Program-made: the position numbers and the translations under genes
The notes under the pieces: model-generated
Told to the model about the DNA's origin: nothing
Database searches by the model: none
The model's input: only the letters and a program-made list of their open reading frames with translations
Source of the DNA: Opitutia bacterium KCR 482
GTDB taxonomy: Bacteria > Verrucomicrobiota > Verrucomicrobiia > Opitutales > Intestinicryptomonadaceae
Direction: 5' to 3'
Assembly: GCA_029269845.2 (NCBI GenBank)
Contig: CP149973.1
Location: 2,010,001-2,042,000 of the forward strand
Length of the DNA: 32,000 bases
Part shown: positions 1-32,000 of the stretch, piece by piece
Position numbering within the stretch: position 1 is the stretch's first letter
Layout of the letters: every line of letters starts with the position of its first letter

Positions 1-117
1 TCACTTCCGAAGAACATCGATGGGCTTCCCGCCAACGATTCCGCATTGGAAGCCGATGTCCTGAAATCTTGGAAATCCGAAGAGCTCAAACGCCGCAAGG
101 CGCAAGGAATGGAGTAG
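1..117 (+). CDS. C-terminal end of a hypothetical protein whose start lies upstream of the window
   Basis: Frame 1 is open from base 1 to TAG at 115-117 (SLPKNIDGLPANDSALEADVLKSWKSEELKRRKAQGME*). No domain recognised. The next gene starts 3 nt later. Confidence 0.3.
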   Translation, partial: SLPKNIDGLPANDSALEADVLKSWKSEELKRRKAQGME

Positions 118-119
118 AA

Positions 120-587
120 ATGGAAGCAATATCATCATTATGGGACAGCGGAGTTCTGGGCGCGATTGCGACAATGGTTGTCACGATACTCGGGCAGCTT
201 TCCGCATTGAACAACCAAAAGTTTACGGCGGTTCTGGAAACTTTGCAAAAGCAACAGTCTTCGGACTCGGCGGTTCACGATTCGGCGTTTGCAAGAAGCG
301 GCGACAAGGGCGTTGTAGTTAGGCGAATTATGCTTTTTATGGCGTTCTTCGTGCTGGCGGTATGCCCGTTTATCTTCGCATTTTTCGGGGACATTCCGAT
401 AGCCGTCGAAACCGTCAAACAATCGGGAGGCTGGCTCTGGGGACTTTTTCCGGAAAAGGAAACGTTCGCCGTCGCCTACATAAACGGCTTCTACTTGGCT
501 GATGTCTGGAAGGAACTTATGGCAAATTTAATTTCCGCATACATAGGAGCGGGCATAACGAGAAAGGCGTTTACACTCGGCAAATGA
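120..587 (+). CDS. hypothetical integral membrane protein
   Basis: ATG at 120 is preceded by GGAG (111-114). The ORF-track TTG start at 69 would overlap the upstream ORF, so ATG 120 is preferred. Hydrophobic segments are GVLGAIATMVVTILG and IMLFMAFFVLAVCPFIFAFF. No family recognised. Confidence 0.5.
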   Translation: MEAISSLWDSGVLGAIATMVVTILGQLSALNNQKFTAVLETLQKQQSSDSAVHDSAFARSGDKGVVVRRIMLFMAFFVLAVCPFIFAFFGDIPIAVETVKQSGGWLWGLFPEKETFAVAYINGFYLADVWKELMANLISAYIGAGITRKAFTLGK

Positions 588-790
588 ACGAAGTCTTTGA
601 AAAGGAAATCGAGCACATCGTAAAACGCTTGGAAACACTCGAACACACAGTCTACGGCAACGGACATAAGGGACTGAAAGCGGAATTAATCGAACTAAAA
701 ACCGAAATCGAGACCTTCAAGAAAATCGCCGTCTGGCAAGTGGGTATCCTCCTCGCCATCCTCTGCGCCGTTCTGAAGATTCTGATTTAA
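584..790 (+). CDS. small coiled-coil protein with C-terminal transmembrane anchor
   Basis: ATGA start/stop overlap with the preceding gene (584-587). A charged helical N-terminus (EKEIEHIVKRLETLEH...ELKTEIETFKK) is followed by VWQVGILLAILCAVLKILI. Confidence 0.5.
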   Translation: MNEVFEKEIEHIVKRLETLEHTVYGNGHKGLKAELIELKTEIETFKKIAVWQVGILLAILCAVLKILI

Positions 791-811
791 ACAAAAGTCT
801 CATACGGAAAA

Positions 812-831
812 ATCTTTACTTTGTTAAAGAT
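812..831. promoter_or_regulatory. 7-bp inverted repeat (ATCTTTA-N6-TAAAGAT), candidate operator for the HTH-fused methyltransferase
   Basis: Perfect inverted repeat 812-818 / 825-831, 56 nt upstream of the methyltransferase ATG at 887. The function is inferred only. Confidence 0.25.
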
Positions 832-886
832 AATGTTTTGACTTTTTTAACAATATATGCAGTATGTGTCAAATAAAGGAGTTACT

Positions 887-2035
887 ATGCAAACATCATA
901 CGATAAGCTTTTTTGCCTGTTGGAGGGGAAAGATATAAATAAAACCTCTCTTCAAAAGATGACACGCATTAGTTCTCGTTCTATTGCAAAATTGGGGCAT
1001 AACGAGGATGTTTCAATGGGGGTTCTTCGAAAAATATGCGAAGTTTTGGAGTGCGATATTTCTGACATTGTTGAATTCAAGCCAGATGTTCCCGAAAAAG
1101 TTTTAAAATACCGCCATAAGAATACCGATATGTTTAAATTTATAGATTTATTCGCAGGTATAGGTGGGATAAGATTAGCATTTGAACAGAATGGAGCCAA
1201 TTGTGTTTTTTCATCGGAGTGGGATGAGAATGCAAAAAAAACATACGAAGCAAATTTTCATGAGAAACCTTTCGGTGATATAACAAAAATTGCGCCTGAT
1301 TCCATTCCTGATTTCGATATTTTGACAGGAGGATTTCCCTGTCAACCGTTTAGTATGATAGGGAAAAGAGAGGGCTTTAATCATAAAACGCAAGGTACCT
1401 TATTCTTCCACATAGCTGAAATTTTGAGGGTTAAATTTCCAACTTCATTTTTGTTGGAAAATGTGCCGGGACTTTTAACCCATGACAATGGGAGAACGTT
1501 TTCAATCATCATGGAAACATTGGATGATTTGGGGTATGATGTAAAGACTTCCGTTTTAAACAGTGCTGACTTTGGACTTCCTCAAGTGAGAAAACGTCTT
1601 TATTTTGTAGGATTTAAAAAATCATTAAAAACAAATTTTGTATTCCCAAAAGGGCGAGGGAAAATTGTAGGTATAGGACCTTTTATAGAAAAGGATGCCG
1701 AAGGTCCTTCCATATCCAAGAGATTACAAGAAAGTTATATTTTTAAAAAAGACGATGGGCATCCTGAAATCGTCGATGAAAACTCAAATTTTCCAGTAAA
1801 AACCCTCTGTGCTTCATACCACAAAATCCAACGTATAACAGGAACATTTGTTAGAGGCGGGAAAACAGGATTAAGACTGTTGACGGAAAAAGAGTGTAAG
1901 GCAATAATGGGGTTTCCTATGGATTTTAAAATCCCTGTTTCTCGGACGCAAATGTATCACCAATTCGGAAATTCGGTAGCAATCCCCGTTGTAGCCGAAA
2001 TTGCGAAAAAAATGATGTCGATCCTGACTCGTTAG
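887..2035 (+). CDS. DNA (cytosine-5)-methyltransferase with N-terminal XRE-type HTH domain (type II R-M methylase)
   Basis: C5-MTase motifs in order: I FIDLFAGIGG, IV GGFPCQPFS, VI LLENVPGL, VIII QVRKR, X QFGNSVAIPV. The N-terminal ~65 aa (LQKMTRISSRSIAKLGHNEDVSMGVLRKICEVLECDISDIVEF) is a Cro/C1-like HTH. Start chosen at ATG 887, 6 nt after AAGGAG, rather than the ORF-track start at 857. Confidence 0.93.
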   Translation: MQTSYDKLFCLLEGKDINKTSLQKMTRISSRSIAKLGHNEDVSMGVLRKICEVLECDISDIVEFKPDVPEKVLKYRHKNTDMFKFIDLFAGIGGIRLAFEQNGANCVFSSEWDENAKKTYEANFHEKPFGDITKIAPDSIPDFDILTGGFPCQPFSMIGKREGFNHKTQGTLFFHIAEILRVKFPTSFLLENVPGLLTHDNGRTFSIIMETLDDLGYDVKTSVLNSADFGLPQVRKRLYFVGFKKSLKTNFVFPKGRGKIVGIGPFIEKDAEGPSISKRLQESYIFKKDDGHPEIVDENSNFPVKTLCASYHKIQRITGTFVRGGKTGLRLLTEKECKAIMGFPMDFKIPVSRTQMYHQFGNSVAIPVVAEIAKKMMSILTR

Positions 2036-3258
2036 AGAACGGGAGCTTTTAACTGTATAGATTTCCCGCGTTGCTTCGACGCGTATGTCCAGTTAAAAGG
2101 CGTTCCGAATGTTCCTTTTTTGGTAGAGATTAAGTTACAATAATCTTCTACTTTATGCGCAGAGAAGCAATCTTTGGTCGTCTGGTATGATACAATATAT
2201 TTTGCGAATTGGGATTTATTATTGACTTCAGCCCCAAATCCTCCCACTACCCACATTGAAAGATTGCGCAACAATGGATTTAGTTCGTTTTTTAGGTCTT
2301 TTTCAGTTTCTGGCGGTAAATCTTTTACATTCCCAAAATACTGAAAATCGTTAAGCAGTTTTCGTAACTTTGCATTGTTTGGAGCCAAAACATCAGCAAA
2401 TGTATCTGCTGTGTATTGATGTATACTTACAGTGTCGCATTTTGAACGTTTACAGCTGATTGTAAGTTGAAGCGTTTTCCCATCCGAAAGAGTAATATCG
2501 GCTATAACGTCAGTTTTTGGCGAACCTCCTGAAGGCAAATATCCAATTTCTTTTTTGTCAGCAGTCGTTTCAATTTTTATGACATTGGCAGCATCTAAAT
2601 CAAAAGCATCTACCAACTTCTTAAAATGCATAAACTCCTTGTTTTTGGCGGGAAACTTTCCTTTTTTCCAAAATGCAAAAAACTGTCTGTCCTGCAATAT
2701 TTCGGCTATATATCTTTCAAAGCTCTTTCCTTTTTTATCCCAAATCTTACCAACTTTCGCATTTGGTGTGCTTGATGTAATATCTACCTCATCTTCAAGA
2801 GAAACTAATGCTTCTTCCTTGATTTCTTTTACCAATTCATCGAAATCGATAATTCTATCAATGGCACTAATTTCCTTGCCTGTTGTATACTTATCATCTT
2901 GTCTTTTGAAATTTTCTACATCGTCGCTCTCGGGAGAATAGGCAAGTATAGCTTTTGTGACGGTCGTATCCAAAGATTTCAGATTGTAGGCATCCCACTG
3001 TTGTCCTTTTATTCGATCTGTCCGCATCGATGTGGTTGAAAATATCACCCATCTGGACCTATCCATAAATTGAATCATGAATGGAGCGTAGAATTGAGCG
3101 GTATTTGATGCCGTAGGATGTCCTATCCTGAATTTCTGTTGAAAGTCGGAAATGTATCCTTGCCCTAAAAGCGAAGAAAGTATCCCTGTTAAGCTTTCTT
3201 GGTTTTCGTATCCATGTATGCTTTTTTCCTTGTTGGATAATATGTTTGCTTTAGACAT
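2032..3258 (-). CDS. putative type II restriction endonuclease (partner of the C5 methyltransferase)
   Basis: Convergent with the methylase; the stop codons overlap (TTAG, 2032-2035). It sits in the same low-GC block. A possible PD-(D/E)XK-variant D...SxK is present (PKTDVIADITLSDGKTLQLTISCKRSK). No named family recognised. Confidence 0.55.
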   Translation of the reverse strand: MSKANILSNKEKSIHGYENQESLTGILSSLLGQGYISDFQQKFRIGHPTASNTAQFYAPFMIQFMDRSRWVIFSTTSMRTDRIKGQQWDAYNLKSLDTTVTKAILAYSPESDDVENFKRQDDKYTTGKEISAIDRIIDFDELVKEIKEEALVSLEDEVDITSSTPNAKVGKIWDKKGKSFERYIAEILQDRQFFAFWKKGKFPAKNKEFMHFKKLVDAFDLDAANVIKIETTADKKEIGYLPSGGSPKTDVIADITLSDGKTLQLTISCKRSKCDTVSIHQYTADTFADVLAPNNAKLRKLLNDFQYFGNVKDLPPETEKDLKNELNPLLRNLSMWVVGGFGAEVNNKSQFAKYIVSYQTTKDCFSAHKVEDYCNLISTKKGTFGTPFNWTYASKQRGKSIQLKAPVL

Positions 3259-3475
3259 CTTGCCCTCTATCGGTTGGTTGAAATTTTTTATTCATTCTTC
3301 TATGATTTTGTAAAAATGCAAGGTTCAAAACTTAATTTACAAAGAAAAATTAAATCTCACGCTTTTTTGGGCTTGTGTACTGAATATAAGACAGTGCTAT
3401 GATATTTTTAAGTTGCACTATTTTATCCTTTTGAATTATATGGAAGGAGAAAAATTCATAACAACCTTACAAAAC

Positions 3476-5002
3476 ATGAAGATAAAAACCATAAAAATAA
3501 AGAATTTTAGAGGATATCGAAATTCTACTTCCATAAACGTTAAAGAACTAACAGCTTTCGTCGGCAAAAACGATTCAGGCAAATCTACTGTGTTAGAAGC
3601 CTTAGATATATTCTTTAACGACGGAAAGGGTATTATCAAAATCGAATCGGATGATTTAAATATAGGGGCAAGAGATGACGGAGAAAGTAATATCGAAATT
3701 TCAATTGTTTTTACGGACTTGCCAGACTCGATTATTATAGATTCGACAAATAAAACAACATTAAGAGACGAATATTTACTTAATGACGAAGGCGATTTAG
3801 AAATCGTAAAAATTTACCCCAATGGGGGAAAAGCAAAAGTCTATATAAGAGCAATGCATCCTCAAAATTTAGAATGTAATGATTTGCATGCAAAAACAAA
3901 TAAAGACCTTAAGAATATATTAGAAAAACACGAAATAGAGTGCGCTGACAAAACGAAAAATGCAACTATTAGAAAGGCTATATGGGATCATTTCTCCAAC
4001 GACCTAAATATAGCCGATTCAATGATTGATGTATCAAAAGGAGATGTAAAATCAATTTGGGAACAAATTAATAAATACATGCCCTTCTATTCGTTGTTTC
4101 AATCAGACAGAAAAAACAGCGACGGAGATAGTGAAGTCCAAGATCCGTTAAAAGAAGCGGTAAAACAAATACTAAATACACCTAACTTAAAGCAACAATT
4201 AGATTCCATTGCTTCTGAAGTATATGAAAAACTGAAAGATGTTTCGACTCGAACACTTGAAAAGATTAAAGAAATGAATCCTAACATAGCAAACAGCTTA
4301 TCCCCAAGGATTCCTTCTGTTGAAATGTTAAAGTGGCCCGAAGTCTTTAAAGGGGTCTCAATTACAAGTGATAACGATATTCCTATAAATAAAAGGGGTA
4401 GCGGAGTAAAAAGATTAATTCTATTGAATTTTTTTAGAGCTGAGGCAGAAAGAAGACGAGAAGAATCCGACAAAGCCAACATTGTGTATGCAATAGAAGA
4501 ACCAGAGACGTCACAACATACGAATCATCAGAAGATTTTGATAAAAGCCCTATTGGAATTAAGCCAAATGCCTAACACCCAGATTTTAATAACTACACAT
4601 AGCTCAAATATTGTAAAAGAATTGGACTTTGAAAATATAAGATTAATAAAAGACGATGGAAATCAACGCAGCATAACTGGCGTAGAATTAGGTCAATTAC
4701 CGTATGTTTCATTAAATGAAATTGCCTTTTCCGCATTTGAAGAAGTTTCGCCAGAATATCATGACGAGCTCTATTCCCACTTAGATGAAATGAACTTGCT
4801 TAAAGAATATGAAGATACTCAAGAAAAAATAGAATACATAAGAGGTGAAAATAAAAAATGGAATGTCTCTAAATCGGAATATATAAGGCACCAGATACAT
4901 CATCCTGAAAACAAAGAGAATAAAAGATACACAGAATCTGAATTGAAAGATTCAATTATAGCGATGAGAAAATTCATAATGGAGAAAAAGCGGCAACCAT
5001 AG
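3476..5002 (+). CDS. ABC/OLD-type (AAA_15/AAA_21-like) ATPase with a C-terminal ~100-aa tail carrying an Rx4H motif
   Basis: MKIKTIKIKNFRGY N-terminus, Walker A GKNDSGKST, Walker B/D-loop IVYAIEEPETSQH, H-loop ILITTHSS. The C-terminal tail contains YIRHQIHHPEN (RHQIHH at 4886-4903). The start at 3476 is uncertain; ATG 3440 and the track start 3413 are also possible. Confidence 0.8.
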   Translation: MKIKTIKIKNFRGYRNSTSINVKELTAFVGKNDSGKSTVLEALDIFFNDGKGIIKIESDDLNIGARDDGESNIEISIVFTDLPDSIIIDSTNKTTLRDEYLLNDEGDLEIVKIYPNGGKAKVYIRAMHPQNLECNDLHAKTNKDLKNILEKHEIECADKTKNATIRKAIWDHFSNDLNIADSMIDVSKGDVKSIWEQINKYMPFYSLFQSDRKNSDGDSEVQDPLKEAVKQILNTPNLKQQLDSIASEVYEKLKDVSTRTLEKIKEMNPNIANSLSPRIPSVEMLKWPEVFKGVSITSDNDIPINKRGSGVKRLILLNFFRAEAERRREESDKANIVYAIEEPETSQHTNHQKILIKALLELSQMPNTQILITTHSSNIVKELDFENIRLIKDDGNQRSITGVELGQLPYVSLNEIAFSAFEEVSPEYHDELYSHLDEMNLLKEYEDTQEKIEYIRGENKKWNVSKSEYIRHQIHHPENKENKRYTESELKDSIIAMRKFIMEKKRQP

Positions 5003-5067
5003 ATAAATGGCATAACGGGCTATATAAGTTGCCTTTCTATATTTTCTAACATTACGTTACACTTTTA

Positions 5068-5094
5068 TTATCTCCGCGTGTTTTGCGGAGATAA
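5068..5094 (+). terminator. 10-bp perfect stem-loop (TTATCTCCGC-N7-GCGGAGATAA) between the ATPase and Fic genes
   Basis: Perfect inverted repeat 5068-5077 / 5085-5094, followed by TGCTTGTTTTT. It could terminate the ATPase transcript or be a regulatory hairpin for fic. Confidence 0.4.
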
Positions 5095-5151
5095 TGCTTG
5101 TTTTTCTCCGCAAAGTGTGTTTTGATGGCGTCGACAAAGGAAGTGTTGGGT

Positions 5152-6261
5152 ATGTATATTTACGAGTGCAAAGGTTGGCCTAAGTTTATTTGGAATGCGG
5201 CGGATATTCAGTCTGCGCTTTCGCGGGCTGTATTTGCGCAGGGCAAGTTGCTTGGCAAAATGGGCGCGCTTGGTTTCGACGTGAAAAACGAACAGGTATT
5301 AAGCAGCGTTTCCGACGAAATCATAAAATCTTCCGAAATCGAGGGCGCGAGTCTCAATCTCGAACAGGTTCGCTCATCGGTTGCGCGCAGGCTCAACATA
5401 AGCTACAAATCTTCTACCGAACCAAGCCGCTACGTAGATGGAGTAGTGCGCATGATGATGGACGCCATCGACAACTACGACCGACCACTTACGCAGGAAC
5501 GGCTTTTTTCGTGGCACGCGGCGTTGTTTCCGACCGGTTGGAGCGGTATGTCCGAAATAGAAGTCGGCAAATTCCGCTCGGATAAATTCGGGCGAATGCA
5601 GGTTGTTTCGGAGCGCGGCAGCCGCAAGGCAATTCACTACGAAGCTCCGAAAGCGGAAGTAATTCCCGACGAAGTCGCAAAATTTCTGCGCTGGACATAT
5701 TCGGTAAAGCCCGACTTAACCGCGGCGGCAATCGCGCACCTGTGGTTTGTAAGCTTGCACCCGTTTGAAGACGGCAACGGGCGCATAACACGCGCAATTA
5801 CGGAGTATATGCTTGCAAGGTGCGAAAAGTCGCAGCTGCGCTTTTACAGTATGTCGAAGCAAATAGAGCTAAACAGGCGAAATTACTACGACATAATTGA
5901 GCACACGCAAAAAGCCAGTCTCGATATAACGGGCTGGCTAATTTGGTTTTTCGATACAATTTTCGATGCAATTTCCGATGCCGACAAGATGAGCGAAAGG
6001 CTTGTGTTTAAAGCCCGATTCTGGCAGAATCTTGTAGATGTCGATATAAGCGCAGGACAACGAAAGCTCATAAATAGATTACTCGACGGCTTTGACGGTA
6101 AAATGACTTCATCGCGCTGGGCGAATATCCGCGACTGCTCGCAAGACACCGCCTCGCGCGAAATCAACGACCTCATCGCAAAAGGCGTCCTTTTGAAAGA
6201 GGGCGTAGGGCGTTCGACGCACTACGTTATAAATCGAAACAAAATATATCCCAATGAATAG
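5152..6261 (+). CDS. Fic family protein (AMPylase-type Fic domain with DUF4172-like N-terminus and C-terminal winged-helix)
   Basis: Canonical Fic motif HPFEDGNGRITR. The N-terminus MYIYECKGWPKFIW is typical of DUF4172-Fic proteins. Start at ATG 5152 follows AAGGAAG. GC is higher than in the neighbouring R-M block. Confidence 0.9.
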   Translation: MYIYECKGWPKFIWNAADIQSALSRAVFAQGKLLGKMGALGFDVKNEQVLSSVSDEIIKSSEIEGASLNLEQVRSSVARRLNISYKSSTEPSRYVDGVVRMMMDAIDNYDRPLTQERLFSWHAALFPTGWSGMSEIEVGKFRSDKFGRMQVVSERGSRKAIHYEAPKAEVIPDEVAKFLRWTYSVKPDLTAAAIAHLWFVSLHPFEDGNGRITRAITEYMLARCEKSQLRFYSMSKQIELNRRNYYDIIEHTQKASLDITGWLIWFFDTIFDAISDADKMSERLVFKARFWQNLVDVDISAGQRKLINRLLDGFDGKMTSSRWANIRDCSQDTASREINDLIAKGVLLKEGVGRSTHYVINRNKIYPNE

Positions 6262-6391
6262 TCTCTCATAGCTACGCAAAACCTCAATTCTCCGCAAAAC
6301 CTGCGGTGCAAACGATAAAAAATTAGCAACTACACGACGCCATCGAAAATATATTCTGATAATCAATATACTTACGCAACTACGGCGGCAC

Positions 6392-6407
6392 CTCGTCCAT
6401 CCCGCCA
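6392..6407 (+). other. 16-nt copy of the tRNA-Asp 3' end (CTCGTCCATCCCGCCA), att-core-like
   Basis: Matches the last 16 nt of the tRNA fragment at 24474-24489 with one mismatch (A/G). The upstream sequence is not tRNA-like. Confidence 0.6.
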
Positions 6408-6415
6408 CTTTAAAA

Positions 6416-6446
6416 GCCGCAAGTTCAAAGACTTGCTGCTTTTTTT
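6416..6446 (+). terminator. Rho-independent terminator-like hairpin (copy of the tRNA-Asp terminator)
   Basis: GCCGCAAGT-TCAAAG-ACTTGCTGC followed by T7. It has one mismatch in the stem and is homologous to 24498-24527. Confidence 0.6.
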
Positions 6447-6589
6447 GTTTCTAAATTTCGCGCCAAACCCAGTATCCACGCGGCTTGCGGGGATACGATG
6501 CCGCGCAAAGCCAGTATTTAAGCCACTTGCGGCGGAACGCCCGCCCACCCGAAAACCACCAAAATTGGCGTTTTGTTGGTAGTTTTGGG

Positions 6590-7169
6590 TCAACACCAAA
6601 GAGAGTGGATTTCAATGAAAGACGCCGCATAGAACCAAGACCCTCAATCTGTAATTTTGGAAGTTTTTATAACCGTAAGCCATTCGTTGTATTAGTTTCA
6701 TTTTCCTGTGGAAGCCTTCCGTTATCCCGTTGTTTTTTGTAAATCTCCACATTCGGATTATCGGCGCAAACCAGTCGCTTATGGTTTCTGCGAGCCTCTC
6801 AAACTCTTGCGTCGCTTCGTATTTCATCTGTTTCATCATTGTTTTCAGTTCTCTTATATTTCTCTTACATTCCTTTGCCGTTTGATGTTTCCTGTTCAGT
6901 AGTTCGCATATCCGCCCGTCTATCGACGCTACTTTCGCCTTCCTGTAATAATGGTCGTAAAATACAACCTTCTTATGCCCGCAACCGCGACAAGACGGTA
7001 TACCGTCTTGTTTGTATTCCAACCTCGCAAAAAAGTCTCGACCTTTTCGCCAACTTCGTATTACTCTATAAAAACTAAACAACATCAGAGGCATTGTAGG
7101 ACTTCCGTCCTCTTTGCCTCCCTTTTTTTCTACTTCTTCTACCCTCATCCCACTACCTTTGACGTTGAG
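6590..7169 (-). mobile_element. internally deleted ISL3-family IS remnant (5' zinc-finger part joined to 3' end of the transposase gene)
   Basis: The C-terminal part, ...WRFTKNNGITEGFHRKMKLIQRMAYGYKNFQNYRLRVLVLCGVFH, is the ISL3 transposase signature. The N-terminal part is LEYKQDGIPSCRGCGHKKVVFYDHYYRKAKVASIDGR (zf-ISL3-like). The middle DDE region is missing, with the junction near 6909. Candidate imperfect terminal IRs are TCAACACCAAAGAGAGTGG (6590-6608, +) versus TCAACGTCAAAGGTAGTGG (7168-7150, -). Boundaries are low confidence. Confidence 0.65.
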
Positions 7170-7553
7170 AGGGTCGTATTCTTTGAGCGTTTTATCGCGG
7201 AGATTTATGCGCTGACTGTGCGCCATAAAGTTGCGCGCGCAGTCTTGCACCAATACAACCTTGTTGTATGAATTTAACTCGACGCGCCTGATGGCGTCGT
7301 TGATGACAATCTCGGTGGACAGCCCGCGCTTGTGGCATTCCGTGTTGAGTTTTAAGACGGCCAAACGAACGCCGCTTGGAATTGTCATATCCTCTGGGAG
7401 CGAATACTCGCTCCTAAGCGAAAACATAAAAGATTTTGCTTCGCTTTGGGTCGTAAACGACCTTGATTTTATTTTGCCCGCGTCGGGATAAAACACCAAA
7501 TAAGGCGATTTGCGCCCGTCGCGGTACTCCAGTCTGAGTGAATTTTTCTTCAT
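7170..7553 (-). pseudogene. N-terminal stump (~125 aa) of a possible tyrosine recombinase/integrase, truncated by the IS remnant
   Basis: MKKNSLRLEYRDGRKSPYLVFYPDAGKIKSRSFTTQSEAKSF...VLVQDCARNFMAHSQRINLRDKTLKEY resembles integrase arm-binding plus SAM-like N-domains. No catalytic domain follows. It is read in frame into IS sequence, which gives the 313-aa chimeric ORF 6612..7553. Confidence 0.35.
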
Positions 7554-7649
7554 ACAAGGGCATGTGTTCTGCGGATAAAATTTCCGTCAAAACACAGAAT
7601 CCCTTGATACGTGCGTAGCACGTCCCGCGCCCATTCGGGCGCACCCTAT

Positions 7650-7682
7650 AAAAACAAAAAGCGGCAAAGTCCCCTTTGCCGC
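7650..7682 (-). terminator. Rho-independent terminator downstream of the twin AAA+ gene
   Basis: Minus strand reads GCGGCAAAG-GGGA-CTTTGCCGC followed by TTTTTGTTTTT, 23 nt after the stop at 7705. Confidence 0.7.
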
Positions 7683-7704
7683 CGATGTTTGTTGTAAAAT
7701 GCCG

Positions 7705-9921
7705 TTAAACGCAAAATCCGATTCTATTGTTGCTATTTGTTGAACGGTCTCTTTTGAATTCGGTCTCGCGCTTTAAAAGTTCAAGAATGTCGCGCTCGTC
7801 GTAGACGGTATCGGCAAACTGAATTTGCTGAAAGACATTTTTGAAATCTCCCGCCGTCAGATTGTTTAGTTTCTCCAATTCGCAAATGGTTTCCTCGGAC
7901 AATCCTTTTATAGTATCAAAAAAATAGCTCTTGAACAGCTTTTCTCTCGCATCTTTACCGAGGTATCCGAATGTTATTTTCTTTTGGAATCTGCGCATTG
8001 CTGCGGTGTCGATGTTCTCCAAAATGTTTGTGGAGCAAATAAAAATGCCTCTGAAATTTTCCATCTGCGCTAGCATTTCGTTTGTTTGCGAAATTTCCCA
8101 ATTTCTGCTTGCGGTCAACCTGTCTATAAAAAGCGAATCAGCTTCGTCGATTACAAGAATTGCCTTCTCCCGTTCCGCTTGGGCAAAGGCTTTGGCTATG
8201 TTTTTTTCAGTCTCGCCGACATACATTGACTGCATGTCAGACATGTTTTTCAGGATTATTTTCTTGCCCAGTTTTTGCGCAATATGTTTAGCCAATTCCG
8301 TCTTGCCGCTTCCGGGGACGCCCGCAAAAATCATGTTAAGCGGACAATTTACCACGCCTTCTTCCTGCTTTTTGCTGTAATTCGACAAAATTTTCATCAA
8401 AGTGTCGTAGGAAGTGTCCATGTTGATTATGTCGGCGTCGAAATGGCAGTCGGGCTTATATCGCGAAAATTTTTTCGGCGACTTCCCGTTTATTAAAACG
8501 CTTTGAGCTTTTGCAAAAGCCTCGGCCGCATCTAAAAACTCTTCGGTCGAAGAATCTTTAACGACGGTATTAGCCGAATTTACAGACAAAGCGATGCCCG
8601 CTGTGGATAATTGATATTTATCAAGGCGGTTGAATAATTCTTCCGCATCGATTTTGTCGGAAAATGTGGTGGCATTCAGAGCGGTTTTAAGCGAATTTAT
8701 TTTTTGGATTTTTGAAAGGCCGTCAAATTCTATGCTGAACGTAAACCTGCGCAGAGTAGACTCTTCTATTGATTCAATGGAATTTGTAATCCAAATGCTT
8801 TTTCCTTTCATCGAGTCGAGTCTTTTGTTGATGTCGCCTTTGTCGGTATTTTTGCGGTGTAAAAATCCGAAGTTCGACGAAATTATATTGTCGCATTCGT
8901 CGATAAGCGCAACTTTTCCAGTTTTGTTTGAAATAAACTCGGCCATCGCGCATTTGTTGAATTTATTTTCGTCCTCGTTGTCTTTATTGAAAATCGGAAC
9001 GGCAATTTCTTTTCCGCAGGCGGTAATAAGTGTTTTTGCAAATTCGGTTTTTCCGCTTCCCGCCTTGCCGTATAATAAAATCTTGCATGGTGCTTCGGAT
9101 TTTAACAATTCCAATATGATTTTCTTGGAGAGCGCCGGAACGTCAAAGCTCGAAATGTCGAACGTGGCGGCGTTTTCTTCCGCAGTTATGACATTGGGGA
9201 TGAATTCTTTTGTAAGTCCTTGTATGTAATCCGAAATATCTTCCGAAACTTTCAGCTTTTGATTTATAATGCCGAATTTTCTCAAAGACGACGACGATGA
9301 AATCAATGTTGTATACTCGCATATTTCAACGTCAAGCAAAGCCGATATGAGATATGCCCTTCCGCGTCCGTCTAACCTGCCCAACATTTCCTCCAACGGT
9401 GTCCATATCGATTTCACCATAAAAAAGACTATGAGTTTTGCCTCCGTCTCGGTTAACTCGAAGAAACTTTTTGTTAGTTGAACTTGCTCCGACATGTAAT
9501 CGAAATTTTCGAGGTCCAAATTTTTGTTTAAATTTTTCAGAACCATCTCTGTAATATTGGGGAGTAGAATCTTGAATAATTCCGAGCTTGATATGCCGAT
9601 TGTATGCGAATGATTCCAACTAAAAATGCGCCAATCATTATAATCGACATCCAATGATTTGACTTTTTCGCTCGAAAAATTACGTTTCTCATATTCAAGT
9701 ATGTATTTATGGCACGACGCCAACAAATCTACTCCGATTTTTTGAAACAAATCAACCAGCATATCCATGTAATTTGATTCACATTGCGGATGCCTATTTA
9801 GGAAATTTGCCTTTATTATTTTGTATGCGTAGAGCGCGCAAATTCTGTCTTCGTCGAATATATGTCCGCAGTTAAGATAACCGTCCGAATCAGATTTCGC
9901 AATAAGAATGTCTGTGCCCAT
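7705..9921 (-). CDS. twin-domain classic-clade AAA+ ATPase with ~270-aa unknown N-terminal domain
   Basis: D1: Walker A LLYGKAGSGKT, Walker B VALIDECD, then SIWITNS...STLRRF. D2: Walker A FAGVPGSGKT, MYVGETEKNI, Walker B ILVIDEADSL, sensor 1/Arg finger IFICSTN...DTAAMRRF. Confidence 0.85.
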   Translation of the reverse strand: MGTDILIAKSDSDGYLNCGHIFDEDRICALYAYKIIKANFLNRHPQCESNYMDMLVDLFQKIGVDLLASCHKYILEYEKRNFSSEKVKSLDVDYNDWRIFSWNHSHTIGISSSELFKILLPNITEMVLKNLNKNLDLENFDYMSEQVQLTKSFFELTETEAKLIVFFMVKSIWTPLEEMLGRLDGRGRAYLISALLDVEICEYTTLISSSSSLRKFGIINQKLKVSEDISDYIQGLTKEFIPNVITAEENAATFDISSFDVPALSKKIILELLKSEAPCKILLYGKAGSGKTEFAKTLITACGKEIAVPIFNKDNEDENKFNKCAMAEFISNKTGKVALIDECDNIISSNFGFLHRKNTDKGDINKRLDSMKGKSIWITNSIESIEESTLRRFTFSIEFDGLSKIQKINSLKTALNATTFSDKIDAEELFNRLDKYQLSTAGIALSVNSANTVVKDSSTEEFLDAAEAFAKAQSVLINGKSPKKFSRYKPDCHFDADIINMDTSYDTLMKILSNYSKKQEEGVVNCPLNMIFAGVPGSGKTELAKHIAQKLGKKIILKNMSDMQSMYVGETEKNIAKAFAQAEREKAILVIDEADSLFIDRLTASRNWEISQTNEMLAQMENFRGIFICSTNILENIDTAAMRRFQKKITFGYLGKDAREKLFKSYFFDTIKGLSEETICELEKLNNLTAGDFKNVFQQIQFADTVYDERDILELLKRETEFKRDRSTNSNNRIGFCV

Positions 9922-9960
9922 AAATTTTTCCTTTCAAGACAAAGACTATAAAAAAATTGC

Positions 9961-9977
9961 ACGACAAAATATGTCGC
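9961..9977 (-). promoter_or_regulatory. GCGAC-N7-GTCGC element upstream of the twin AAA+ gene
   Basis: Minus-strand reading is GCGAC ATATTTT GTCGT. 39 nt lie between the element and the ATG at 9921. Confidence 0.55.
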
Positions 9978-9988
9978 ACAATTTCGGT

Positions 9989-10483
9989 TTATTCGATAAG
10001 TAGTTTTTCCATCTGAAATTCAATGTTCTTTTCTTTTAGCTTTATCATGTCTTGTAATGCAAAGAGTCCGTCGCAAAAGAACCAATGGGTGGCATAGCAG
10101 ATGTGAATACTGTATTTTTTCAACGGCTCGAAGATTTCAATGTCCCAATTTTCGTCTTCCAAAAGGGTTGAAATTCGATCTGTGGGATTTCGGGGATCGG
10201 GATCGACCGAAATCATATACGGAGTTTGATGTTCGGCAACTTCGGGTGGAAAGTTTATTTTAATTGCTCCTTCTAGCGAGTAATTCCCTTCTATTACGCT
10301 TATATTTGTCAAATGATTCAACCAACATTTTCCTTTACACAATCTATCAAAAAGTTCGTGTGATTTTCTAAGCAGAATAGAATTAACCCGCTTTATTTTG
10401 GCTATGTTTTCTTCGGAAAATTCAAACTTTTTATTCAGCCGTATTTTTCTATTATGTAAATTTTCCGTGATTTTATTTTTCAT
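9989..10483 (-). CDS. hypothetical protein (164 aa)
   Basis: Strong SD (AGGAGG) lies 8 nt upstream of ATG 10483 and overlaps the stop of the upstream gene, a 12-nt gap that suggests an operon. No domain recognised. Confidence 0.6.
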   Translation of the reverse strand: MKNKITENLHNRKIRLNKKFEFSEENIAKIKRVNSILLRKSHELFDRLCKGKCWLNHLTNISVIEGNYSLEGAIKINFPPEVAEHQTPYMISVDPDPRNPTDRISTLLEDENWDIEIFEPLKKYSIHICYATHWFFCDGLFALQDMIKLKEKNIEFQMEKLLIE

Positions 10484-10495
10484 GATATTTACCTC

Positions 10496-11227
10496 CTACA
10501 AAATGCGAAATTTCTGTAAATCGTCCTTCGTTTGGAGAATGACATCATCTTTTAGCGGACGAATTTGATCTTTCATATTTTGCAACACACTTTTAGATGC
10601 ATTGTAAATGCGTTGGTAAAATTCAAGACGAGTAGGGAAATATGCGTTCCATCCGTCGCGAATACACGACGGCTCGATGGAATAATTCGACGTTGCAACA
10701 ATCAAAAATACTCCCGTTCCTTTTGAGTATAAAGCCTTGTTTATAAGTTGGTGAAAGAAAAAGTGGTTCCCTTTTCGTCCAAGCAATTTTGAGTAATCGG
10801 AGGTAATGGAAACAATGACGGGTAATTTTCTCTTCGCAATTTTGTTGTATTCAAAAAACGAACCGCCGAAGCTCTCCAAGAGTTTGTATCTTTCGCGGTA
10901 AATTCTGTAAAGAACTTCTGCTACATCGAGAATTTCGGGAGTTCTGGTTTTTACTTTTCCTCCCCAAAAATGGCAATTCCCCTTAAAACGCGAAAAGATT
11001 TTTCTCTCATTTGAATTTAAAATTATCTCCAATTCCTCGTCGGAATAACGCTCCGAAAGCGATGTAATTAGACTTGAAACGTATTTTGTCAAAAAGCGGT
11101 TGTCGCCTCCAATCAGAATATTCCCGAGCGAAAACAAGTCTTTGAAAACGGTTTCGCCCGTGCAGTTTTTGCCAATCGGAATAGTTATAGCTTTTTCAGG
11201 TTCAAAATTTTGATTTTCGTCTTTCAT
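10496..11227 (-). CDS. stand-alone FtsK/SpoIIIE-like motor-domain protein with degenerate Walker A and B motifs (predicted pseudo-ATPase)
   Basis: Collinear with the FtsK alpha/beta core. [34 protein letters not shown] corresponds to [47 protein letters not shown] corresponds to the Walker B segment (P. aeruginosa FtsK LPTIVVVVDEFADMM, sequence recalled from memory). [12 protein letters not shown] corresponds to GIHLILATQRPS. FPTRLEF corresponds to IPTRIAF. Confidence 0.75.
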   Translation of the reverse strand: [243 protein letters not shown]

Positions 11228-11250
11228 GTTAATTTATATACAAAAATTCA

Positions 11251-11267
11251 GCGACAGAATACGTCGC
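11251..11267 (-). promoter_or_regulatory. GCGAC-N7-GTCGC element upstream of the FtsK-like gene
   Basis: Minus-strand reading is GCGAC GTATTCT GTCGC. 23 nt lie before the ATG at 11227. Confidence 0.55.
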
Positions 11268-11283
11268 ATTCGCTTATGTATGA

Positions 11284-11775
11284 TTACAAAAACTCGTCAT
11301 ACAAAACGTTTCGCATTGTTGCGAGTATGTGGGGATTGGGGGTAGGTGGAAGTTCGAAGCCGTGTTTGTCGTTATACTCCCAATCTGTCTCATTTTCGGA
11401 CAGCACTGAATTTATGAAGTCGTTTAAGATGCGGCTTACTGCCGCGCTTCGGCTGATTCCCGCCGAACAATGAACGAGAATGTGTGTGATTTCCGTGTTT
11501 TTTAACGCTTCTTCAATGCTTTCCAAAATAAAGTATGCCATTTTGCGGTCAAAAACTTTTGTGATGCCTTTGAGCCCAATGTCTGCGGGGGTTGCGTCGT
11601 CAAAAAACAAAACAATTCCGTGTTTCGGTGAAATCGGAGGGCAACACAAATTTTTTACCTTACCGTCATCGTTTTTGCAAAAGTCGTTTATGCTTACAAC
11701 AAATAATGAATCGTCGGCTTCAAGCTCGGACTTGTGCGTTTCAACGTATCTTCGGCTACAATTAAATATTTTCAT
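11284..11775 (-). CDS. small cysteine-dependent (HCX5R) protein tyrosine/dual-specificity phosphatase-like protein
   Basis: P-loop signature ILVHCSAGISRSAAV (CX5R-S), with upstream acidic FFDDATP as a candidate general-acid loop. Size and layout resemble the prokaryotic 'predicted protein tyrosine phosphatase' family. It overlaps the upstream gene by 14 nt. Confidence 0.7.
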   Translation of the reverse strand: MKIFNCSRRYVETHKSELEADDSLFVVSINDFCKNDDGKVKNLCCPPISPKHGIVLFFDDATPADIGLKGITKVFDRKMAYFILESIEEALKNTEITHILVHCSAGISRSAAVSRILNDFINSVLSENETDWEYNDKHGFELPPTPNPHILATMRNVLYDEFL

Positions 11776-13000
11776 GGTTTTTAATACTTTCTATAATGTG
11801 GGGATAAACTCTTACAAATCTTTCTTGTAATTCTTGCGGGAGCTTATCCCAGCATTTGTGTTCTATACAATCGTCCAAATAAGCAGGATATTCTGCGCTT
11901 TTTAGCAAAGTAATCCACTGTTCGGGGTCATTTACATCGTCGAACGTATTGGAGGTAAGCCATTCGTCAATCTCAATAAAATCGTATTTTGTGGTGTTGC
12001 AGACTTTGCTTCGACAAGGCGAATCCTGTCCGAATGTTTTGTAATACTTTTCAAAATAAGAATCCGTGCCAAGTAGTCTATTCCAATCGGTTTTGTCTAA
12101 ACTTGTCCAATCGGAATTCGAAAGGAATTGGAGTTCAAAATTTTTGTTGACCAACAACAACTCTACCCATTCGGCAGAAGAAAAGTATTTAAATATTTTG
12201 CGCGAACATGCAGCGGCTCTCACATCATAGCTTTTTGCATATCGAAGAATGTCCTGCCAATTTTGCCGGCTTAGTTTTTTCCAATACGAAAAATCACATG
12301 CTATTTGATGAATTTCCTTTGAATGTTCGATTAACGTATCATCCATTATCCCGTCCAAAACTCTTTGTTTTAATAGAAACGTCCAGTTCTCCCCACTAAG
12401 TTGCGAGAAGTCTATTGATTTTAAATCGGCCATGCCCTTCGAAAAAAGCGCGATTTTCCCATTTGGGAACTTTGATGCTTGCGAAAACTTTTCGTTGCGC
12501 CTTAGCAGAAACCGCCAGTTTTCGATGCTAAGCAATTCGTATTCATTAAAGCATTTTTGCGGAATTATGCCGAGATACAGTAAGGCGATACGTCCCGCAA
12601 AATAATTCTTTGCGATATTTTCGTATTCTTTTGAAAAATCCAAAATCATTAACCACGAGTACGAATCGAGCTTTGAAAAATCCCGTTCGGGAAAGTTTGT
12701 CATCTTGCCTTTTCTTAAAACAAATAACTCGGCAAAATCATACTGTGAAAACTCGTCAATTTTGTTGCACAGGTCGCGCCTATTTGGGAAGCAAGCCAAA
12801 ATTGCAATTTGTCCGCGCAAAAATCGCGCGGCTTTTCTCAAAAACACGGGGTTTGATTTAATAAGGCGAATCCAGTCTTGCGTGCTCAATAAATCCCATG
12901 CATAAAAGTACTGTGTTAGATTTTGATGCTCAATAAGAGCATCGACGCCGTTAAAATCAAAAAGTCTTTCGATTTCTTTTTCGTATTCTTCTGCGGACAT
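11762..13000 (-). CDS. W-x2-(L/I)L repeat protein (degenerate repeats related to the 557-aa repeat protein)
   Basis: Recurrent segments include QDWIRLIKSNPVF, ENWRFLLRRNEKF, ENWTFLLKQ, QNWQDILRYAKSY, AEWVELLLVNKNF, TDWNRLLGTDSYF and EQWITLLKSAEYP. Start moved to ATG 13000 (MSAEEYEKE), 5 nt after AAGGAG, instead of the track start at 13105, which overlaps the regulatory elements. Confidence 0.7.
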   Translation of the reverse strand: MSAEEYEKEIERLFDFNGVDALIEHQNLTQYFYAWDLLSTQDWIRLIKSNPVFLRKAARFLRGQIAILACFPNRRDLCNKIDEFSQYDFAELFVLRKGKMTNFPERDFSKLDSYSWLMILDFSKEYENIAKNYFAGRIALLYLGIIPQKCFNEYELLSIENWRFLLRRNEKFSQASKFPNGKIALFSKGMADLKSIDFSQLSGENWTFLLKQRVLDGIMDDTLIEHSKEIHQIACDFSYWKKLSRQNWQDILRYAKSYDVRAAACSRKIFKYFSSAEWVELLLVNKNFELQFLSNSDWTSLDKTDWNRLLGTDSYFEKYYKTFGQDSPCRSKVCNTTKYDFIEIDEWLTSNTFDDVNDPEQWITLLKSAEYPAYLDDCIEHKCWDKLPQELQERFVRVYPHIIESIKNHENI

Positions 13001-13036
13001 ATATCTCCTTTTTTTGGCTCGATTATACATTTCAGC

Positions 13037-13053
13037 GCGACGAAATATGACGC
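13037..13053 (-). promoter_or_regulatory. GCGAC-N7-GTCGC element (one arm mismatch) upstream of the repeat-protein/phosphatase unit
   Basis: Minus-strand reading is GCGTC ATATTTC GTCGC. 36 nt lie before the ATG at 13000. Confidence 0.45.
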
Positions 13054-13086
13054 AAAGTGGCATTTTCACGATAAATTCAAAATAGT

Positions 13087-13103
13087 GCGACGTATTTTGT
13101 CGC
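13087..13103 (+). promoter_or_regulatory. GCGAC-N7-GTCGC element upstream of the WYL regulator gene
   Basis: GCGAC GTATTTT GTCGC with perfect arms. 45 nt lie before the ATG at 13149. Confidence 0.55.
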
Positions 13104-13148
13104 AATCGCCTGCTAAATTGTTTTCATTAAAAATCGAAAGGAAATGTT

Positions 13149-14147
13149 ATGCCAAAGAGCAACAACAATAACACAATCGCCCGACAGTGGGAAATGCTGA
13201 AAATGATACCCAAAAAAGCTCCAGGAATTACCGCCGCCGAGCTTGTGTCCAAACTTTCCTACGCGGGTATTGACGTCTCAAAGCGGACGGTGGAGCGCGA
13301 CCTGCGCGACCTCTCCCTGATATTCCCCATCGCTGCAACCGATTCCGTTCCTCCGTTCGGCTGGTATTGGATACGCGACATCGGTTGCGAGTTCGGCGGA
13401 GTTGAAGTTTCCGAAGCCGTATCGCTTACGCTTGCCGAAGACATTCTGAAAAGCGTTCTGCCAGTCTCGATGTTAAAAACTCTCGAACCGCGGTTTGAAT
13501 CGGCGCGCAAAAAACTTGCCGCGCTTGATTCTTTACCCATCAGCAAGTGGAGCAGTAAAGTTCGCTATATTCCCGATTCTCTGCCCACAACGCAGCCGTT
13601 CGTGAAAAATTCTATTCTCGAAACTCTGCAAACGGCACTTGTTGGCGGCAGGCAGATAAAAGTCGCCTACGACCCAATGTGGAAGAAGACAAAAACATAT
13701 ACGTTAAACCCTCTTGCAATAGTTCAGCGTGGCGCGCGTGGATATCTGATAGCCGTCATCGACGGCTACGAAAATCCCGTCCAATTTGCGATTCAACGGT
13801 TGCGGTCGGTTGAAATTTTGAAGACTTCCGCCATTCGCCCGAAAGGGTTTTCGCTCGACAAATACATCGAAAGCGGTGTAATGCAGTTCGGACAGGGCGA
13901 AGTTGTAAAGCTTAAAGCAAACGTCTCCGAAACGCTTGCAATGTATCTCGACGAATGCGAGATCGTAAAAGATCAAAAACTGCGCTTTGTGGACGGCAAG
14001 TGGCAGTTGTCGGCTACAATTAAAAATTCGTGGCAGTTGATGTTTTGGATTCGTTCGCAAGGTTCAGACATAACGGTTCTCTCTCCAAAATCCATTCGCG
14101 AAGATTTGTTAAATGACGCAAAAAAAGTTGTGGAAAATTATGGATAA
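13149..14147 (+). CDS. WYL-domain transcriptional regulator (wHTH-WYL-WCX architecture; BrxR/CapW/PafBC-like)
   Basis: N-terminal wHTH ITAAELVSKLSYAGIDVSKRTVERDLRDL. WYL-type core GRQIKVAYDP...YTLNPLAIVQRGARGYLIAV...VQFAIQRLRSVEIL. RBS AAAGGAA precedes the ATG. Confidence 0.85.
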   Translation: MPKSNNNNTIARQWEMLKMIPKKAPGITAAELVSKLSYAGIDVSKRTVERDLRDLSLIFPIAATDSVPPFGWYWIRDIGCEFGGVEVSEAVSLTLAEDILKSVLPVSMLKTLEPRFESARKKLAALDSLPISKWSSKVRYIPDSLPTTQPFVKNSILETLQTALVGGRQIKVAYDPMWKKTKTYTLNPLAIVQRGARGYLIAVIDGYENPVQFAIQRLRSVEILKTSAIRPKGFSLDKYIESGVMQFGQGEVVKLKANVSETLAMYLDECEIVKDQKLRFVDGKWQLSATIKNSWQLMFWIRSQGSDITVLSPKSIREDLLNDAKKVVENYG

Positions 14148-14655
14148 TTTGAATTTTACCGCCATCGATTTTGAAACCGCGAACGGGAATAGGGCGAGCG
14201 TTTGCAGTGTTGGCGCAGTATTTGTGCGGGACGGCGAAGTTGCGGATACTTTTTATAGCCTTATCCGGCCGACGCCGAATTACTACACCCTCACCCGCAT
14301 TCACGGACTTACGCGAAACGATACCGATTCCGCCGCAACTTTCCCCGAAGTGTGGTCTAAAATTTCTGATAGGCTGGGGAATGCGCTGCTTGTAGCGCAT
14401 TTTGCAACTTTCGATGAGTCGTGCTTGCGTCAAGTTTTCGCCGCATACAATATGCCCTACGACAACTATGAATTTCGTTGCACCTGTTGCGGCGCAAAAC
14501 GATATTTTTCGACTTTACCAGCTTCCCTGCGTCCCGAAAGAACAACTCTGGACGTTGTTTGCGACTACTTCAATCTTGAACTTAACCACCATAACGCGCT
14601 TTCCGACGCCGTCGCCTGCGCACAAATAGCAATAAAAATAAAGGACTATCTATGA
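14140..14655 (+). CDS. DEDDh 3'-5' exonuclease (DnaQ/epsilon-like)
   Basis: Exo I FTAIDFETANG, Exo II LVAHFATFDESCL, Exo III HNALSDAVACAQI. ATG 14140 overlaps the WYL stop by 8 nt (ATGGATAA). Confidence 0.85.
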   Translation: MDNLNFTAIDFETANGNRASVCSVGAVFVRDGEVADTFYSLIRPTPNYYTLTRIHGLTRNDTDSAATFPEVWSKISDRLGNALLVAHFATFDESCLRQVFAAYNMPYDNYEFRCTCCGAKRYFSTLPASLRPERTTLDVVCDYFNLELNHHNALSDAVACAQIAIKIKDYL

Positions 14656-15305
14656 AAATTCTGACCTACATAATTTTGGCTCTGACGCTCTGCGCTTGCA
14701 CAAAAAGCAACTGCACAATCACCGATAAAATTTTTGCATTCAAAGAAGATTCTGCGGCACATCAGACAATAAACGAAATGCTGCGCAAGAAGTTCGCCGA
14801 ATTGAAAACGGAAATTGCCGCCGAAGCTGCCGAAGCTAAACGCGACCCCGAAGCCGCACATATTCAATACGAAGTTTCCGCCGAAACAAAAGTTTATGTA
14901 AATACCCCCAAATTCTTTTCCGCAAGAAACGACTATCATACCTATACAGGCGGTGCACACGGCGACTCAATGTCGGAAGGCTTTAATATCGTGTTCAACG
15001 ATGATGGCACAATAACAAGACTCTCGCTCTTCAATGTAATCGACGTAAACAAGACGGACGAATTTGTAAAACTCGTCCTGTCGAAACTGAAACAGAAATA
15101 CGGTAAGATGCTTGCACTCGACGATATCAAAACAAACACCGACCTGCTCAACGCCATAGACGGATTCGTCCTCAGAAAAGACGGTCTGGAAATCTTCTTC
15201 AAAAAATATTCCGTAGCCTGCGGCGCTTGTTCCACCGCCCCGATTCTAGTTGAATATGGTCGTATTAGTGATATCGCCAACACGGTAATTGACATTATAT
15301 TCTAA
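14652..15305 (+). CDS. lipoprotein with DUF3298/DUF4163-like (RsiV/PdaC C-terminal type) domain
   Basis: Signal peptide plus lipobox MKILTYIILALTLCAC. YHTYTGGAHGDSMSEGFNIVF matches the GGAHG core of DUF3298. ATGA overlap with the exonuclease stop. Confidence 0.7.
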   Translation: MKILTYIILALTLCACTKSNCTITDKIFAFKEDSAAHQTINEMLRKKFAELKTEIAAEAAEAKRDPEAAHIQYEVSAETKVYVNTPKFFSARNDYHTYTGGAHGDSMSEGFNIVFNDDGTITRLSLFNVIDVNKTDEFVKLVLSKLKQKYGKMLALDDIKTNTDLLNAIDGFVLRKDGLEIFFKKYSVACGACSTAPILVEYGRISDIANTVIDIIF

Positions 15306-15327
15306 AATGATAACAATCTAAATTATT

Positions 15328-16446
15328 ATGATTTTGACTGCTATGGAAAATATATATTTAGAGCATTACAAGCCTTTAATTAAAAAGTTTATTGAAGAAA
15401 TGGACAAACTTGAATTACCTGAAATTCAAGGAATGCCAGAGCCATTTCTTAGTTATTTTGGGAAAAGATATTTTTCATCTCAGCAAAGAATAGTTTTTGT
15501 TGGTCGGGATACAAAAAACTATGGCGATCTAAGATTGTTTATCAAAGCGGAAAAAAACAACCCGCTTTCCAAAGTAAAGTCAGAGTTAAATTCATTCCAA
15601 AAGCTTGATTTTAGGAATTGGGGTTCTACAAGATATAAGTTTTTTGGTTTTATAATGATGTTTTTTGCAATCAAGAACGATTTACAACCAGAAAATTGGA
15701 CTCTCATCAAACAGGATAAATATAAAGACCTCTTGGAATCGTTCGCATGGGCAAATTGCCAACCCATAGAATATTATGAAAGCACAGCAAAACATCGAGG
15801 TGTAGATGGTGTTCTATGGGAAAAAATAAGAAATGCAGGACGAGTCTTCTACGGCTTTAAACATATTTTAACGACATTGGATCCTGATGTTGTTGTAATA
15901 CTGCACAAGAATATTCCTTCTGACTACTTTGAAGGTGTTAACATCCAAAAAATCGAGGGGAATTCATTTTATGAGCACTATATTTTGAACGATAAAAATG
16001 TACATATCATTAAACTTTGCCATCCAAATCGTATGCGTTTGACTGCAAGCGAGATGACTGTAAGTAACTTTTGTAATTTTTTGAAGGATAAAATGGATGT
16101 TATCAAAAAAGATTCAGTAATTTCAGCGAATACTTCTGCAAAAGTTGAATATTTTAAAAAATATAAAGAAAATTTAGCCAAAACTGCGGATAAATATGAA
16201 TTTATTTTTGCACTGGCGAAATATCTACAATCGCATAACATTTATATGTCATATAACGGGTTGGCAGAGCTTCTAAACTACTGCGGATATACAACGAATA
16301 GGGGTACTCAATATGTCGTGAATTCAAAACGGGCTAGAATTATAGGAACAGCGTATCGCCGTGCGAAAGATAAAAATGATCATAGTTTAGCCGAAACAAT
16401 AGCTACAGTTTTTGTGAATCCGAATTTTTCATATAAGTACGAATAA
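15328..16446 (+). CDS. hypothetical 372-aa protein; N-terminal ~240 aa possibly UDG-fold-like
   Basis: Starts 22 nt after the lipoprotein gene on the same strand, with lower GC than the three upstream genes. RIVFVGRDTKNYG and IIKLCHPNRMRL sit in the relative positions of UDG-superfamily motifs A and B. This is a weak, pattern-only assignment. Confidence 0.55.
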   Translation: MILTAMENIYLEHYKPLIKKFIEEMDKLELPEIQGMPEPFLSYFGKRYFSSQQRIVFVGRDTKNYGDLRLFIKAEKNNPLSKVKSELNSFQKLDFRNWGSTRYKFFGFIMMFFAIKNDLQPENWTLIKQDKYKDLLESFAWANCQPIEYYESTAKHRGVDGVLWEKIRNAGRVFYGFKHILTTLDPDVVVILHKNIPSDYFEGVNIQKIEGNSFYEHYILNDKNVHIIKLCHPNRMRLTASEMTVSNFCNFLKDKMDVIKKDSVISANTSAKVEYFKKYKENLAKTADKYEFIFALAKYLQSHNIYMSYNGLAELLNYCGYTTNRGTQYVVNSKRARIIGTAYRRAKDKNDHSLAETIATVFVNPNFSYKYE

Positions 16447-16502
16447 ACTTAAAGTTTTGTTTGCATAATATTTGAAAGATAAAAATTAGTATATAATAGC
16501 TC

Positions 16503-16519
16503 GCGACATATAATGTCGC
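16503..16519 (+). promoter_or_regulatory. GCGAC-N7-GTCGC element upstream of the Imm-family gene
   Basis: GCGAC ATATAAT GTCGC. The arms extend to 8 bp (CTCGCGAC/GTCGCGAG, 16500-16522). 22 nt lie before the ATG at 16542. Confidence 0.55.
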
Positions 16520-16541
16520 GAGTTTCGCTTATGATTTGGGT

Positions 16542-16736
16542 ATGGAAATTTTGGTGCTTTTAGTTGTTATATTATTGGCGGCATTTGTTTATTTTTTGCC
16601 TGTGATTATTGCGTTTTGGCGCAGGCACACTTACAGGTGGGTGATTTTTATTTTAAATATATTCGGGTTCTTGGGTATCTTTTGGATTGTAGCGCTCATT
16701 TGGTCGGTTTGGCCGCGCGACGAAATGTTTAATTAA
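16542..16736 (+). CDS. superinfection immunity (Imm_superinfect family) small membrane protein
   Basis: VYFLPVIIAFWRRHTYRWVIFILNIFGFLGIFWIVALIWSVW matches the YFLP.IIA..R.H......I...N...G.....W...L.W pattern of the T4 Imm-like family, with two TM helices. ATG 16542 preferred to TTG 16536. Confidence 0.7.
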   Translation: MEILVLLVVILLAAFVYFLPVIIAFWRRHTYRWVIFILNIFGFLGIFWIVALIWSVWPRDEMFN

Positions 16737-16744
16737 TTTTTTGT

Positions 16745-16761
16745 GCGACGTAAAATGTCGC
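16745..16761 (+). promoter_or_regulatory. GCGAC-N7-GTCGC element upstream of the 71-aa ORF
   Basis: GCGAC GTAAAAT GTCGC. 51 nt lie before the ATG at 16813. Confidence 0.55.
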
Positions 16762-16812
16762 GCTGGTGATTAAAATAGACGTCGCCAAACAAAATTAACA
16801 GAAAGGATAATT

Positions 16813-17028
16813 ATGGCACTTTGGACTGTTACGGTAAAAGCAACAAGAAACATAAACGGTCTTAGACTCGAACGCGGAATGAGTGTGCAGGTCTCGTCGA
16901 TGTACCACCCGATATCGTATAATAACGGTGAAGCAACTCGTCAGGCTTTCATCCGAATCTATGGCATAGATTTAAAAAAGGCAGGCGCGCTTAGCATTGC
17001 GTACTTTGACATAGAAAAGCAAAACTAA
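16813..17028 (+). CDS. hypothetical 71-aa protein
   Basis: RBS AAAGGA lies upstream, the ORF has its own upstream palindromic element, and a terminator hairpin follows. No domain recognised. Confidence 0.55.
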   Translation: MALWTVTVKATRNINGLRLERGMSVQVSSMYHPISYNNGEATRQAFIRIYGIDLKKAGALSIAYFDIEKQN

Positions 17029-17036
17029 ATAACGAA

Positions 17037-17066
17037 GCGGCGGAATAATTTATTCCGCCGCTTTTT
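17037..17066. terminator. bidirectional terminator hairpin between convergent small genes
   Basis: GCGGCGGAATAA-T-TTATTCCGCCGC (12-nt arms) followed by TTTTT on the + strand. The stop of the minus-strand gene lies inside the hairpin. Confidence 0.65.
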
Positions 17067-17262
17067 CATCGAGTTCCTGTTTGTATTTTTCAAAACAAGC
17101 CGGATGTCGCTTTAAAACATCTATGCATTCGTCGGGGTAATTGTGCTGATTCTTTTCGATATATTCTTCCTGCGTTTGGGTGTCGGACTGCCAAAATAAC
17201 GGCTCTACCCAACTTGAAATGTAGGAGCACGCAACAACTATTAAAACTGCAATATCTTTCAT
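17050..17262 (-). CDS. small secreted protein or lipoprotein (70 aa)
   Basis: MKDIAVLIVVACSYISSW is a signal-like N-terminus with Cys. Start moved to ATG 17262 because the track start at 17310 overlaps the regulatory element. Confidence 0.45.
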   Translation of the reverse strand: MKDIAVLIVVACSYISSWVEPLFWQSDTQTQEEYIEKNQHNYPDECIDVLKRHPACFEKYKQELDEKAAE

Positions 17263-17298
17263 TTTTGTTTTCTGTTTCAAAAATAATAACCATCGGAA

Positions 17299-17315
17299 GC
17301 GACAATACACGTCGT
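17299..17315 (-). promoter_or_regulatory. GCGAC-N7-GTCGC element upstream of the 70-aa ORF
   Basis: Minus-strand reading is ACGAC GTGTATT GTCGC. 36 nt lie before the ATG at 17262. Confidence 0.45.
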
Positions 17316-17346
17316 TTAAGATTTATTTTGAGATATTTTTATGAGA

Positions 17347-17363
17347 ACGACGTATTCTGTCGC
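17347..17363 (+). promoter_or_regulatory. GCGAC-N7-GTCGC element upstream of the 557-aa repeat protein gene
   Basis: ACGAC GTATTCT GTCGC. 95 nt lie before the ATG at 17459. Confidence 0.5.
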
Positions 17364-17458
17364 GGGCGTCTTTTATAAGAATCTTAAAAAGAGAAGCAAT
17401 TTCTTAACTTCTCTAAAAAATAATTGCAAAACTAAACAATATATAACAAAATAAAGAT

Positions 17459-19132
17459 ATGAAAAAATACACAGATGAACAATTGGAAAAGTTCAATTCG
17501 GAAGAATGGTGCGACTTACTTTTGGCACAACCGCAGTTTGCTGAACAATGCGATAGATTTAATGCTTGGATGAAATTCAAATCAGGTGATTGGACTGATA
17601 TTTTGCGTAAACTACCGCAGTTTGCCGATAGATGTGATAAAATCAATGCTTGGACAAAATTTGAAGATGTCTCTTGTAGTCTTCTTATCCGCGAACAACC
17701 GCAGTTTGCCGATAGATGCGATAAAGTCAATGGTTGGGTAAAATTTAATGACTTAGCTTGGTACCTGGTTCTCTCTGCTCAACCGCAATTTGCAGACAGA
17801 TGTGATAAGCTAAACGGCTGGGCAAATTTTGATGGAAGAGTTTGGCATGATCTACTTTTAAAACAACCGCAGTTTGTAGAAAAAGCTAAAAACTATGCAT
17901 CAGGCTGGGCTGGTATTATTATGCAGACTCCTGAACTTGCATCTGAATGCAAAGATTGGGAGAAGTTCGGCGGTTCTGAATGGATTGAGCTTTTACCGCA
18001 GTTTACAGATTGGTGCGATAAGGTAAATGGTTGGATGAAATTTACTTCAGAAGATTGGTGCGAATTTCTTTCTAATCATCCAGAACTTGCGGGCAAATGT
18101 GATAAAATGAACGGCTGGGCGAAATTCAATTCAGGAGATTGGAGTGAACTTCTTTCTAATTTTCCAAAGTTTGCGAGTAAATGCGATAAACAAGATGGCT
18201 GGAAAAATTTTGATTCAGATGCATGGGGTGCTCTTTTAGGTTCCCAACCGCAGTTTGTAACTAGGTGTGATAAGTCTAATGGCTGGAGAAAAATCACTTC
18301 GGCAGATTGGGAATACATGCTTTTCTATCAACCGCAATTTGCAGACAGGTGTGATAAGGTTAACGGTTGGGTGGAATTCACTTCGGGGAACTGGAGTGAA
18401 CTACTTTCAAAACGACCGCAGTTTGTAGATAAATGCGATAAAGTTGATGGTTGGGAACAATTCGATGGAGAGGATTGGCGTGCTATTCTCTCTTCCCAAC
18501 CGCAGTTTGTGGACAGGTGCGATAAAATAAATGGTTGGGCTGAATTCGACGGCTTAAATTGGGGGTACCTACTTTCAAAACAACCGCAGTTTGCGGATAA
18601 ATGCGATAAAATGGACGGTTGGAAACAATTCGACGGATTAAGTTGGTGCATCCTTCTTTCTGCCAAACCACAGTTTGTAGAAAAGTGTGATAAAATGGAC
18701 GGATGGAAGCAAATTGATGGATCCGGTTGGAGTATCTTGCTTTCGGACCAACCGCAGTTCGTGGATAGATGCGATAAGGTAAACGGTTGGGCGGAATTCA
18801 CTTCAGGGAATTGGGTGGAACTTATTTTTAATCATCAGCAGTTTGCTGACTGGTGTGATAAGATGAATGGCTGGGTGGAATTCAATTCGGTTGATTGGCA
18901 CGATTTGCTATACTATCACCCAGAGTTTGCAGACAGATGTGATAAAGTGGATGGTTGGGGACAATTTGATGGATCAGAATGGAGATACCTTCTCTCGGGC
19001 CAACCGCAATTTGCAGATAGATGCGATAAGGTAAACGGCTGGATAAAATTCATTCCGGCGGATTGGGATGAGTTGCTTTCTTCCCAGCCGCAGTTTGTGG
19101 ACAAGCGAACAAAGTGTAAAAAGAACTCATAG
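17459..19132 (+). CDS. tandem 28-residue repeat protein (~19 repeats, consensus DW..LLS.QPQFADRCDKVNGW..F...)
   Basis: Almost the whole protein is made of 28-aa units. No signal peptide or TM segment. No named repeat family recognised. Confidence 0.85.
   Translation: MKKYTDEQLEKFNSEEWCDLLLAQPQFAEQCDRFNAWMKFKSGDWTDILRKLPQFADRCDKINAWTKFEDVSCSLLIREQPQFADRCDKVNGWVKFNDLAWYLVLSAQPQFADRCDKLNGWANFDGRVWHDLLLKQPQFVEKAKNYASGWAGIIMQTPELASECKDWEKFGGSEWIELLPQFTDWCDKVNGWMKFTSEDWCEFLSNHPELAGKCDKMNGWAKFNSGDWSELLSNFPKFASKCDKQDGWKNFDSDAWGALLGSQPQFVTRCDKSNGWRKITSADWEYMLFYQPQFADRCDKVNGWVEFTSGNWSELLSKRPQFVDKCDKVDGWEQFDGEDWRAILSSQPQFVDRCDKINGWAEFDGLNWGYLLSKQPQFADKCDKMDGWKQFDGLSWCILLSAKPQFVEKCDKMDGWKQIDGSGWSILLSDQPQFVDRCDKVNGWAEFTSGNWVELIFNHQQFADWCDKMNGWVEFNSVDWHDLLYYHPEFADRCDKVDGWGQFDGSEWRYLLSGQPQFADRCDKVNGWIKFIPADWDELLSSQPQFVDKRTKCKKNS
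17501..19106 (+). repeat. in-frame 84-bp tandem repeat array (coding)
   Basis: The conserved core (C[AT]ACCGCAGTTTGC) recurs at 17528, 17612 and 17696, an exact 84-bp spacing, and continues to ~19.1 kb. The units are diverged at the nucleotide level. Confidence 0.85.
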
Positions 19133-19230
19133 GAAATATGTAGGAAAAGTTTAACGTTGGCAGGTCAACATCAGATTATTAGTTAAATAGTTAAAGAAAA
19201 GTCTTGCAAATCGGAATGTAAACTCCCAAA

Positions 19231-20394
19231 ATGCAAGGTATGAAAATTGAACGGTCGGAAAAGTTAAAAATCGAGAATGATTTAAATCGATTTCCTGTTG
19301 TTGCCATTGTAGGGGCGAGACAGGTCGGGAAAACAACTCTTGCAAGGGAAATTGTCGCCGACTTGAAGGAGTTGAGCGTTTATCTCGATATGGAAAAGCC
19401 TGCCGATTACGACAAACTTAATGATGCGTATCTTTATCTCAAAGACAACTCCGAAAAACTCGTAATAATCGACGAAATTCAGCTGCGCCCCGAGTTGTTT
19501 CCTCTGCTTAGAAGCCTAATCGACGAAGACAGAAGAAACGGCAGGTTTTTGATTCTCGGCAGTGCTTCGCCTGAGTTGCTGAATAAATCTTCACAATCAT
19601 TGGCTGGACGAATCTGTTATCACGAATTATCTTCGTTTAGTCTTTTTGAGGTAGGCGCGGAAAGTGCGGATAAACTATGGCTAAGGGGCGGTTTCCCCGA
19701 TTCATTTCTCGCCGCGGACGACGAACAAAGTTTTTCGTGGCTTGATTCTTTTGTTTCAACATTCTTGGAGCGGGATTTAAACATCTTGGGTTTCCGTCTT
19801 TCGCCGACTCAAATGCGCCGAGTTTGGACAATGACGGCGCATTATCACGGTTCGGCCATAAATTATTCGAGCCTCGGGAAATCGCTGGAAGTGTCGAACA
19901 AAACCGTAAAATACTGGTTGGACGTTTTGAGCGATACTTACATGCTCCGTCAGCTCCACCCTTGGTCTGGGAATACGTCGAAAAGACTGGTTAAGTCTCC
20001 CAAAGTCTATTTGCGGGATACCGGCATCTTGCATTCGCTTCTAAAAATAGAAACAAAAGATTCACTTTTGTCCCACCCGATACTCGGCGCATCTTGGGAG
20101 GGCTTCGCGATAGAGCAAATAATATCCGCCGCTCCCGCGCGTTCGGAATTTAGCTACTATCGAACGGCTACCGGCGAAGAAATCGACTTAATTGTGGATT
20201 CTCCGAAAGCGGGGCGAATTGCTTTTGAAATAAAGCGTTCTTCCGTGCCCGCACTCGGGAAAGGATTTTACAACGCGCTCGATACAATCAAACCTCAAAA
20301 GGCGTTTATCATTTATTCCGGCGACGAGCAATATCGCATAAATGATACAGTTTCTGCATTGCCGTTGAAGATGGTACCCGAGGTTTTTGAGTAA
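19231..20394 (+). CDS. AAA_14/DUF4143-type ATPase
   Basis: Walker A VVAIVGARQVGKTTL, Walker B LVIIDEIQ, RGGFPDSFL, and YLRDTGILHSLL typical of the DUF4143 C-terminal region. An alternative start is ATG 19240. Confidence 0.85.
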   Translation: MQGMKIERSEKLKIENDLNRFPVVAIVGARQVGKTTLAREIVADLKELSVYLDMEKPADYDKLNDAYLYLKDNSEKLVIIDEIQLRPELFPLLRSLIDEDRRNGRFLILGSASPELLNKSSQSLAGRICYHELSSFSLFEVGAESADKLWLRGGFPDSFLAADDEQSFSWLDSFVSTFLERDLNILGFRLSPTQMRRVWTMTAHYHGSAINYSSLGKSLEVSNKTVKYWLDVLSDTYMLRQLHPWSGNTSKRLVKSPKVYLRDTGILHSLLKIETKDSLLSHPILGASWEGFAIEQIISAAPARSEFSYYRTATGEEIDLIVDSPKAGRIAFEIKRSSVPALGKGFYNALDTIKPQKAFIIYSGDEQYRINDTVSALPLKMVPEVFE

Positions 20395-20527
20395 TATTCA
20401 ACAATATAAACCATAAACAATGTTGTGATGCATTGAAGCATTTAAACAACAAATATTTTTCTGACATAAGTATATAAAAATTCAATATTCACGAATAAGA
20501 TTATTAACTCGAGAATACATATAAAGC

Positions 20528-23500
20528 ATGCAGTTTATTCCTAATGGCCCAGATATTCCGATTCAACTATTGAAAGCTCACGAAGAAGGTAAGGTTGTAT
20601 TCTTTTGCGGAGCTGGAATATCTATGAATTTTGGGTTGCCAAATTTTGAAAATTTAGCTTATAAAATCTACGAACTGAACCACGAAGAACCGATTCCAAC
20701 CGAGCGTAATGCTATTAAAAATGGTTTTGTCGATGAAGCTCTTGAATCATTTGAAAATCGTATTGTAAGCGATAAAATATCCATCAGAAAATCGTTACAT
20801 TCCATATTAAAGCCAGATTATCGAAAAACCAAAGGAAATACGCACAAAGCTCTATTGGATTTGGCAAAAAACAAATCCGGTGAATATCGTATAGTCACTA
20901 CAAATTTTGACAGAATATTTTCCGATACTTTAGAAAAGTATAACATACCAGTAAGAGAACACATAGCGCCATACATTCCTATCCCCAAACCGACCAATTG
21001 GAACGGTCTTGTATATCTACATGGAAGATTACCAGACAAAGAAGAAGACATAAGTAGCTTAAAAAATTTAGTTCTTACGAGTGGAGATTTTGGGTTAGCA
21101 TATTTACGAGAATATTGGGCATCACGTTTTGTAAATGAATTATTCCGTAATTTTGTTGTTTGTTTTGTCGGGTATGGAATAAATGATCCCATTTTAAAAT
21201 ACATGCTGGATGCATTGTCTGCCGATAGAAAAGCTGGGGAATCTCAGTTCCCAGTTTATGCATTTATAGAAGATGACACAAAAAATACAGAAAACAAAGA
21301 ATTGATACATAACGCAATAATTCCCATACGCTATAAAACAGACAATAAGCATTCTCTTTTGCACGACACGTTGATTGAATGGGCGAATGTATATTCGAGT
21401 GGAGTCGACGGTAAGGTTCAATACGTTTTAAAATACGCATCTTCAGACCCATCAAAAAATTCTAATAACGATGATTACGTTGGAAGAATGATTTGGGCAT
21501 TGACAGATTATACCGGAATTCCTGCGAAGAAATTTGCCGAAATGAATCCGCCACCGACGATTGAATGGTTATATATATTTTCTGAAAAGGATCCATTTGG
21601 CTTTTTTGGGAATAAGAAAGTGAGTGAAAAGAACAATATTACAGAACCGATTGTAAAATGGATGTTAAAACACATTAATTCCAGCAAACTAATCTTATGG
21701 TTTGCAGAAAACAGATGGGGGGTTGACAAAAAATTTATCGCATTGGTTGAAGATGTGTTTACAAGAACCCTCATATTAATAAAAAATGGAGACCAGAAGA
21801 ACTCCCCATATGCAACCTTGTCAAAGCGTAACAAAGCGTTATGGTGGTTGATTCTAAGAGGTTATGTTTTAAGGAATCGCGATTTTGATTTTTATAATTG
21901 GATAAATCACTACGAGGATACAAAATTGGACTTCATTGGAAAGAAAACATTATACGAACTTTGTTCTCCAAAAATACAAATACAGAGAAACTTCTTATCG
22001 TGGAATGAAACAACTCATCAGCCAATCGAAGACGAAATTCTTATCGATGTTGTGCTGACATGCCAACAGTTACGTTATGAAAAAAATGCCATAAGAAAAA
22101 TTGTTCCTCTTGAAACCTTATTTGAATGTGCGCAAAAATCCTTAACCGACTTTCTAGATCTTTCTGGAGAATTAGATTTGGCAAACGAAAAATTTGATAG
22201 ATCGGCATACGACCTTCCATCCATTGAAGAACATCCGCAAAACAAAAAACATTACAGCGCATGGGTTGTTCTTATTGAACTACTTCGGGATATATGGTTG
22301 GATATTAATGCAACGAATCACAAAAAAGCAATGACAATTGCAATATCCTGGTGGCAAGAAAAATACCCAGCATTCAAGAGACTAGCACTTTTTGCTGCAT
22401 CTAAATCTAAACACATTAATTCCGCACTTTGGATAAAATGGATTTTAGCCGATAATGCATATTGGTTATGGGGTACGGCTACATATCATGAAGTAATTAC
22501 TCTCTTGTCGCAAAGAGCAATCGAATTACCTCCTATTTCATTTGAAAAATTGAAAGATGCAATAATGAGTGGGCCGCAACGGTCTTTGTATCGGAGAGAT
22601 ATTTCTGATGGAGAATATCAGCGTATTAGAGAACGCAAAATTTGGTATTACTTCGCAAAAATACAAAATGGCGGTTGTAATTTGCCTTCAACCATATCTG
22701 ATGTCTTGTCGAAATTTTCCCAACAATATGGGTGGAAACTTGATGATAATTCAAAGGAAGATTTTCTCTCCTGGTCGATCGGTTCGGGGGATCCAGAATA
22801 TGAAAATAGACCGATAACAGATAAAACTCCAGATAAACTAACAAATCTTGTTGAGTGGCTTGGGGAAGAGAAACAAAAAAACAATTTTTATTATAAGTCA
22901 GACTGGGCAGAGTTCTGTGCCGAAAATTATAAGTTTGCGGCATATGGATTGTATTTTGCCATAAAAAACAATAAATGTTCTAAAGAAAAGCTTAATGTTG
23001 CATTGGCAACTTGGTGTAGAAAAAGTGATACGTTAAGAAAGCTTTGGCAATTGATTCCAAGCACAGATCTATCTTTTATTAATAATACAACCATTAGTAA
23101 TTCCAAAGGACAAATAATTTCATGTTTAACTCAGTTATCAGAAGATACTGAAATTTGGAAGAAAGATGATACAAATGAAAATATTGAGGTATTTTGTGAT
23201 TTTTGTTTTAGAGTAATCGATATTGTGTTTAACAAAAAAGAATTTGATTCTGTCGATATAAATGATGCAATAAACGATCCATGCGAGCAACTTTCAGTGG
23301 CAATATTCAAAATATGGATAAGCGAAAATCCATCAAAAAATTCTGGATTAACAGAATATTGGAAAACTATATTTGGACGTTTATTAGATGTAAAAAACAA
23401 GAATTTGTTTTATACCAAATTCGCATTTGGGGAGTATTTGAACGCTTTGTATTACGTTGATAAACAATGGGTCAAAGATCATATGTATCCGATGTTTTTA

Positions 23501-24172
23501 CATTGGAGCAAATTTCCACGCATTTGTATGATTTTGTGGGCGGGTGTCCTGTCGAATAAAATTGATGCGCAAATACTTTACGATCTAAAAACATCATTCT
23601 TAAAATTGGCAAGACATATCTCGAAAATGAAGATGTCTATTGATAATTACACAAATATTTTTGTAACAATGGCATTGTCTATGTCAAAAAGCTATGGGGA
23701 TAAATATTTAAGCTCTGTTATAAAATCGTTTCCCAAAGAAGAATTATACAGAGTTTGGACATCAATCCGACATTATTTCAAGTATCAAGGAAATAAAATC
23801 GATGTCTGGGAGTTACAAATAAAACCATTTTGCCAAAATATATTTCCGAAAGATAAATGTATTAAAACTCCAAAATTAGCACATGAAATCTCAATGTTCA
23901 TTGTTGAATCAAATGAGTTGTTTTCGGATACATTCAAAACATTGAAGGGATGGCTATCCACATGTAATAGACAAGATGATATCCTTTATTCCATGTCATT
24001 ATCGTTGCCAAAGGCGGTACAACCAATGGATATTTTAGAATTTTTGAATTTAATTTTAGACGATTCGAGCATATATAACATCGGATTAGAAAAAATACTA
24101 ACAAATATATCGAAAATGGATCCGTCATTGCAAAATGAAAAGATTTTTAACGAGTTGATGTCCATTTGCTGA
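20528..24172 (+). CDS. 1214-aa SIR2-domain (SIR2_2-type) protein with ~900-aa helical C-terminal region; defence-associated sirtuin (DSR)-like architecture
   Basis: VVFFCGAGISMNFGLP (GAGxS), IVTTNFDRIF (TTNxD), LVYLHGRL (catalytic His) and CFVGYGINDPILKYML, all within the first ~230 aa. The remainder has no recognised domain. Confidence 0.8.
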   Translation: MQFIPNGPDIPIQLLKAHEEGKVVFFCGAGISMNFGLPNFENLAYKIYELNHEEPIPTERNAIKNGFVDEALESFENRIVSDKISIRKSLHSILKPDYRKTKGNTHKALLDLAKNKSGEYRIVTTNFDRIFSDTLEKYNIPVREHIAPYIPIPKPTNWNGLVYLHGRLPDKEEDISSLKNLVLTSGDFGLAYLREYWASRFVNELFRNFVVCFVGYGINDPILKYMLDALSADRKAGESQFPVYAFIEDDTKNTENKELIHNAIIPIRYKTDNKHSLLHDTLIEWANVYSSGVDGKVQYVLKYASSDPSKNSNNDDYVGRMIWALTDYTGIPAKKFAEMNPPPTIEWLYIFSEKDPFGFFGNKKVSEKNNITEPIVKWMLKHINSSKLILWFAENRWGVDKKFIALVEDVFTRTLILIKNGDQKNSPYATLSKRNKALWWLILRGYVLRNRDFDFYNWINHYEDTKLDFIGKKTLYELCSPKIQIQRNFLSWNETTHQPIEDEILIDVVLTCQQLRYEKNAIRKIVPLETLFECAQKSLTDFLDLSGELDLANEKFDRSAYDLPSIEEHPQNKKHYSAWVVLIELLRDIWLDINATNHKKAMTIAISWWQEKYPAFKRLALFAASKSKHINSALWIKWILADNAYWLWGTATYHEVITLLSQRAIELPPISFEKLKDAIMSGPQRSLYRRDISDGEYQRIRERKIWYYFAKIQNGGCNLPSTISDVLSKFSQQYGWKLDDNSKEDFLSWSIGSGDPEYENRPITDKTPDKLTNLVEWLGEEKQKNNFYYKSDWAEFCAENYKFAAYGLYFAIKNNKCSKEKLNVALATWCRKSDTLRKLWQLIPSTDLSFINNTTISNSKGQIISCLTQLSEDTEIWKKDDTNENIEVFCDFCFRVIDIVFNKKEFDSVDINDAINDPCEQLSVAIFKIWISENPSKNSGLTEYWKTIFGRLLDVKNKNLFYTKFAFGEYLNALYYVDKQWVKDHMYPMFLHWSKFPRICMILWAGVLSNKIDAQILYDLKTSFLKLARHISKMKMSIDNYTNIFVTMALSMSKSYGDKYLSSVIKSFPKEELYRVWTSIRHYFKYQGNKIDVWELQIKPFCQNIFPKDKCIKTPKLAHEISMFIVESNELFSDTFKTLKGWLSTCNRQDDILYSMSLSLPKAVQPMDILEFLNLILDDSSIYNIGLEKILTNISKMDPSLQNEKIFNELMSIC

Positions 24173-24431
24173 TCTGTATTTTCGACATATAATCGCATTT
24201 AATACGTCGAACTGAAGTGAATTCTAAACAGGGCAGAGAAAAAATACTAGGAACTTGTCTTTGTTTAAATTTATGACATTACTAATATTCTAATTAATGA
24301 GTTTTGTATAATTTTACTTGCAATCAAAAGATAGTTTTTCAGATTTACAGAAAGATAAAATAACATATATTAAAAAAAGTGTGCATCCAACAATTTTCCA
24401 ACATAATTTCCTAATAAACTGATAGTTATGG

Positions 24432-24489
24432 AGAATTGCCCTGTCTGTCACGCAGGAGGTCGCGAGTTCGAGTCTCGTCCGTCCCGCCA
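24432..24489 (+). other. 3' fragment of tRNA-Asp(GTC), anticodon arm to CCA, lacking the 5' acceptor strand (att-site-like pseudo-tRNA)
   Basis: CCTGT-CTGTCAC-GCAGG (anticodon loop with GTC), AGGTC, GCGAG-TTCGAGT-CTCGT, CCGTCCC-G-CCA. It is collinear with E. coli tRNA-Asp ...CCTGCCTGTCACGCAGGGGGTCGCGGGTTCGAGTCCCGTCCGTTCCGCCA (recalled from memory). The complement GGGACGG is absent upstream, and the upstream flank is AT-rich. Confidence 0.75.
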
Positions 24490-24979
24490 CTTTAAAAGCT
24501 GCAAGTTCAAACACTTGCGGCTTTTTTGTTTCTACATTTCGCGCCAAACCCAGTATCCACGCGGCTTGCGGGGATACGATGCCAGTATTTAAGCCACTTG
24601 CGGCGGAACGCCCGCCCACCCGAAAACCACCAAAATTGGCGTTTTGTTGGTAGTTTTGGGTCAACACCAAAGAGAGTGGATTTTAATGAAAGACGCCGCA
24701 TAGAACCAAGACCCTCAATCTGTAATTTTGGAAGTTTTTATAACCGTAAGCCATTCGTTGTATTAGTTTCATTTTCCTGTGGAAGCCTTCCGTTATCCCG
24801 TTATTTTTCGTAAATCTCCACATGCGGATTATCGGCGCAAACCAGTCGCTTATGGTTTCTGCTATCCTCTCAAACTCTTGTGTCGCTTCGTATTTCATCT
24901 GTTTCATCATTGTTTTCAGTTCTCTTATATTTCTCTTACATTCCTTTGCCGTTTGATGTTTCCTGTTCAGCAGCTCGCA
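24474..24979. repeat. copy 2 of the ~510-bp direct repeat (see 6392-6908)
   Basis: See copy 1. Confidence 0.85.
24498..24527 (+). terminator. Rho-independent terminator immediately after the tRNA-Asp 3' end
   Basis: GCTGCAAGT-TCAAAC-ACTTGCGGC (9-bp stem with one G-U) followed by T6. Confidence 0.7.
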
Positions 24980-25665
24980 CAATCTTTCCTTAAACTCGTA
25001 AGCCAGCTTTATCGCGGGATTGTTCACAAAAAACTTTTCCAATCGCTCTCGCTCTTCGGCTTTCAACCTATCTCCACGTTTTCGCAATGGGTAGGTCAGT
25101 TTCCTGTTCCATTTTACCTCTTCTTGGGCTTGTTTGCAATTCAAGCGAAGCGCGAATGAGATTTTGCCGCAGGCAAGAGACCCGAAGGGCGAGACGGTTT
25201 GCGCATGCAAACGCGAGTCAAAACTCCATAAAATGGTACAATACCAATCTTATTACGTGGAACCTGTCCGCCACTATTTTTGCTTTCGGAAAACACCGCC
25301 TTACTATGCTTCGGTAGCTGCTGCTTAAATCCATACACACTACTTTTACTTTATCCCGACCTTTGTAGCTCATTAACTTACTTTCCACCAAGTTGCGAGA
25401 TTTCCCCTCTATCACATCGTATACCCTATGATGCGTTAAATCCGCTATCGTTGTCGCAAACGCTCCACTGTGCTTTGCGATATCCCCAACCTTTTCGATA
25501 TCTTCTTGTTTGTCGCCCCATCGAGGTATTTACTGATGATTTCGTCTTTGGCGTTCTCCGATATCCGCTTGTTGCTTTTCAATCCCCGTATCGGCTCTCG
25601 ATAAATTCTTCCGCATTTCGGACATCGGTATCGACGCGCCTTTATGACTGCATCGTATATCCGTT
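24661..25665 (-). mobile_element. ISL3-family IS copy, 5'-truncated, with the transposase gene broken into three frames (pseudogene)
   Basis: Fragments: 25445..25699 (RRYRCPKCG zinc knuckle plus HTH KKISKRLGISQSTVERL), 25218..25415 (DDE region VVCMDLSSSYRSIVRRCFPKAKIVADRFHVIRLV) and 24683..25210 (C-terminal ...NNGITEGFHRKMKLIQRMAYGYKNFQNYRLRVL). The first zinc knuckle seen in the 6.6-7.2 kb copy is missing. The left breakpoint is estimated at ~25650-25675. Confidence 0.8.
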
Positions 25666-28600
25666 GCGGAAAACGATGTAACGGCAAAGGACATAACAAA
25701 CAATGTCGCCGTTTCCAAAGGCACGAACGTAAGCGTTTCCGCCGTCGGCGGCAATGTCGCAGCCGACGATATCAGCGGAAAGCTCTCCGCCGAAAATGTC
25801 GGCGGAAGCATAAGCAGCGCGACAAAGCTCGGTTCTCTCGACGCGAGAAATATCGGCGGCGGCATCACCCTCAACAACGTTGACGCCGAATTGAAGGCCA
25901 CCGATGTTTCGGGCGACATAACCGCAGTGTCGGCTGGCTCGCTCAACGTCAAAAACGTCGGAACAGTCTCCCTAACCGACGTAAACGGAACGTCCCTCGC
26001 GGAAAACGTGGACGCCCTCGAAATATCGGGAACGGCCGTCGGAGACGTAAACGCCAAAAACGTAGCCGGAAAAGTGTACGTGGAAAACGCCTCCGCAAAC
26101 GTCGCCGTGAACACGGCAGGAAGCGTGGAGGCAAACAATGTCGCCGGAACGCTCTCCGCCGTTGATATCTCGGGCGGAATAGACAGCTCCGTATCGCTCG
26201 GCGCGCTCGACGCCAAAAACGTCGGCGGGCAAATAGCCTTGCAGGACGTGCAGGGCAAGCTCAAAGCCGCGGATACGCAGGGCATTTCCGCCGAAAACGC
26301 TGGCTCTCTCGAAATCAAAAACGCGAAGGACGTGGAGATACGGAACAACGTAGGCGGCAACGCCGAAGTTTCCGGCATCGGCAACTTCTCGGTTGCAGGC
26401 GAGGTCGGCGGAACGACGCTGATGGACGCAGTCGACGGCGATGCCACAATAGGCACTGCCAACGGCGCGGTAACGGTTAATTCCATGGGCGTATCGGGTT
26501 CCGTCAATATCGGCACGGCCAACGACAAGGTTTCCGCAAACGGCAATATCGTCGGCGGACTTATTGTCGGCAGCGCCGGCGGAGACGTTACTTCGACCGC
26601 GAACGTGGGCTATGTTTCCGTAAAGGGAGCAGACCAAACCCAAAAAGTCGAATTGAAGAACGTTCTCGGCGGAGGCGACTCCAAAATCGAAAACGTATCG
26701 GGCGTAATCGTCAACGGAAAGATTTCCGCGGGAGCGCACAGAATGGATATCGTGTCGATATCCAACGATGTCGATTTCCGCGACGAAGTCCTGCTCGACG
26801 CGCTCGGCATTGACACCGTCGGCGGCGACGTGAAGTTTGCAAAGAAGCTGACCGCCGCAAATTCCGTGAAAATCGACAACGTAAAAGGAGACACGACCTT
26901 TGCGGGAGACGTTTCGGCAAATTCGTTCTCGATGGGTAACGCCGCCAAGGGAGGAAACGTAAGCTTTACGGGTTCTCTCAAAACGGCAGGCGACACCGAA
27001 ATAGCGAATGTTTCCGACATATCCGCCCTGAACGGGATTGAAGCCAAAAATCTCAAAATCGACGGCGCGGACAATGTCGTAGTCGACAGGATCAAGGCTG
27101 ACGAAAACGTAAACGTCCTCAATGTTGCCGGCTTCACGGCCGACGCAGTCGAAGCTGCGGACGAAATAAACATCAAGGCGTCGGGCAATATCGCCGTGGG
27201 CTCCCTCGACGGGGATGCGGACAATACGGAAGCCACGCTGAGTGGAACGCAGTCTTCGTCCGTCATAACGGTCGATACGGCAAACGTCTATACGATAATA
27301 TCCAACGCGGCGGAAGTTGCCGTAAATAAAGCCGCCAACTATCTCGACTTGGAATCGGTCGGAAACGCCGAGATTCGCTCGATAGCTGACGGGGTTGACT
27401 ACGCGCGGGTGAACGACGGACCGTTTATGTACGCCGACAATGTCGGAACGATTGAAATCGGCGCCGACGAAGTCGGTGCGGTGTACGACACGGGCGGAAA
27501 TCCCCTGATAAAGTCCCAACACGGCGGCTCTGCAACCGTAGACAAACTGATTCTCCACGCTTCGGCAATCAAATCCGCCGCGCTCACGGGAACGGTTCTC
27601 GATATCGGGGCGGCATCGACGGGCGATAGACTGCGGCTGTCGTTTACGCAAAACGATGTGGAAATCGTCGGCAAGCTGAATTTTGCCAGCGATGTCGAAC
27701 TCGTGACGGAAAACAACTGGACCTTCGATTCGGTAAAGTCCGCCGGACAGCACTCCGCCGTGGGCAGAACCTCCGATGTCGCCGTAAACGGCGTTCTCGG
27801 CGGCACGGAAAAGTCGGTTTGGAACTTCCTGAAGGCGAAATCCCACGCGGCGTTCGCATTCGAAGCCGCGGACGAATCGGTTGTAAACGAGTTCACGCTT
27901 GTGGGCAAATACGACGACGTTCCGCAAAGCGGCTCGTTCAACCACACGTACAGGGACTCGGCGGGCGAAATCCAAAACGAAACCGCGCAGTATAGTCAAA
28001 ACCTGACGGCAACCGACCTCTACGCGACAGACATCTACGCGAATACGGTTTCGGGAACAACCGACAACGGTATCCTTGATGTCGAATACTCGGTATCGGA
28101 CGGCAAGGTGGTCCATGAAATAAAGGCAAACAGATTCGTCGAAAAGACGGTTGCAAAAACCGCAAACGAAGCCGAATTTGCCAAAATCATCGACAGCCTC
28201 AAACACTCTGGCGATCTCGATAAGGATAGCGAAAACATCCGCGACATTAAAATGCCGTACATTACGGGCGAAAAGTCGCTTTCGGCTTCGCTTCCGAACG
28301 CAATGACGTACGCCGTGCGCCAACAGGCGGCTCTCGCGAATTCGATAGCGCTCTCCACGGTCGACTACATCTCCGCTACCCGCGCAATGCTCGGACGTCC
28401 GGCGTTTGCGGGTTCGAAGGAAGTCGCGGCTGTTTCGGACGGTTCGGAAAAGGACATCTCCGACGTTACCTCGGTATCCTTCAGGAGTGTAAACAGACTC
28501 GGGGATTTTGCGGGAACGGACGGAAATTCGGGAGCCAACTCCTATTCGGCCGGCGGTCTTGCCAACCTGGAATACATCGTCAACCGCGACCTCTTCTTCG

Positions 28601-29292
28601 GGATCTCGGCGGGCGGAGCGTATTCCCGCGCGACGGGCGACAATGTGTCGGCAAAAGCCGAATCCACTAACCTGATAATCAATCTCTACGGCGACTATCA
28701 GATAACGGACGGGCTCGACGCGTATATCGGTCTGACCTACTCCTACGGAGACAATAAATCCGAACGCGAGGCGGCGGCCGGCAAGGCGAAGGTCGATTAC
28801 GAAAGCGACACCTTCGGGGCATTCGGCGGCTTGCGCTATACGATAAAACCCTGCGGGCTTCCCTTCTCGATTACACCCCTTCTCGGTGTAAACTACTCCG
28901 CGGTGCTTACAAAAAGCGCGACGGAAAAGGAATACACGGGTCCGGACGCAATGTCCTATGCCGGTGGCGACTACCACAGCATCAGGACTCTTGCGGGATT
29001 CGAGGCGGCCTACCACTGCGAGGATATTCTGAGAATTGCCGTCAGCGCAATGTACGCCCACGAATTCCTCGATAACAGGTACAACGTAGGCTATTCGCTC
29101 GATCCCTCCATGTTTGCCGTCAGCAGTGGCATTCTCAGGGGATCGGTAATCGAAAGAGACTACGCGATTCTCGGGTTCGGCATAAACGGCAACGTCACCG
29201 ACTCCGTGTCGGTGGGGGCAAATTACAACGCCGAAGTAAGCGTATCCGAGCTGAACCACCATATCGGCGGCTATATCAGATTCGAATTCTAA
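25648..29292 (+). CDS. autotransporter outer-membrane protein (repetitive passenger plus C-terminal beta-barrel), 5'-truncated at the IS junction
   Basis: C-terminal ~280 aa is an autotransporter beta-domain ending ...GGYIRFEF. The passenger is made of G/V/N/A-rich ~20-aa repeats. The frame is open from 25648 with passenger-like sequence, has no signal peptide, and its first conventional start is TTG 25891. It is probably a pseudogene. Confidence 0.8.
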   Translation: MHRISVAENDVTAKDITNNVAVSKGTNVSVSAVGGNVAADDISGKLSAENVGGSISSATKLGSLDARNIGGGITLNNVDAELKATDVSGDITAVSAGSLNVKNVGTVSLTDVNGTSLAENVDALEISGTAVGDVNAKNVAGKVYVENASANVAVNTAGSVEANNVAGTLSAVDISGGIDSSVSLGALDAKNVGGQIALQDVQGKLKAADTQGISAENAGSLEIKNAKDVEIRNNVGGNAEVSGIGNFSVAGEVGGTTLMDAVDGDATIGTANGAVTVNSMGVSGSVNIGTANDKVSANGNIVGGLIVGSAGGDVTSTANVGYVSVKGADQTQKVELKNVLGGGDSKIENVSGVIVNGKISAGAHRMDIVSISNDVDFRDEVLLDALGIDTVGGDVKFAKKLTAANSVKIDNVKGDTTFAGDVSANSFSMGNAAKGGNVSFTGSLKTAGDTEIANVSDISALNGIEAKNLKIDGADNVVVDRIKADENVNVLNVAGFTADAVEAADEINIKASGNIAVGSLDGDADNTEATLSGTQSSSVITVDTANVYTIISNAAEVAVNKAANYLDLESVGNAEIRSIADGVDYARVNDGPFMYADNVGTIEIGADEVGAVYDTGGNPLIKSQHGGSATVDKLILHASAIKSAALTGTVLDIGAASTGDRLRLSFTQNDVEIVGKLNFASDVELVTENNWTFDSVKSAGQHSAVGRTSDVAVNGVLGGTEKSVWNFLKAKSHAAFAFEAADESVVNEFTLVGKYDDVPQSGSFNHTYRDSAGEIQNETAQYSQNLTATDLYATDIYANTVSGTTDNGILDVEYSVSDGKVVHEIKANRFVEKTVAKTANEAEFAKIIDSLKHSGDLDKDSENIRDIKMPYITGEKSLSASLPNAMTYAVRQQAALANSIALSTVDYISATRAMLGRPAFAGSKEVAAVSDGSEKDISDVTSVSFRSVNRLGDFAGTDGNSGANSYSAGGLANLEYIVNRDLFFGISAGGAYSRATGDNVSAKAESTNLIINLYGDYQITDGLDAYIGLTYSYGDNKSEREAAAGKAKVDYESDTFGAFGGLRYTIKPCGLPFSITPLLGVNYSAVLTKSATEKEYTGPDAMSYAGGDYHSIRTLAGFEAAYHCEDILRIAVSAMYAHEFLDNRYNVGYSLDPSMFAVSSGILRGSVIERDYAILGFGINGNVTDSVSVGANYNAEVSVSELNHHIGGYIRFEF

Positions 29293-29312
29293 TGGGTCTG
29301 TAAAAACAATGC

Positions 29313-29345
29313 ATGGGGGCGGATTTGCGAAAAATCCGCCCCCAT
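29313..29345 (+). terminator. Rho-independent terminator after the autotransporter gene
   Basis: ATGGGGGCGGATTT-GCGAA-AAATCCGCCCCCAT, a 14-bp perfect stem, followed by TTTG. Confidence 0.75.
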
Positions 29346-29363
29346 TTGCGTATAACACAAAAC

Positions 29364-30548
29364 ATGAAAAAGATATTCGCATTTTCCGCATTTCTGTCTC
29401 TCTGCGCCGCGCATTTGCCCGCTGCGGACGTTTCCGCCGATTTCGCGGGAGGCAACGCCGTTATCGCCGCTTCGGCGGACGGAAAAATCTCGATTGCCCC
29501 CGATTCCTCCGGCTGCTCTCGCGGCGGAAATTACTGGAACTTTCGCGTAAGAAACGCGTCCGGCAAACTTTTGGAAATAAGCGTATCGGGCAAAAACGCC
29601 GTTGACGCATGCGGGGCATTCGTCTCGGAGGACTCCGGCAAAAACTGGACGCCGCTGGGCGCGCATTCTGTCCGCCGATGTGGCGATTCCGCAAAATTCT
29701 CATACCGCGTCTCGGAGGACGCCGCCGAAGTCCGCTTCGCTTCCGTCATACCCTACCTGTATTCGGATTTTAAAAGATTCGCGCAATCGCGCGGAATCGC
29801 GATCCGACATTTCTGCAAAACCGAGCGCGGGCGCGAAAACGTGTTCGTTGAGCTCGGAAACGAAAACTCCGCCGTCACGGCGGTTCTAACCTGCCGCCAC
29901 CACGCCTGCGAATCGGCAGCTAGCTTTGTCTTGGAGGGGTTTCTTTCCTCCGCAAAATACGCGAAAAACATTCGGGTTGCCGCCTTCCCCCTTGTGGATT
30001 TGGACGGCGTAGAGGAAGGCGGGCAGGGAAAATTCCGCAAACCGCGCGACCACAACCAGGACTATTACGGAACGTCAAGGTACGCCGCCACGGCAACGCT
30101 AAAACGGATATTGGAGAAACTGAACGCCGACGGGAAAAAAACGGTAGTTTTGGATTTGCATTCCCCACTTTTTTCGGAAATGAGCAACCTCGCCACGCGC
30201 GCCAACGGCATCTATTTCGTCTTCGGGAAAAACGGCAAAAAGCGGAATTTGGCAAAAGACTTCTCGCTGAAGCTTGCCGAGCGCTGCAATAAATCGGGCG
30301 GGCTTGCGAACAATCCCGAATTGGATGTCGACTTCGACCCGTTTTTGCACGACAGACGGCCGATAACATTCGCCAAATGGGCGGAAAGGTTGGAGAATGT
30401 CATGTGGAGCGCGGCTATGGAAATACCGTTTGCGGTTCCAGGCGGCGAAATGCCGTCAACGCCCGACCAGTTGCGGAATTTCGGGAAGGCTCTTTTGGAA
30501 GAGCTTGACGCGCGCGCTGGGATTGTCTGGGAGCATTCGTGGGAATAG
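29364..30548 (+). CDS. secreted M14-like zinc carboxypeptidase family protein
   Basis: Signal peptide MKKIFAFSAFLSLCAAHLPAAD. Zinc motif CRHHACES (HxxE) and a downstream VVLDLHS. An N-terminal beta-sandwich-like segment precedes the catalytic core. Start at ATG 29364 rather than 29313, which lies inside the terminator. Confidence 0.65.
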   Translation: MKKIFAFSAFLSLCAAHLPAADVSADFAGGNAVIAASADGKISIAPDSSGCSRGGNYWNFRVRNASGKLLEISVSGKNAVDACGAFVSEDSGKNWTPLGAHSVRRCGDSAKFSYRVSEDAAEVRFASVIPYLYSDFKRFAQSRGIAIRHFCKTERGRENVFVELGNENSAVTAVLTCRHHACESAASFVLEGFLSSAKYAKNIRVAAFPLVDLDGVEEGGQGKFRKPRDHNQDYYGTSRYAATATLKRILEKLNADGKKTVVLDLHSPLFSEMSNLATRANGIYFVFGKNGKKRNLAKDFSLKLAERCNKSGGLANNPELDVDFDPFLHDRRPITFAKWAERLENVMWSAAMEIPFAVPGGEMPSTPDQLRNFGKALLEELDARAGIVWEHSWE

Positions 30549-30647
30549 TCCGTCCGCGGAGGGATTCGGAAATTCCGCAGACGGAATGCAGGGCGGCATG
30601 CGGGAGCTGTCCGAAGCCAACCTCGGAGAAGGGGCGCAAGGGTTGTT

Positions 30648-31070
30648 CTACCATATGAAATCGGAGCGGATTATGTCGTCCTCGGAGAGTTCCCGCCCCA
30701 ACTGCACCTCCACAATTTGCAGGTTCTCCAAGCCCATTATTCCGTGCATTTGTCCTGCTCCGATTTTTGCGACATCTCCCTGTTTGAATTCGGTTTTCTT
30801 TCCGTCCACAACAAGAGTTCCCAATCCGTTTATGCCATAATCTGCTTCAAGCCTTTCCAGCCCAAGATCGAAGACGCGCCCGTTATGGAAAGCTCGTCGG
30901 GAATTGTGCCCGATGAGACAAGCTCGATACCCTTGTAAAGCTTGAAATTCCTGCCGTCGACGGTTAGCGCGATTCTGTCGCCGTATTCTATCGCCTTTGA
31001 AGTCGTCGCCGAGCGTTGCGCCGAGTTCGGAGGGAACGGACAGTGAGGAGTTCGACCATATGCCGCGCAT
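30648..31070 (-). CDS. cupin-domain protein (mannose-6-phosphate isomerase type II C-terminal-like); N-terminal half possibly frameshifted
   Basis: GTLVVDGKKTEFKQGDVAKIGAGQMHGIMGLENLQIVEVQLGRELSEDDIIRSDF matches the cupin C-terminus (..IEVQ.G.YL.EDDI.R..D). The upstream part in this frame is Arg-rich and low-complexity, while an overlapping frame (30830..31297) reads protein-like (IEYGDRIALTVDGRNFKLYKGIELVSSG). Confidence 0.5.
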   Translation of the reverse strand: MRGIWSNSSLSVPSELGATLGDDFKGDRIRRQNRANRRRQEFQALQGYRACLIGHNSRRAFHNGRVFDLGLERLEADYGINGLGTLVVDGKKTEFKQGDVAKIGAGQMHGIMGLENLQIVEVQLGRELSEDDIIRSDFIW

Positions 31071-31123
31071 ATTGATGTAGCGCGAAATAGGTAGTTAGAA
31101 TTTGTCCCCGCTTTTCTGTGCAC

Positions 31124-31157
31124 AAAAAAACCGCCTTGCCTTGTGGTTTGGCGGTTT
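31124..31157 (-). terminator. Rho-independent terminator after the PEP-CTERM gene
   Basis: Minus strand reads AAACCGCC-N14-GGCGGTTT followed by a T-run (TTTTTTTG including the last stem Ts), about 20 nt after the stop at 31177. Confidence 0.6.
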
Positions 31158-31176
31158 GGAAATTTAAAAATTTGCC

Positions 31177-32000
31177 TTACTTGCGGCGGCGATAGATTAC
31201 AAAGCCCAAAGCCAACGCGCCGAAGATTGCCGCCCATTCGGCGGGTTCTGGGACGACGGTCAGCCAGTATTTGTTTGTCGCCGTGTCGAATGCCCACGAG
31301 AGTTTGGAACTGTCAACGCCCGAAATTTGCAGATACGCCAACGCGTCGTCGGCAAGCGAATTGTGTTTGTTGATTGCAAGCGACTTTTCGGCGAAACCGC
31401 TGATTACGATTGTATCGCCGTCAACCAAGCCATAACCGGCGATGTCGGCAACGATGAATTCGTCGAACGTCAGGACCGAGCCGCTGCCGAGGTTGATTTC
31501 AAACTGCGCGGCTTCGCCCGTTGCGAACGCAATACCCCTTGCCGTCAGCGAAACGTTGTCGCCTATCGTAATTTTACCGTAGGAGCTTGAAGGCTTGTTG
31601 TCGTTGTACGACTTCGACACGAGGAACGCCGTCTTCTTCCAAGTGTTGTCGGCGTTGACAACCAGCGAGCCCGCGTTTGTGTCGGTATTTTTTCCGAACG
31701 CAAGGTGCGTGTCGATGTCGAGCGCATCGTTGAGTGCCATCGCATTGCCGAGCGCGAAATATTTGCCGCCCCTGATAGCCAATTTGCCGCCTTTGTCGAG
31801 GACGATTTCTTCATAGTTTTTGCCGGCGGCACACGTTGCCGAATCCGTAAAGATGAGGAGAGATGCGCCGTTTTTGATTGTGAAAAGACCGCCGTTCGCG
31901 AACGTTTCGCCGACATTGCTACTATGATTGTAGAGAATCATGGTGGAGCCCTTCGCGAGAGTGATAGGGGTTGCTATTGAACGGAAGGTTTGCGCGTTGA
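31177..32000 (-). CDS. PEP-CTERM sorting-domain protein (5' end beyond the window)
   Basis: The C-terminus VVPEPAEWAAIFGALALGFVIYRRRK is the canonical PEP-CTERM motif plus TM plus basic tail. The frame stays open upstream of Met 31941 to the window edge. Confidence 0.85.
   Translation of the reverse strand, partial: NAQTFRSIATPITLAKGSTMILYNHSSNVGETFANGGLFTIKNGASLLIFTDSATCAAGKNYEEIVLDKGGKLAIRGGKYFALGNAMALNDALDIDTHLAFGKNTDTNAGSLVVNADNTWKKTAFLVSKSYNDNKPSSSYGKITIGDNVSLTARGIAFATGEAAQFEINLGSGSVLTFDEFIVADIAGYGLVDGDTIVISGFAEKSLAINKHNSLADDALAYLQISGVDSSKLSWAFDTATNKYWLTVVPEPAEWAAIFGALALGFVIYRRRK

Follow-up and report, generated by a model that had tools for sequence, protein, structure and literature searches.

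In the 32,000-nucleotide window analyzed here, ORF calls place five genes, g1–g5, on the minus strand in three units: g1-g2, g3-g4, and g5 (Table 1). A reading made from the sequence alone (hereafter the sequence-only reading) had described these units, the g1/g2 overlap, the short g3/g4 gap, a clean terminator after g5 and a low GC content. All of these features were borne out: the g5 hairpin and tail were located, and the GC content of the cluster is 0.35–0.44 versus 0.55 in the backbone. The palindrome upstream of g5, in its extended form (9985–9953) and with its T-run, is also terminator-like for g3-g4. The ATG of g3 lies 7 nt past the -10 hexamer, so the g3 mRNA is probably leaderless.

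Table 1 Features of the five-gene cluster, the adjoining WYL operon and the boxes (positions in the window).
Feature	Position	Strand	Details
g1	11762–13000	-	412 aa counted from ATG; TTG-extended form reaches 13105
g2	11284–11775	-	163 aa; 14-nt overlap with g1 stop
g3	10496–11227	-	243 aa
g4	9989–10483	-	164 aa; 12-nt gap to g3
g5	7705–9921	-	738 aa
g5 intrinsic terminator	7683–7660	-	GGCGGCAAAG-GGGA-CTTTGCCGC then TTTTTGTTTTT
WYL box, g5 promoter	9961–9977		GCGACATATTTTGTCGT; -10 TATAGT 9950–9945
WYL box, g3-g4 promoter	11251–11267		GCGACGTATTCTGTCGC; -10 TATATA 11240–11235
WYL box, g1-g2 promoter	13037–13053		one mismatch; GCGTCATATTTCGTCGC; -10 TATAAT 13027–13022
WYL box, WYL gene's own upstream region	13087–13103		45 nt 5' of gene
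wHTH-WYL-WCX regulator, DriD/DdaA type	13149–14147	+	divergent from cluster; recognition helix KRTVER
DEDDh exonuclease	14113–14655		in operon led by WYL gene
PdaC/DUF3298 protein	14652–15305		in operon led by WYL gene
Four more boxes	16503–17363		starts 16503, 16745, 17299, 17347
Imm_superinfect ORF	16542–16736		preceded by box of the 16503–17363 group
DUF6140	16813–17028		preceded by box of the 16503–17363 group
70-aa minus-strand ORF			preceded by box of the 16503–17363 group
Repeat protein	17459–19132		preceded by box of the 16503–17363 group

The proteins of the first two units resemble what had been proposed for them. Eight degenerate W-x2-[LI][LI] repeats were counted in g1, which is distantly related to the 28-aa-repeat protein at 17459–19132; g1 is an optional member of the cluster. 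The predicted HCX5R motif of g2 is present (H102-C103-X5-R109-S110, in the context FFDD...VHCSAGISRS) and kept in homologues. With matches to Pfam DSPc (4.5e-5, under the gathering score) and phrog_5614 (4e-11), g2 is a Cys-phosphatase-like protein. g3 is homologous to the FtsK motor (2ius, 8.5e-7; phrog_1358, 2.7e-9), and, as suspected, both Walker motifs are lost, a loss that extends to the whole family (Walker A replaced by GGDNRFLT, Walker B by VSITSDY). g4 carries the motif NW[DN]IE...ICYAxH...L.D; its confidently predicted structure, a helical hairpin plus an alpha/beta domain, gave no fold match. PADLOC has no model for g1–g4 and returned only generic AAA matches for g5, in keeping with the view that these genes are uncharacterized.

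g5 has the two AAA domains ascribed to it, with Walker A and B intact in both (D1: G285-T292 and D341-E342; D2: G534-K540 and D592-E593). D2 is of the classic clade, with a pore loop at Y-V568-G569 and arginines at R643-R644, and matches Cdc48/VAT at 1e-44 and IetA at 8e-32. The N-domain (approximately residues 1–270) had been called private to this protein, but it aligns across the whole of a large family, which has at least 474 matches, patchily distributed, among 185,579 species representatives. The C-terminal tail of g5 reads R-I-G-F-C-V, and an [IVLM]GF tripeptide lies within 10 residues of the C-terminus in 115 of 118 homologues. The family-wide [IVL]GF tail probably docks on a ClpP-type peptidase, and a ClpP paralogue adjoins the AAA gene in three distant loci (L063, L070, and L084). 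Against docking, these are just 3 of 77 loci, and Clp ATPases bear their IGF on a loop rather than at the end of the chain.

The three units share a palindrome, GCGAC-N7-GTCGC. There are four exact copies in the window (11251, 13087, 16503, and 16745) against 0.04 expected, and one-mismatch copies lie upstream of g5 (9961) and g1 (13037). The core, CGAC-N7-GTCG with an AT-rich spacer, occurs seven times in the window against 0.39 expected; all seven cores are intergenic and confined to 9.9–17.4 kb. Besides the three box-type promoters of the cluster, at least five others lie close by. The sequence-only reading had seen the shared element without naming it.

Published consensus sequences are ATACGAC(N7)GTCGTAT, with an AT-rich spacer, for DriD (PMC10853764) and CGWCA-N5-TGWCG for DdaA (PMC12392091). 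With a core identical to published consensus, the shared palindrome is the DriD/DdaA-type box of the adjoining WYL regulator, and the cluster thus becomes part of a regulon. In most of about 50 box–gene combinations, drawn from the window and from Opitutales and Fibrobacterota loci, the GTCG core is followed after 10–11 nt by a -10-like hexamer (TAnnnT; TATATA at g3). Distant loci with other half-sites have 10–12 nt between box and -10. At the three cluster promoters, a search for sigma-70 -35/-10 pairs found none. In DriD promoters the distance to the -10 is constant, a consensus -35 is missing and the site extends to both sides of the -35 position (PMC13004042); the box spacing in the window appears to match this activator geometry.

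The closest solved relative of the window WYL protein is DriD (8tp8/9pfq, 5e-5), followed by PafBC. Among the solved structures matched at E-values up to 10, neither BrxR nor CapW was recognized; these matches include one unassigned WYL chain (9cu3_B, 0.013). Overall similarity to DriD is weak (E ~5e-5). The recognition helix aligns with R36-R37-T38-A39-E40-R41 of DriD, and the base-contacting residues R37, E40, and R41 are kept. The WYL domain is loaded by single-stranded DNA in DriD, PafBC, and CapW. Since the single-stranded-DNA-binding residues of DriD are changed in the alignment (K202 to N, R204 to V, and W206 to F), the effector of the window protein may differ. The box upstream of the WYL gene is found at 46–47 nt, on a second measuring scale, in the orthologues from L001, L005, L006, and L012 as well; this conserved position suggests that the gene is autoregulated.

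A box that covers the -35 position close to start codons might also be a repressor operator, as in BrxR/CapW, with toxic island genes kept silent until a ligand binds the WYL domain. The defense-island setting fits such a role, as does the repression exerted by the studied WYL regulators beside defense genes (PMC9122601, PMC11662680). However, the promoters here lack any -35 element, DriD and DdaA, whose recognition residues and box are matched here, are activators, and the strict -10 spacing across phyla and half-sites suits an activator that contacts RNA polymerase, as DriD shows. We therefore regard repression as unlikely, and infer activation.

In three related loci (L012, L013, and L095), all five genes recur in identical order at 85–95% identity. 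Other loci are arranged differently. L006 has g2-g3-g4-g5, and g1 is missing from both L006 and L007. In L001/L002, g4 is split, a PDDEXK_4 gene is inserted and g5 has given way to a paralogue of 34% identity located 8 kb away. L003/L004 show g4-g3 with g5 on the opposite strand, and L005 has WYL-g3-g4. L071, from a different phylum (Lentisphaeria), combines a g4-like gene, the AAA gene and a g2-like gene, and in L097 WYL-DEDDh is followed by a box and a g4-like gene, in that order. g3 and g4 are adjacent in all five lineages despite the order swap, with g2 and g5 usually near the pair. Remoter g4-like genes occur without g3, and the short contigs recovered for L097, L100, and L101 carry no AAA gene. 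The cargo turns over fast between strains whose WYL proteins are 93–99% identical.

The sequence-only reading had taken the five genes as one self-contained anti-phage or conflict system acting as a complex, in which the repeat protein senses, the phosphatase and pseudo-FtsK are accessory and the AAA+ protein is the motor. Part of this stands: the cluster lies in a defense island, the full order recurs in L012, L013, and L095, and g2, g3, g4, and g5 lie near one another in several lineages. The rest does not, because order and content are shuffled among closely related loci (L001, L003, and L006), g1 can be missing, promoter and box are separate for each unit, and the g5 family mostly occurs, hundreds of times, without g1–g4. 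We consider a single system very improbable. The independent promoters and shuffled order would also suit a set of selfish or accessory cassettes, unrelated to one another, that independently picked up one kind of promoter and are co-regulated without functional interplay; so would the heterogeneous direct neighbors of the AAA gene elsewhere and the remoter g4-like genes in other contexts. We give this idea little credence, as the g3-g4 adjacency survives the order swap and g2, g4, and the AAA gene are together again in L071. We take the cluster to belong to an inducible WYL regulon whose cargo is novel, rather than to be one obligate five-gene system.

A WYL gene is present in 27 of the 77 distant AAA loci, with the Pfam WYL domain in all 27; it is directly upstream and divergent in nine loci and directly downstream on the same strand in four. 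The half-sites of the N7 palindromes that lie upstream of the AAA gene (GGAC, GTTCC, GTGAC, and CGAC) vary in step with the recognition helix of the WYL protein. Apart from WYL, no conserved neighbor was found in the distant loci, and in other phyla the direct neighbors are of mixed kinds, frequently housekeeping genes, with no obligatory partner. The widely conserved core of the regulon is the g5 family, uncharacterized proteins predicted to be two-ring AAA+ unfoldases. The location of AAA loci among housekeeping genes in other phyla does not imply a defense role there.

Around the regulon in the window lie a type II R-M system, AriA-like, SoFic, PDC-S01, and Dsr1, so the flanks are a true defense island, as had been claimed. 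Two other details of that description fell away: ARAGORN and Rfam found no tRNA or tRNA fragment to support a tRNA-att site, and the neighboring ORF at 6612–7553, taken for an integrase stump, holds no recognizable integrase but carries a C-terminal fragment of an ISL3 transposase.

The regulon could instead serve a LexA-independent DNA-damage response, acting in repair, in damage tolerance or as a checkpoint of the cell cycle, rather than immunity. The AAA+ protein would then remove or degrade proteins at damaged DNA, and the Walker-dead FtsK could delay segregation or division, as DidA does in the DriD regulon. The regulator and box appear to be of DriD/DdaA rather than CapW/BrxR type, a DEDDh exonuclease and PDDEXK_4 share the regulon or recur in its vicinity, as do genes for a DUF2779 nuclease and a UvrD-like helicase in other phyla, a small membrane protein has its own box like didA, and many AAA loci sit amid housekeeping genes. 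Against this, the family is patchily distributed, the region is low in GC with rapid cargo turnover, defense genes surround the regulon, and no recA, uvr, or ruv gene was found in any locus examined. We see this as a possible but minority explanation; DdaA governs both roles (PMC12392091), so one need not exclude the other.

On balance we lean slightly toward the five genes being cargo of a local DriD/DdaA-class WYL regulon whose conserved output is the g5 unfoldase. In this regulon, a homodimeric WYL regulator would bind CGAC-N7-GTCG boxes straddling the -35 position of -35-less promoters. By analogy with DriD and DdaA, loading of its WYL domain with a nucleic-acid signal, possibly single-stranded DNA, from DNA damage or from phage or plasmid replication, would activate these promoters. 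Induced g5, as a putative two-ring unfoldase, would then remodel or degrade target proteins, given its classic translocating D2 with the YVG pore loop and a tail that probably contacts a ClpP-type peptidase. g3, its obligate partner g4 and the g2 Cys-phosphatase would be lineage-specific accessory modules, possibly interacting with g5 as adaptors or substrate selectors, or else independent effectors; g1 would be an optional repeat-protein add-on.

Several known systems share parts of this arrangement. Both halves of g3 align with the FtsK/SpoIIIE alpha/beta motor, but at only 243 aa it lacks Walker A/B and the gamma, membrane, and N-terminal domains; against the EssC model it scores 19 bits versus a cut-off of 778. 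IetAS/IteA is reportedly the AAA ATPase plus protease defense system of Gao et al. The D2 of g5 matches the IetA and IteA models (8e-32 and 1e-23), but the match is limited to D2 (NCBIfam score 84 versus a cut-off of 510), an IetS protease is missing, and g5 differs in having a second ring and an N-domain of another kind. Like the two-ring unfoldases ClpA/ClpC-ClpP, VAT/Cdc48-20S, and Mpa-proteasome, g5 combines a pair of AAA rings with a YVG pore loop in D2 and a hydrophobic, docking-type [IVL]GF tripeptide, with ClpP adjoining in three loci; its WYL linkage recalls pafBC beside the Pup-proteasome genes. Unlike in those systems, the tripeptide is at the extreme C-terminus, and there is no peptidase gene in the window; unlike in Clp/Hsp100 proteins, both D1 and D2 are of the classic clade.

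Among WYL systems, BrxR/CapW islands also have a WYL gene divergent from defense-island genes and inverted repeats at several promoters. In contrast, BrxR and CapW are repressors, BrxR sites are 11-bp repeats with a 5-bp spacer, and the identified solved-structure matches of the window protein are DriD and PafBC. DdaA of Moraxellaceae activates the DNA-damage response together with defense genes (R-M, CRISPR), linking the expression of the latter to damage, and has a palindrome of the same type; CGWCA-N5-TGWCG fits several window boxes. It replaces SOS genome-wide, whereas a local regulon is seen within the window, and the cargo genes differ. From the DriD regulon of Caulobacter crescentus the window differs in phylum (Verrucomicrobiota), in a regulator that is only distantly similar and does not conserve the single-stranded-DNA contact residues, in having its targets grouped about the regulator, within a low-GC island, and in the uncharacterized nature of those targets (recA, recJ, dnaG, didA, and bapE in DriD). 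The two nevertheless share the wHTH-WYL-WCX architecture, the core with its AT-rich spacer and the residues that read it, a box in the regulator's own promoter, a site at fixed distance from the -10 of promoters without a -35, and a small membrane protein and nucleases among the targets.

The ORF listing contains the five minus-strand genes, here g1-g5, that the sequence-only reading had described between 7705 and 13000. They fall into three units, g1-g2, g3-g4 and g5, with a 14-nt overlap between g1 and g2, a 12-nt gap between g3 and g4 and, as had been proposed, a clean terminator after g5. The cluster is indeed low in GC, at 0.35-0.44 compared with 0.55 for the backbone beyond 25.5 kb. That 55%-GC backbone also contains, at 25891-29391, a pair of overlapping ORFs on opposite strands, each longer than 1100 aa, one of which is presumably a shadow ORF. 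Two features of the earlier picture had to be given up. Neither a tRNA nor a tRNA fragment was found in the window to make up the tRNA-att site, and the supposed integrase stump beside the cluster, ORF 6612-7553 (313 aa), instead ends in an ISL3 transposase C-terminal fragment of ~80 residues joined to an unrelated N-terminal part. This ORF probably represents what is left of an IS element bordering the regulon, and there is no tRNA nearby.

Coordinates of the cluster genes, their -10 elements and terminator, and a small membrane ORF
Feature	Position	Strand	Basis
g1	11762-13000	-	ORF listing
g2	11284-11775	-	ORF listing
g3	10496-11227	-	ORF listing
g4	9989-10483	-	ORF listing
g5	7705-9921	-	ORF listing
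g1 -10 TATAAT	13027-13022	-	
g3 -10 TATATA	11240-11235	-	
g5 -10 TATAGT	9950-9945	-	
Strong intrinsic terminator 3' of g5	7683-7660	-	
Imm_superinfect membrane ORF, 64 aa	16542 (ATG)-16736	+	Pfam 3.4e-12

The units are linked by a palindrome. GCGAC-N7-GTCGC occurs in four exact copies in the window, where 0.04 would be expected, with one-mismatch copies upstream of g5 and of g1. Its CGAC-N7-GTCG core is present at seven exact sites (0.39 expected), all of which are intergenic, lie within 9.9-17.4 kb and have AT-rich spacers. One of these boxes sits ~45-47 nt upstream of the ATG of the WYL regulator gene (13149-14147, plus strand) that diverges from g1, a position kept in its orthologues. Two characterized WYL activators provide reference sites: DriD of Caulobacter crescentus recognizes ATACGAC(N7)GTCGTAT, with an AT-rich centre, through Arg37, Glu40 and Arg41 (PMC10853764), and DdaA of Moraxellaceae, which activates damage-response and defence genes, binds CGWCA-N5-TGWCG (PMC12392091). 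By its sequence, the shared palindrome is a DriD/DdaA-type box and the predicted site of the adjacent WYL regulator.

The regulator itself points in the same direction. It matches Pfam WYL (7e-11) and WCX (1.4e-8), with weak matches for its N-terminal HTH, and its closest solved relatives are DriD (8tp8 and 9pfq, ~5e-5), followed by PafBC. Among the solved-structure matches listed at E up to 10, neither of the WYL repressors BrxR and CapW was identified; a WYL-domain chain with no protein name assigned, 9cu3_B, scored 0.013. The recognition helix, KRTVER, aligns with R36-R37-T38-A39-E40-R41 of DriD, so all three of the residues with box-reading roles (R37, E40 and R41; PMC10853764) are conserved. 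The Tyr of the WYL motif is kept, and the DriD residues K202, R204 and W206, which bind ssDNA, are replaced by N, V and F in the pairwise alignment. The protein is best assigned, as a prediction, to the DriD/DdaA class, and its overall similarity to DriD is weak.

A box could serve either activation or repression, and the promoters bear on this choice. At g1, g3 and g5, 10-11 nt follow the GTCG core before a -10-like hexamer, which is TATATA at g3 and otherwise TAnnnT. The remaining boxes of the window show the same spacing, as do most of those in related loci from Opitutales and Fibrobacterota (~50 box-gene combinations listed in all). This spacing places the box at roughly -38 to -24, across the -35 position, and no -35/-10 pair was detected at the three cluster promoters. 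In DriD promoters the -10 element is at a fixed distance, a consensus -35 is absent and the site flanks the -35 position on both sides (PMC13004042). Because the geometry here agrees with that description of DriD promoters, we favour activation over repression as the probable function of the boxes. Only 6-7 nt separate the -10 from the ATG of g3 and from that of the membrane ORF at 16542-16736, implying that both mRNAs are leaderless. Together with T-rich sequence, the boxes at 9953-9985 and 11251-11267 also score as intrinsic-terminator-like hairpins; in the hairpin after g4 (9953-9985), TTTTTTTAT follows a stem of 14 bp. Such an element may both terminate one unit and drive transcription of the next.

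Among the proteins encoded by the cluster, g5 belongs to a widespread family. It matches PF00004 in two stretches (5e-36) and was correctly read as a twin AAA+ protein, its two AAA domains (D1 and D2) having kept their Walker motifs intact. D2 is of the classic clade, with a Y-V-G pore loop and a VAT/Cdc48 match at 1e-44, and G534-K540, D592-E593, V568-G569, N632 and R643-R644 are invariant in the family. The N-domain had been called private to this protein; it aligns throughout a large family of ~740-aa proteins that is conserved from the N-domain through the C-terminus, with at least 474 matches among GTDB species representatives in Spirochaetota, Fibrobacterota, Lentisphaerota, Verrucomicrobiota, Desulfobacterota and others.

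We clustered the neighbouring ORFs, called by a simple ATG-ORF routine, in 77 distant loci of this family. A WYL regulator was the sole recurrent partner (27/77); by a rough estimate, a random 16-kb window holds a WYL gene ~1% of the time. The regulator gene is immediately upstream and divergent in nine distant AAA loci and immediately downstream on the same strand in four, and the Pfam WYL domain is present in 27/27 of these regulators, with WCX in 25 or 26. Other neighbours were heterogeneous, no Pfam family occurring in more than four of 136 immediate AAA-gene neighbours. Upstream of the AAA gene, the half-site of the N7 palindrome is CGAC in Opitutales and Fibrobacterota, GGAC in three loci from other genomes or contigs (L016, L019 and L052), GTTCC in three more (L047, L048 and L064) and GTGAC in L076; in these numbered loci the palindrome lies 10-12 nt from a -10-like hexamer. 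The half-site varies with the recognition helix of the adjacent regulator, and this covariation of operator and helix is strong comparative evidence for the AAA+ gene as a predicted direct, conserved WYL target. L064 has a second GTTCC site at 15244, a few hundred bases before a DUF2779 nuclease gene.

Clp ATPases dock on ClpP through a tripeptide of the [IVL]GF type. An [IVLM]GF tripeptide lies within the final ten residues of 115 of 118 g5 homologues, and only three loci, L063, L070 and L084, have a ClpP paralogue directly beside the twin AAA+ gene, with Pfam CLP_protease matches up to 2e-80. Given the C-terminal tripeptide and this adjacency, it is reasonable to predict that the g5 family docks on a ClpP-type peptidase. 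The Treponema-type loci L070 and L084 have a sigma-70-family gene directly upstream and an ADP-ribosylglycohydrolase nearby, and in L084 a UvrD-like helicase is also near the twin AAA+ gene.

Comparison of related loci shows how far the five genes belong together. The same set recurs at 85-98% identity in L012, L013 and L095, but elsewhere the sets are shuffled or reduced. In L006/L007 the WYL gene is followed by g2-g3-g4-g5, with g1 missing; L005 has WYL-g3-g4 (an ORF at the end of this contig was ruled out as an AAA C-terminus); and in L003/L004/L096 g4 precedes g3 and the AAA gene lies on the opposite strand. In L001/L002, where the WYL protein is 99% identical to that of the window, a PDDEXK_4 gene with its own box lies between g2 and g3, the only AAA protein is 34% identical and encoded 8 kb off, and g4 is split over two frames (L001 10745-11229, L002 4982-5253) and therefore probably a pseudogene. 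L097 has a WYL-DEDDh-nuclease arrangement, then a box, then a g4-like gene, and the Lentisphaeria contig L071 carries g4-like, AAA and g2-like genes. The proposal of a single five-gene system is therefore not supported: g3-g4 form a strict pair in five lineages, but g1 is optional, g2 and g5 are usual companions, and boxes accompany each unit across loci. What the five genes make up is a regulon built of cassettes rather than an obligate operon. In the Opitutales MAG GCA_044433115.1 and related contigs (L008-L011), an AAA paralogue of 46% identity follows other genes, encoding proteins of 349 aa, of 261 aa (with a nuclease-like D...ELK motif) and of 215 aa (a membrane protein); the latter two were ruled out as g3/g4 homologues. 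These different upstream genes suggest that the partners of the unfoldase are interchangeable.

The accessory proteins largely match their first descriptions. The repeat protein g1 has eight degenerate W-x2-LL repeats and is distant kin of a regular 28-residue-repeat protein encoded at 17459-19132. The HCX5R motif of g2 stands, as FFDD...VHCSAGISRS: H102-C103-SAGIS-R109-S110 and F-F-D59-D60 are kept in all homologues, that from Lentisphaeria included. Its Pfam DSPc match (4.5e-5) covers only the P-loop, at 23.7 bits against a cut-off of 33.5, and its PDB matches all have E above 0.1. For g3, the family profile confirms an FtsK fold devoid of both Walker motifs: both halves of the FtsK motor 2ius align (8.5e-7), PHROG FtsK-like proteins match at 2.7e-9, and Walker A/B are replaced by GGDNRFLT/VSITSDY, invariant through the family. 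In a set of 1.84 billion proteins, the small g4 family accounts for 74 clusters at 50% identity, and a metagenome scan with a narrower alignment gave seven loci, mostly short. The AlphaFold2 model of g4 from a diverse alignment (pLDDT 93.7, pTM 0.89) has a long helical hairpin and an alpha/beta domain bearing the conserved NW[DN]IE and ICYAxH; a Foldseek comparison of such a model had been suggested, and it returned no significant match in PDB or BFVD.

The regulon extends beyond the cluster, to a WYL-DEDDh-PdaC operon, an Imm_superinfect membrane peptide, DUF6140, a 70-aa ORF and the long repeat protein. The Imm_superinfect ORF has its own box (16503-16519) and a -10 element, TATGAT (16530-16535), 6 nt ahead of the ATG, and probably encodes a predicted leaderless, box-controlled small membrane protein. 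The long repeat protein (557 aa) has ~18 near-perfect 28-residue repeats (CDKxNGWxxFxxxxWxxLLxxQPQFxxx), no match in Pfam or PADLOC, two preceding boxes (17299 and 17347) and paralogues in L001, L004 and L006.

The flanks bear out a defence-island context, if not the tRNA-att part of it: they hold an MspI-like type II R-M pair, an AriA-like ATPase (3e-76), SoFic (8e-40), PDC-S01 and Dsr1 (7e-266). None of these flanking defence genes has a box. At 3413-6261, the AriA-like ATPase (PADLOC) is followed by the SoFic gene, encoding a DUF4172-Fic protein, with no recognisable AriB, an unusual pairing. The physiological role of the regulon may be anti-phage defence, as the island context, low GC, fast cargo turnover and patchy distribution would suggest. 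It may also be a DNA-damage response, in view of the class to which the regulator belongs, of the nuclease and helicase genes that are co-regulated, and of the large number of AAA loci amid housekeeping genes. DdaA illustrates that one WYL activator can drive both (PMC12392091).

Other identities failed. Type VII secretion was rejected on scores (EssC 19.4 bits against 778, EccA 29 against 467) and on the absence of the defining domains. IetAS was rejected likewise: IetA models match only D2 of g5, IteA scores 84 bits against 510, and the cluster has no protease gene. PADLOC 2.0.0 has no family that matches g1-g4 at E up to 0.1, in keeping with the impression that the cluster corresponds to no nameable system. 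A phage- or plasmid-borne module was also rejected, the g3 profile finding nothing in IMG/VR. In tblastn of g5 against phages only partial AAA matches appeared, bar one faecal contig at 51% coverage; phrog_10401 matches g5 (1.9e-70), so some prophages do carry the family.

The best-supported reading of the locus is a predicted local, inducible regulon that lies within a defence island and is under a WYL regulator of the DriD/DdaA class. Its conserved output would be the two-ring unfoldase g5, and g3-g4, g2 and g1 would be lineage-specific accessory cargo. The same box and promoter geometry extends to Verrucomicrobiota and Fibrobacterota, and a co-varying regulator-operator pair precedes one AAA+ family in Spirochaetota, Planctomycetota, Desulfobacterota and Bdellovibrionota. 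These shared boxes and this covariation across phyla point to a conserved, unstudied output of the regulator class, the two-ring unfoldase, which may be a new ClpP partner. A more specific scheme strikes us as rather unlikely in its full form: an undescribed, widespread stress/immune module in which a homodimeric WYL activator directly drives a dedicated two-ring AAA+ that docks ClpP via its C-terminal IGF tail, and in which Opitutales recruited g3-g4 (an ATPase-dead FtsK decoy and a partner without PDB/BFVD fold match) and the Cys-phosphatase as substrate adaptors or effectors, arresting DNA segregation or mobile-element DNA pumping upon ssDNA. The analysis flags the pseudo-FtsK, the protein without fold match and the small Cys-phosphatase as uncharacterised families predicted to be damage- or infection-inducible, and the promoters offer a testable way to ask how defence islands connect to DNA-damage sensing.

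Characterised WYL activators that sense DNA damage include DriD of Alphaproteobacteria, DdaA of Moraxellaceae, and PafBC and SiwR of Actinobacteria. The regulatory logic is already known; its extension to the PVC and FCB phyla appears undescribed in the literature searched, as does the WYL-to-twin-AAA+ module with its g2, g3 and g4 cargo, which also appears to be absent from PADLOC 2.0.0. The boxes share the CGAC-N7-GTCG core and AT-rich spacer with DriD and are related to CGWCA-N5-TGWCG of DdaA, and the box-bearing Imm_superinfect ORF recalls didA of the DriD regulon. The motor fold of g3 is common to FtsK/SpoIIIE translocases, but their GxxGxGKS/T and hhhhDE motifs are not present in it. In g5, Walker A/B, sensor 1, arginine fingers and an aromatic-hydrophobic-Gly pore loop are all present as in classic-clade AAA+ unfoldases; the tripeptide that would correspond to the [ILV]G[FL] of ClpP-partner ATPases lies at the C-terminus.

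What the first reader, a model, noticed from the sequence alone, without database searches (positions are those of the whole stretch)
9961..17363. One 17-bp palindromic promoter/operator-like element (GCGAC-N7-GTCGC) precedes every transcription unit between 7.7 and 19.1 kb
I found eight copies, each intergenic and each oriented the same way relative to the gene it precedes (read on the sense strand of that gene). They are: 9977-9961 GCGAC ATATTTT GTCGT, 39 nt before the twin AAA+ ATG; 11267-11251 GCGAC GTATTCT GTCGC, 23 nt before the FtsK-like ATG; 13053-13037 GCGTC ATATTTC GTCGC, 36 nt before ATG 13000; 13087-13103 GCGAC GTATTTT GTCGC, 45 nt before the WYL ATG; 16503-16519 GCGAC ATATAAT GTCGC, arms extendable to 8 bp, 22 nt before the Imm ATG; 16745-16761 GCGAC GTAAAAT GTCGC, 51 nt before ATG 16813; 17315-17299 ACGAC GTGTATT GTCGC, 36 nt before ATG 17262; 17347-17363 ACGAC GTATTCT GTCGC, 95 nt before ATG 17459. 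The spacer is asymmetric (R-T-A/G-T/A-W-W/C-T) and looks like a -10 hexamer caged between the two arms. That is the geometry expected for a repressor operator overlapping a promoter, or for a dedicated promoter class. By eye the element is absent upstream of the R-M genes, the ABC ATPase, fic, the DUF4143 ATPase and the SIR2 gene. It therefore groups functionally unrelated-looking genes (AAA+, pseudo-FtsK, phosphatase, repeat proteins, WYL operon, Imm, tiny ORFs) into one regulon or one mobile module. The WYL-HTH regulator has a perfect copy in its own promoter and is the obvious candidate binder. An alternative reading is a 5-bp stem / 7-nt loop RNA hairpin in the 5' UTRs.
Basis: seen in the sequence. 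Interest (0 to 1): 0.85.

Follow-up and report, generated by a model that had tools for sequence, protein, structure and literature searches.

The report
WYL-activator promoter boxes of an island regulon
The repeated 17-bp palindrome is real and is most likely the binding site of the island's own DNA-damage-sensing WYL regulator, sitting where a normal promoter has its -35 element, so it is a new example, in a rumen Verrucomicrobium, of a switch already described in Caulobacter (DriD) and Acinetobacter (DdaA).

Summary
Observation confirmed. Eight GCGAC-N7-GTCGC boxes lie at the stated coordinates (10 hits against 0.76 expected). Each is intergenic and sense-oriented before one of eight transcription units (16 genes, 7705-19132). 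No other site in the window scores.

Interpretation partly right. The box is a promoter-linked site for the local HTH-WYL-WCX protein. That protein is 31% identical (E 8e-52) to a 335-aa A. baumannii protein I take to be DdaA. Its closest solved relative is DriD. The DNA-reading Arg46/Arg50 and ssDNA-contacting Tyr174/Tyr199 are conserved. DriD and DdaA bind CGAC-N7-GTCG.

Every box is followed after 9-10 nt by a TAnnnT-like hexamer, and there is no -35. The box therefore spans about -39 to -23. That is the arrangement in DriD-RNAP cryo-EM promoters and in PafBC's tGTCgg-N10-tAnnnT. The same grammar recurs beside homologous WYL genes in Verrucomicrobiota and Proteobacteria (66 boxes against 3.8 expected; A28/T32 peak).

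Most likely mechanism: an ssDNA-activated WYL dimer recruits RNA polymerase to eight -35-less promoters. Verdict: new member of a known kind, moderate interest. The regulated genes are mostly unknown. A twin-AAA+/WYL/nuclease module is conserved across phyla.

The parts
9961..9977 (-). Box 1 (GCGAC ATATTTT GTCGT). Promoter of the twin-AAA+ gene. Its -10 is TATAGT at 9945-9950 and the predicted TSS is about 9938. The palindrome extends to 9953-9985 and is followed by U7.
   Evidence: (score 27.9)
11251..11267 (-). Box 2 (GCGAC GTATTCT GTCGC). Promoter of the pseudo-FtsK/164-aa operon. Its -10 is TATATA at 11235-11240. The predicted TSS coincides with the ATG at 11227, so the mRNA would be leaderless.
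   Evidence: 28.5; ortholog promoters in L001/L002 keep the 22-23 nt spacing
13037..13053 (-). Box 3 (GCGTC ATATTTC GTCGC). Promoter of the 412-aa repeat protein/phosphatase operon. Its -10 is TATAAT at 13022-13027 (gap 9).
   Evidence: 20.7
13087..13103 (+). Box 4 (GCGAC GTATTTT GTCGC). Promoter of the WYL-exonuclease-PdaC-372aa operon and the best-scoring box. Its -10 is TAAATT at 13114-13119.
   Evidence: 33.5; the same box lies 44-46 nt before the WYL orthologs in L001-L004
16503..16519 (+). Box 5 (GCGAC ATATAAT GTCGC, arms 8 bp). Promoter of the Imm_superinfect gene. Its -10 is TATGAT at 16530-16535. The predicted TSS coincides with the ATG at 16542, so the mRNA would be leaderless.
   Evidence: 27.8; L002 ortholog keeps the 22-nt spacing
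16745..16761 (+). Box 6 (GCGAC GTAAAAT GTCGC). Promoter of the DUF6140 gene. Its -10 is TAAAAT at 16771-16776 (gap 9).
   Evidence: 24.3
17299..17315 (-). Box 7 (ACGAC GTGTATT GTCGC). Promoter of the 70-aa gene 17050-17262 and the weakest box. Its -10 is TATTAT at 17283-17288.
   Evidence: 17.3, just above the shuffle maximum of 16.1
17347..17363 (+). Box 8 (ACGAC GTATTCT GTCGC). Promoter of the 557-aa repeat protein. Its -10 is TATAAG at 17374-17379.
   Evidence: 27.2; 35-nt similarity to promoter 2 runs through the -10 (I1)
13149..14147 (+). wHTH-WYL-WCX regulator (332 aa), the proposed binder and activator.
   Evidence: Pfam WYL and WCX. The best solved relatives are DriD, then PafBC. It is 31% identical, E 8e-52, to the presumed A. 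baumannii DdaA. R46, R50, Y174 and Y199 are invariant in the family.
14113..16446 (+). Genes co-transcribed with the regulator: a DnaQ/RNase T-type 3'-5' exonuclease (14113-14655), a PdaC/DUF3298 protein (14652-15305) and an unknown 372-aa protein (15328-16446).
   Evidence: The exonuclease follows the WYL gene in L001-L003 as well.
7705..9921 (-). Twin-AAA+ ATPase (738 aa), the target of box 1. It is a conserved partner of this WYL family.
   Evidence: Homologs are near the WYL gene in 32 of 80 related loci, 20 of them immediately upstream on the same strand.
9989..11227 (-). Operon of the degenerate FtsK/SpoIIIE-like 243-aa protein (10496-11227) and an unknown 164-aa protein (9989-10483).
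   Evidence: Orthologs in L001/L002 are also behind a box.
11284..13000 (-). Operon of a 412-aa repeat protein (11762-13000) and a weak dual-specificity-phosphatase-like 163-aa protein (11284-11775).
16542..17262 (.). Three small genes, each with its own box: Imm_superinfect membrane protein (16542-16736 +), DUF6140 (16813-17028 +) and a 70-aa protein (17050-17262 -). A bidirectional terminator lies at 17035-17063.
   Evidence: The trio is conserved in L002.
17459..19132 (+). 557-aa protein built of about 28-residue repeats (QPQFADRCDKVNGW...), the target of box 8.
   Evidence: (13 copies of an 84-nt period). An L002 homolog is also behind a box.

Best explanation
The eight boxes are the DNA sites of the island's own wHTH-WYL-WCX protein, a DdaA/DriD-type homodimeric activator. 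Each box is the upstream half of a composite promoter.

Promoter layout (inferred from alignment):
- A 9-10 nt gap follows.
- Then comes a TAnnnT -10 hexamer. There is no -35 hexamer.

Proposed mechanism (inferred by homology to DriD, DdaA and PafBC):
- The regulator binds single-stranded DNA, produced by DNA damage or by invading or replicating foreign DNA, in its WYL domain. This frees its two wHTH domains.
- Arg46 and Arg50 read the G bases of each CGAC/GTCG half-site.
- The bound dimer recruits sigma-70-type RNA polymerase to promoters that are too weak on their own.
- All eight units fire together: 16 genes, including the regulator itself (positive autoregulation), a DnaQ-like exonuclease, a twin-AAA+ ATPase, small membrane proteins and repeat proteins.
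- The slightly asymmetric spacer (R-Y-A-T-T-Y-T) tracks promoter direction.

Shown here: the sites, their non-random number, the fixed spacing to a -10, the absence of a -35, conservation of box, spacing and protein residues across phyla, and co-occurrence of box and WYL gene.

Inferred, not shown: binding, activation rather than repression, the ssDNA signal, and the transcription start sites.
For: 1. Number and placement of sites.
- 10 hits against 0.76 expected.
- The eight sense-oriented boxes are the top matrix hits and nothing else in 32 kb scores.

2. Spacing to a -10.
- All eight boxes are followed at 9-10 nt by TATAGT, TATATA, TATAAT, TAAATT, TATGAT, TAAAAT, TATTAT or TATAAG.
- In 66 spacer-oriented boxes from 80 related loci, many with 55-66% GC, A is 71% at position 28 and T is 70% at position 32.
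- A28 and T32 occur together in 43 of 66 at shift 0 and in 14 of 66 at shift -1. Other shifts give 0-6.

3. No -35 element.
- A consensus sigma-70 scan finds no -35/-10 pair at any of the eight promoters.

4. Same geometry as characterised WYL activators.
- The DriD box overlaps the missing -35 at a fixed distance from the -10 in three cryo-EM complexes (PMC13004042).
- In their oligo, ATACGAC CGTTTCT GTCGC-N10-CAATCT, the same A28/T32 register holds.
- The PafBC consensus is tGTCgg(N10)tA(N3)T, read by PafB R46/R50 (PMC8635444).

5. The protein.
- Pfam WYL and WCX.
- Best solved relatives are DriD (E 4.5e-5, residues 11-245), then PafBC. No BrxR or CapW hit appears.
- The recognition helix KRTVER aligns to DriD RRTAER.
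- 31% identity, E 8e-52, to the 335-aa A. baumannii protein that carries DdaA's R47/R51.
- R46, R50, Y174 and Y199 are invariant in 30 family members. They correspond to the mutationally validated DdaA R47, R51, Y173 and Y200 (PMC13010146).

6. Known motifs of the relatives.
- DriD: ATACGAC(X)7GTCGTAT with an AT-rich spacer.
- DdaA: CGWCA-N5-TGWCG.

7. Co-occurrence of box and WYL gene.
- GCGAC-N7-GTCGC occurs 66 times against 3.8 expected in 1.28 Mb around WYL homologs.
- In a metagenome scan for the exact 17-mer, blind to gene content, 14 of 33 hits with a correctly spaced -10 have a WYL-family gene in the locus. Only 1 of 60 hits without a -10 does.

8. Orthologous promoters keep the box.
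- L001 and L002 keep it before the orthologs of the WYL, pseudo-FtsK, Imm and repeat-protein genes.
- The two genes that lack a Shine-Dalgarno sequence keep their ATG 22-23 nt after the box, at the predicted +1.
Against: - There are no experimental data for this organism. The start sites are predictions.
- In the AT-rich window alone, a TAnnnT near any site is not very improbable. The argument leans on the GC-rich relatives.
- Some DriD ssDNA contacts are not conserved (DriD K202 and R204 align to N209 and V211), so the ligand could differ.
- The window's regulon holds no canonical repair gene apart from a DnaQ-like exonuclease. This is unlike the DriD and DdaA regulons.
- WYL proteins of the same architecture (CapW, BrxR) are repressors.
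- Three boxes form stable hairpins if transcribed.
Confidence: 0.78

Rival explanations
1. Repressor operator. The WYL protein (CapW/BrxR-like) sits on the promoters and blocks RNA polymerase until ssDNA or another signal releases it.
For: CapW and BrxR have the same wHTH-WYL-WCX architecture, bind palindromes at promoters of defence genes and are repressors (abstracts and text). The island lies among defence-type genes: R-M, an AAA_15 ATPase, Fic, SIR2. A site centred near -31 is also a classic repressor position.
Against: The promoters have no -35 element to repress. The box-to-(-10) register is identical to the activators DriD and PafBC. The protein's detectable solved relatives are DriD and PafBC, not BrxR or CapW, and it is far closer to DdaA, an activator. 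In published trees, DDR activators and CapW/BrxR form separate clades.
Confidence: 0.1
2. The AT-rich spacer is the -10 hexamer, caged by the operator arms, and transcription starts just downstream of the box.
For: The spacers read TATTTT, TATTCT, TATAAT and TAAAAT. Spacer positions 7 (A, 80%) and 11 (T, 81%) are conserved in relatives even when sites are oriented independently of the spacer.
Against: This reading leaves the equally conserved A28/T32 signal 10 nt downstream unexplained. No -35 lies upstream of the box in the window, and no conserved position upstream of -5 appears in the relatives. A5/T11 and A7/T9 are symmetric, as expected for an extended half-site rather than a -10. DriD needs an AT-rich spacer for DNA bending. 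Cryo-EM places the DriD box at -35, not at -10. The two genes without a Shine-Dalgarno sequence have their ATG exactly at the +1 predicted from the downstream hexamer, and their orthologs do too.
Confidence: 0.05
3. RNA-level element. The box is a 5-bp stem/7-nt loop hairpin acting in 5' UTRs, or an intrinsic terminator or insulator between units.
For: If transcribed, three boxes fold strongly: 9922-9985, z = -4.2, with a 14-bp stem plus U7; 16495-16541, z = -4.5; 16738-16812, z = -3.0. These three, plus box 2, are exactly the ones that follow a co-directional gene. The terminator scan flags several of them.
Against: Five of the eight fold no better than shuffles. Arm variants are uncompensated: GCGTC/GTCGC, ACGAC/GTCGC. 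The box lies upstream of the predicted start of the gene it precedes. There is no Rfam match. The motif matches a known protein-binding site. At most, a secondary terminator role for boxes 1, 2, 5 and 6 remains possible.
Confidence: 0.04
4. A promoter class for an alternative sigma factor, or a generic REP/MITE-like repeat unrelated to the WYL protein.
For: The sequence upstream of a -10-like hexamer is conserved and there is no sigma-70 -35.
Against: Dyad symmetry argues for a dimeric HTH protein, not a sigma region 4. No sigma gene is present in the island. The box follows WYL homologs across phyla. It is confined to eight gene-proximal, sense-oriented sites in the window. No repeat unit extends beyond the box and the -10.
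Confidence: 0.03

Closest known systems
DdaA of Acinetobacter/Moraxellaceae (PMC12392091; PMC13010146)
   Same: - Same wHTH-WYL-WCX architecture and size (335 against 332 aa).
- 31% identity, E 8e-52, to the presumed A. baumannii DdaA.
- The validated residues R47/R51 (DNA) and Y173/Y200 (ssDNA) are conserved here as R46/R50/Y174/Y199.
- The motif CGWCA-N5-TGWCG fits the window's CGAC-R-N5-T-GTCG.
- DdaA is an activator that also drives defence genes.
- Homologs outside Moraxellaceae are described as self-regulated regulators of unknown neighbouring genes. That is the situation here.
   Different: - DdaA in Acinetobacter is a global regulator (recA, ssb, uvrA, aciT, CRISPR-Cas) and is not autoregulated.
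- Here the visible regulon is a compact 11.5-kb cluster of mostly unknown genes with positive autoregulation.
- The host phylum is Verrucomicrobiota.
- A fixed box-to-(-10) distance did not appear in the passages of the DdaA papers I read.
DriD of Caulobacter crescentus (PMC9186387, PMC10853764, PMC13004042)
   Same: - Box ATACGAC(X)7GTCGTAT with an AT-rich spacer.
- The box overlaps the absent -35 at a fixed distance from the -10. GTCGC-N10-(nAnnnT) is identical in their oligo and here.
- The base-reading Arg37/Thr38/Arg41 align to R46/T47/R50.
- The box is present in the regulator's own promoter.
- An ssDNA exonuclease (recJ there, DnaQ-like here) and a small membrane protein (didA there, Imm-like here) are among the targets.
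   Different: - Only a distant sequence relative (phmmer E 4.5e-5 against PDB, roughly 20-25% identity).
- The flanks differ (ATA/TAT there, G/C here).
- DriD K202 and R204 are not conserved.
- Target gene families are otherwise unrelated.
PafBC of mycobacteria, 'sigma adaptation' promoters (PMC8635444)
   Same: - Hybrid promoters without a -35.
- Consensus tGTCgg(N10)tA(N3)T, the same register as GTCGC-N10-tAnnnT here.
- The two guanines are read by PafB R46/R50, the same residue numbers as in the window protein.
- Activated by ssDNA.
   Different: - PafBC is a heterodimer that uses one half-site only and cannot bind DNA without RNA polymerase.
- Here the site is a full palindrome and a single WYL gene is present, which implies a homodimer as for DriD and DdaA.
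CapW / BrxR (WYL repressors of CBASS and BREX)
   Same: wHTH-WYL-WCX homodimers. They bind palindromes at promoters of defence genes in defence islands. CapW senses ssDNA.
   Different: They are repressors of otherwise functional promoters and form a separate clade. They are not detected as relatives of the window protein at E <= 0.01. The operator geometry is not tied to a missing -35.

Membership tests
DdaA/DriD-type homodimeric WYL activators and their boxes | wHTH - WYL - WCX domain architecture, about 330 aa | tested here: met
   Pfam WYL (7e-11) and WCX (1.4e-8), with weak N-terminal HTH hits. Alignment to DriD covers residues 11-245 and to the presumed DdaA covers residues 7-317.
DdaA/DriD-type homodimeric WYL activators and their boxes | Two arginines in the recognition helix that read the guanines of the half-site (DriD R37/R41; DdaA R47/R51) | tested here: met
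   Window R46 and R50 align to them and are invariant in 30 family members.
DdaA/DriD-type homodimeric WYL activators and their boxes | ssDNA-contacting tyrosines of the WYL domain (DriD Y168/Y192; DdaA Y173/Y200) | tested here: met
   Window Y174 and Y199 align and are invariant. Other DriD contacts (K202, R204) are not conserved.
DdaA/DriD-type homodimeric WYL activators and their boxes | Palindromic site CGAC-N7-GTCG with an AT-rich spacer in target promoters | tested here: met
   Eight sites in the window. There are 66 against 3.8 expected around homologs.
DdaA/DriD-type homodimeric WYL activators and their boxes | Box overlaps the position of an absent -35, at a fixed distance from the -10 (DriD cryo-EM) | tested here: met
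   In silico only. The gap is 9-10 nt in 8 of 8 window sites. Relatives show an A28/T32 peak. No -35 is present. The register is the same as in the DriD oligo.
DdaA/DriD-type homodimeric WYL activators and their boxes | Protein binds the box as a dimer; binding or activation is stimulated by ssDNA; deletion lowers target expression | not testable with these tools
   Needs EMSA or fluorescence polarisation, in vitro transcription, and genetics.
DdaA/DriD-type homodimeric WYL activators and their boxes | Regulon of DNA-damage-response genes (recA, ssb, uvrA, recJ, division inhibitor) | tested here: inconclusive
   In the window, only a DnaQ-like exonuclease and a small membrane protein fit. Relatives add UDG, a DnaB_C-like ATPase and DUF2779. 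The rest of the genome could not be scanned.
PafBC sigma-adaptation promoters | Heterodimer PafB/PafC; a single non-palindromic -26 element | tested here: not met
   There is one WYL gene and a full palindrome. Only the register GTC-N12-tAnnnT is shared.
CapW/BrxR-type WYL repressor operators | Operator overlapping an otherwise complete sigma-70 promoter; protein in the CapW/BrxR clade | tested here: not met
   No -35. No BrxR or CapW chain appears among solved relatives at E <= 0.01. PADLOC gives only generic WYL models.
Structured RNA / intrinsic terminator | Stable hairpin in the transcript with compensatory changes; a U-tract for terminators | tested here: not met
   Five of eight fold no better than shuffles. 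Arm variants are uncompensated. No Rfam hit. Box 1 alone looks like a true terminator (14-bp stem plus U7).
REP/MITE-like dispersed repeat | Longer repeat unit, random orientation, intragenic copies, no link to a regulator | tested here: not met
   Similarity does not extend beyond the box and the -10. All copies are intergenic and sense-oriented. The box is tied to WYL genes across phyla.

The most novel reading that the evidence does not exclude
The box-controlled cluster is not just a local copy of a DNA-damage regulon. It may be an undescribed, horizontally moving 'ssDNA alarm' module.

- The core would be a twin-AAA+ ATPase, the WYL activator and a nuclease. The nuclease is DUF2779 in most lineages and a DnaQ-like exonuclease in Opitutales. 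This core is conserved from Proteobacteria to Verrucomicrobiota.
- Lineage-specific effectors would be plugged in simply by acquiring the -35-less box promoter. Here these are repeat proteins, a pseudo-FtsK, a phosphatase-like protein and small membrane proteins.
- The module would act in anti-phage defence or abortive infection.
- It would represent the ancestral state from which the global DdaA response of Acinetobacter evolved.
Probability: 0.3. Interest if true: 0.65.

Novelty: new member of a known kind. Interest (0 to 1): 0.42.

Why it matters
- It extends the DriD/DdaA/PafBC type of SOS-independent, ssDNA-triggered transcription activation to Verrucomicrobiota, here rumen Opitutales.
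- One promoter grammar appears to be shared by four WYL activator lineages in four phyla: GTC of the proximal half-site, then 12 nt, then tAnnnT, with no -35. This makes such regulons predictable from sequence alone.
- It provides a clean, compact test case: eight promoters and 16 genes within 11.5 kb.
- It assigns a probable induction condition, DNA damage or foreign DNA, to about a dozen proteins of unknown function.
- It points to a twin-AAA+/WYL/nuclease module that I did not find described. A literature search for DUF2779 together with WYL gave no papers.

Tried and rejected
- RNA reading. Folding of all eight regions and an Rfam scan gave no family, and only the boxes at tandem gene junctions fold well. 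Rejected as the primary function.
- Consensus sigma-70 and terminator scan. No -35/-10 pair lies at the boxes. This was used as evidence for activator dependence, not as a promoter call.
- PADLOC, NCBIfam and PHROGs on the island proteins. No known defence system and no phage structural or integration genes. Only generic AAA+, DEDDh and WYL models, plus a phage ATPase family (phrog_10401) matching the twin-AAA+. The 'prophage' reading is not supported.
- The hits at 168 and 20321 were rejected as chance.
- Metagenome scan for the exact 17-mer. About two thirds of the hits are chance matches inside genes. One group of about 15 near-identical human-gut contigs turned out to be one intragenic site in an abundant organism. 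The scan was useful only after splitting hits by presence of the -10.
- Supplementary files of the DdaA paper, wanted for the 'genes near ddaA' figure, are not held.
- Phage and plasmid collections. These gave only an unverified 'phage' scaffold carrying the same AAA+/WYL pair, and an A. baumannii chromosome filed as a plasmid. The latter supplied the presumed DdaA sequence.

Full report
**1. The observation**

A search for GCGAC-N7-GTCGC with one mismatch gives 10 hits in the 32-kb window. Shuffles give 0.76 +- 0.84, and none of 100 reaches 10. When each is read on the strand of the gene it precedes, the distances to the start codons are 39, 23, 36, 45, 22, 51, 36 and 95 nt, exactly as reported.

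The ORF map and Pfam annotation show that these eight sites precede all eight transcription units between 7705 and 19132:
- the twin-AAA+ ATPase;
- pseudo-FtsK plus a 164-aa protein;
- a 412-aa repeat protein plus a phosphatase-like protein;
- WYL regulator, DnaQ-like exonuclease, PdaC-like protein and a 372-aa protein;
- the Imm_superinfect gene;
- the DUF6140 gene;
- a 70-aa protein;
- a 557-aa repeat protein.

A position matrix built only from related genomes ranks the eight sense-oriented boxes first, with scores of 17.3-33.5. The maximum in shuffled sequence is 16.1, and nothing else in the window exceeds 6. The extra hits at 168 and 20321 are therefore chance. The element is indeed absent before the R-M, ABC-ATPase, fic, DUF4143 and SIR2 genes.

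**2. Anatomy: the box is the upstream half of a promoter**

Nine or ten nucleotides after the 3' arm, every copy has a -10-like hexamer: TATAGT, TATATA, TATAAT, TAAATT, TATGAT, TAAAAT, TATTAT or TATAAG. If that hexamer is the -10, the box spans about -39 to -23.

The sequence at the -35 position is then C-R-T-A-T-T, which does not resemble TTGACA. A consensus sigma-70 scan finds no -35/-10 pair at any of the eight promoters.

Two genes have no Shine-Dalgarno sequence (10496-11227 and Imm 16542-16736). Their ATG lies 22-23 nt after the box, on the predicted +1. The other genes have longer leaders, most of them with AGGA/AGGAG. Promoters 2 and 8 share 35 nt of similarity that runs through the box, the gap and the -10 (I1).

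**3. The candidate binder**

The 332-aa product of 13149-14147 has WYL and WCX domains behind an N-terminal HTH.
- Among all solved structures, its best relatives are Caulobacter DriD (E 4.5e-5, residues 11-245), then mycobacterial PafBC. No BrxR or CapW chain appears at E <= 0.01.
- Its recognition helix KRTVER aligns with DriD RRTAER. In DriD, Arg37 and Arg41 read the guanines of the site.
- An A. baumannii chromosome filed among the plasmids supplied a 335-aa protein with Arg47 and Arg51. Its length and residues match the published DdaA. The window protein is 31% identical to it over 320 residues, E 8e-52.
- In an alignment of 30 family members, R46, R50, Y174 and Y199 are invariant. They align with DdaA R47, R51, Y173 and Y200. 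Mutation of the arginines abolishes promoter activation, and mutation of the tyrosines reduces the damage response (PMC13010146).

**4. What the literature says about such sites**

- DriD binds ATACGAC(X)7GTCGTAT. A GC-rich spacer was made to test the role of the AT-rich centre. 68 of 69 alpha-proteobacterial driD promoters carry CGXC(X)7GXCG (PMC10853764).
- DdaA binds CGWCA-N5-TGWCG (PMC12392091; PMC13010146).
[quoted passage not shown] - In their oligonucleotide...CGAC CGTTTCT GTCGC AATGCGCGGA CAATCT..., the arm is followed by 10 nt and then nAnnnT. This is the same register as in the window.
- The PafBC consensus tGTCgg(N10)tA(N3)T has the same register again. Its guanines are read by PafB R46 and R50 (PMC8635444).
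- The window's promoters therefore follow a grammar established structurally for WYL activators. [quoted passage not shown]

**5. Comparative evidence**

The protein family is large, with 218 hits at E <= 1e-5. The closest relatives are rumen and gut Opitutales MAGs (79% and 59% identity). The window therefore comes from a Verrucomicrobiota (Opitutales) genome. Relatives at 39-46% identity occur in Akkermansiaceae, Luteolibacter, Pseudomonas, Rheinheimera, Moraxellaceae MAGs and others.

In the 80 fetched loci (1.28 Mb):
- GCGAC-N7-GTCGC occurs 66 times against 3.8 expected, and the 8-base core occurs 121 times against 30.
- With sites oriented by the spacer alone, A reaches 71% at position 28 and T reaches 70% at position 32, counting from the C of CGAC. 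The two occur together in 43 of 66 sites at shift 0 and 14 of 66 at shift -1. Other shifts give 0-6. Many of these genomes have 55-66% GC, so the signal is not an AT-richness artefact.
- With sites oriented by the -10 alone, the spacer consensus is R-Y-A-T-T-Y-T. Positions 5/11 and 7/9 are symmetric. Positions 6 and 8 carry the asymmetry that tracks promoter direction.
- In L001 and L002, the orthologs of the WYL, pseudo-FtsK, Imm and repeat-protein genes are again preceded by boxes. The pseudo-FtsK and Imm orthologs keep the 22-nt box-to-ATG distance.

A scan of the metagenome collection for the exact 17-mer, blind to gene content, gave 93 distinct sites. Of the 33 with a correctly spaced -10, 14 have a WYL-family gene in the often short locus. 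Nineteen have a WYL, twin-AAA+, DUF2779 or exonuclease gene. Of the 60 sites without a -10, only one or two do.

**6. Mechanism proposed**

The WYL protein is most likely an ssDNA-activated homodimeric activator. It binds each box and recruits sigma-70-type RNA polymerase to eight -35-less promoters. This switches on 16 genes together, its own operon included.

Inferred, not shown: binding, the sign of regulation, the ligand and the start sites.

Two parallels with DriD targets are suggestive only. The DnaQ-type exonuclease co-transcribed with the regulator parallels recJ, and the small membrane protein behind the strongest palindrome parallels didA.

**7. Rivals**

- A CapW/BrxR-like repressor model is disfavoured by the missing -35, by the activator register and by the protein's relationships.
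It also conflicts with the DriD structures, although the spacer does fit a minimal nAnnnT.
- An RNA hairpin is unlikely as the main function. Five of eight regions fold no better than shuffles, arm variants are uncompensated and there is no Rfam match.
- The boxes that follow a co-directional gene do have extended arms. One of them (9953-9985) has a 14-bp stem plus U7 and looks like a real intrinsic terminator. A secondary terminator role is therefore possible.

**8. Context and what is new**

The cluster lies in a low-GC region (33-48%, against about 55% at 26-32 kb). That region is rich in defence-type genes. A 517-nt direct repeat containing ISL3 transposase remnants brackets 6.9-24.5 kb.

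The published DdaA work already notes two things about DdaA homologs. Before DdaA was transferred into the Alcanivoracaceae/Moraxellaceae ancestor, it putatively regulated unknown neighbouring genes. In basal Moraxellaceae lineages it is self-regulated. The finding is therefore a new member of a known kind.

Three points that I did not find described:
- the extension to Verrucomicrobiota;
- the conservation of the box-to-(-10) register across DriD, DdaA-like and PafBC lineages;
- a recurrent twin-AAA+/WYL/DUF2779 gene module. The AAA+ gene is near the WYL gene in 32 of 80 loci, and DUF2779 in 28 of 80. Both often have their own boxes. In Opitutales a DnaQ-like exonuclease takes the nuclease position.

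Literature searches for DUF2779 with WYL, and for WYL regulators in Verrucomicrobia, found nothing relevant.

Noticed in passing
window 6392-6908 and 24474-24979: A 517-nt direct repeat (95% identical) containing a hairpin and the 3' parts of ISL3-family transposase genes (6612-7553 -, 24683-25210 -). It brackets an 18-kb segment holding the whole box regulon plus the DUF4143 and SIR2 genes. This could be a composite-transposon-like unit or a recombination substrate.
   Followed up: partly
window 9953-9985 (-), 16498-16524, 16743-16763, 11251-11267 (-): The four boxes that follow a co-directional gene have longer palindromes than the four in divergent intergenic regions. 9953-9985 gives a 14-bp stem followed by U7 (-17.9 kcal/mol, z = -4.2). 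These boxes may double as terminators or insulators for the upstream unit.
   Followed up: partly
window 11227 and 16542; L001 2763; L002 6490 and 11555: Two regulon genes (pseudo-FtsK-like and Imm_superinfect) and their orthologs lack a Shine-Dalgarno sequence. Their ATG lies 22-23 nt after the box, at the predicted +1, which implies leaderless mRNAs. Many box-driven genes in relatives also start 13-27 nt after the box.
   Followed up: partly
L006-L079 (for example L012 7924-9981, 10001-11002, 11074-12624): A conserved three-gene module: a twin-AAA+ ATPase (about 690 aa), the WYL regulator and a DUF2779 protein (about 500 aa). It occurs in Verrucomicrobiota and Proteobacteria, usually with a box before the AAA+ gene and another before the DUF2779 gene. 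In Opitutales a DnaQ-like exonuclease replaces DUF2779. I found no literature on it.
   Followed up: partly
window 17517-19121 and 11762-13000: The 557-aa protein consists of at least 13 tandem 84-nt (28-aa) repeats with a QPQFADRCDKVNGW core. The 412-aa protein in the divergent operon is a distant relative (about 20% identity). Neither matches Pfam, PADLOC or PHROGs. An LRR protein is a box target in L038.
   Followed up: no
window 16503-16519, minus strand; 16 of 121 boxes in related loci: Some boxes have a correctly spaced -10-like hexamer on both sides. Here TATACT lies 9 nt from the box on the minus strand, pointing into the end of the 372-aa gene. This suggests occasional bidirectional use, as at the Caulobacter driD/CCNA_03891 promoter. 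In the AT-rich window it may be chance.
   Followed up: no
window 13037-13103 and 17299-17363: The two divergent promoter pairs place their boxes 50 and 48 bp apart, centre to centre (44 bp in L001 2786-2846). Whether two dimers interact is unknown.
   Followed up: no
L094, L107, L124, L170 (metagenome loci): More divergent HTH-WYL proteins (302-332 aa; recognition helices LRTLQRD, LRTVQRD, KRTIERA) in 27-56% GC contigs carry the identical GCGAC-RTATTYT-GTCGC box with a correctly spaced -10 in their own promoters. The box/helix code therefore reaches beyond the family aligned here.
   Followed up: no
L128 2050-2066 and about 15 near-identical human-gut contigs (L084, L090, L105, L108 and others): An exact copy of the box with a -10-like hexamer lies inside the 5' part of a 267-aa ORF of an abundant gut organism, antisense to it. 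It is probably a chance intragenic match multiplied by abundance.
   Followed up: partly
window 857-3258: Convergent type II R-M pair: a C5 cytosine methyltransferase with an N-terminal Cro/C1 HTH (857-2035 +) and an MspI-family endonuclease (2032-3258 -). It is followed by an AAA_15 ABC-type ATPase and a DUF4172-Fic protein. This is a defence-island context to the left of the regulon.
   Followed up: no
window 25891-29391: Two ORFs of more than 1100 codons overlap on opposite strands. Only the + strand one has a domain (autotransporter beta-domain). The antisense ORF is probably a GC-rich artefact.
   Followed up: no

Follow-up and report, generated by a model that had tools for sequence, protein, structure and literature searches.

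A WYL regulator, exonuclease and lipoprotein operon as the probable control hub of a DriD-box regulon on a mobile defence island of Opitutales

The described systems that come closest to the operon analysed here are those of the WYL regulators DriD (Caulobacter crescentus), DdaA (Acinetobacter) and PafBC (mycobacteria), and those of CapW and BrxR, the CBASS and BREX repressors. To our knowledge, little is understood of how defence islands become active, and for WYL sensors the source and the clearance of the single-stranded DNA (ssDNA) signal in infected cells have not been worked out. The published consensus for DriD is ATACGAC-N7-GTCGTAT with an AT-rich spacer (PMC10853764), and the box of DdaA is likewise CGAC-N7-GTCG (PMC13010146). 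PafBC is an ssDNA-activated activator that works by sigma adaptation, and in its target promoters, which have no -35 element, the motif of the factor precedes the -10 by a short, constant distance (PMC11804915). CapW has ssDNA as its demonstrated ligand. BrxR has more than one box per island, and its operator, with 10-11-bp arms and a 5-bp spacer, is placed between promoter and gene (PMC9122601).

The window, which is the whole stretch of 32,000 nucleotides of the Opitutia bacterium KCR 482 genome that was analysed, contains a WYL regulator gene followed by the genes encoding a DEDDh exonuclease, a lipoprotein and a 372-aa protein (Table 1). The first-pass annotation had described the first three genes as linked by start/stop overlaps and the fourth as lying 22 nt downstream without a palindromic element of its own, and both descriptions proved correct. 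The exonuclease ATG (14140) lies within ATGGATAA, giving an 8-nt overlap with the WYL gene, the exonuclease/lipoprotein junction is ATGA with the lipoprotein ATG at 14652, and no box was found in the 22-nt gap between the lipoprotein gene and the 372-aa gene. Moreover, relatives with exonuclease identities as low as about 55% still have both overlaps, and a conserved WYL-DEDDh-lipoprotein core with the same overlaps is present in loci L001, L002/3, L085, L090, L136-138 and L141. A second possible exonuclease start is found at 14113; the gene calls of the relatives correspond to the 171-aa form. In PADLOC the operon as a whole matched no defined multi-gene defence system. The matches obtained were limited to generic CRISPR-associated WYL and DEDDh models and a PDC-S48 exonuclease domain, the lipoprotein and the 372-aa protein being without match.

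Table 1. Genes of the operon, with the boxes and -10-like hexamers found in the window
Feature	Position	Strand	Details
WYL regulator gene	13149..14147	+	332 aa; TAA stop 14145-14147
DEDDh (DnaQ-like) 3'-5' exonuclease gene	14140..14655	+	171 aa; TGA stop 14653-14655
PdaC (DUF4163)/DUF3298 lipoprotein gene	14652..15305	+	217 aa
372-aa cargo gene	15328..16446	+	Predicted UDG-superfamily-like N-terminal fold, helical C-terminal domain
Box of the WYL-operon promoter, GCGACGTATTTTGTCGC	13087..13103	+	Exact match
-10-like hexamer of the WYL operon, TAAATT	13114..13119	+	10 nt past the box; -35 hexamer absent
Box of the divergent repeat-protein/phosphatase unit, GCGTCATATTTCGTCGC (- strand letters)	13037..13053	-	1 mismatch; TATAAT 13027-13022
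Box of the Imm_superinfect membrane protein gene (16542-16736)	16503..16519	+	TATGAT 16530-16535
Box of the DUF6140 gene (16813-17028)	16745..16761	+	Then TAAAAT
Box of the 70-aa gene (17262-17050, -)	17299..17315	-	Then TATTAT
Box of the 557-aa repeat-protein gene (17459-19132)	17347..17363	+	Then TATAAG
Box of the FtsK-like 243-aa gene (11227-10496, -)	11251..11267	-	Then TATATA
Box of the 738-aa tandem AAA+ gene (9921-7705, -)	9961..9977	-	Then TATAGT

The regulator gave Pfam matches to WYL (7e-11) and WCX (1.4e-8) and a weak match to an N-terminal HTH, and from these and a profile search of the PDB it has the wHTH-linker-WYL-WCX architecture of DriD/DdaA-type regulators, which are also of about 330 aa. 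The regulator family profile matched DriD first (5.8e-11, residues 25-328), followed by PafBC as second-best structural relatives (6e-8), BrxR (8e-6, and also 0.013) and CapW (2e-3), the BrxR and CapW matches covering the WYL domain only. CapW and BrxR have the same domain order and are likewise set in defence islands, but they are shorter (about 295 aa), and the 332-aa length and the helical linker of the regulator fit the activator group of WYL proteins. Its residues R46 and R50, invariant in 35 family members, align to R37 and R41 of DriD, which read the conserved G and C of the box. Among the residues with which DriD contacts ssDNA, conservation extends only to Y168, Y192 and W206, matched by Y174, Y199 and F213, respectively, and not to K202 and R204. 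As only part of these contacts is kept, at about 25% identity to DriD, the ligand could differ from that of DriD. Assignment to the BrxR/CapW type is not supported, given the weak profile matches and an operator with 5-bp arms and a 7-bp spacer that lies inside the core promoter. Judging from sequence comparison, the regulator is most likely DriD-like and of the activator class, and by analogy we infer that it is a sensor of DNA damage or phage.

The palindromic element of the window is GCGAC-N7(AT-rich)-GTCGC, which matches the published DriD/DdaA box CGAC-N7-GTCG. The pattern was observed 10 times in the window against 0.76 expected, and eight boxes are intergenic. As had been noted earlier, one copy stands on each side of the 148-bp intergenic region upstream of the WYL gene (13001-13148, taking ATG 13000 as the start of the divergent gene). 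All eight boxes have a -10-like hexamer 9-10 nt downstream, and no -35 consensus was found at these promoters. This register is that of the DriD-activated didA promoter of Caulobacter, for which an optimised -35 was put at box positions 5-10, giving an equal box-to--10 distance (PMC13004042). The absent -35 and the didA register together suggest that the box promoters need an activator; the absence of a -35 may also be ordinary in Verrucomicrobiota, since promoter rules there are not established. The box in front of the Imm_superinfect gene has an extended stem and may have a second role as the end of the WYL-operon transcript.

The same arrangement is found well beyond the window. A 17-mer identical to the WYL-operon box is located 45-47 nt before the WYL ATG in L001, L002, L004-L008 and L085. 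Among 144 boxes in related loci there are 77 oriented cases with TAnnnT at offset 10-11, compared with about 3 for any other offset. Loci totalling 1.3 Mb contain 96 perfect boxes, clustered from -3 to +1 kb of WYL genes and placed upstream of genes encoding WYL (17), AAA+ (12) and DUF2779 (7) proteins, and the box-promoter accompanies the WYL family in more than 80 loci. The distance from the box to the -10 hexamer and to the gene start is fixed in dozens of phylogenetically distant loci.

The domain order, the length, the reading Arg pair, the box and its fixed position relative to the -10 are shared with DriD and DdaA. Unlike these, the window regulator (about 25% identical and from a different phylum) has a putative regulon that is local, spread over a few kb of a mobile island, whereas DriD and DdaA act on scattered chromosomal repair and division genes. 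In addition, its translation is coupled to that of an exonuclease and a lipoprotein, and the geometry of an activated promoter is found in front of its own gene, whereas DriD does not activate driD. PafBC differs in being a heterodimer whose DNA binding requires RNA polymerase, with a single asymmetric motif and a chromosomal regulon. The multiple boxes are a likeness to BrxR. Of the two roles considered for the operon in the first-pass annotation, that of a regulatory arm for the entire module is favoured over that of a nuclease-based system in its own right: the element is of the DriD box type and in promoter register, and boxes front eight units, among them the WYL operon itself, the AAA+ gene, the FtsK-like unit and the divergent repeat-protein/phosphatase unit.

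The exonuclease matched RNase_T in Pfam (3e-17). It had been claimed to be intact, with all three Exo motifs, and the alignment to the PolC exonuclease 2p1j bears this out for Exo I (IDFET), Exo II (VAHFATFD) and Exo III (HHNALSDA), which contain the D-x-E, the D and the H-x4-D of DEDDh enzymes (PF00929). The Cap18 model of PADLOC was not matched by it. In a CapW system, catalytically dead Cap18 exonuclease left CBASS protection unchanged (bioRxiv 10.1101/2022.01.04.474952). The neighbourhoods of WYL-exonuclease pairs, whose survey had been proposed, show that 34 of 75 WYL loci have a DEDDh gene or a gene for DUF2779, a predicted 3'-5' exonuclease (PMC3985635), at most six genes away, in 19 of them directly downstream. 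Some MAGs supply several WYL loci to this survey. The pair could have been a ubiquitous housekeeping one, which is not what was found: exonuclease homologues at about 50% identity also occur without a WYL gene or boxes, and the trio is located on an element with integrase and mobilisation genes.

The protein encoded next, previously described as a DUF3298 lipoprotein, was confirmed as such by Pfam matches to PdaC (2e-13, 51.6 bits, cut-off 29.1) and DUF3298 (4e-6, 28.1 bits, cut-off 24.1), and it also matched the DUF3298 crystal structures 3cyg (9e-8) and 3s5t. Its signal peptide and lipobox (MKILTYIILALTLCAC) were judged from the motif and from conservation in homologues, L-x-[AS]-C16 being kept in 10 of 11 sequences. 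The DUF4163-DUF3298 module that it shares with RsiV and PdaC binds lysozyme in RsiV (PMC5014341). Unlike those two, the window protein is a stand-alone lipoprotein of Gram-negative type without an anti-sigma or deacetylase domain. It was found in the closest clade only, and its structure model is too poor (pLDDT 54) for folds to be compared.

The 372-aa protein had been listed as unknown. This stands in so far as Pfam gave no match and no sequence match to any named family was detectable. When its AF2 model (pLDDT 91.6) was compared with the PDB using Foldseek, the top 13 matches all belonged to the UDG superfamily (TDG, family-4 UDG, UdgX), with prob 0.9-1.0, TM by target 0.44-0.55 and E from 2e-3 to 5e-2, which we regard as a moderate similarity in a predicted fold. 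The UDG-like part comprises residues 1-240 approximately and is followed by an additional C-terminal domain, helical and about 110 aa long. In the model, a motif-A-like G59-x-[DE]61-T62 is placed after beta1 and a motif-B-like H232-P233 after the last strand, where such candidate motifs would be expected; G59 is invariant and D/E61-T62 and H232-P233 are nearly so. This unannotated family has at least 280 cluster representatives.

The protein resembles Brig1 and Brig2 in its predicted UDG-superfamily fold and in its candidate motif-A-like G-x-[DE]-T and motif-B-like H-P, and homologues of Brig are likewise reported from an AT-rich slot of a mobile defence island (PMC11078745; bioRxiv 10.1101/2025.10.29.685425), a likeness drawn from fold, motifs and context. 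The 372-aa protein differs from Brig in its additional C-terminal domain and in having no named-family match. The GC content of its gene is 33%, against 48% for the WYL and DEDDh genes. In the slot after the lipoprotein gene, the 372-aa gene is found in the window and in L085, and the alternatives are two GmrSD genes (L001 and L136) and PDDEXK_4 (L002 and L005). The gene is exchangeable cargo, and its modelled product is a candidate Brig-like anti-phage glycosylase.

The window also encodes Dsr1, an MspI-type R-M system, AAA_15 and Imm_superinfect. The content of the operon differs between close relatives, and L085 and L136 contain integrase and MobC/NikA genes. The operon most likely resides on a defence island of rumen Opitutales (Verrucomicrobiota) that is integrative and mobilisable.

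We consider it fairly probable that a local DriD-box regulon on this mobile island responds to ssDNA and has the operon as its control hub, so that the operon looks like the master switch of the island. Points against this are the low identity to DriD with its partly kept ssDNA contacts, the occurrence of the exonuclease family without WYL genes and the unchanged CBASS protection with inactive Cap18. The regulator could instead be a CapW/BrxR-style repressor that sits on the boxes, blocks RNA polymerase and is freed by ssDNA, the island being otherwise silent. The boxes indeed cover about -39 to -23 of each promoter, which is a classic repressor site, and the WYL regulators characterised beside defence systems are repressors (PMC9122601, PMC11662680). 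Moreover, similar parts, namely the 3'-5' exonuclease Cap18, the membrane protein Cap19 and the TRIP13 AAA+ protein, belong to the CapW-controlled CBASS of E. coli upec-117 (PMC11662680). Nevertheless we think this unlikely, if still worth bearing in mind: in the profile search CapW and BrxR are much more distant than DriD and PafBC, the 5-bp half-sites and 7-bp spacer are of the DriD type and differ from the BrxR operator (PMC9122601), and the promoters have no -35 and are in the didA register (PMC13004042).

The genes might also, instead of forming an anti-phage module, serve a general DNA-damage response of the host or of the element, as a DriD/DdaA-like regulon with a repair exonuclease and with the nearby defence genes as coincidental cargo. 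DriD and DdaA do control DNA-damage genes, including that of the exonuclease RecJ (PMC9186387, PMC13010146), repair is a classic task of enzymes of the DEDDh and UDG-fold kinds, and PADLOC had no system for the operon as a unit. This is very improbable given that the boxes are restricted to the surroundings of WYL genes (in the window to 9.9-17.4 kb only), that the operon varies among close relatives and is part of an element that also has genes for an integrase and for mobilisation, and that its slot can instead contain the modification-dependent restriction enzyme GmrSD. Imm_superinfect and Dsr1 are among the neighbours, and some of the MAGs surveyed have several WYL loci each. Finally, tightly packed genes without any functional unit, with palindromes that are terminators or repeat debris, would be compatible with the weak terminator-like hairpin scores of some boxes and with the frequency of start/stop overlaps in compact genomes. 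Such an explanation is hardly credible, since the overlaps are kept down to about 55% protein identity, the spacing of the boxes recurs in so many distant loci, and the boxes fit an operator established by experiment, with the residues that read it kept in the neighbouring regulator.

With the operon as control hub, a dimer of the regulator would recognise the GCGAC-N7-GTCGC boxes, which would stand in for the -35 at eight island promoters, its own included. By analogy with DriD, DdaA and PafBC, ssDNA that arises during phage replication or after DNA damage would be bound by the WYL domain, and the ligand-bound dimer would dock on the boxes, recruit RNA polymerase and turn on all cassettes at once. 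The co-translated DEDDh exonuclease most likely works on the ssDNA signal itself, and either direction is conceivable: it may make ssDNA by resecting ends or nicks produced by the DNA-attacking cargo of the island, or it may remove ssDNA and thereby reset the switch. We speculate that the lipoprotein, of the RsiV/PdaC-like fold family, and the Imm-like membrane protein, which has its own promoter, act at the envelope. The slot protein with the predicted UDG fold would probably cut modified bases out of phage DNA.

One may go further and suggest a plug-and-play immune regulon, with portable promoters, an exonuclease as part of the sensor, a feed-forward alarm and a wider spread, a proposal that as a whole we put forward as tentative and somewhat doubtful. 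Each cassette would carry an activator-dependent DriD box and a -10, and any gene behind a box would come under one ssDNA sensor. Wherever the exchangeable DNA-attacking cargo, be it UDG-like glycosylase, GmrSD or PDDEXK_4, leaves nicks, breaks or abasic sites, the exonuclease would turn these into activating ssDNA, and this feed-forward alarm would also induce the lipoprotein and the Imm-like protein as envelope exclusion factors. Akkermansiaceae and many Proteobacteria would follow the same scheme, in which DUF2779 replaces DEDDh and the partner is an AAA+ protein.

An ssDNA sensor of the DriD class, probably an activator, over eight cassette promoters of a mobile island would be a regulatory design unlike that of the BrxR and CapW repressors, and its simple, portable operator makes a genome-wide search possible. 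That members of this regulator family are repeatedly paired with a 3'-5' exonuclease, either DEDDh or DUF2779, directs attention to enzymes by which the ssDNA signal is produced or removed. Moreover, the analysis nominates the unannotated 372-aa family as UDG-fold candidate anti-phage glycosylases and picks out the AAA+/WYL/DUF2779 module as a widespread uncharacterised system.

Analysis of the sequence shows a DriD-like regulator (332 aa), with putative boxes at eight promoter-like sites, translationally coupled to a conserved DEDDh exonuclease (171 aa) and lipoprotein (217 aa). This supports, and makes more precise, the reading of the operon as a regulatory arm in the first-pass annotation. 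Re-deriving the junction coordinates gave exactly the four ORFs, overlaps and gap described there, and the exonuclease, which matches RNase_T / Rv2179c-like in Pfam, indeed retains all three Exo motifs. No Pfam domain match was obtained for the 372-aa protein. The lipobox Cys of the lipoprotein is conserved; its AF2 model is poor (pLDDT 54) and its family narrow (23 clusters).

Coordinates of the features discussed, in the window unless a related locus is named
Feature	Position	Strand	Remarks
WYL regulator gene	13149-14147		WYL, WCX and weak N-terminal HTH (Pfam)
Exonuclease gene	14140-14655		ATG inside ATGGATAA; 8-nt overlap with WYL stop
Lipoprotein gene	14652-15305		ATGA overlap with exonuclease gene; PdaC and DUF3298 (Pfam)
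372-aa gene	15328-16446		22-nt gap after lipoprotein gene
FtsK/SpoIIIE-like 243-aa gene	10496-11227	-	
Promoter-like site, 243-aa gene	11224-11240		
Promoter-like site, Imm_superinfect gene	16530-16545		
Tandem-repeat gene	11762-13000	-	~28-aa (84-nt) units, motif ...QPQFADRCDKVNGW...
Tandem-repeat gene	17459-19132	+	same unit and motif
Strong hairpin	17035-17063		13-bp stem; between convergent DUF6140 and 70-aa genes
Direct repeat (~420 bp), two copies	6392-6809; 24474-24880		98% identical
ISL3-family transposase genes	6612-7553; 24683-25210	-	3' fragments: both repeat copies
Rest of low-GC region	857-6261; 19231-24172		also defence-like
GmrSD-like pair beside WYL gene, L011	10994-15400		Opitutaceae MAG
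372-aa homologue, L086	1415-2216		
372-aa homologue, L089	1053-1863		

The palindromic element GCGAC-N7-GTCGC, with an AT-rich N7, occurs ten times in the window against 0.76 copies expected. Eight of the ten are intergenic, all between 9.9 and 17.4 kb, and the 148-bp divergent region holds two, as had been described. Caulobacter DriD has the consensus ATACGAC-N7-GTCGTAT, in which the spacer is AT-rich (PMC10853764), and Acinetobacter DdaA reads the same CGAC-N7-GTCG (PMC13010146); by comparison of these motifs, the putative box of the window includes the core of the DriD box as defined by experiment. DriD is also the nearest solved structure to the window regulator (single sequence, E 4.5e-5). 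A 35-member family profile searched against the PDB gave DriD at 5.8e-11, over residues 25-328, with PafBC (6e-8), BrxR (8e-6) and CapW (2e-3) all behind it, and this search did not place the regulator in the BrxR/CapW group. Residues R37 and R41 of DriD, the readers of the box G and C, align to R46 and R50 of the window regulator, both invariant across its family; the ssDNA contacts of DriD are conserved only in part in this alignment. No Rfam match and no tRNA was found anywhere in the window.

Each of the eight boxes is followed, 9-10 nt downstream, by a -10-like hexamer reading toward the gene served (TATAGT, TATATA, TATAAT, TAAATT, TATGAT, TAAAAT, TATTAT and TATAAG). Among 144 boxes from the window and related loci, 77 oriented cases have TAnnnT at offset 10-11, against a background of about 3 per offset. 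Because the distances to -10 hexamers and to gene starts stay fixed from phylum to phylum, the reading of the boxes as terminators or REP or MITE debris was rejected. A scan for consensus (canonical sigma-70) -35/-10 pairs returned none at the boxes and had an overall yield at chance level. For didA, the "optimised -35" of the DriD authors occupies positions 5-10 of the core box (PMC13004042, methods sequences), which places the -10 hexamer 11 nt past the box, in the same register as in the window. By virtue of this shared register, the predicted box geometry matches that of DriD-activated promoters, and from this geometry and the class of the protein we infer that the regulator is probably an activator. 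Since the box overlies the core promoter as well, repression is also compatible with the arrangement and keeps a smaller but substantial share of the probability. At the Imm_superinfect and FtsK-like 243-aa genes the -10-like hexamer ends 6-7 nt before the ATG, which implies leaderless transcripts. The hairpin between the DUF6140 and 70-aa genes is likely a bidirectional terminator.

A protein search returned 218 homologues; a scan with one genome per species gave 419 related stretches, and 80 loci were fetched. The nearest relatives are in rumen or abomasum Opitutales MAGs, and the family reaches Akkermansiaceae, Luteolibacter, Pseudomonas, Rheinheimera and others. Every relative with 58% identity or more has the identical 17-mer box 45-47 nt before its WYL start, and many relatives down to 40% carry variants of it. 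Perfect boxes (96 in 1.3 Mb of loci) are concentrated between -3 and +1 kb of WYL genes and precede WYL (17), tandem AAA+ ATPase (12) and DUF2779 (7) genes; a homologue of the window's 738-aa AAA+ protein is present in 30 loci. In 8 loci the DEDDh gene directly follows WYL, and in 12 it is at most six genes away. DUF2779, which comprises a Cas4-like domain and a predicted 3'-5' exonuclease (PMC3985635), is directly downstream in 11 and nearby in 22. The regulator is thus paired with a predicted 3'-5' exonuclease, DEDDh or DUF2779, in 34 of 75 loci. A ubiquitous housekeeping pair, which the first-pass annotation had named as evidence against its reading, was not found: exonuclease homologues about 50% identical occur without WYL or boxes, so the pair is neither ubiquitous nor housekeeping, and in an exonuclease-centred metagenome scan WYL and boxes accompanied one of 44 loci, the near-identical island. 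A phage origin was likewise rejected, with only 2 weak WYL matches in 2.9 million viral contigs.

Two further arrangements were observed among these relatives. The trio AAA+ (~700 aa) > WYL > DUF2779 (~500 aa) recurs in Akkermansiaceae, Luteolibacter and some Proteobacteria (L012, L013, L021, L028, L038, L041, L081 and others), with DriD boxes upstream of the AAA+ and DUF2779 genes, and looks like a widespread uncharacterised module. In Rheinheimera and relatives (L043, L058, L061, L063, L075) the order is FtsZ/tubulin-like > WYL > DnaA/IstB-like ATPase, and genes for a PP2C phosphatase and an unknown protein of 238 aa lie close by.

The WYL-DEDDh-lipoprotein core, with the same overlaps, is found in L001, L002/L003, L085, L090, L136-L138 and L141, with lipoprotein identities of 58-96%; a lipoprotein of 49% identity also occurs without WYL. 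The gene placed after the lipoprotein varies: the window and L085 have the 372-aa gene there; L001 and L136 have two GmrSD genes; L002 and L005 encode a PDDEXK_4 nuclease. The C-terminal ~15 residues of the lipoprotein vary with this cargo, and GC drops from 48% to 33% into it. In L011, and also in L072, a GmrSD-like pair adjoins a 46%-identical WYL gene with a box upstream, an independent recurrence of the link known from L001 and L136. In L006 and L007 the 243-aa FtsK-like and 164-aa genes directly follow WYL-DEDDh.

A search of 5.8 billion proteins yielded just three close homologues of the 372-aa protein, all of which adjoin DriD boxes or island genes. A profile search extended the family to 280 cluster representatives, many consisting of the N-terminal 250 aa alone. 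The AF2 model of the 372-aa protein (75 sequences, pLDDT 91.6) had UDG-superfamily proteins (TDG, family-4 UDG, UdgX) as 13 of 13 best PDB matches, with probability 0.9-1.0 and TM-scores by target of 0.44-0.55. G59 is invariant in the family, and D/E61-T62 and H232-P233, which follow beta1 and the last strand of the model, are nearly so. Close relatives read GQDT at the former motif, comparable to GQDPY of family-1 UDG. On the modelled fold and these motifs, the protein is a candidate, undemonstrated member of the Brig-like anti-phage glycosylases; Brig1 and Brig2, which have the UDG fold, are proven anti-phage glycosylases whose genomic surroundings are AT-rich, mobile and rich in defence genes (PMC11078745; bioRxiv 10.1101/2025.10.29.685425). 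The 260-aa proteins beside some WYL genes (cluster c20) share only a short motif match with it by BLASTP. In L089 the homologue adjoins a DUF3298 gene that has a DriD box to itself, and in L086 phosphatase and Imm-like homologues, each behind a box; these loci represent one gene pool, reshuffled as box-promoter cassettes.

In L085 and L136 the same gene set has integrase-like, MobC/NikA and further mobilisation-type genes on its left, in place of which the window has the AAA+ gene. No boxes precede the integrase and mobilisation genes of L085 and L136, which disfavours a role of the regulator as the master switch for transfer of the element. The wider window holds MspI-type R-M, AAA_15 ATPase, Fic, Imm_superinfect, AAA_14/DUF4143 and Dsr1 genes. 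The ISL3 fragments flank an 18-kb segment with the box regulon and Dsr1. The rest of the low-GC region encodes an HTH-C5 methylase with an MspI-like endonuclease, the AAA_15 ATPase, a DUF4172-Fic protein, the AAA_14/DUF4143 ATPase and the Dsr1 sirtuin (1029 bits); host-like 55% GC sequence begins at ~25.9 kb. Each tandem-repeat gene lies behind its own DriD box and has homologues in related islands, and neither product matched Pfam or NCBIfam. The 243-aa protein is assigned to FtsK/SpoIIIE from a faint Pfam match on its L141 homologue and reading by eye, has no recognisable Walker A motif, and is always accompanied by a 164-aa unknown protein.

By PADLOC the operon belongs to no defined defence system. 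For the exonuclease link the closest precedent comes from E. coli upec-117, whose CapW-regulated CBASS encodes the 3'-5' exonuclease Cap18, the membrane protein Cap19 and a TRIP13 AAA+; there, catalytically dead Cap18 left protection unchanged and loss of Cap19 affected it (PMC11662680; bioRxiv 10.1101/2022.01.04.474952). The DUF4163-DUF3298 domain pair of RsiV binds lysozyme (PMC5014341), and the lipoprotein and Imm-like protein would, speculatively, work at the envelope. The system is assembled from known kinds of component, joining a DriD-type regulator and a UDG-like effector on a defence island. Judging from the biochemistry of DriD, DdaA, PafBC and CapW, its WYL domain would sense ssDNA, and we hypothesize that the exonuclease would make or remove this signal.
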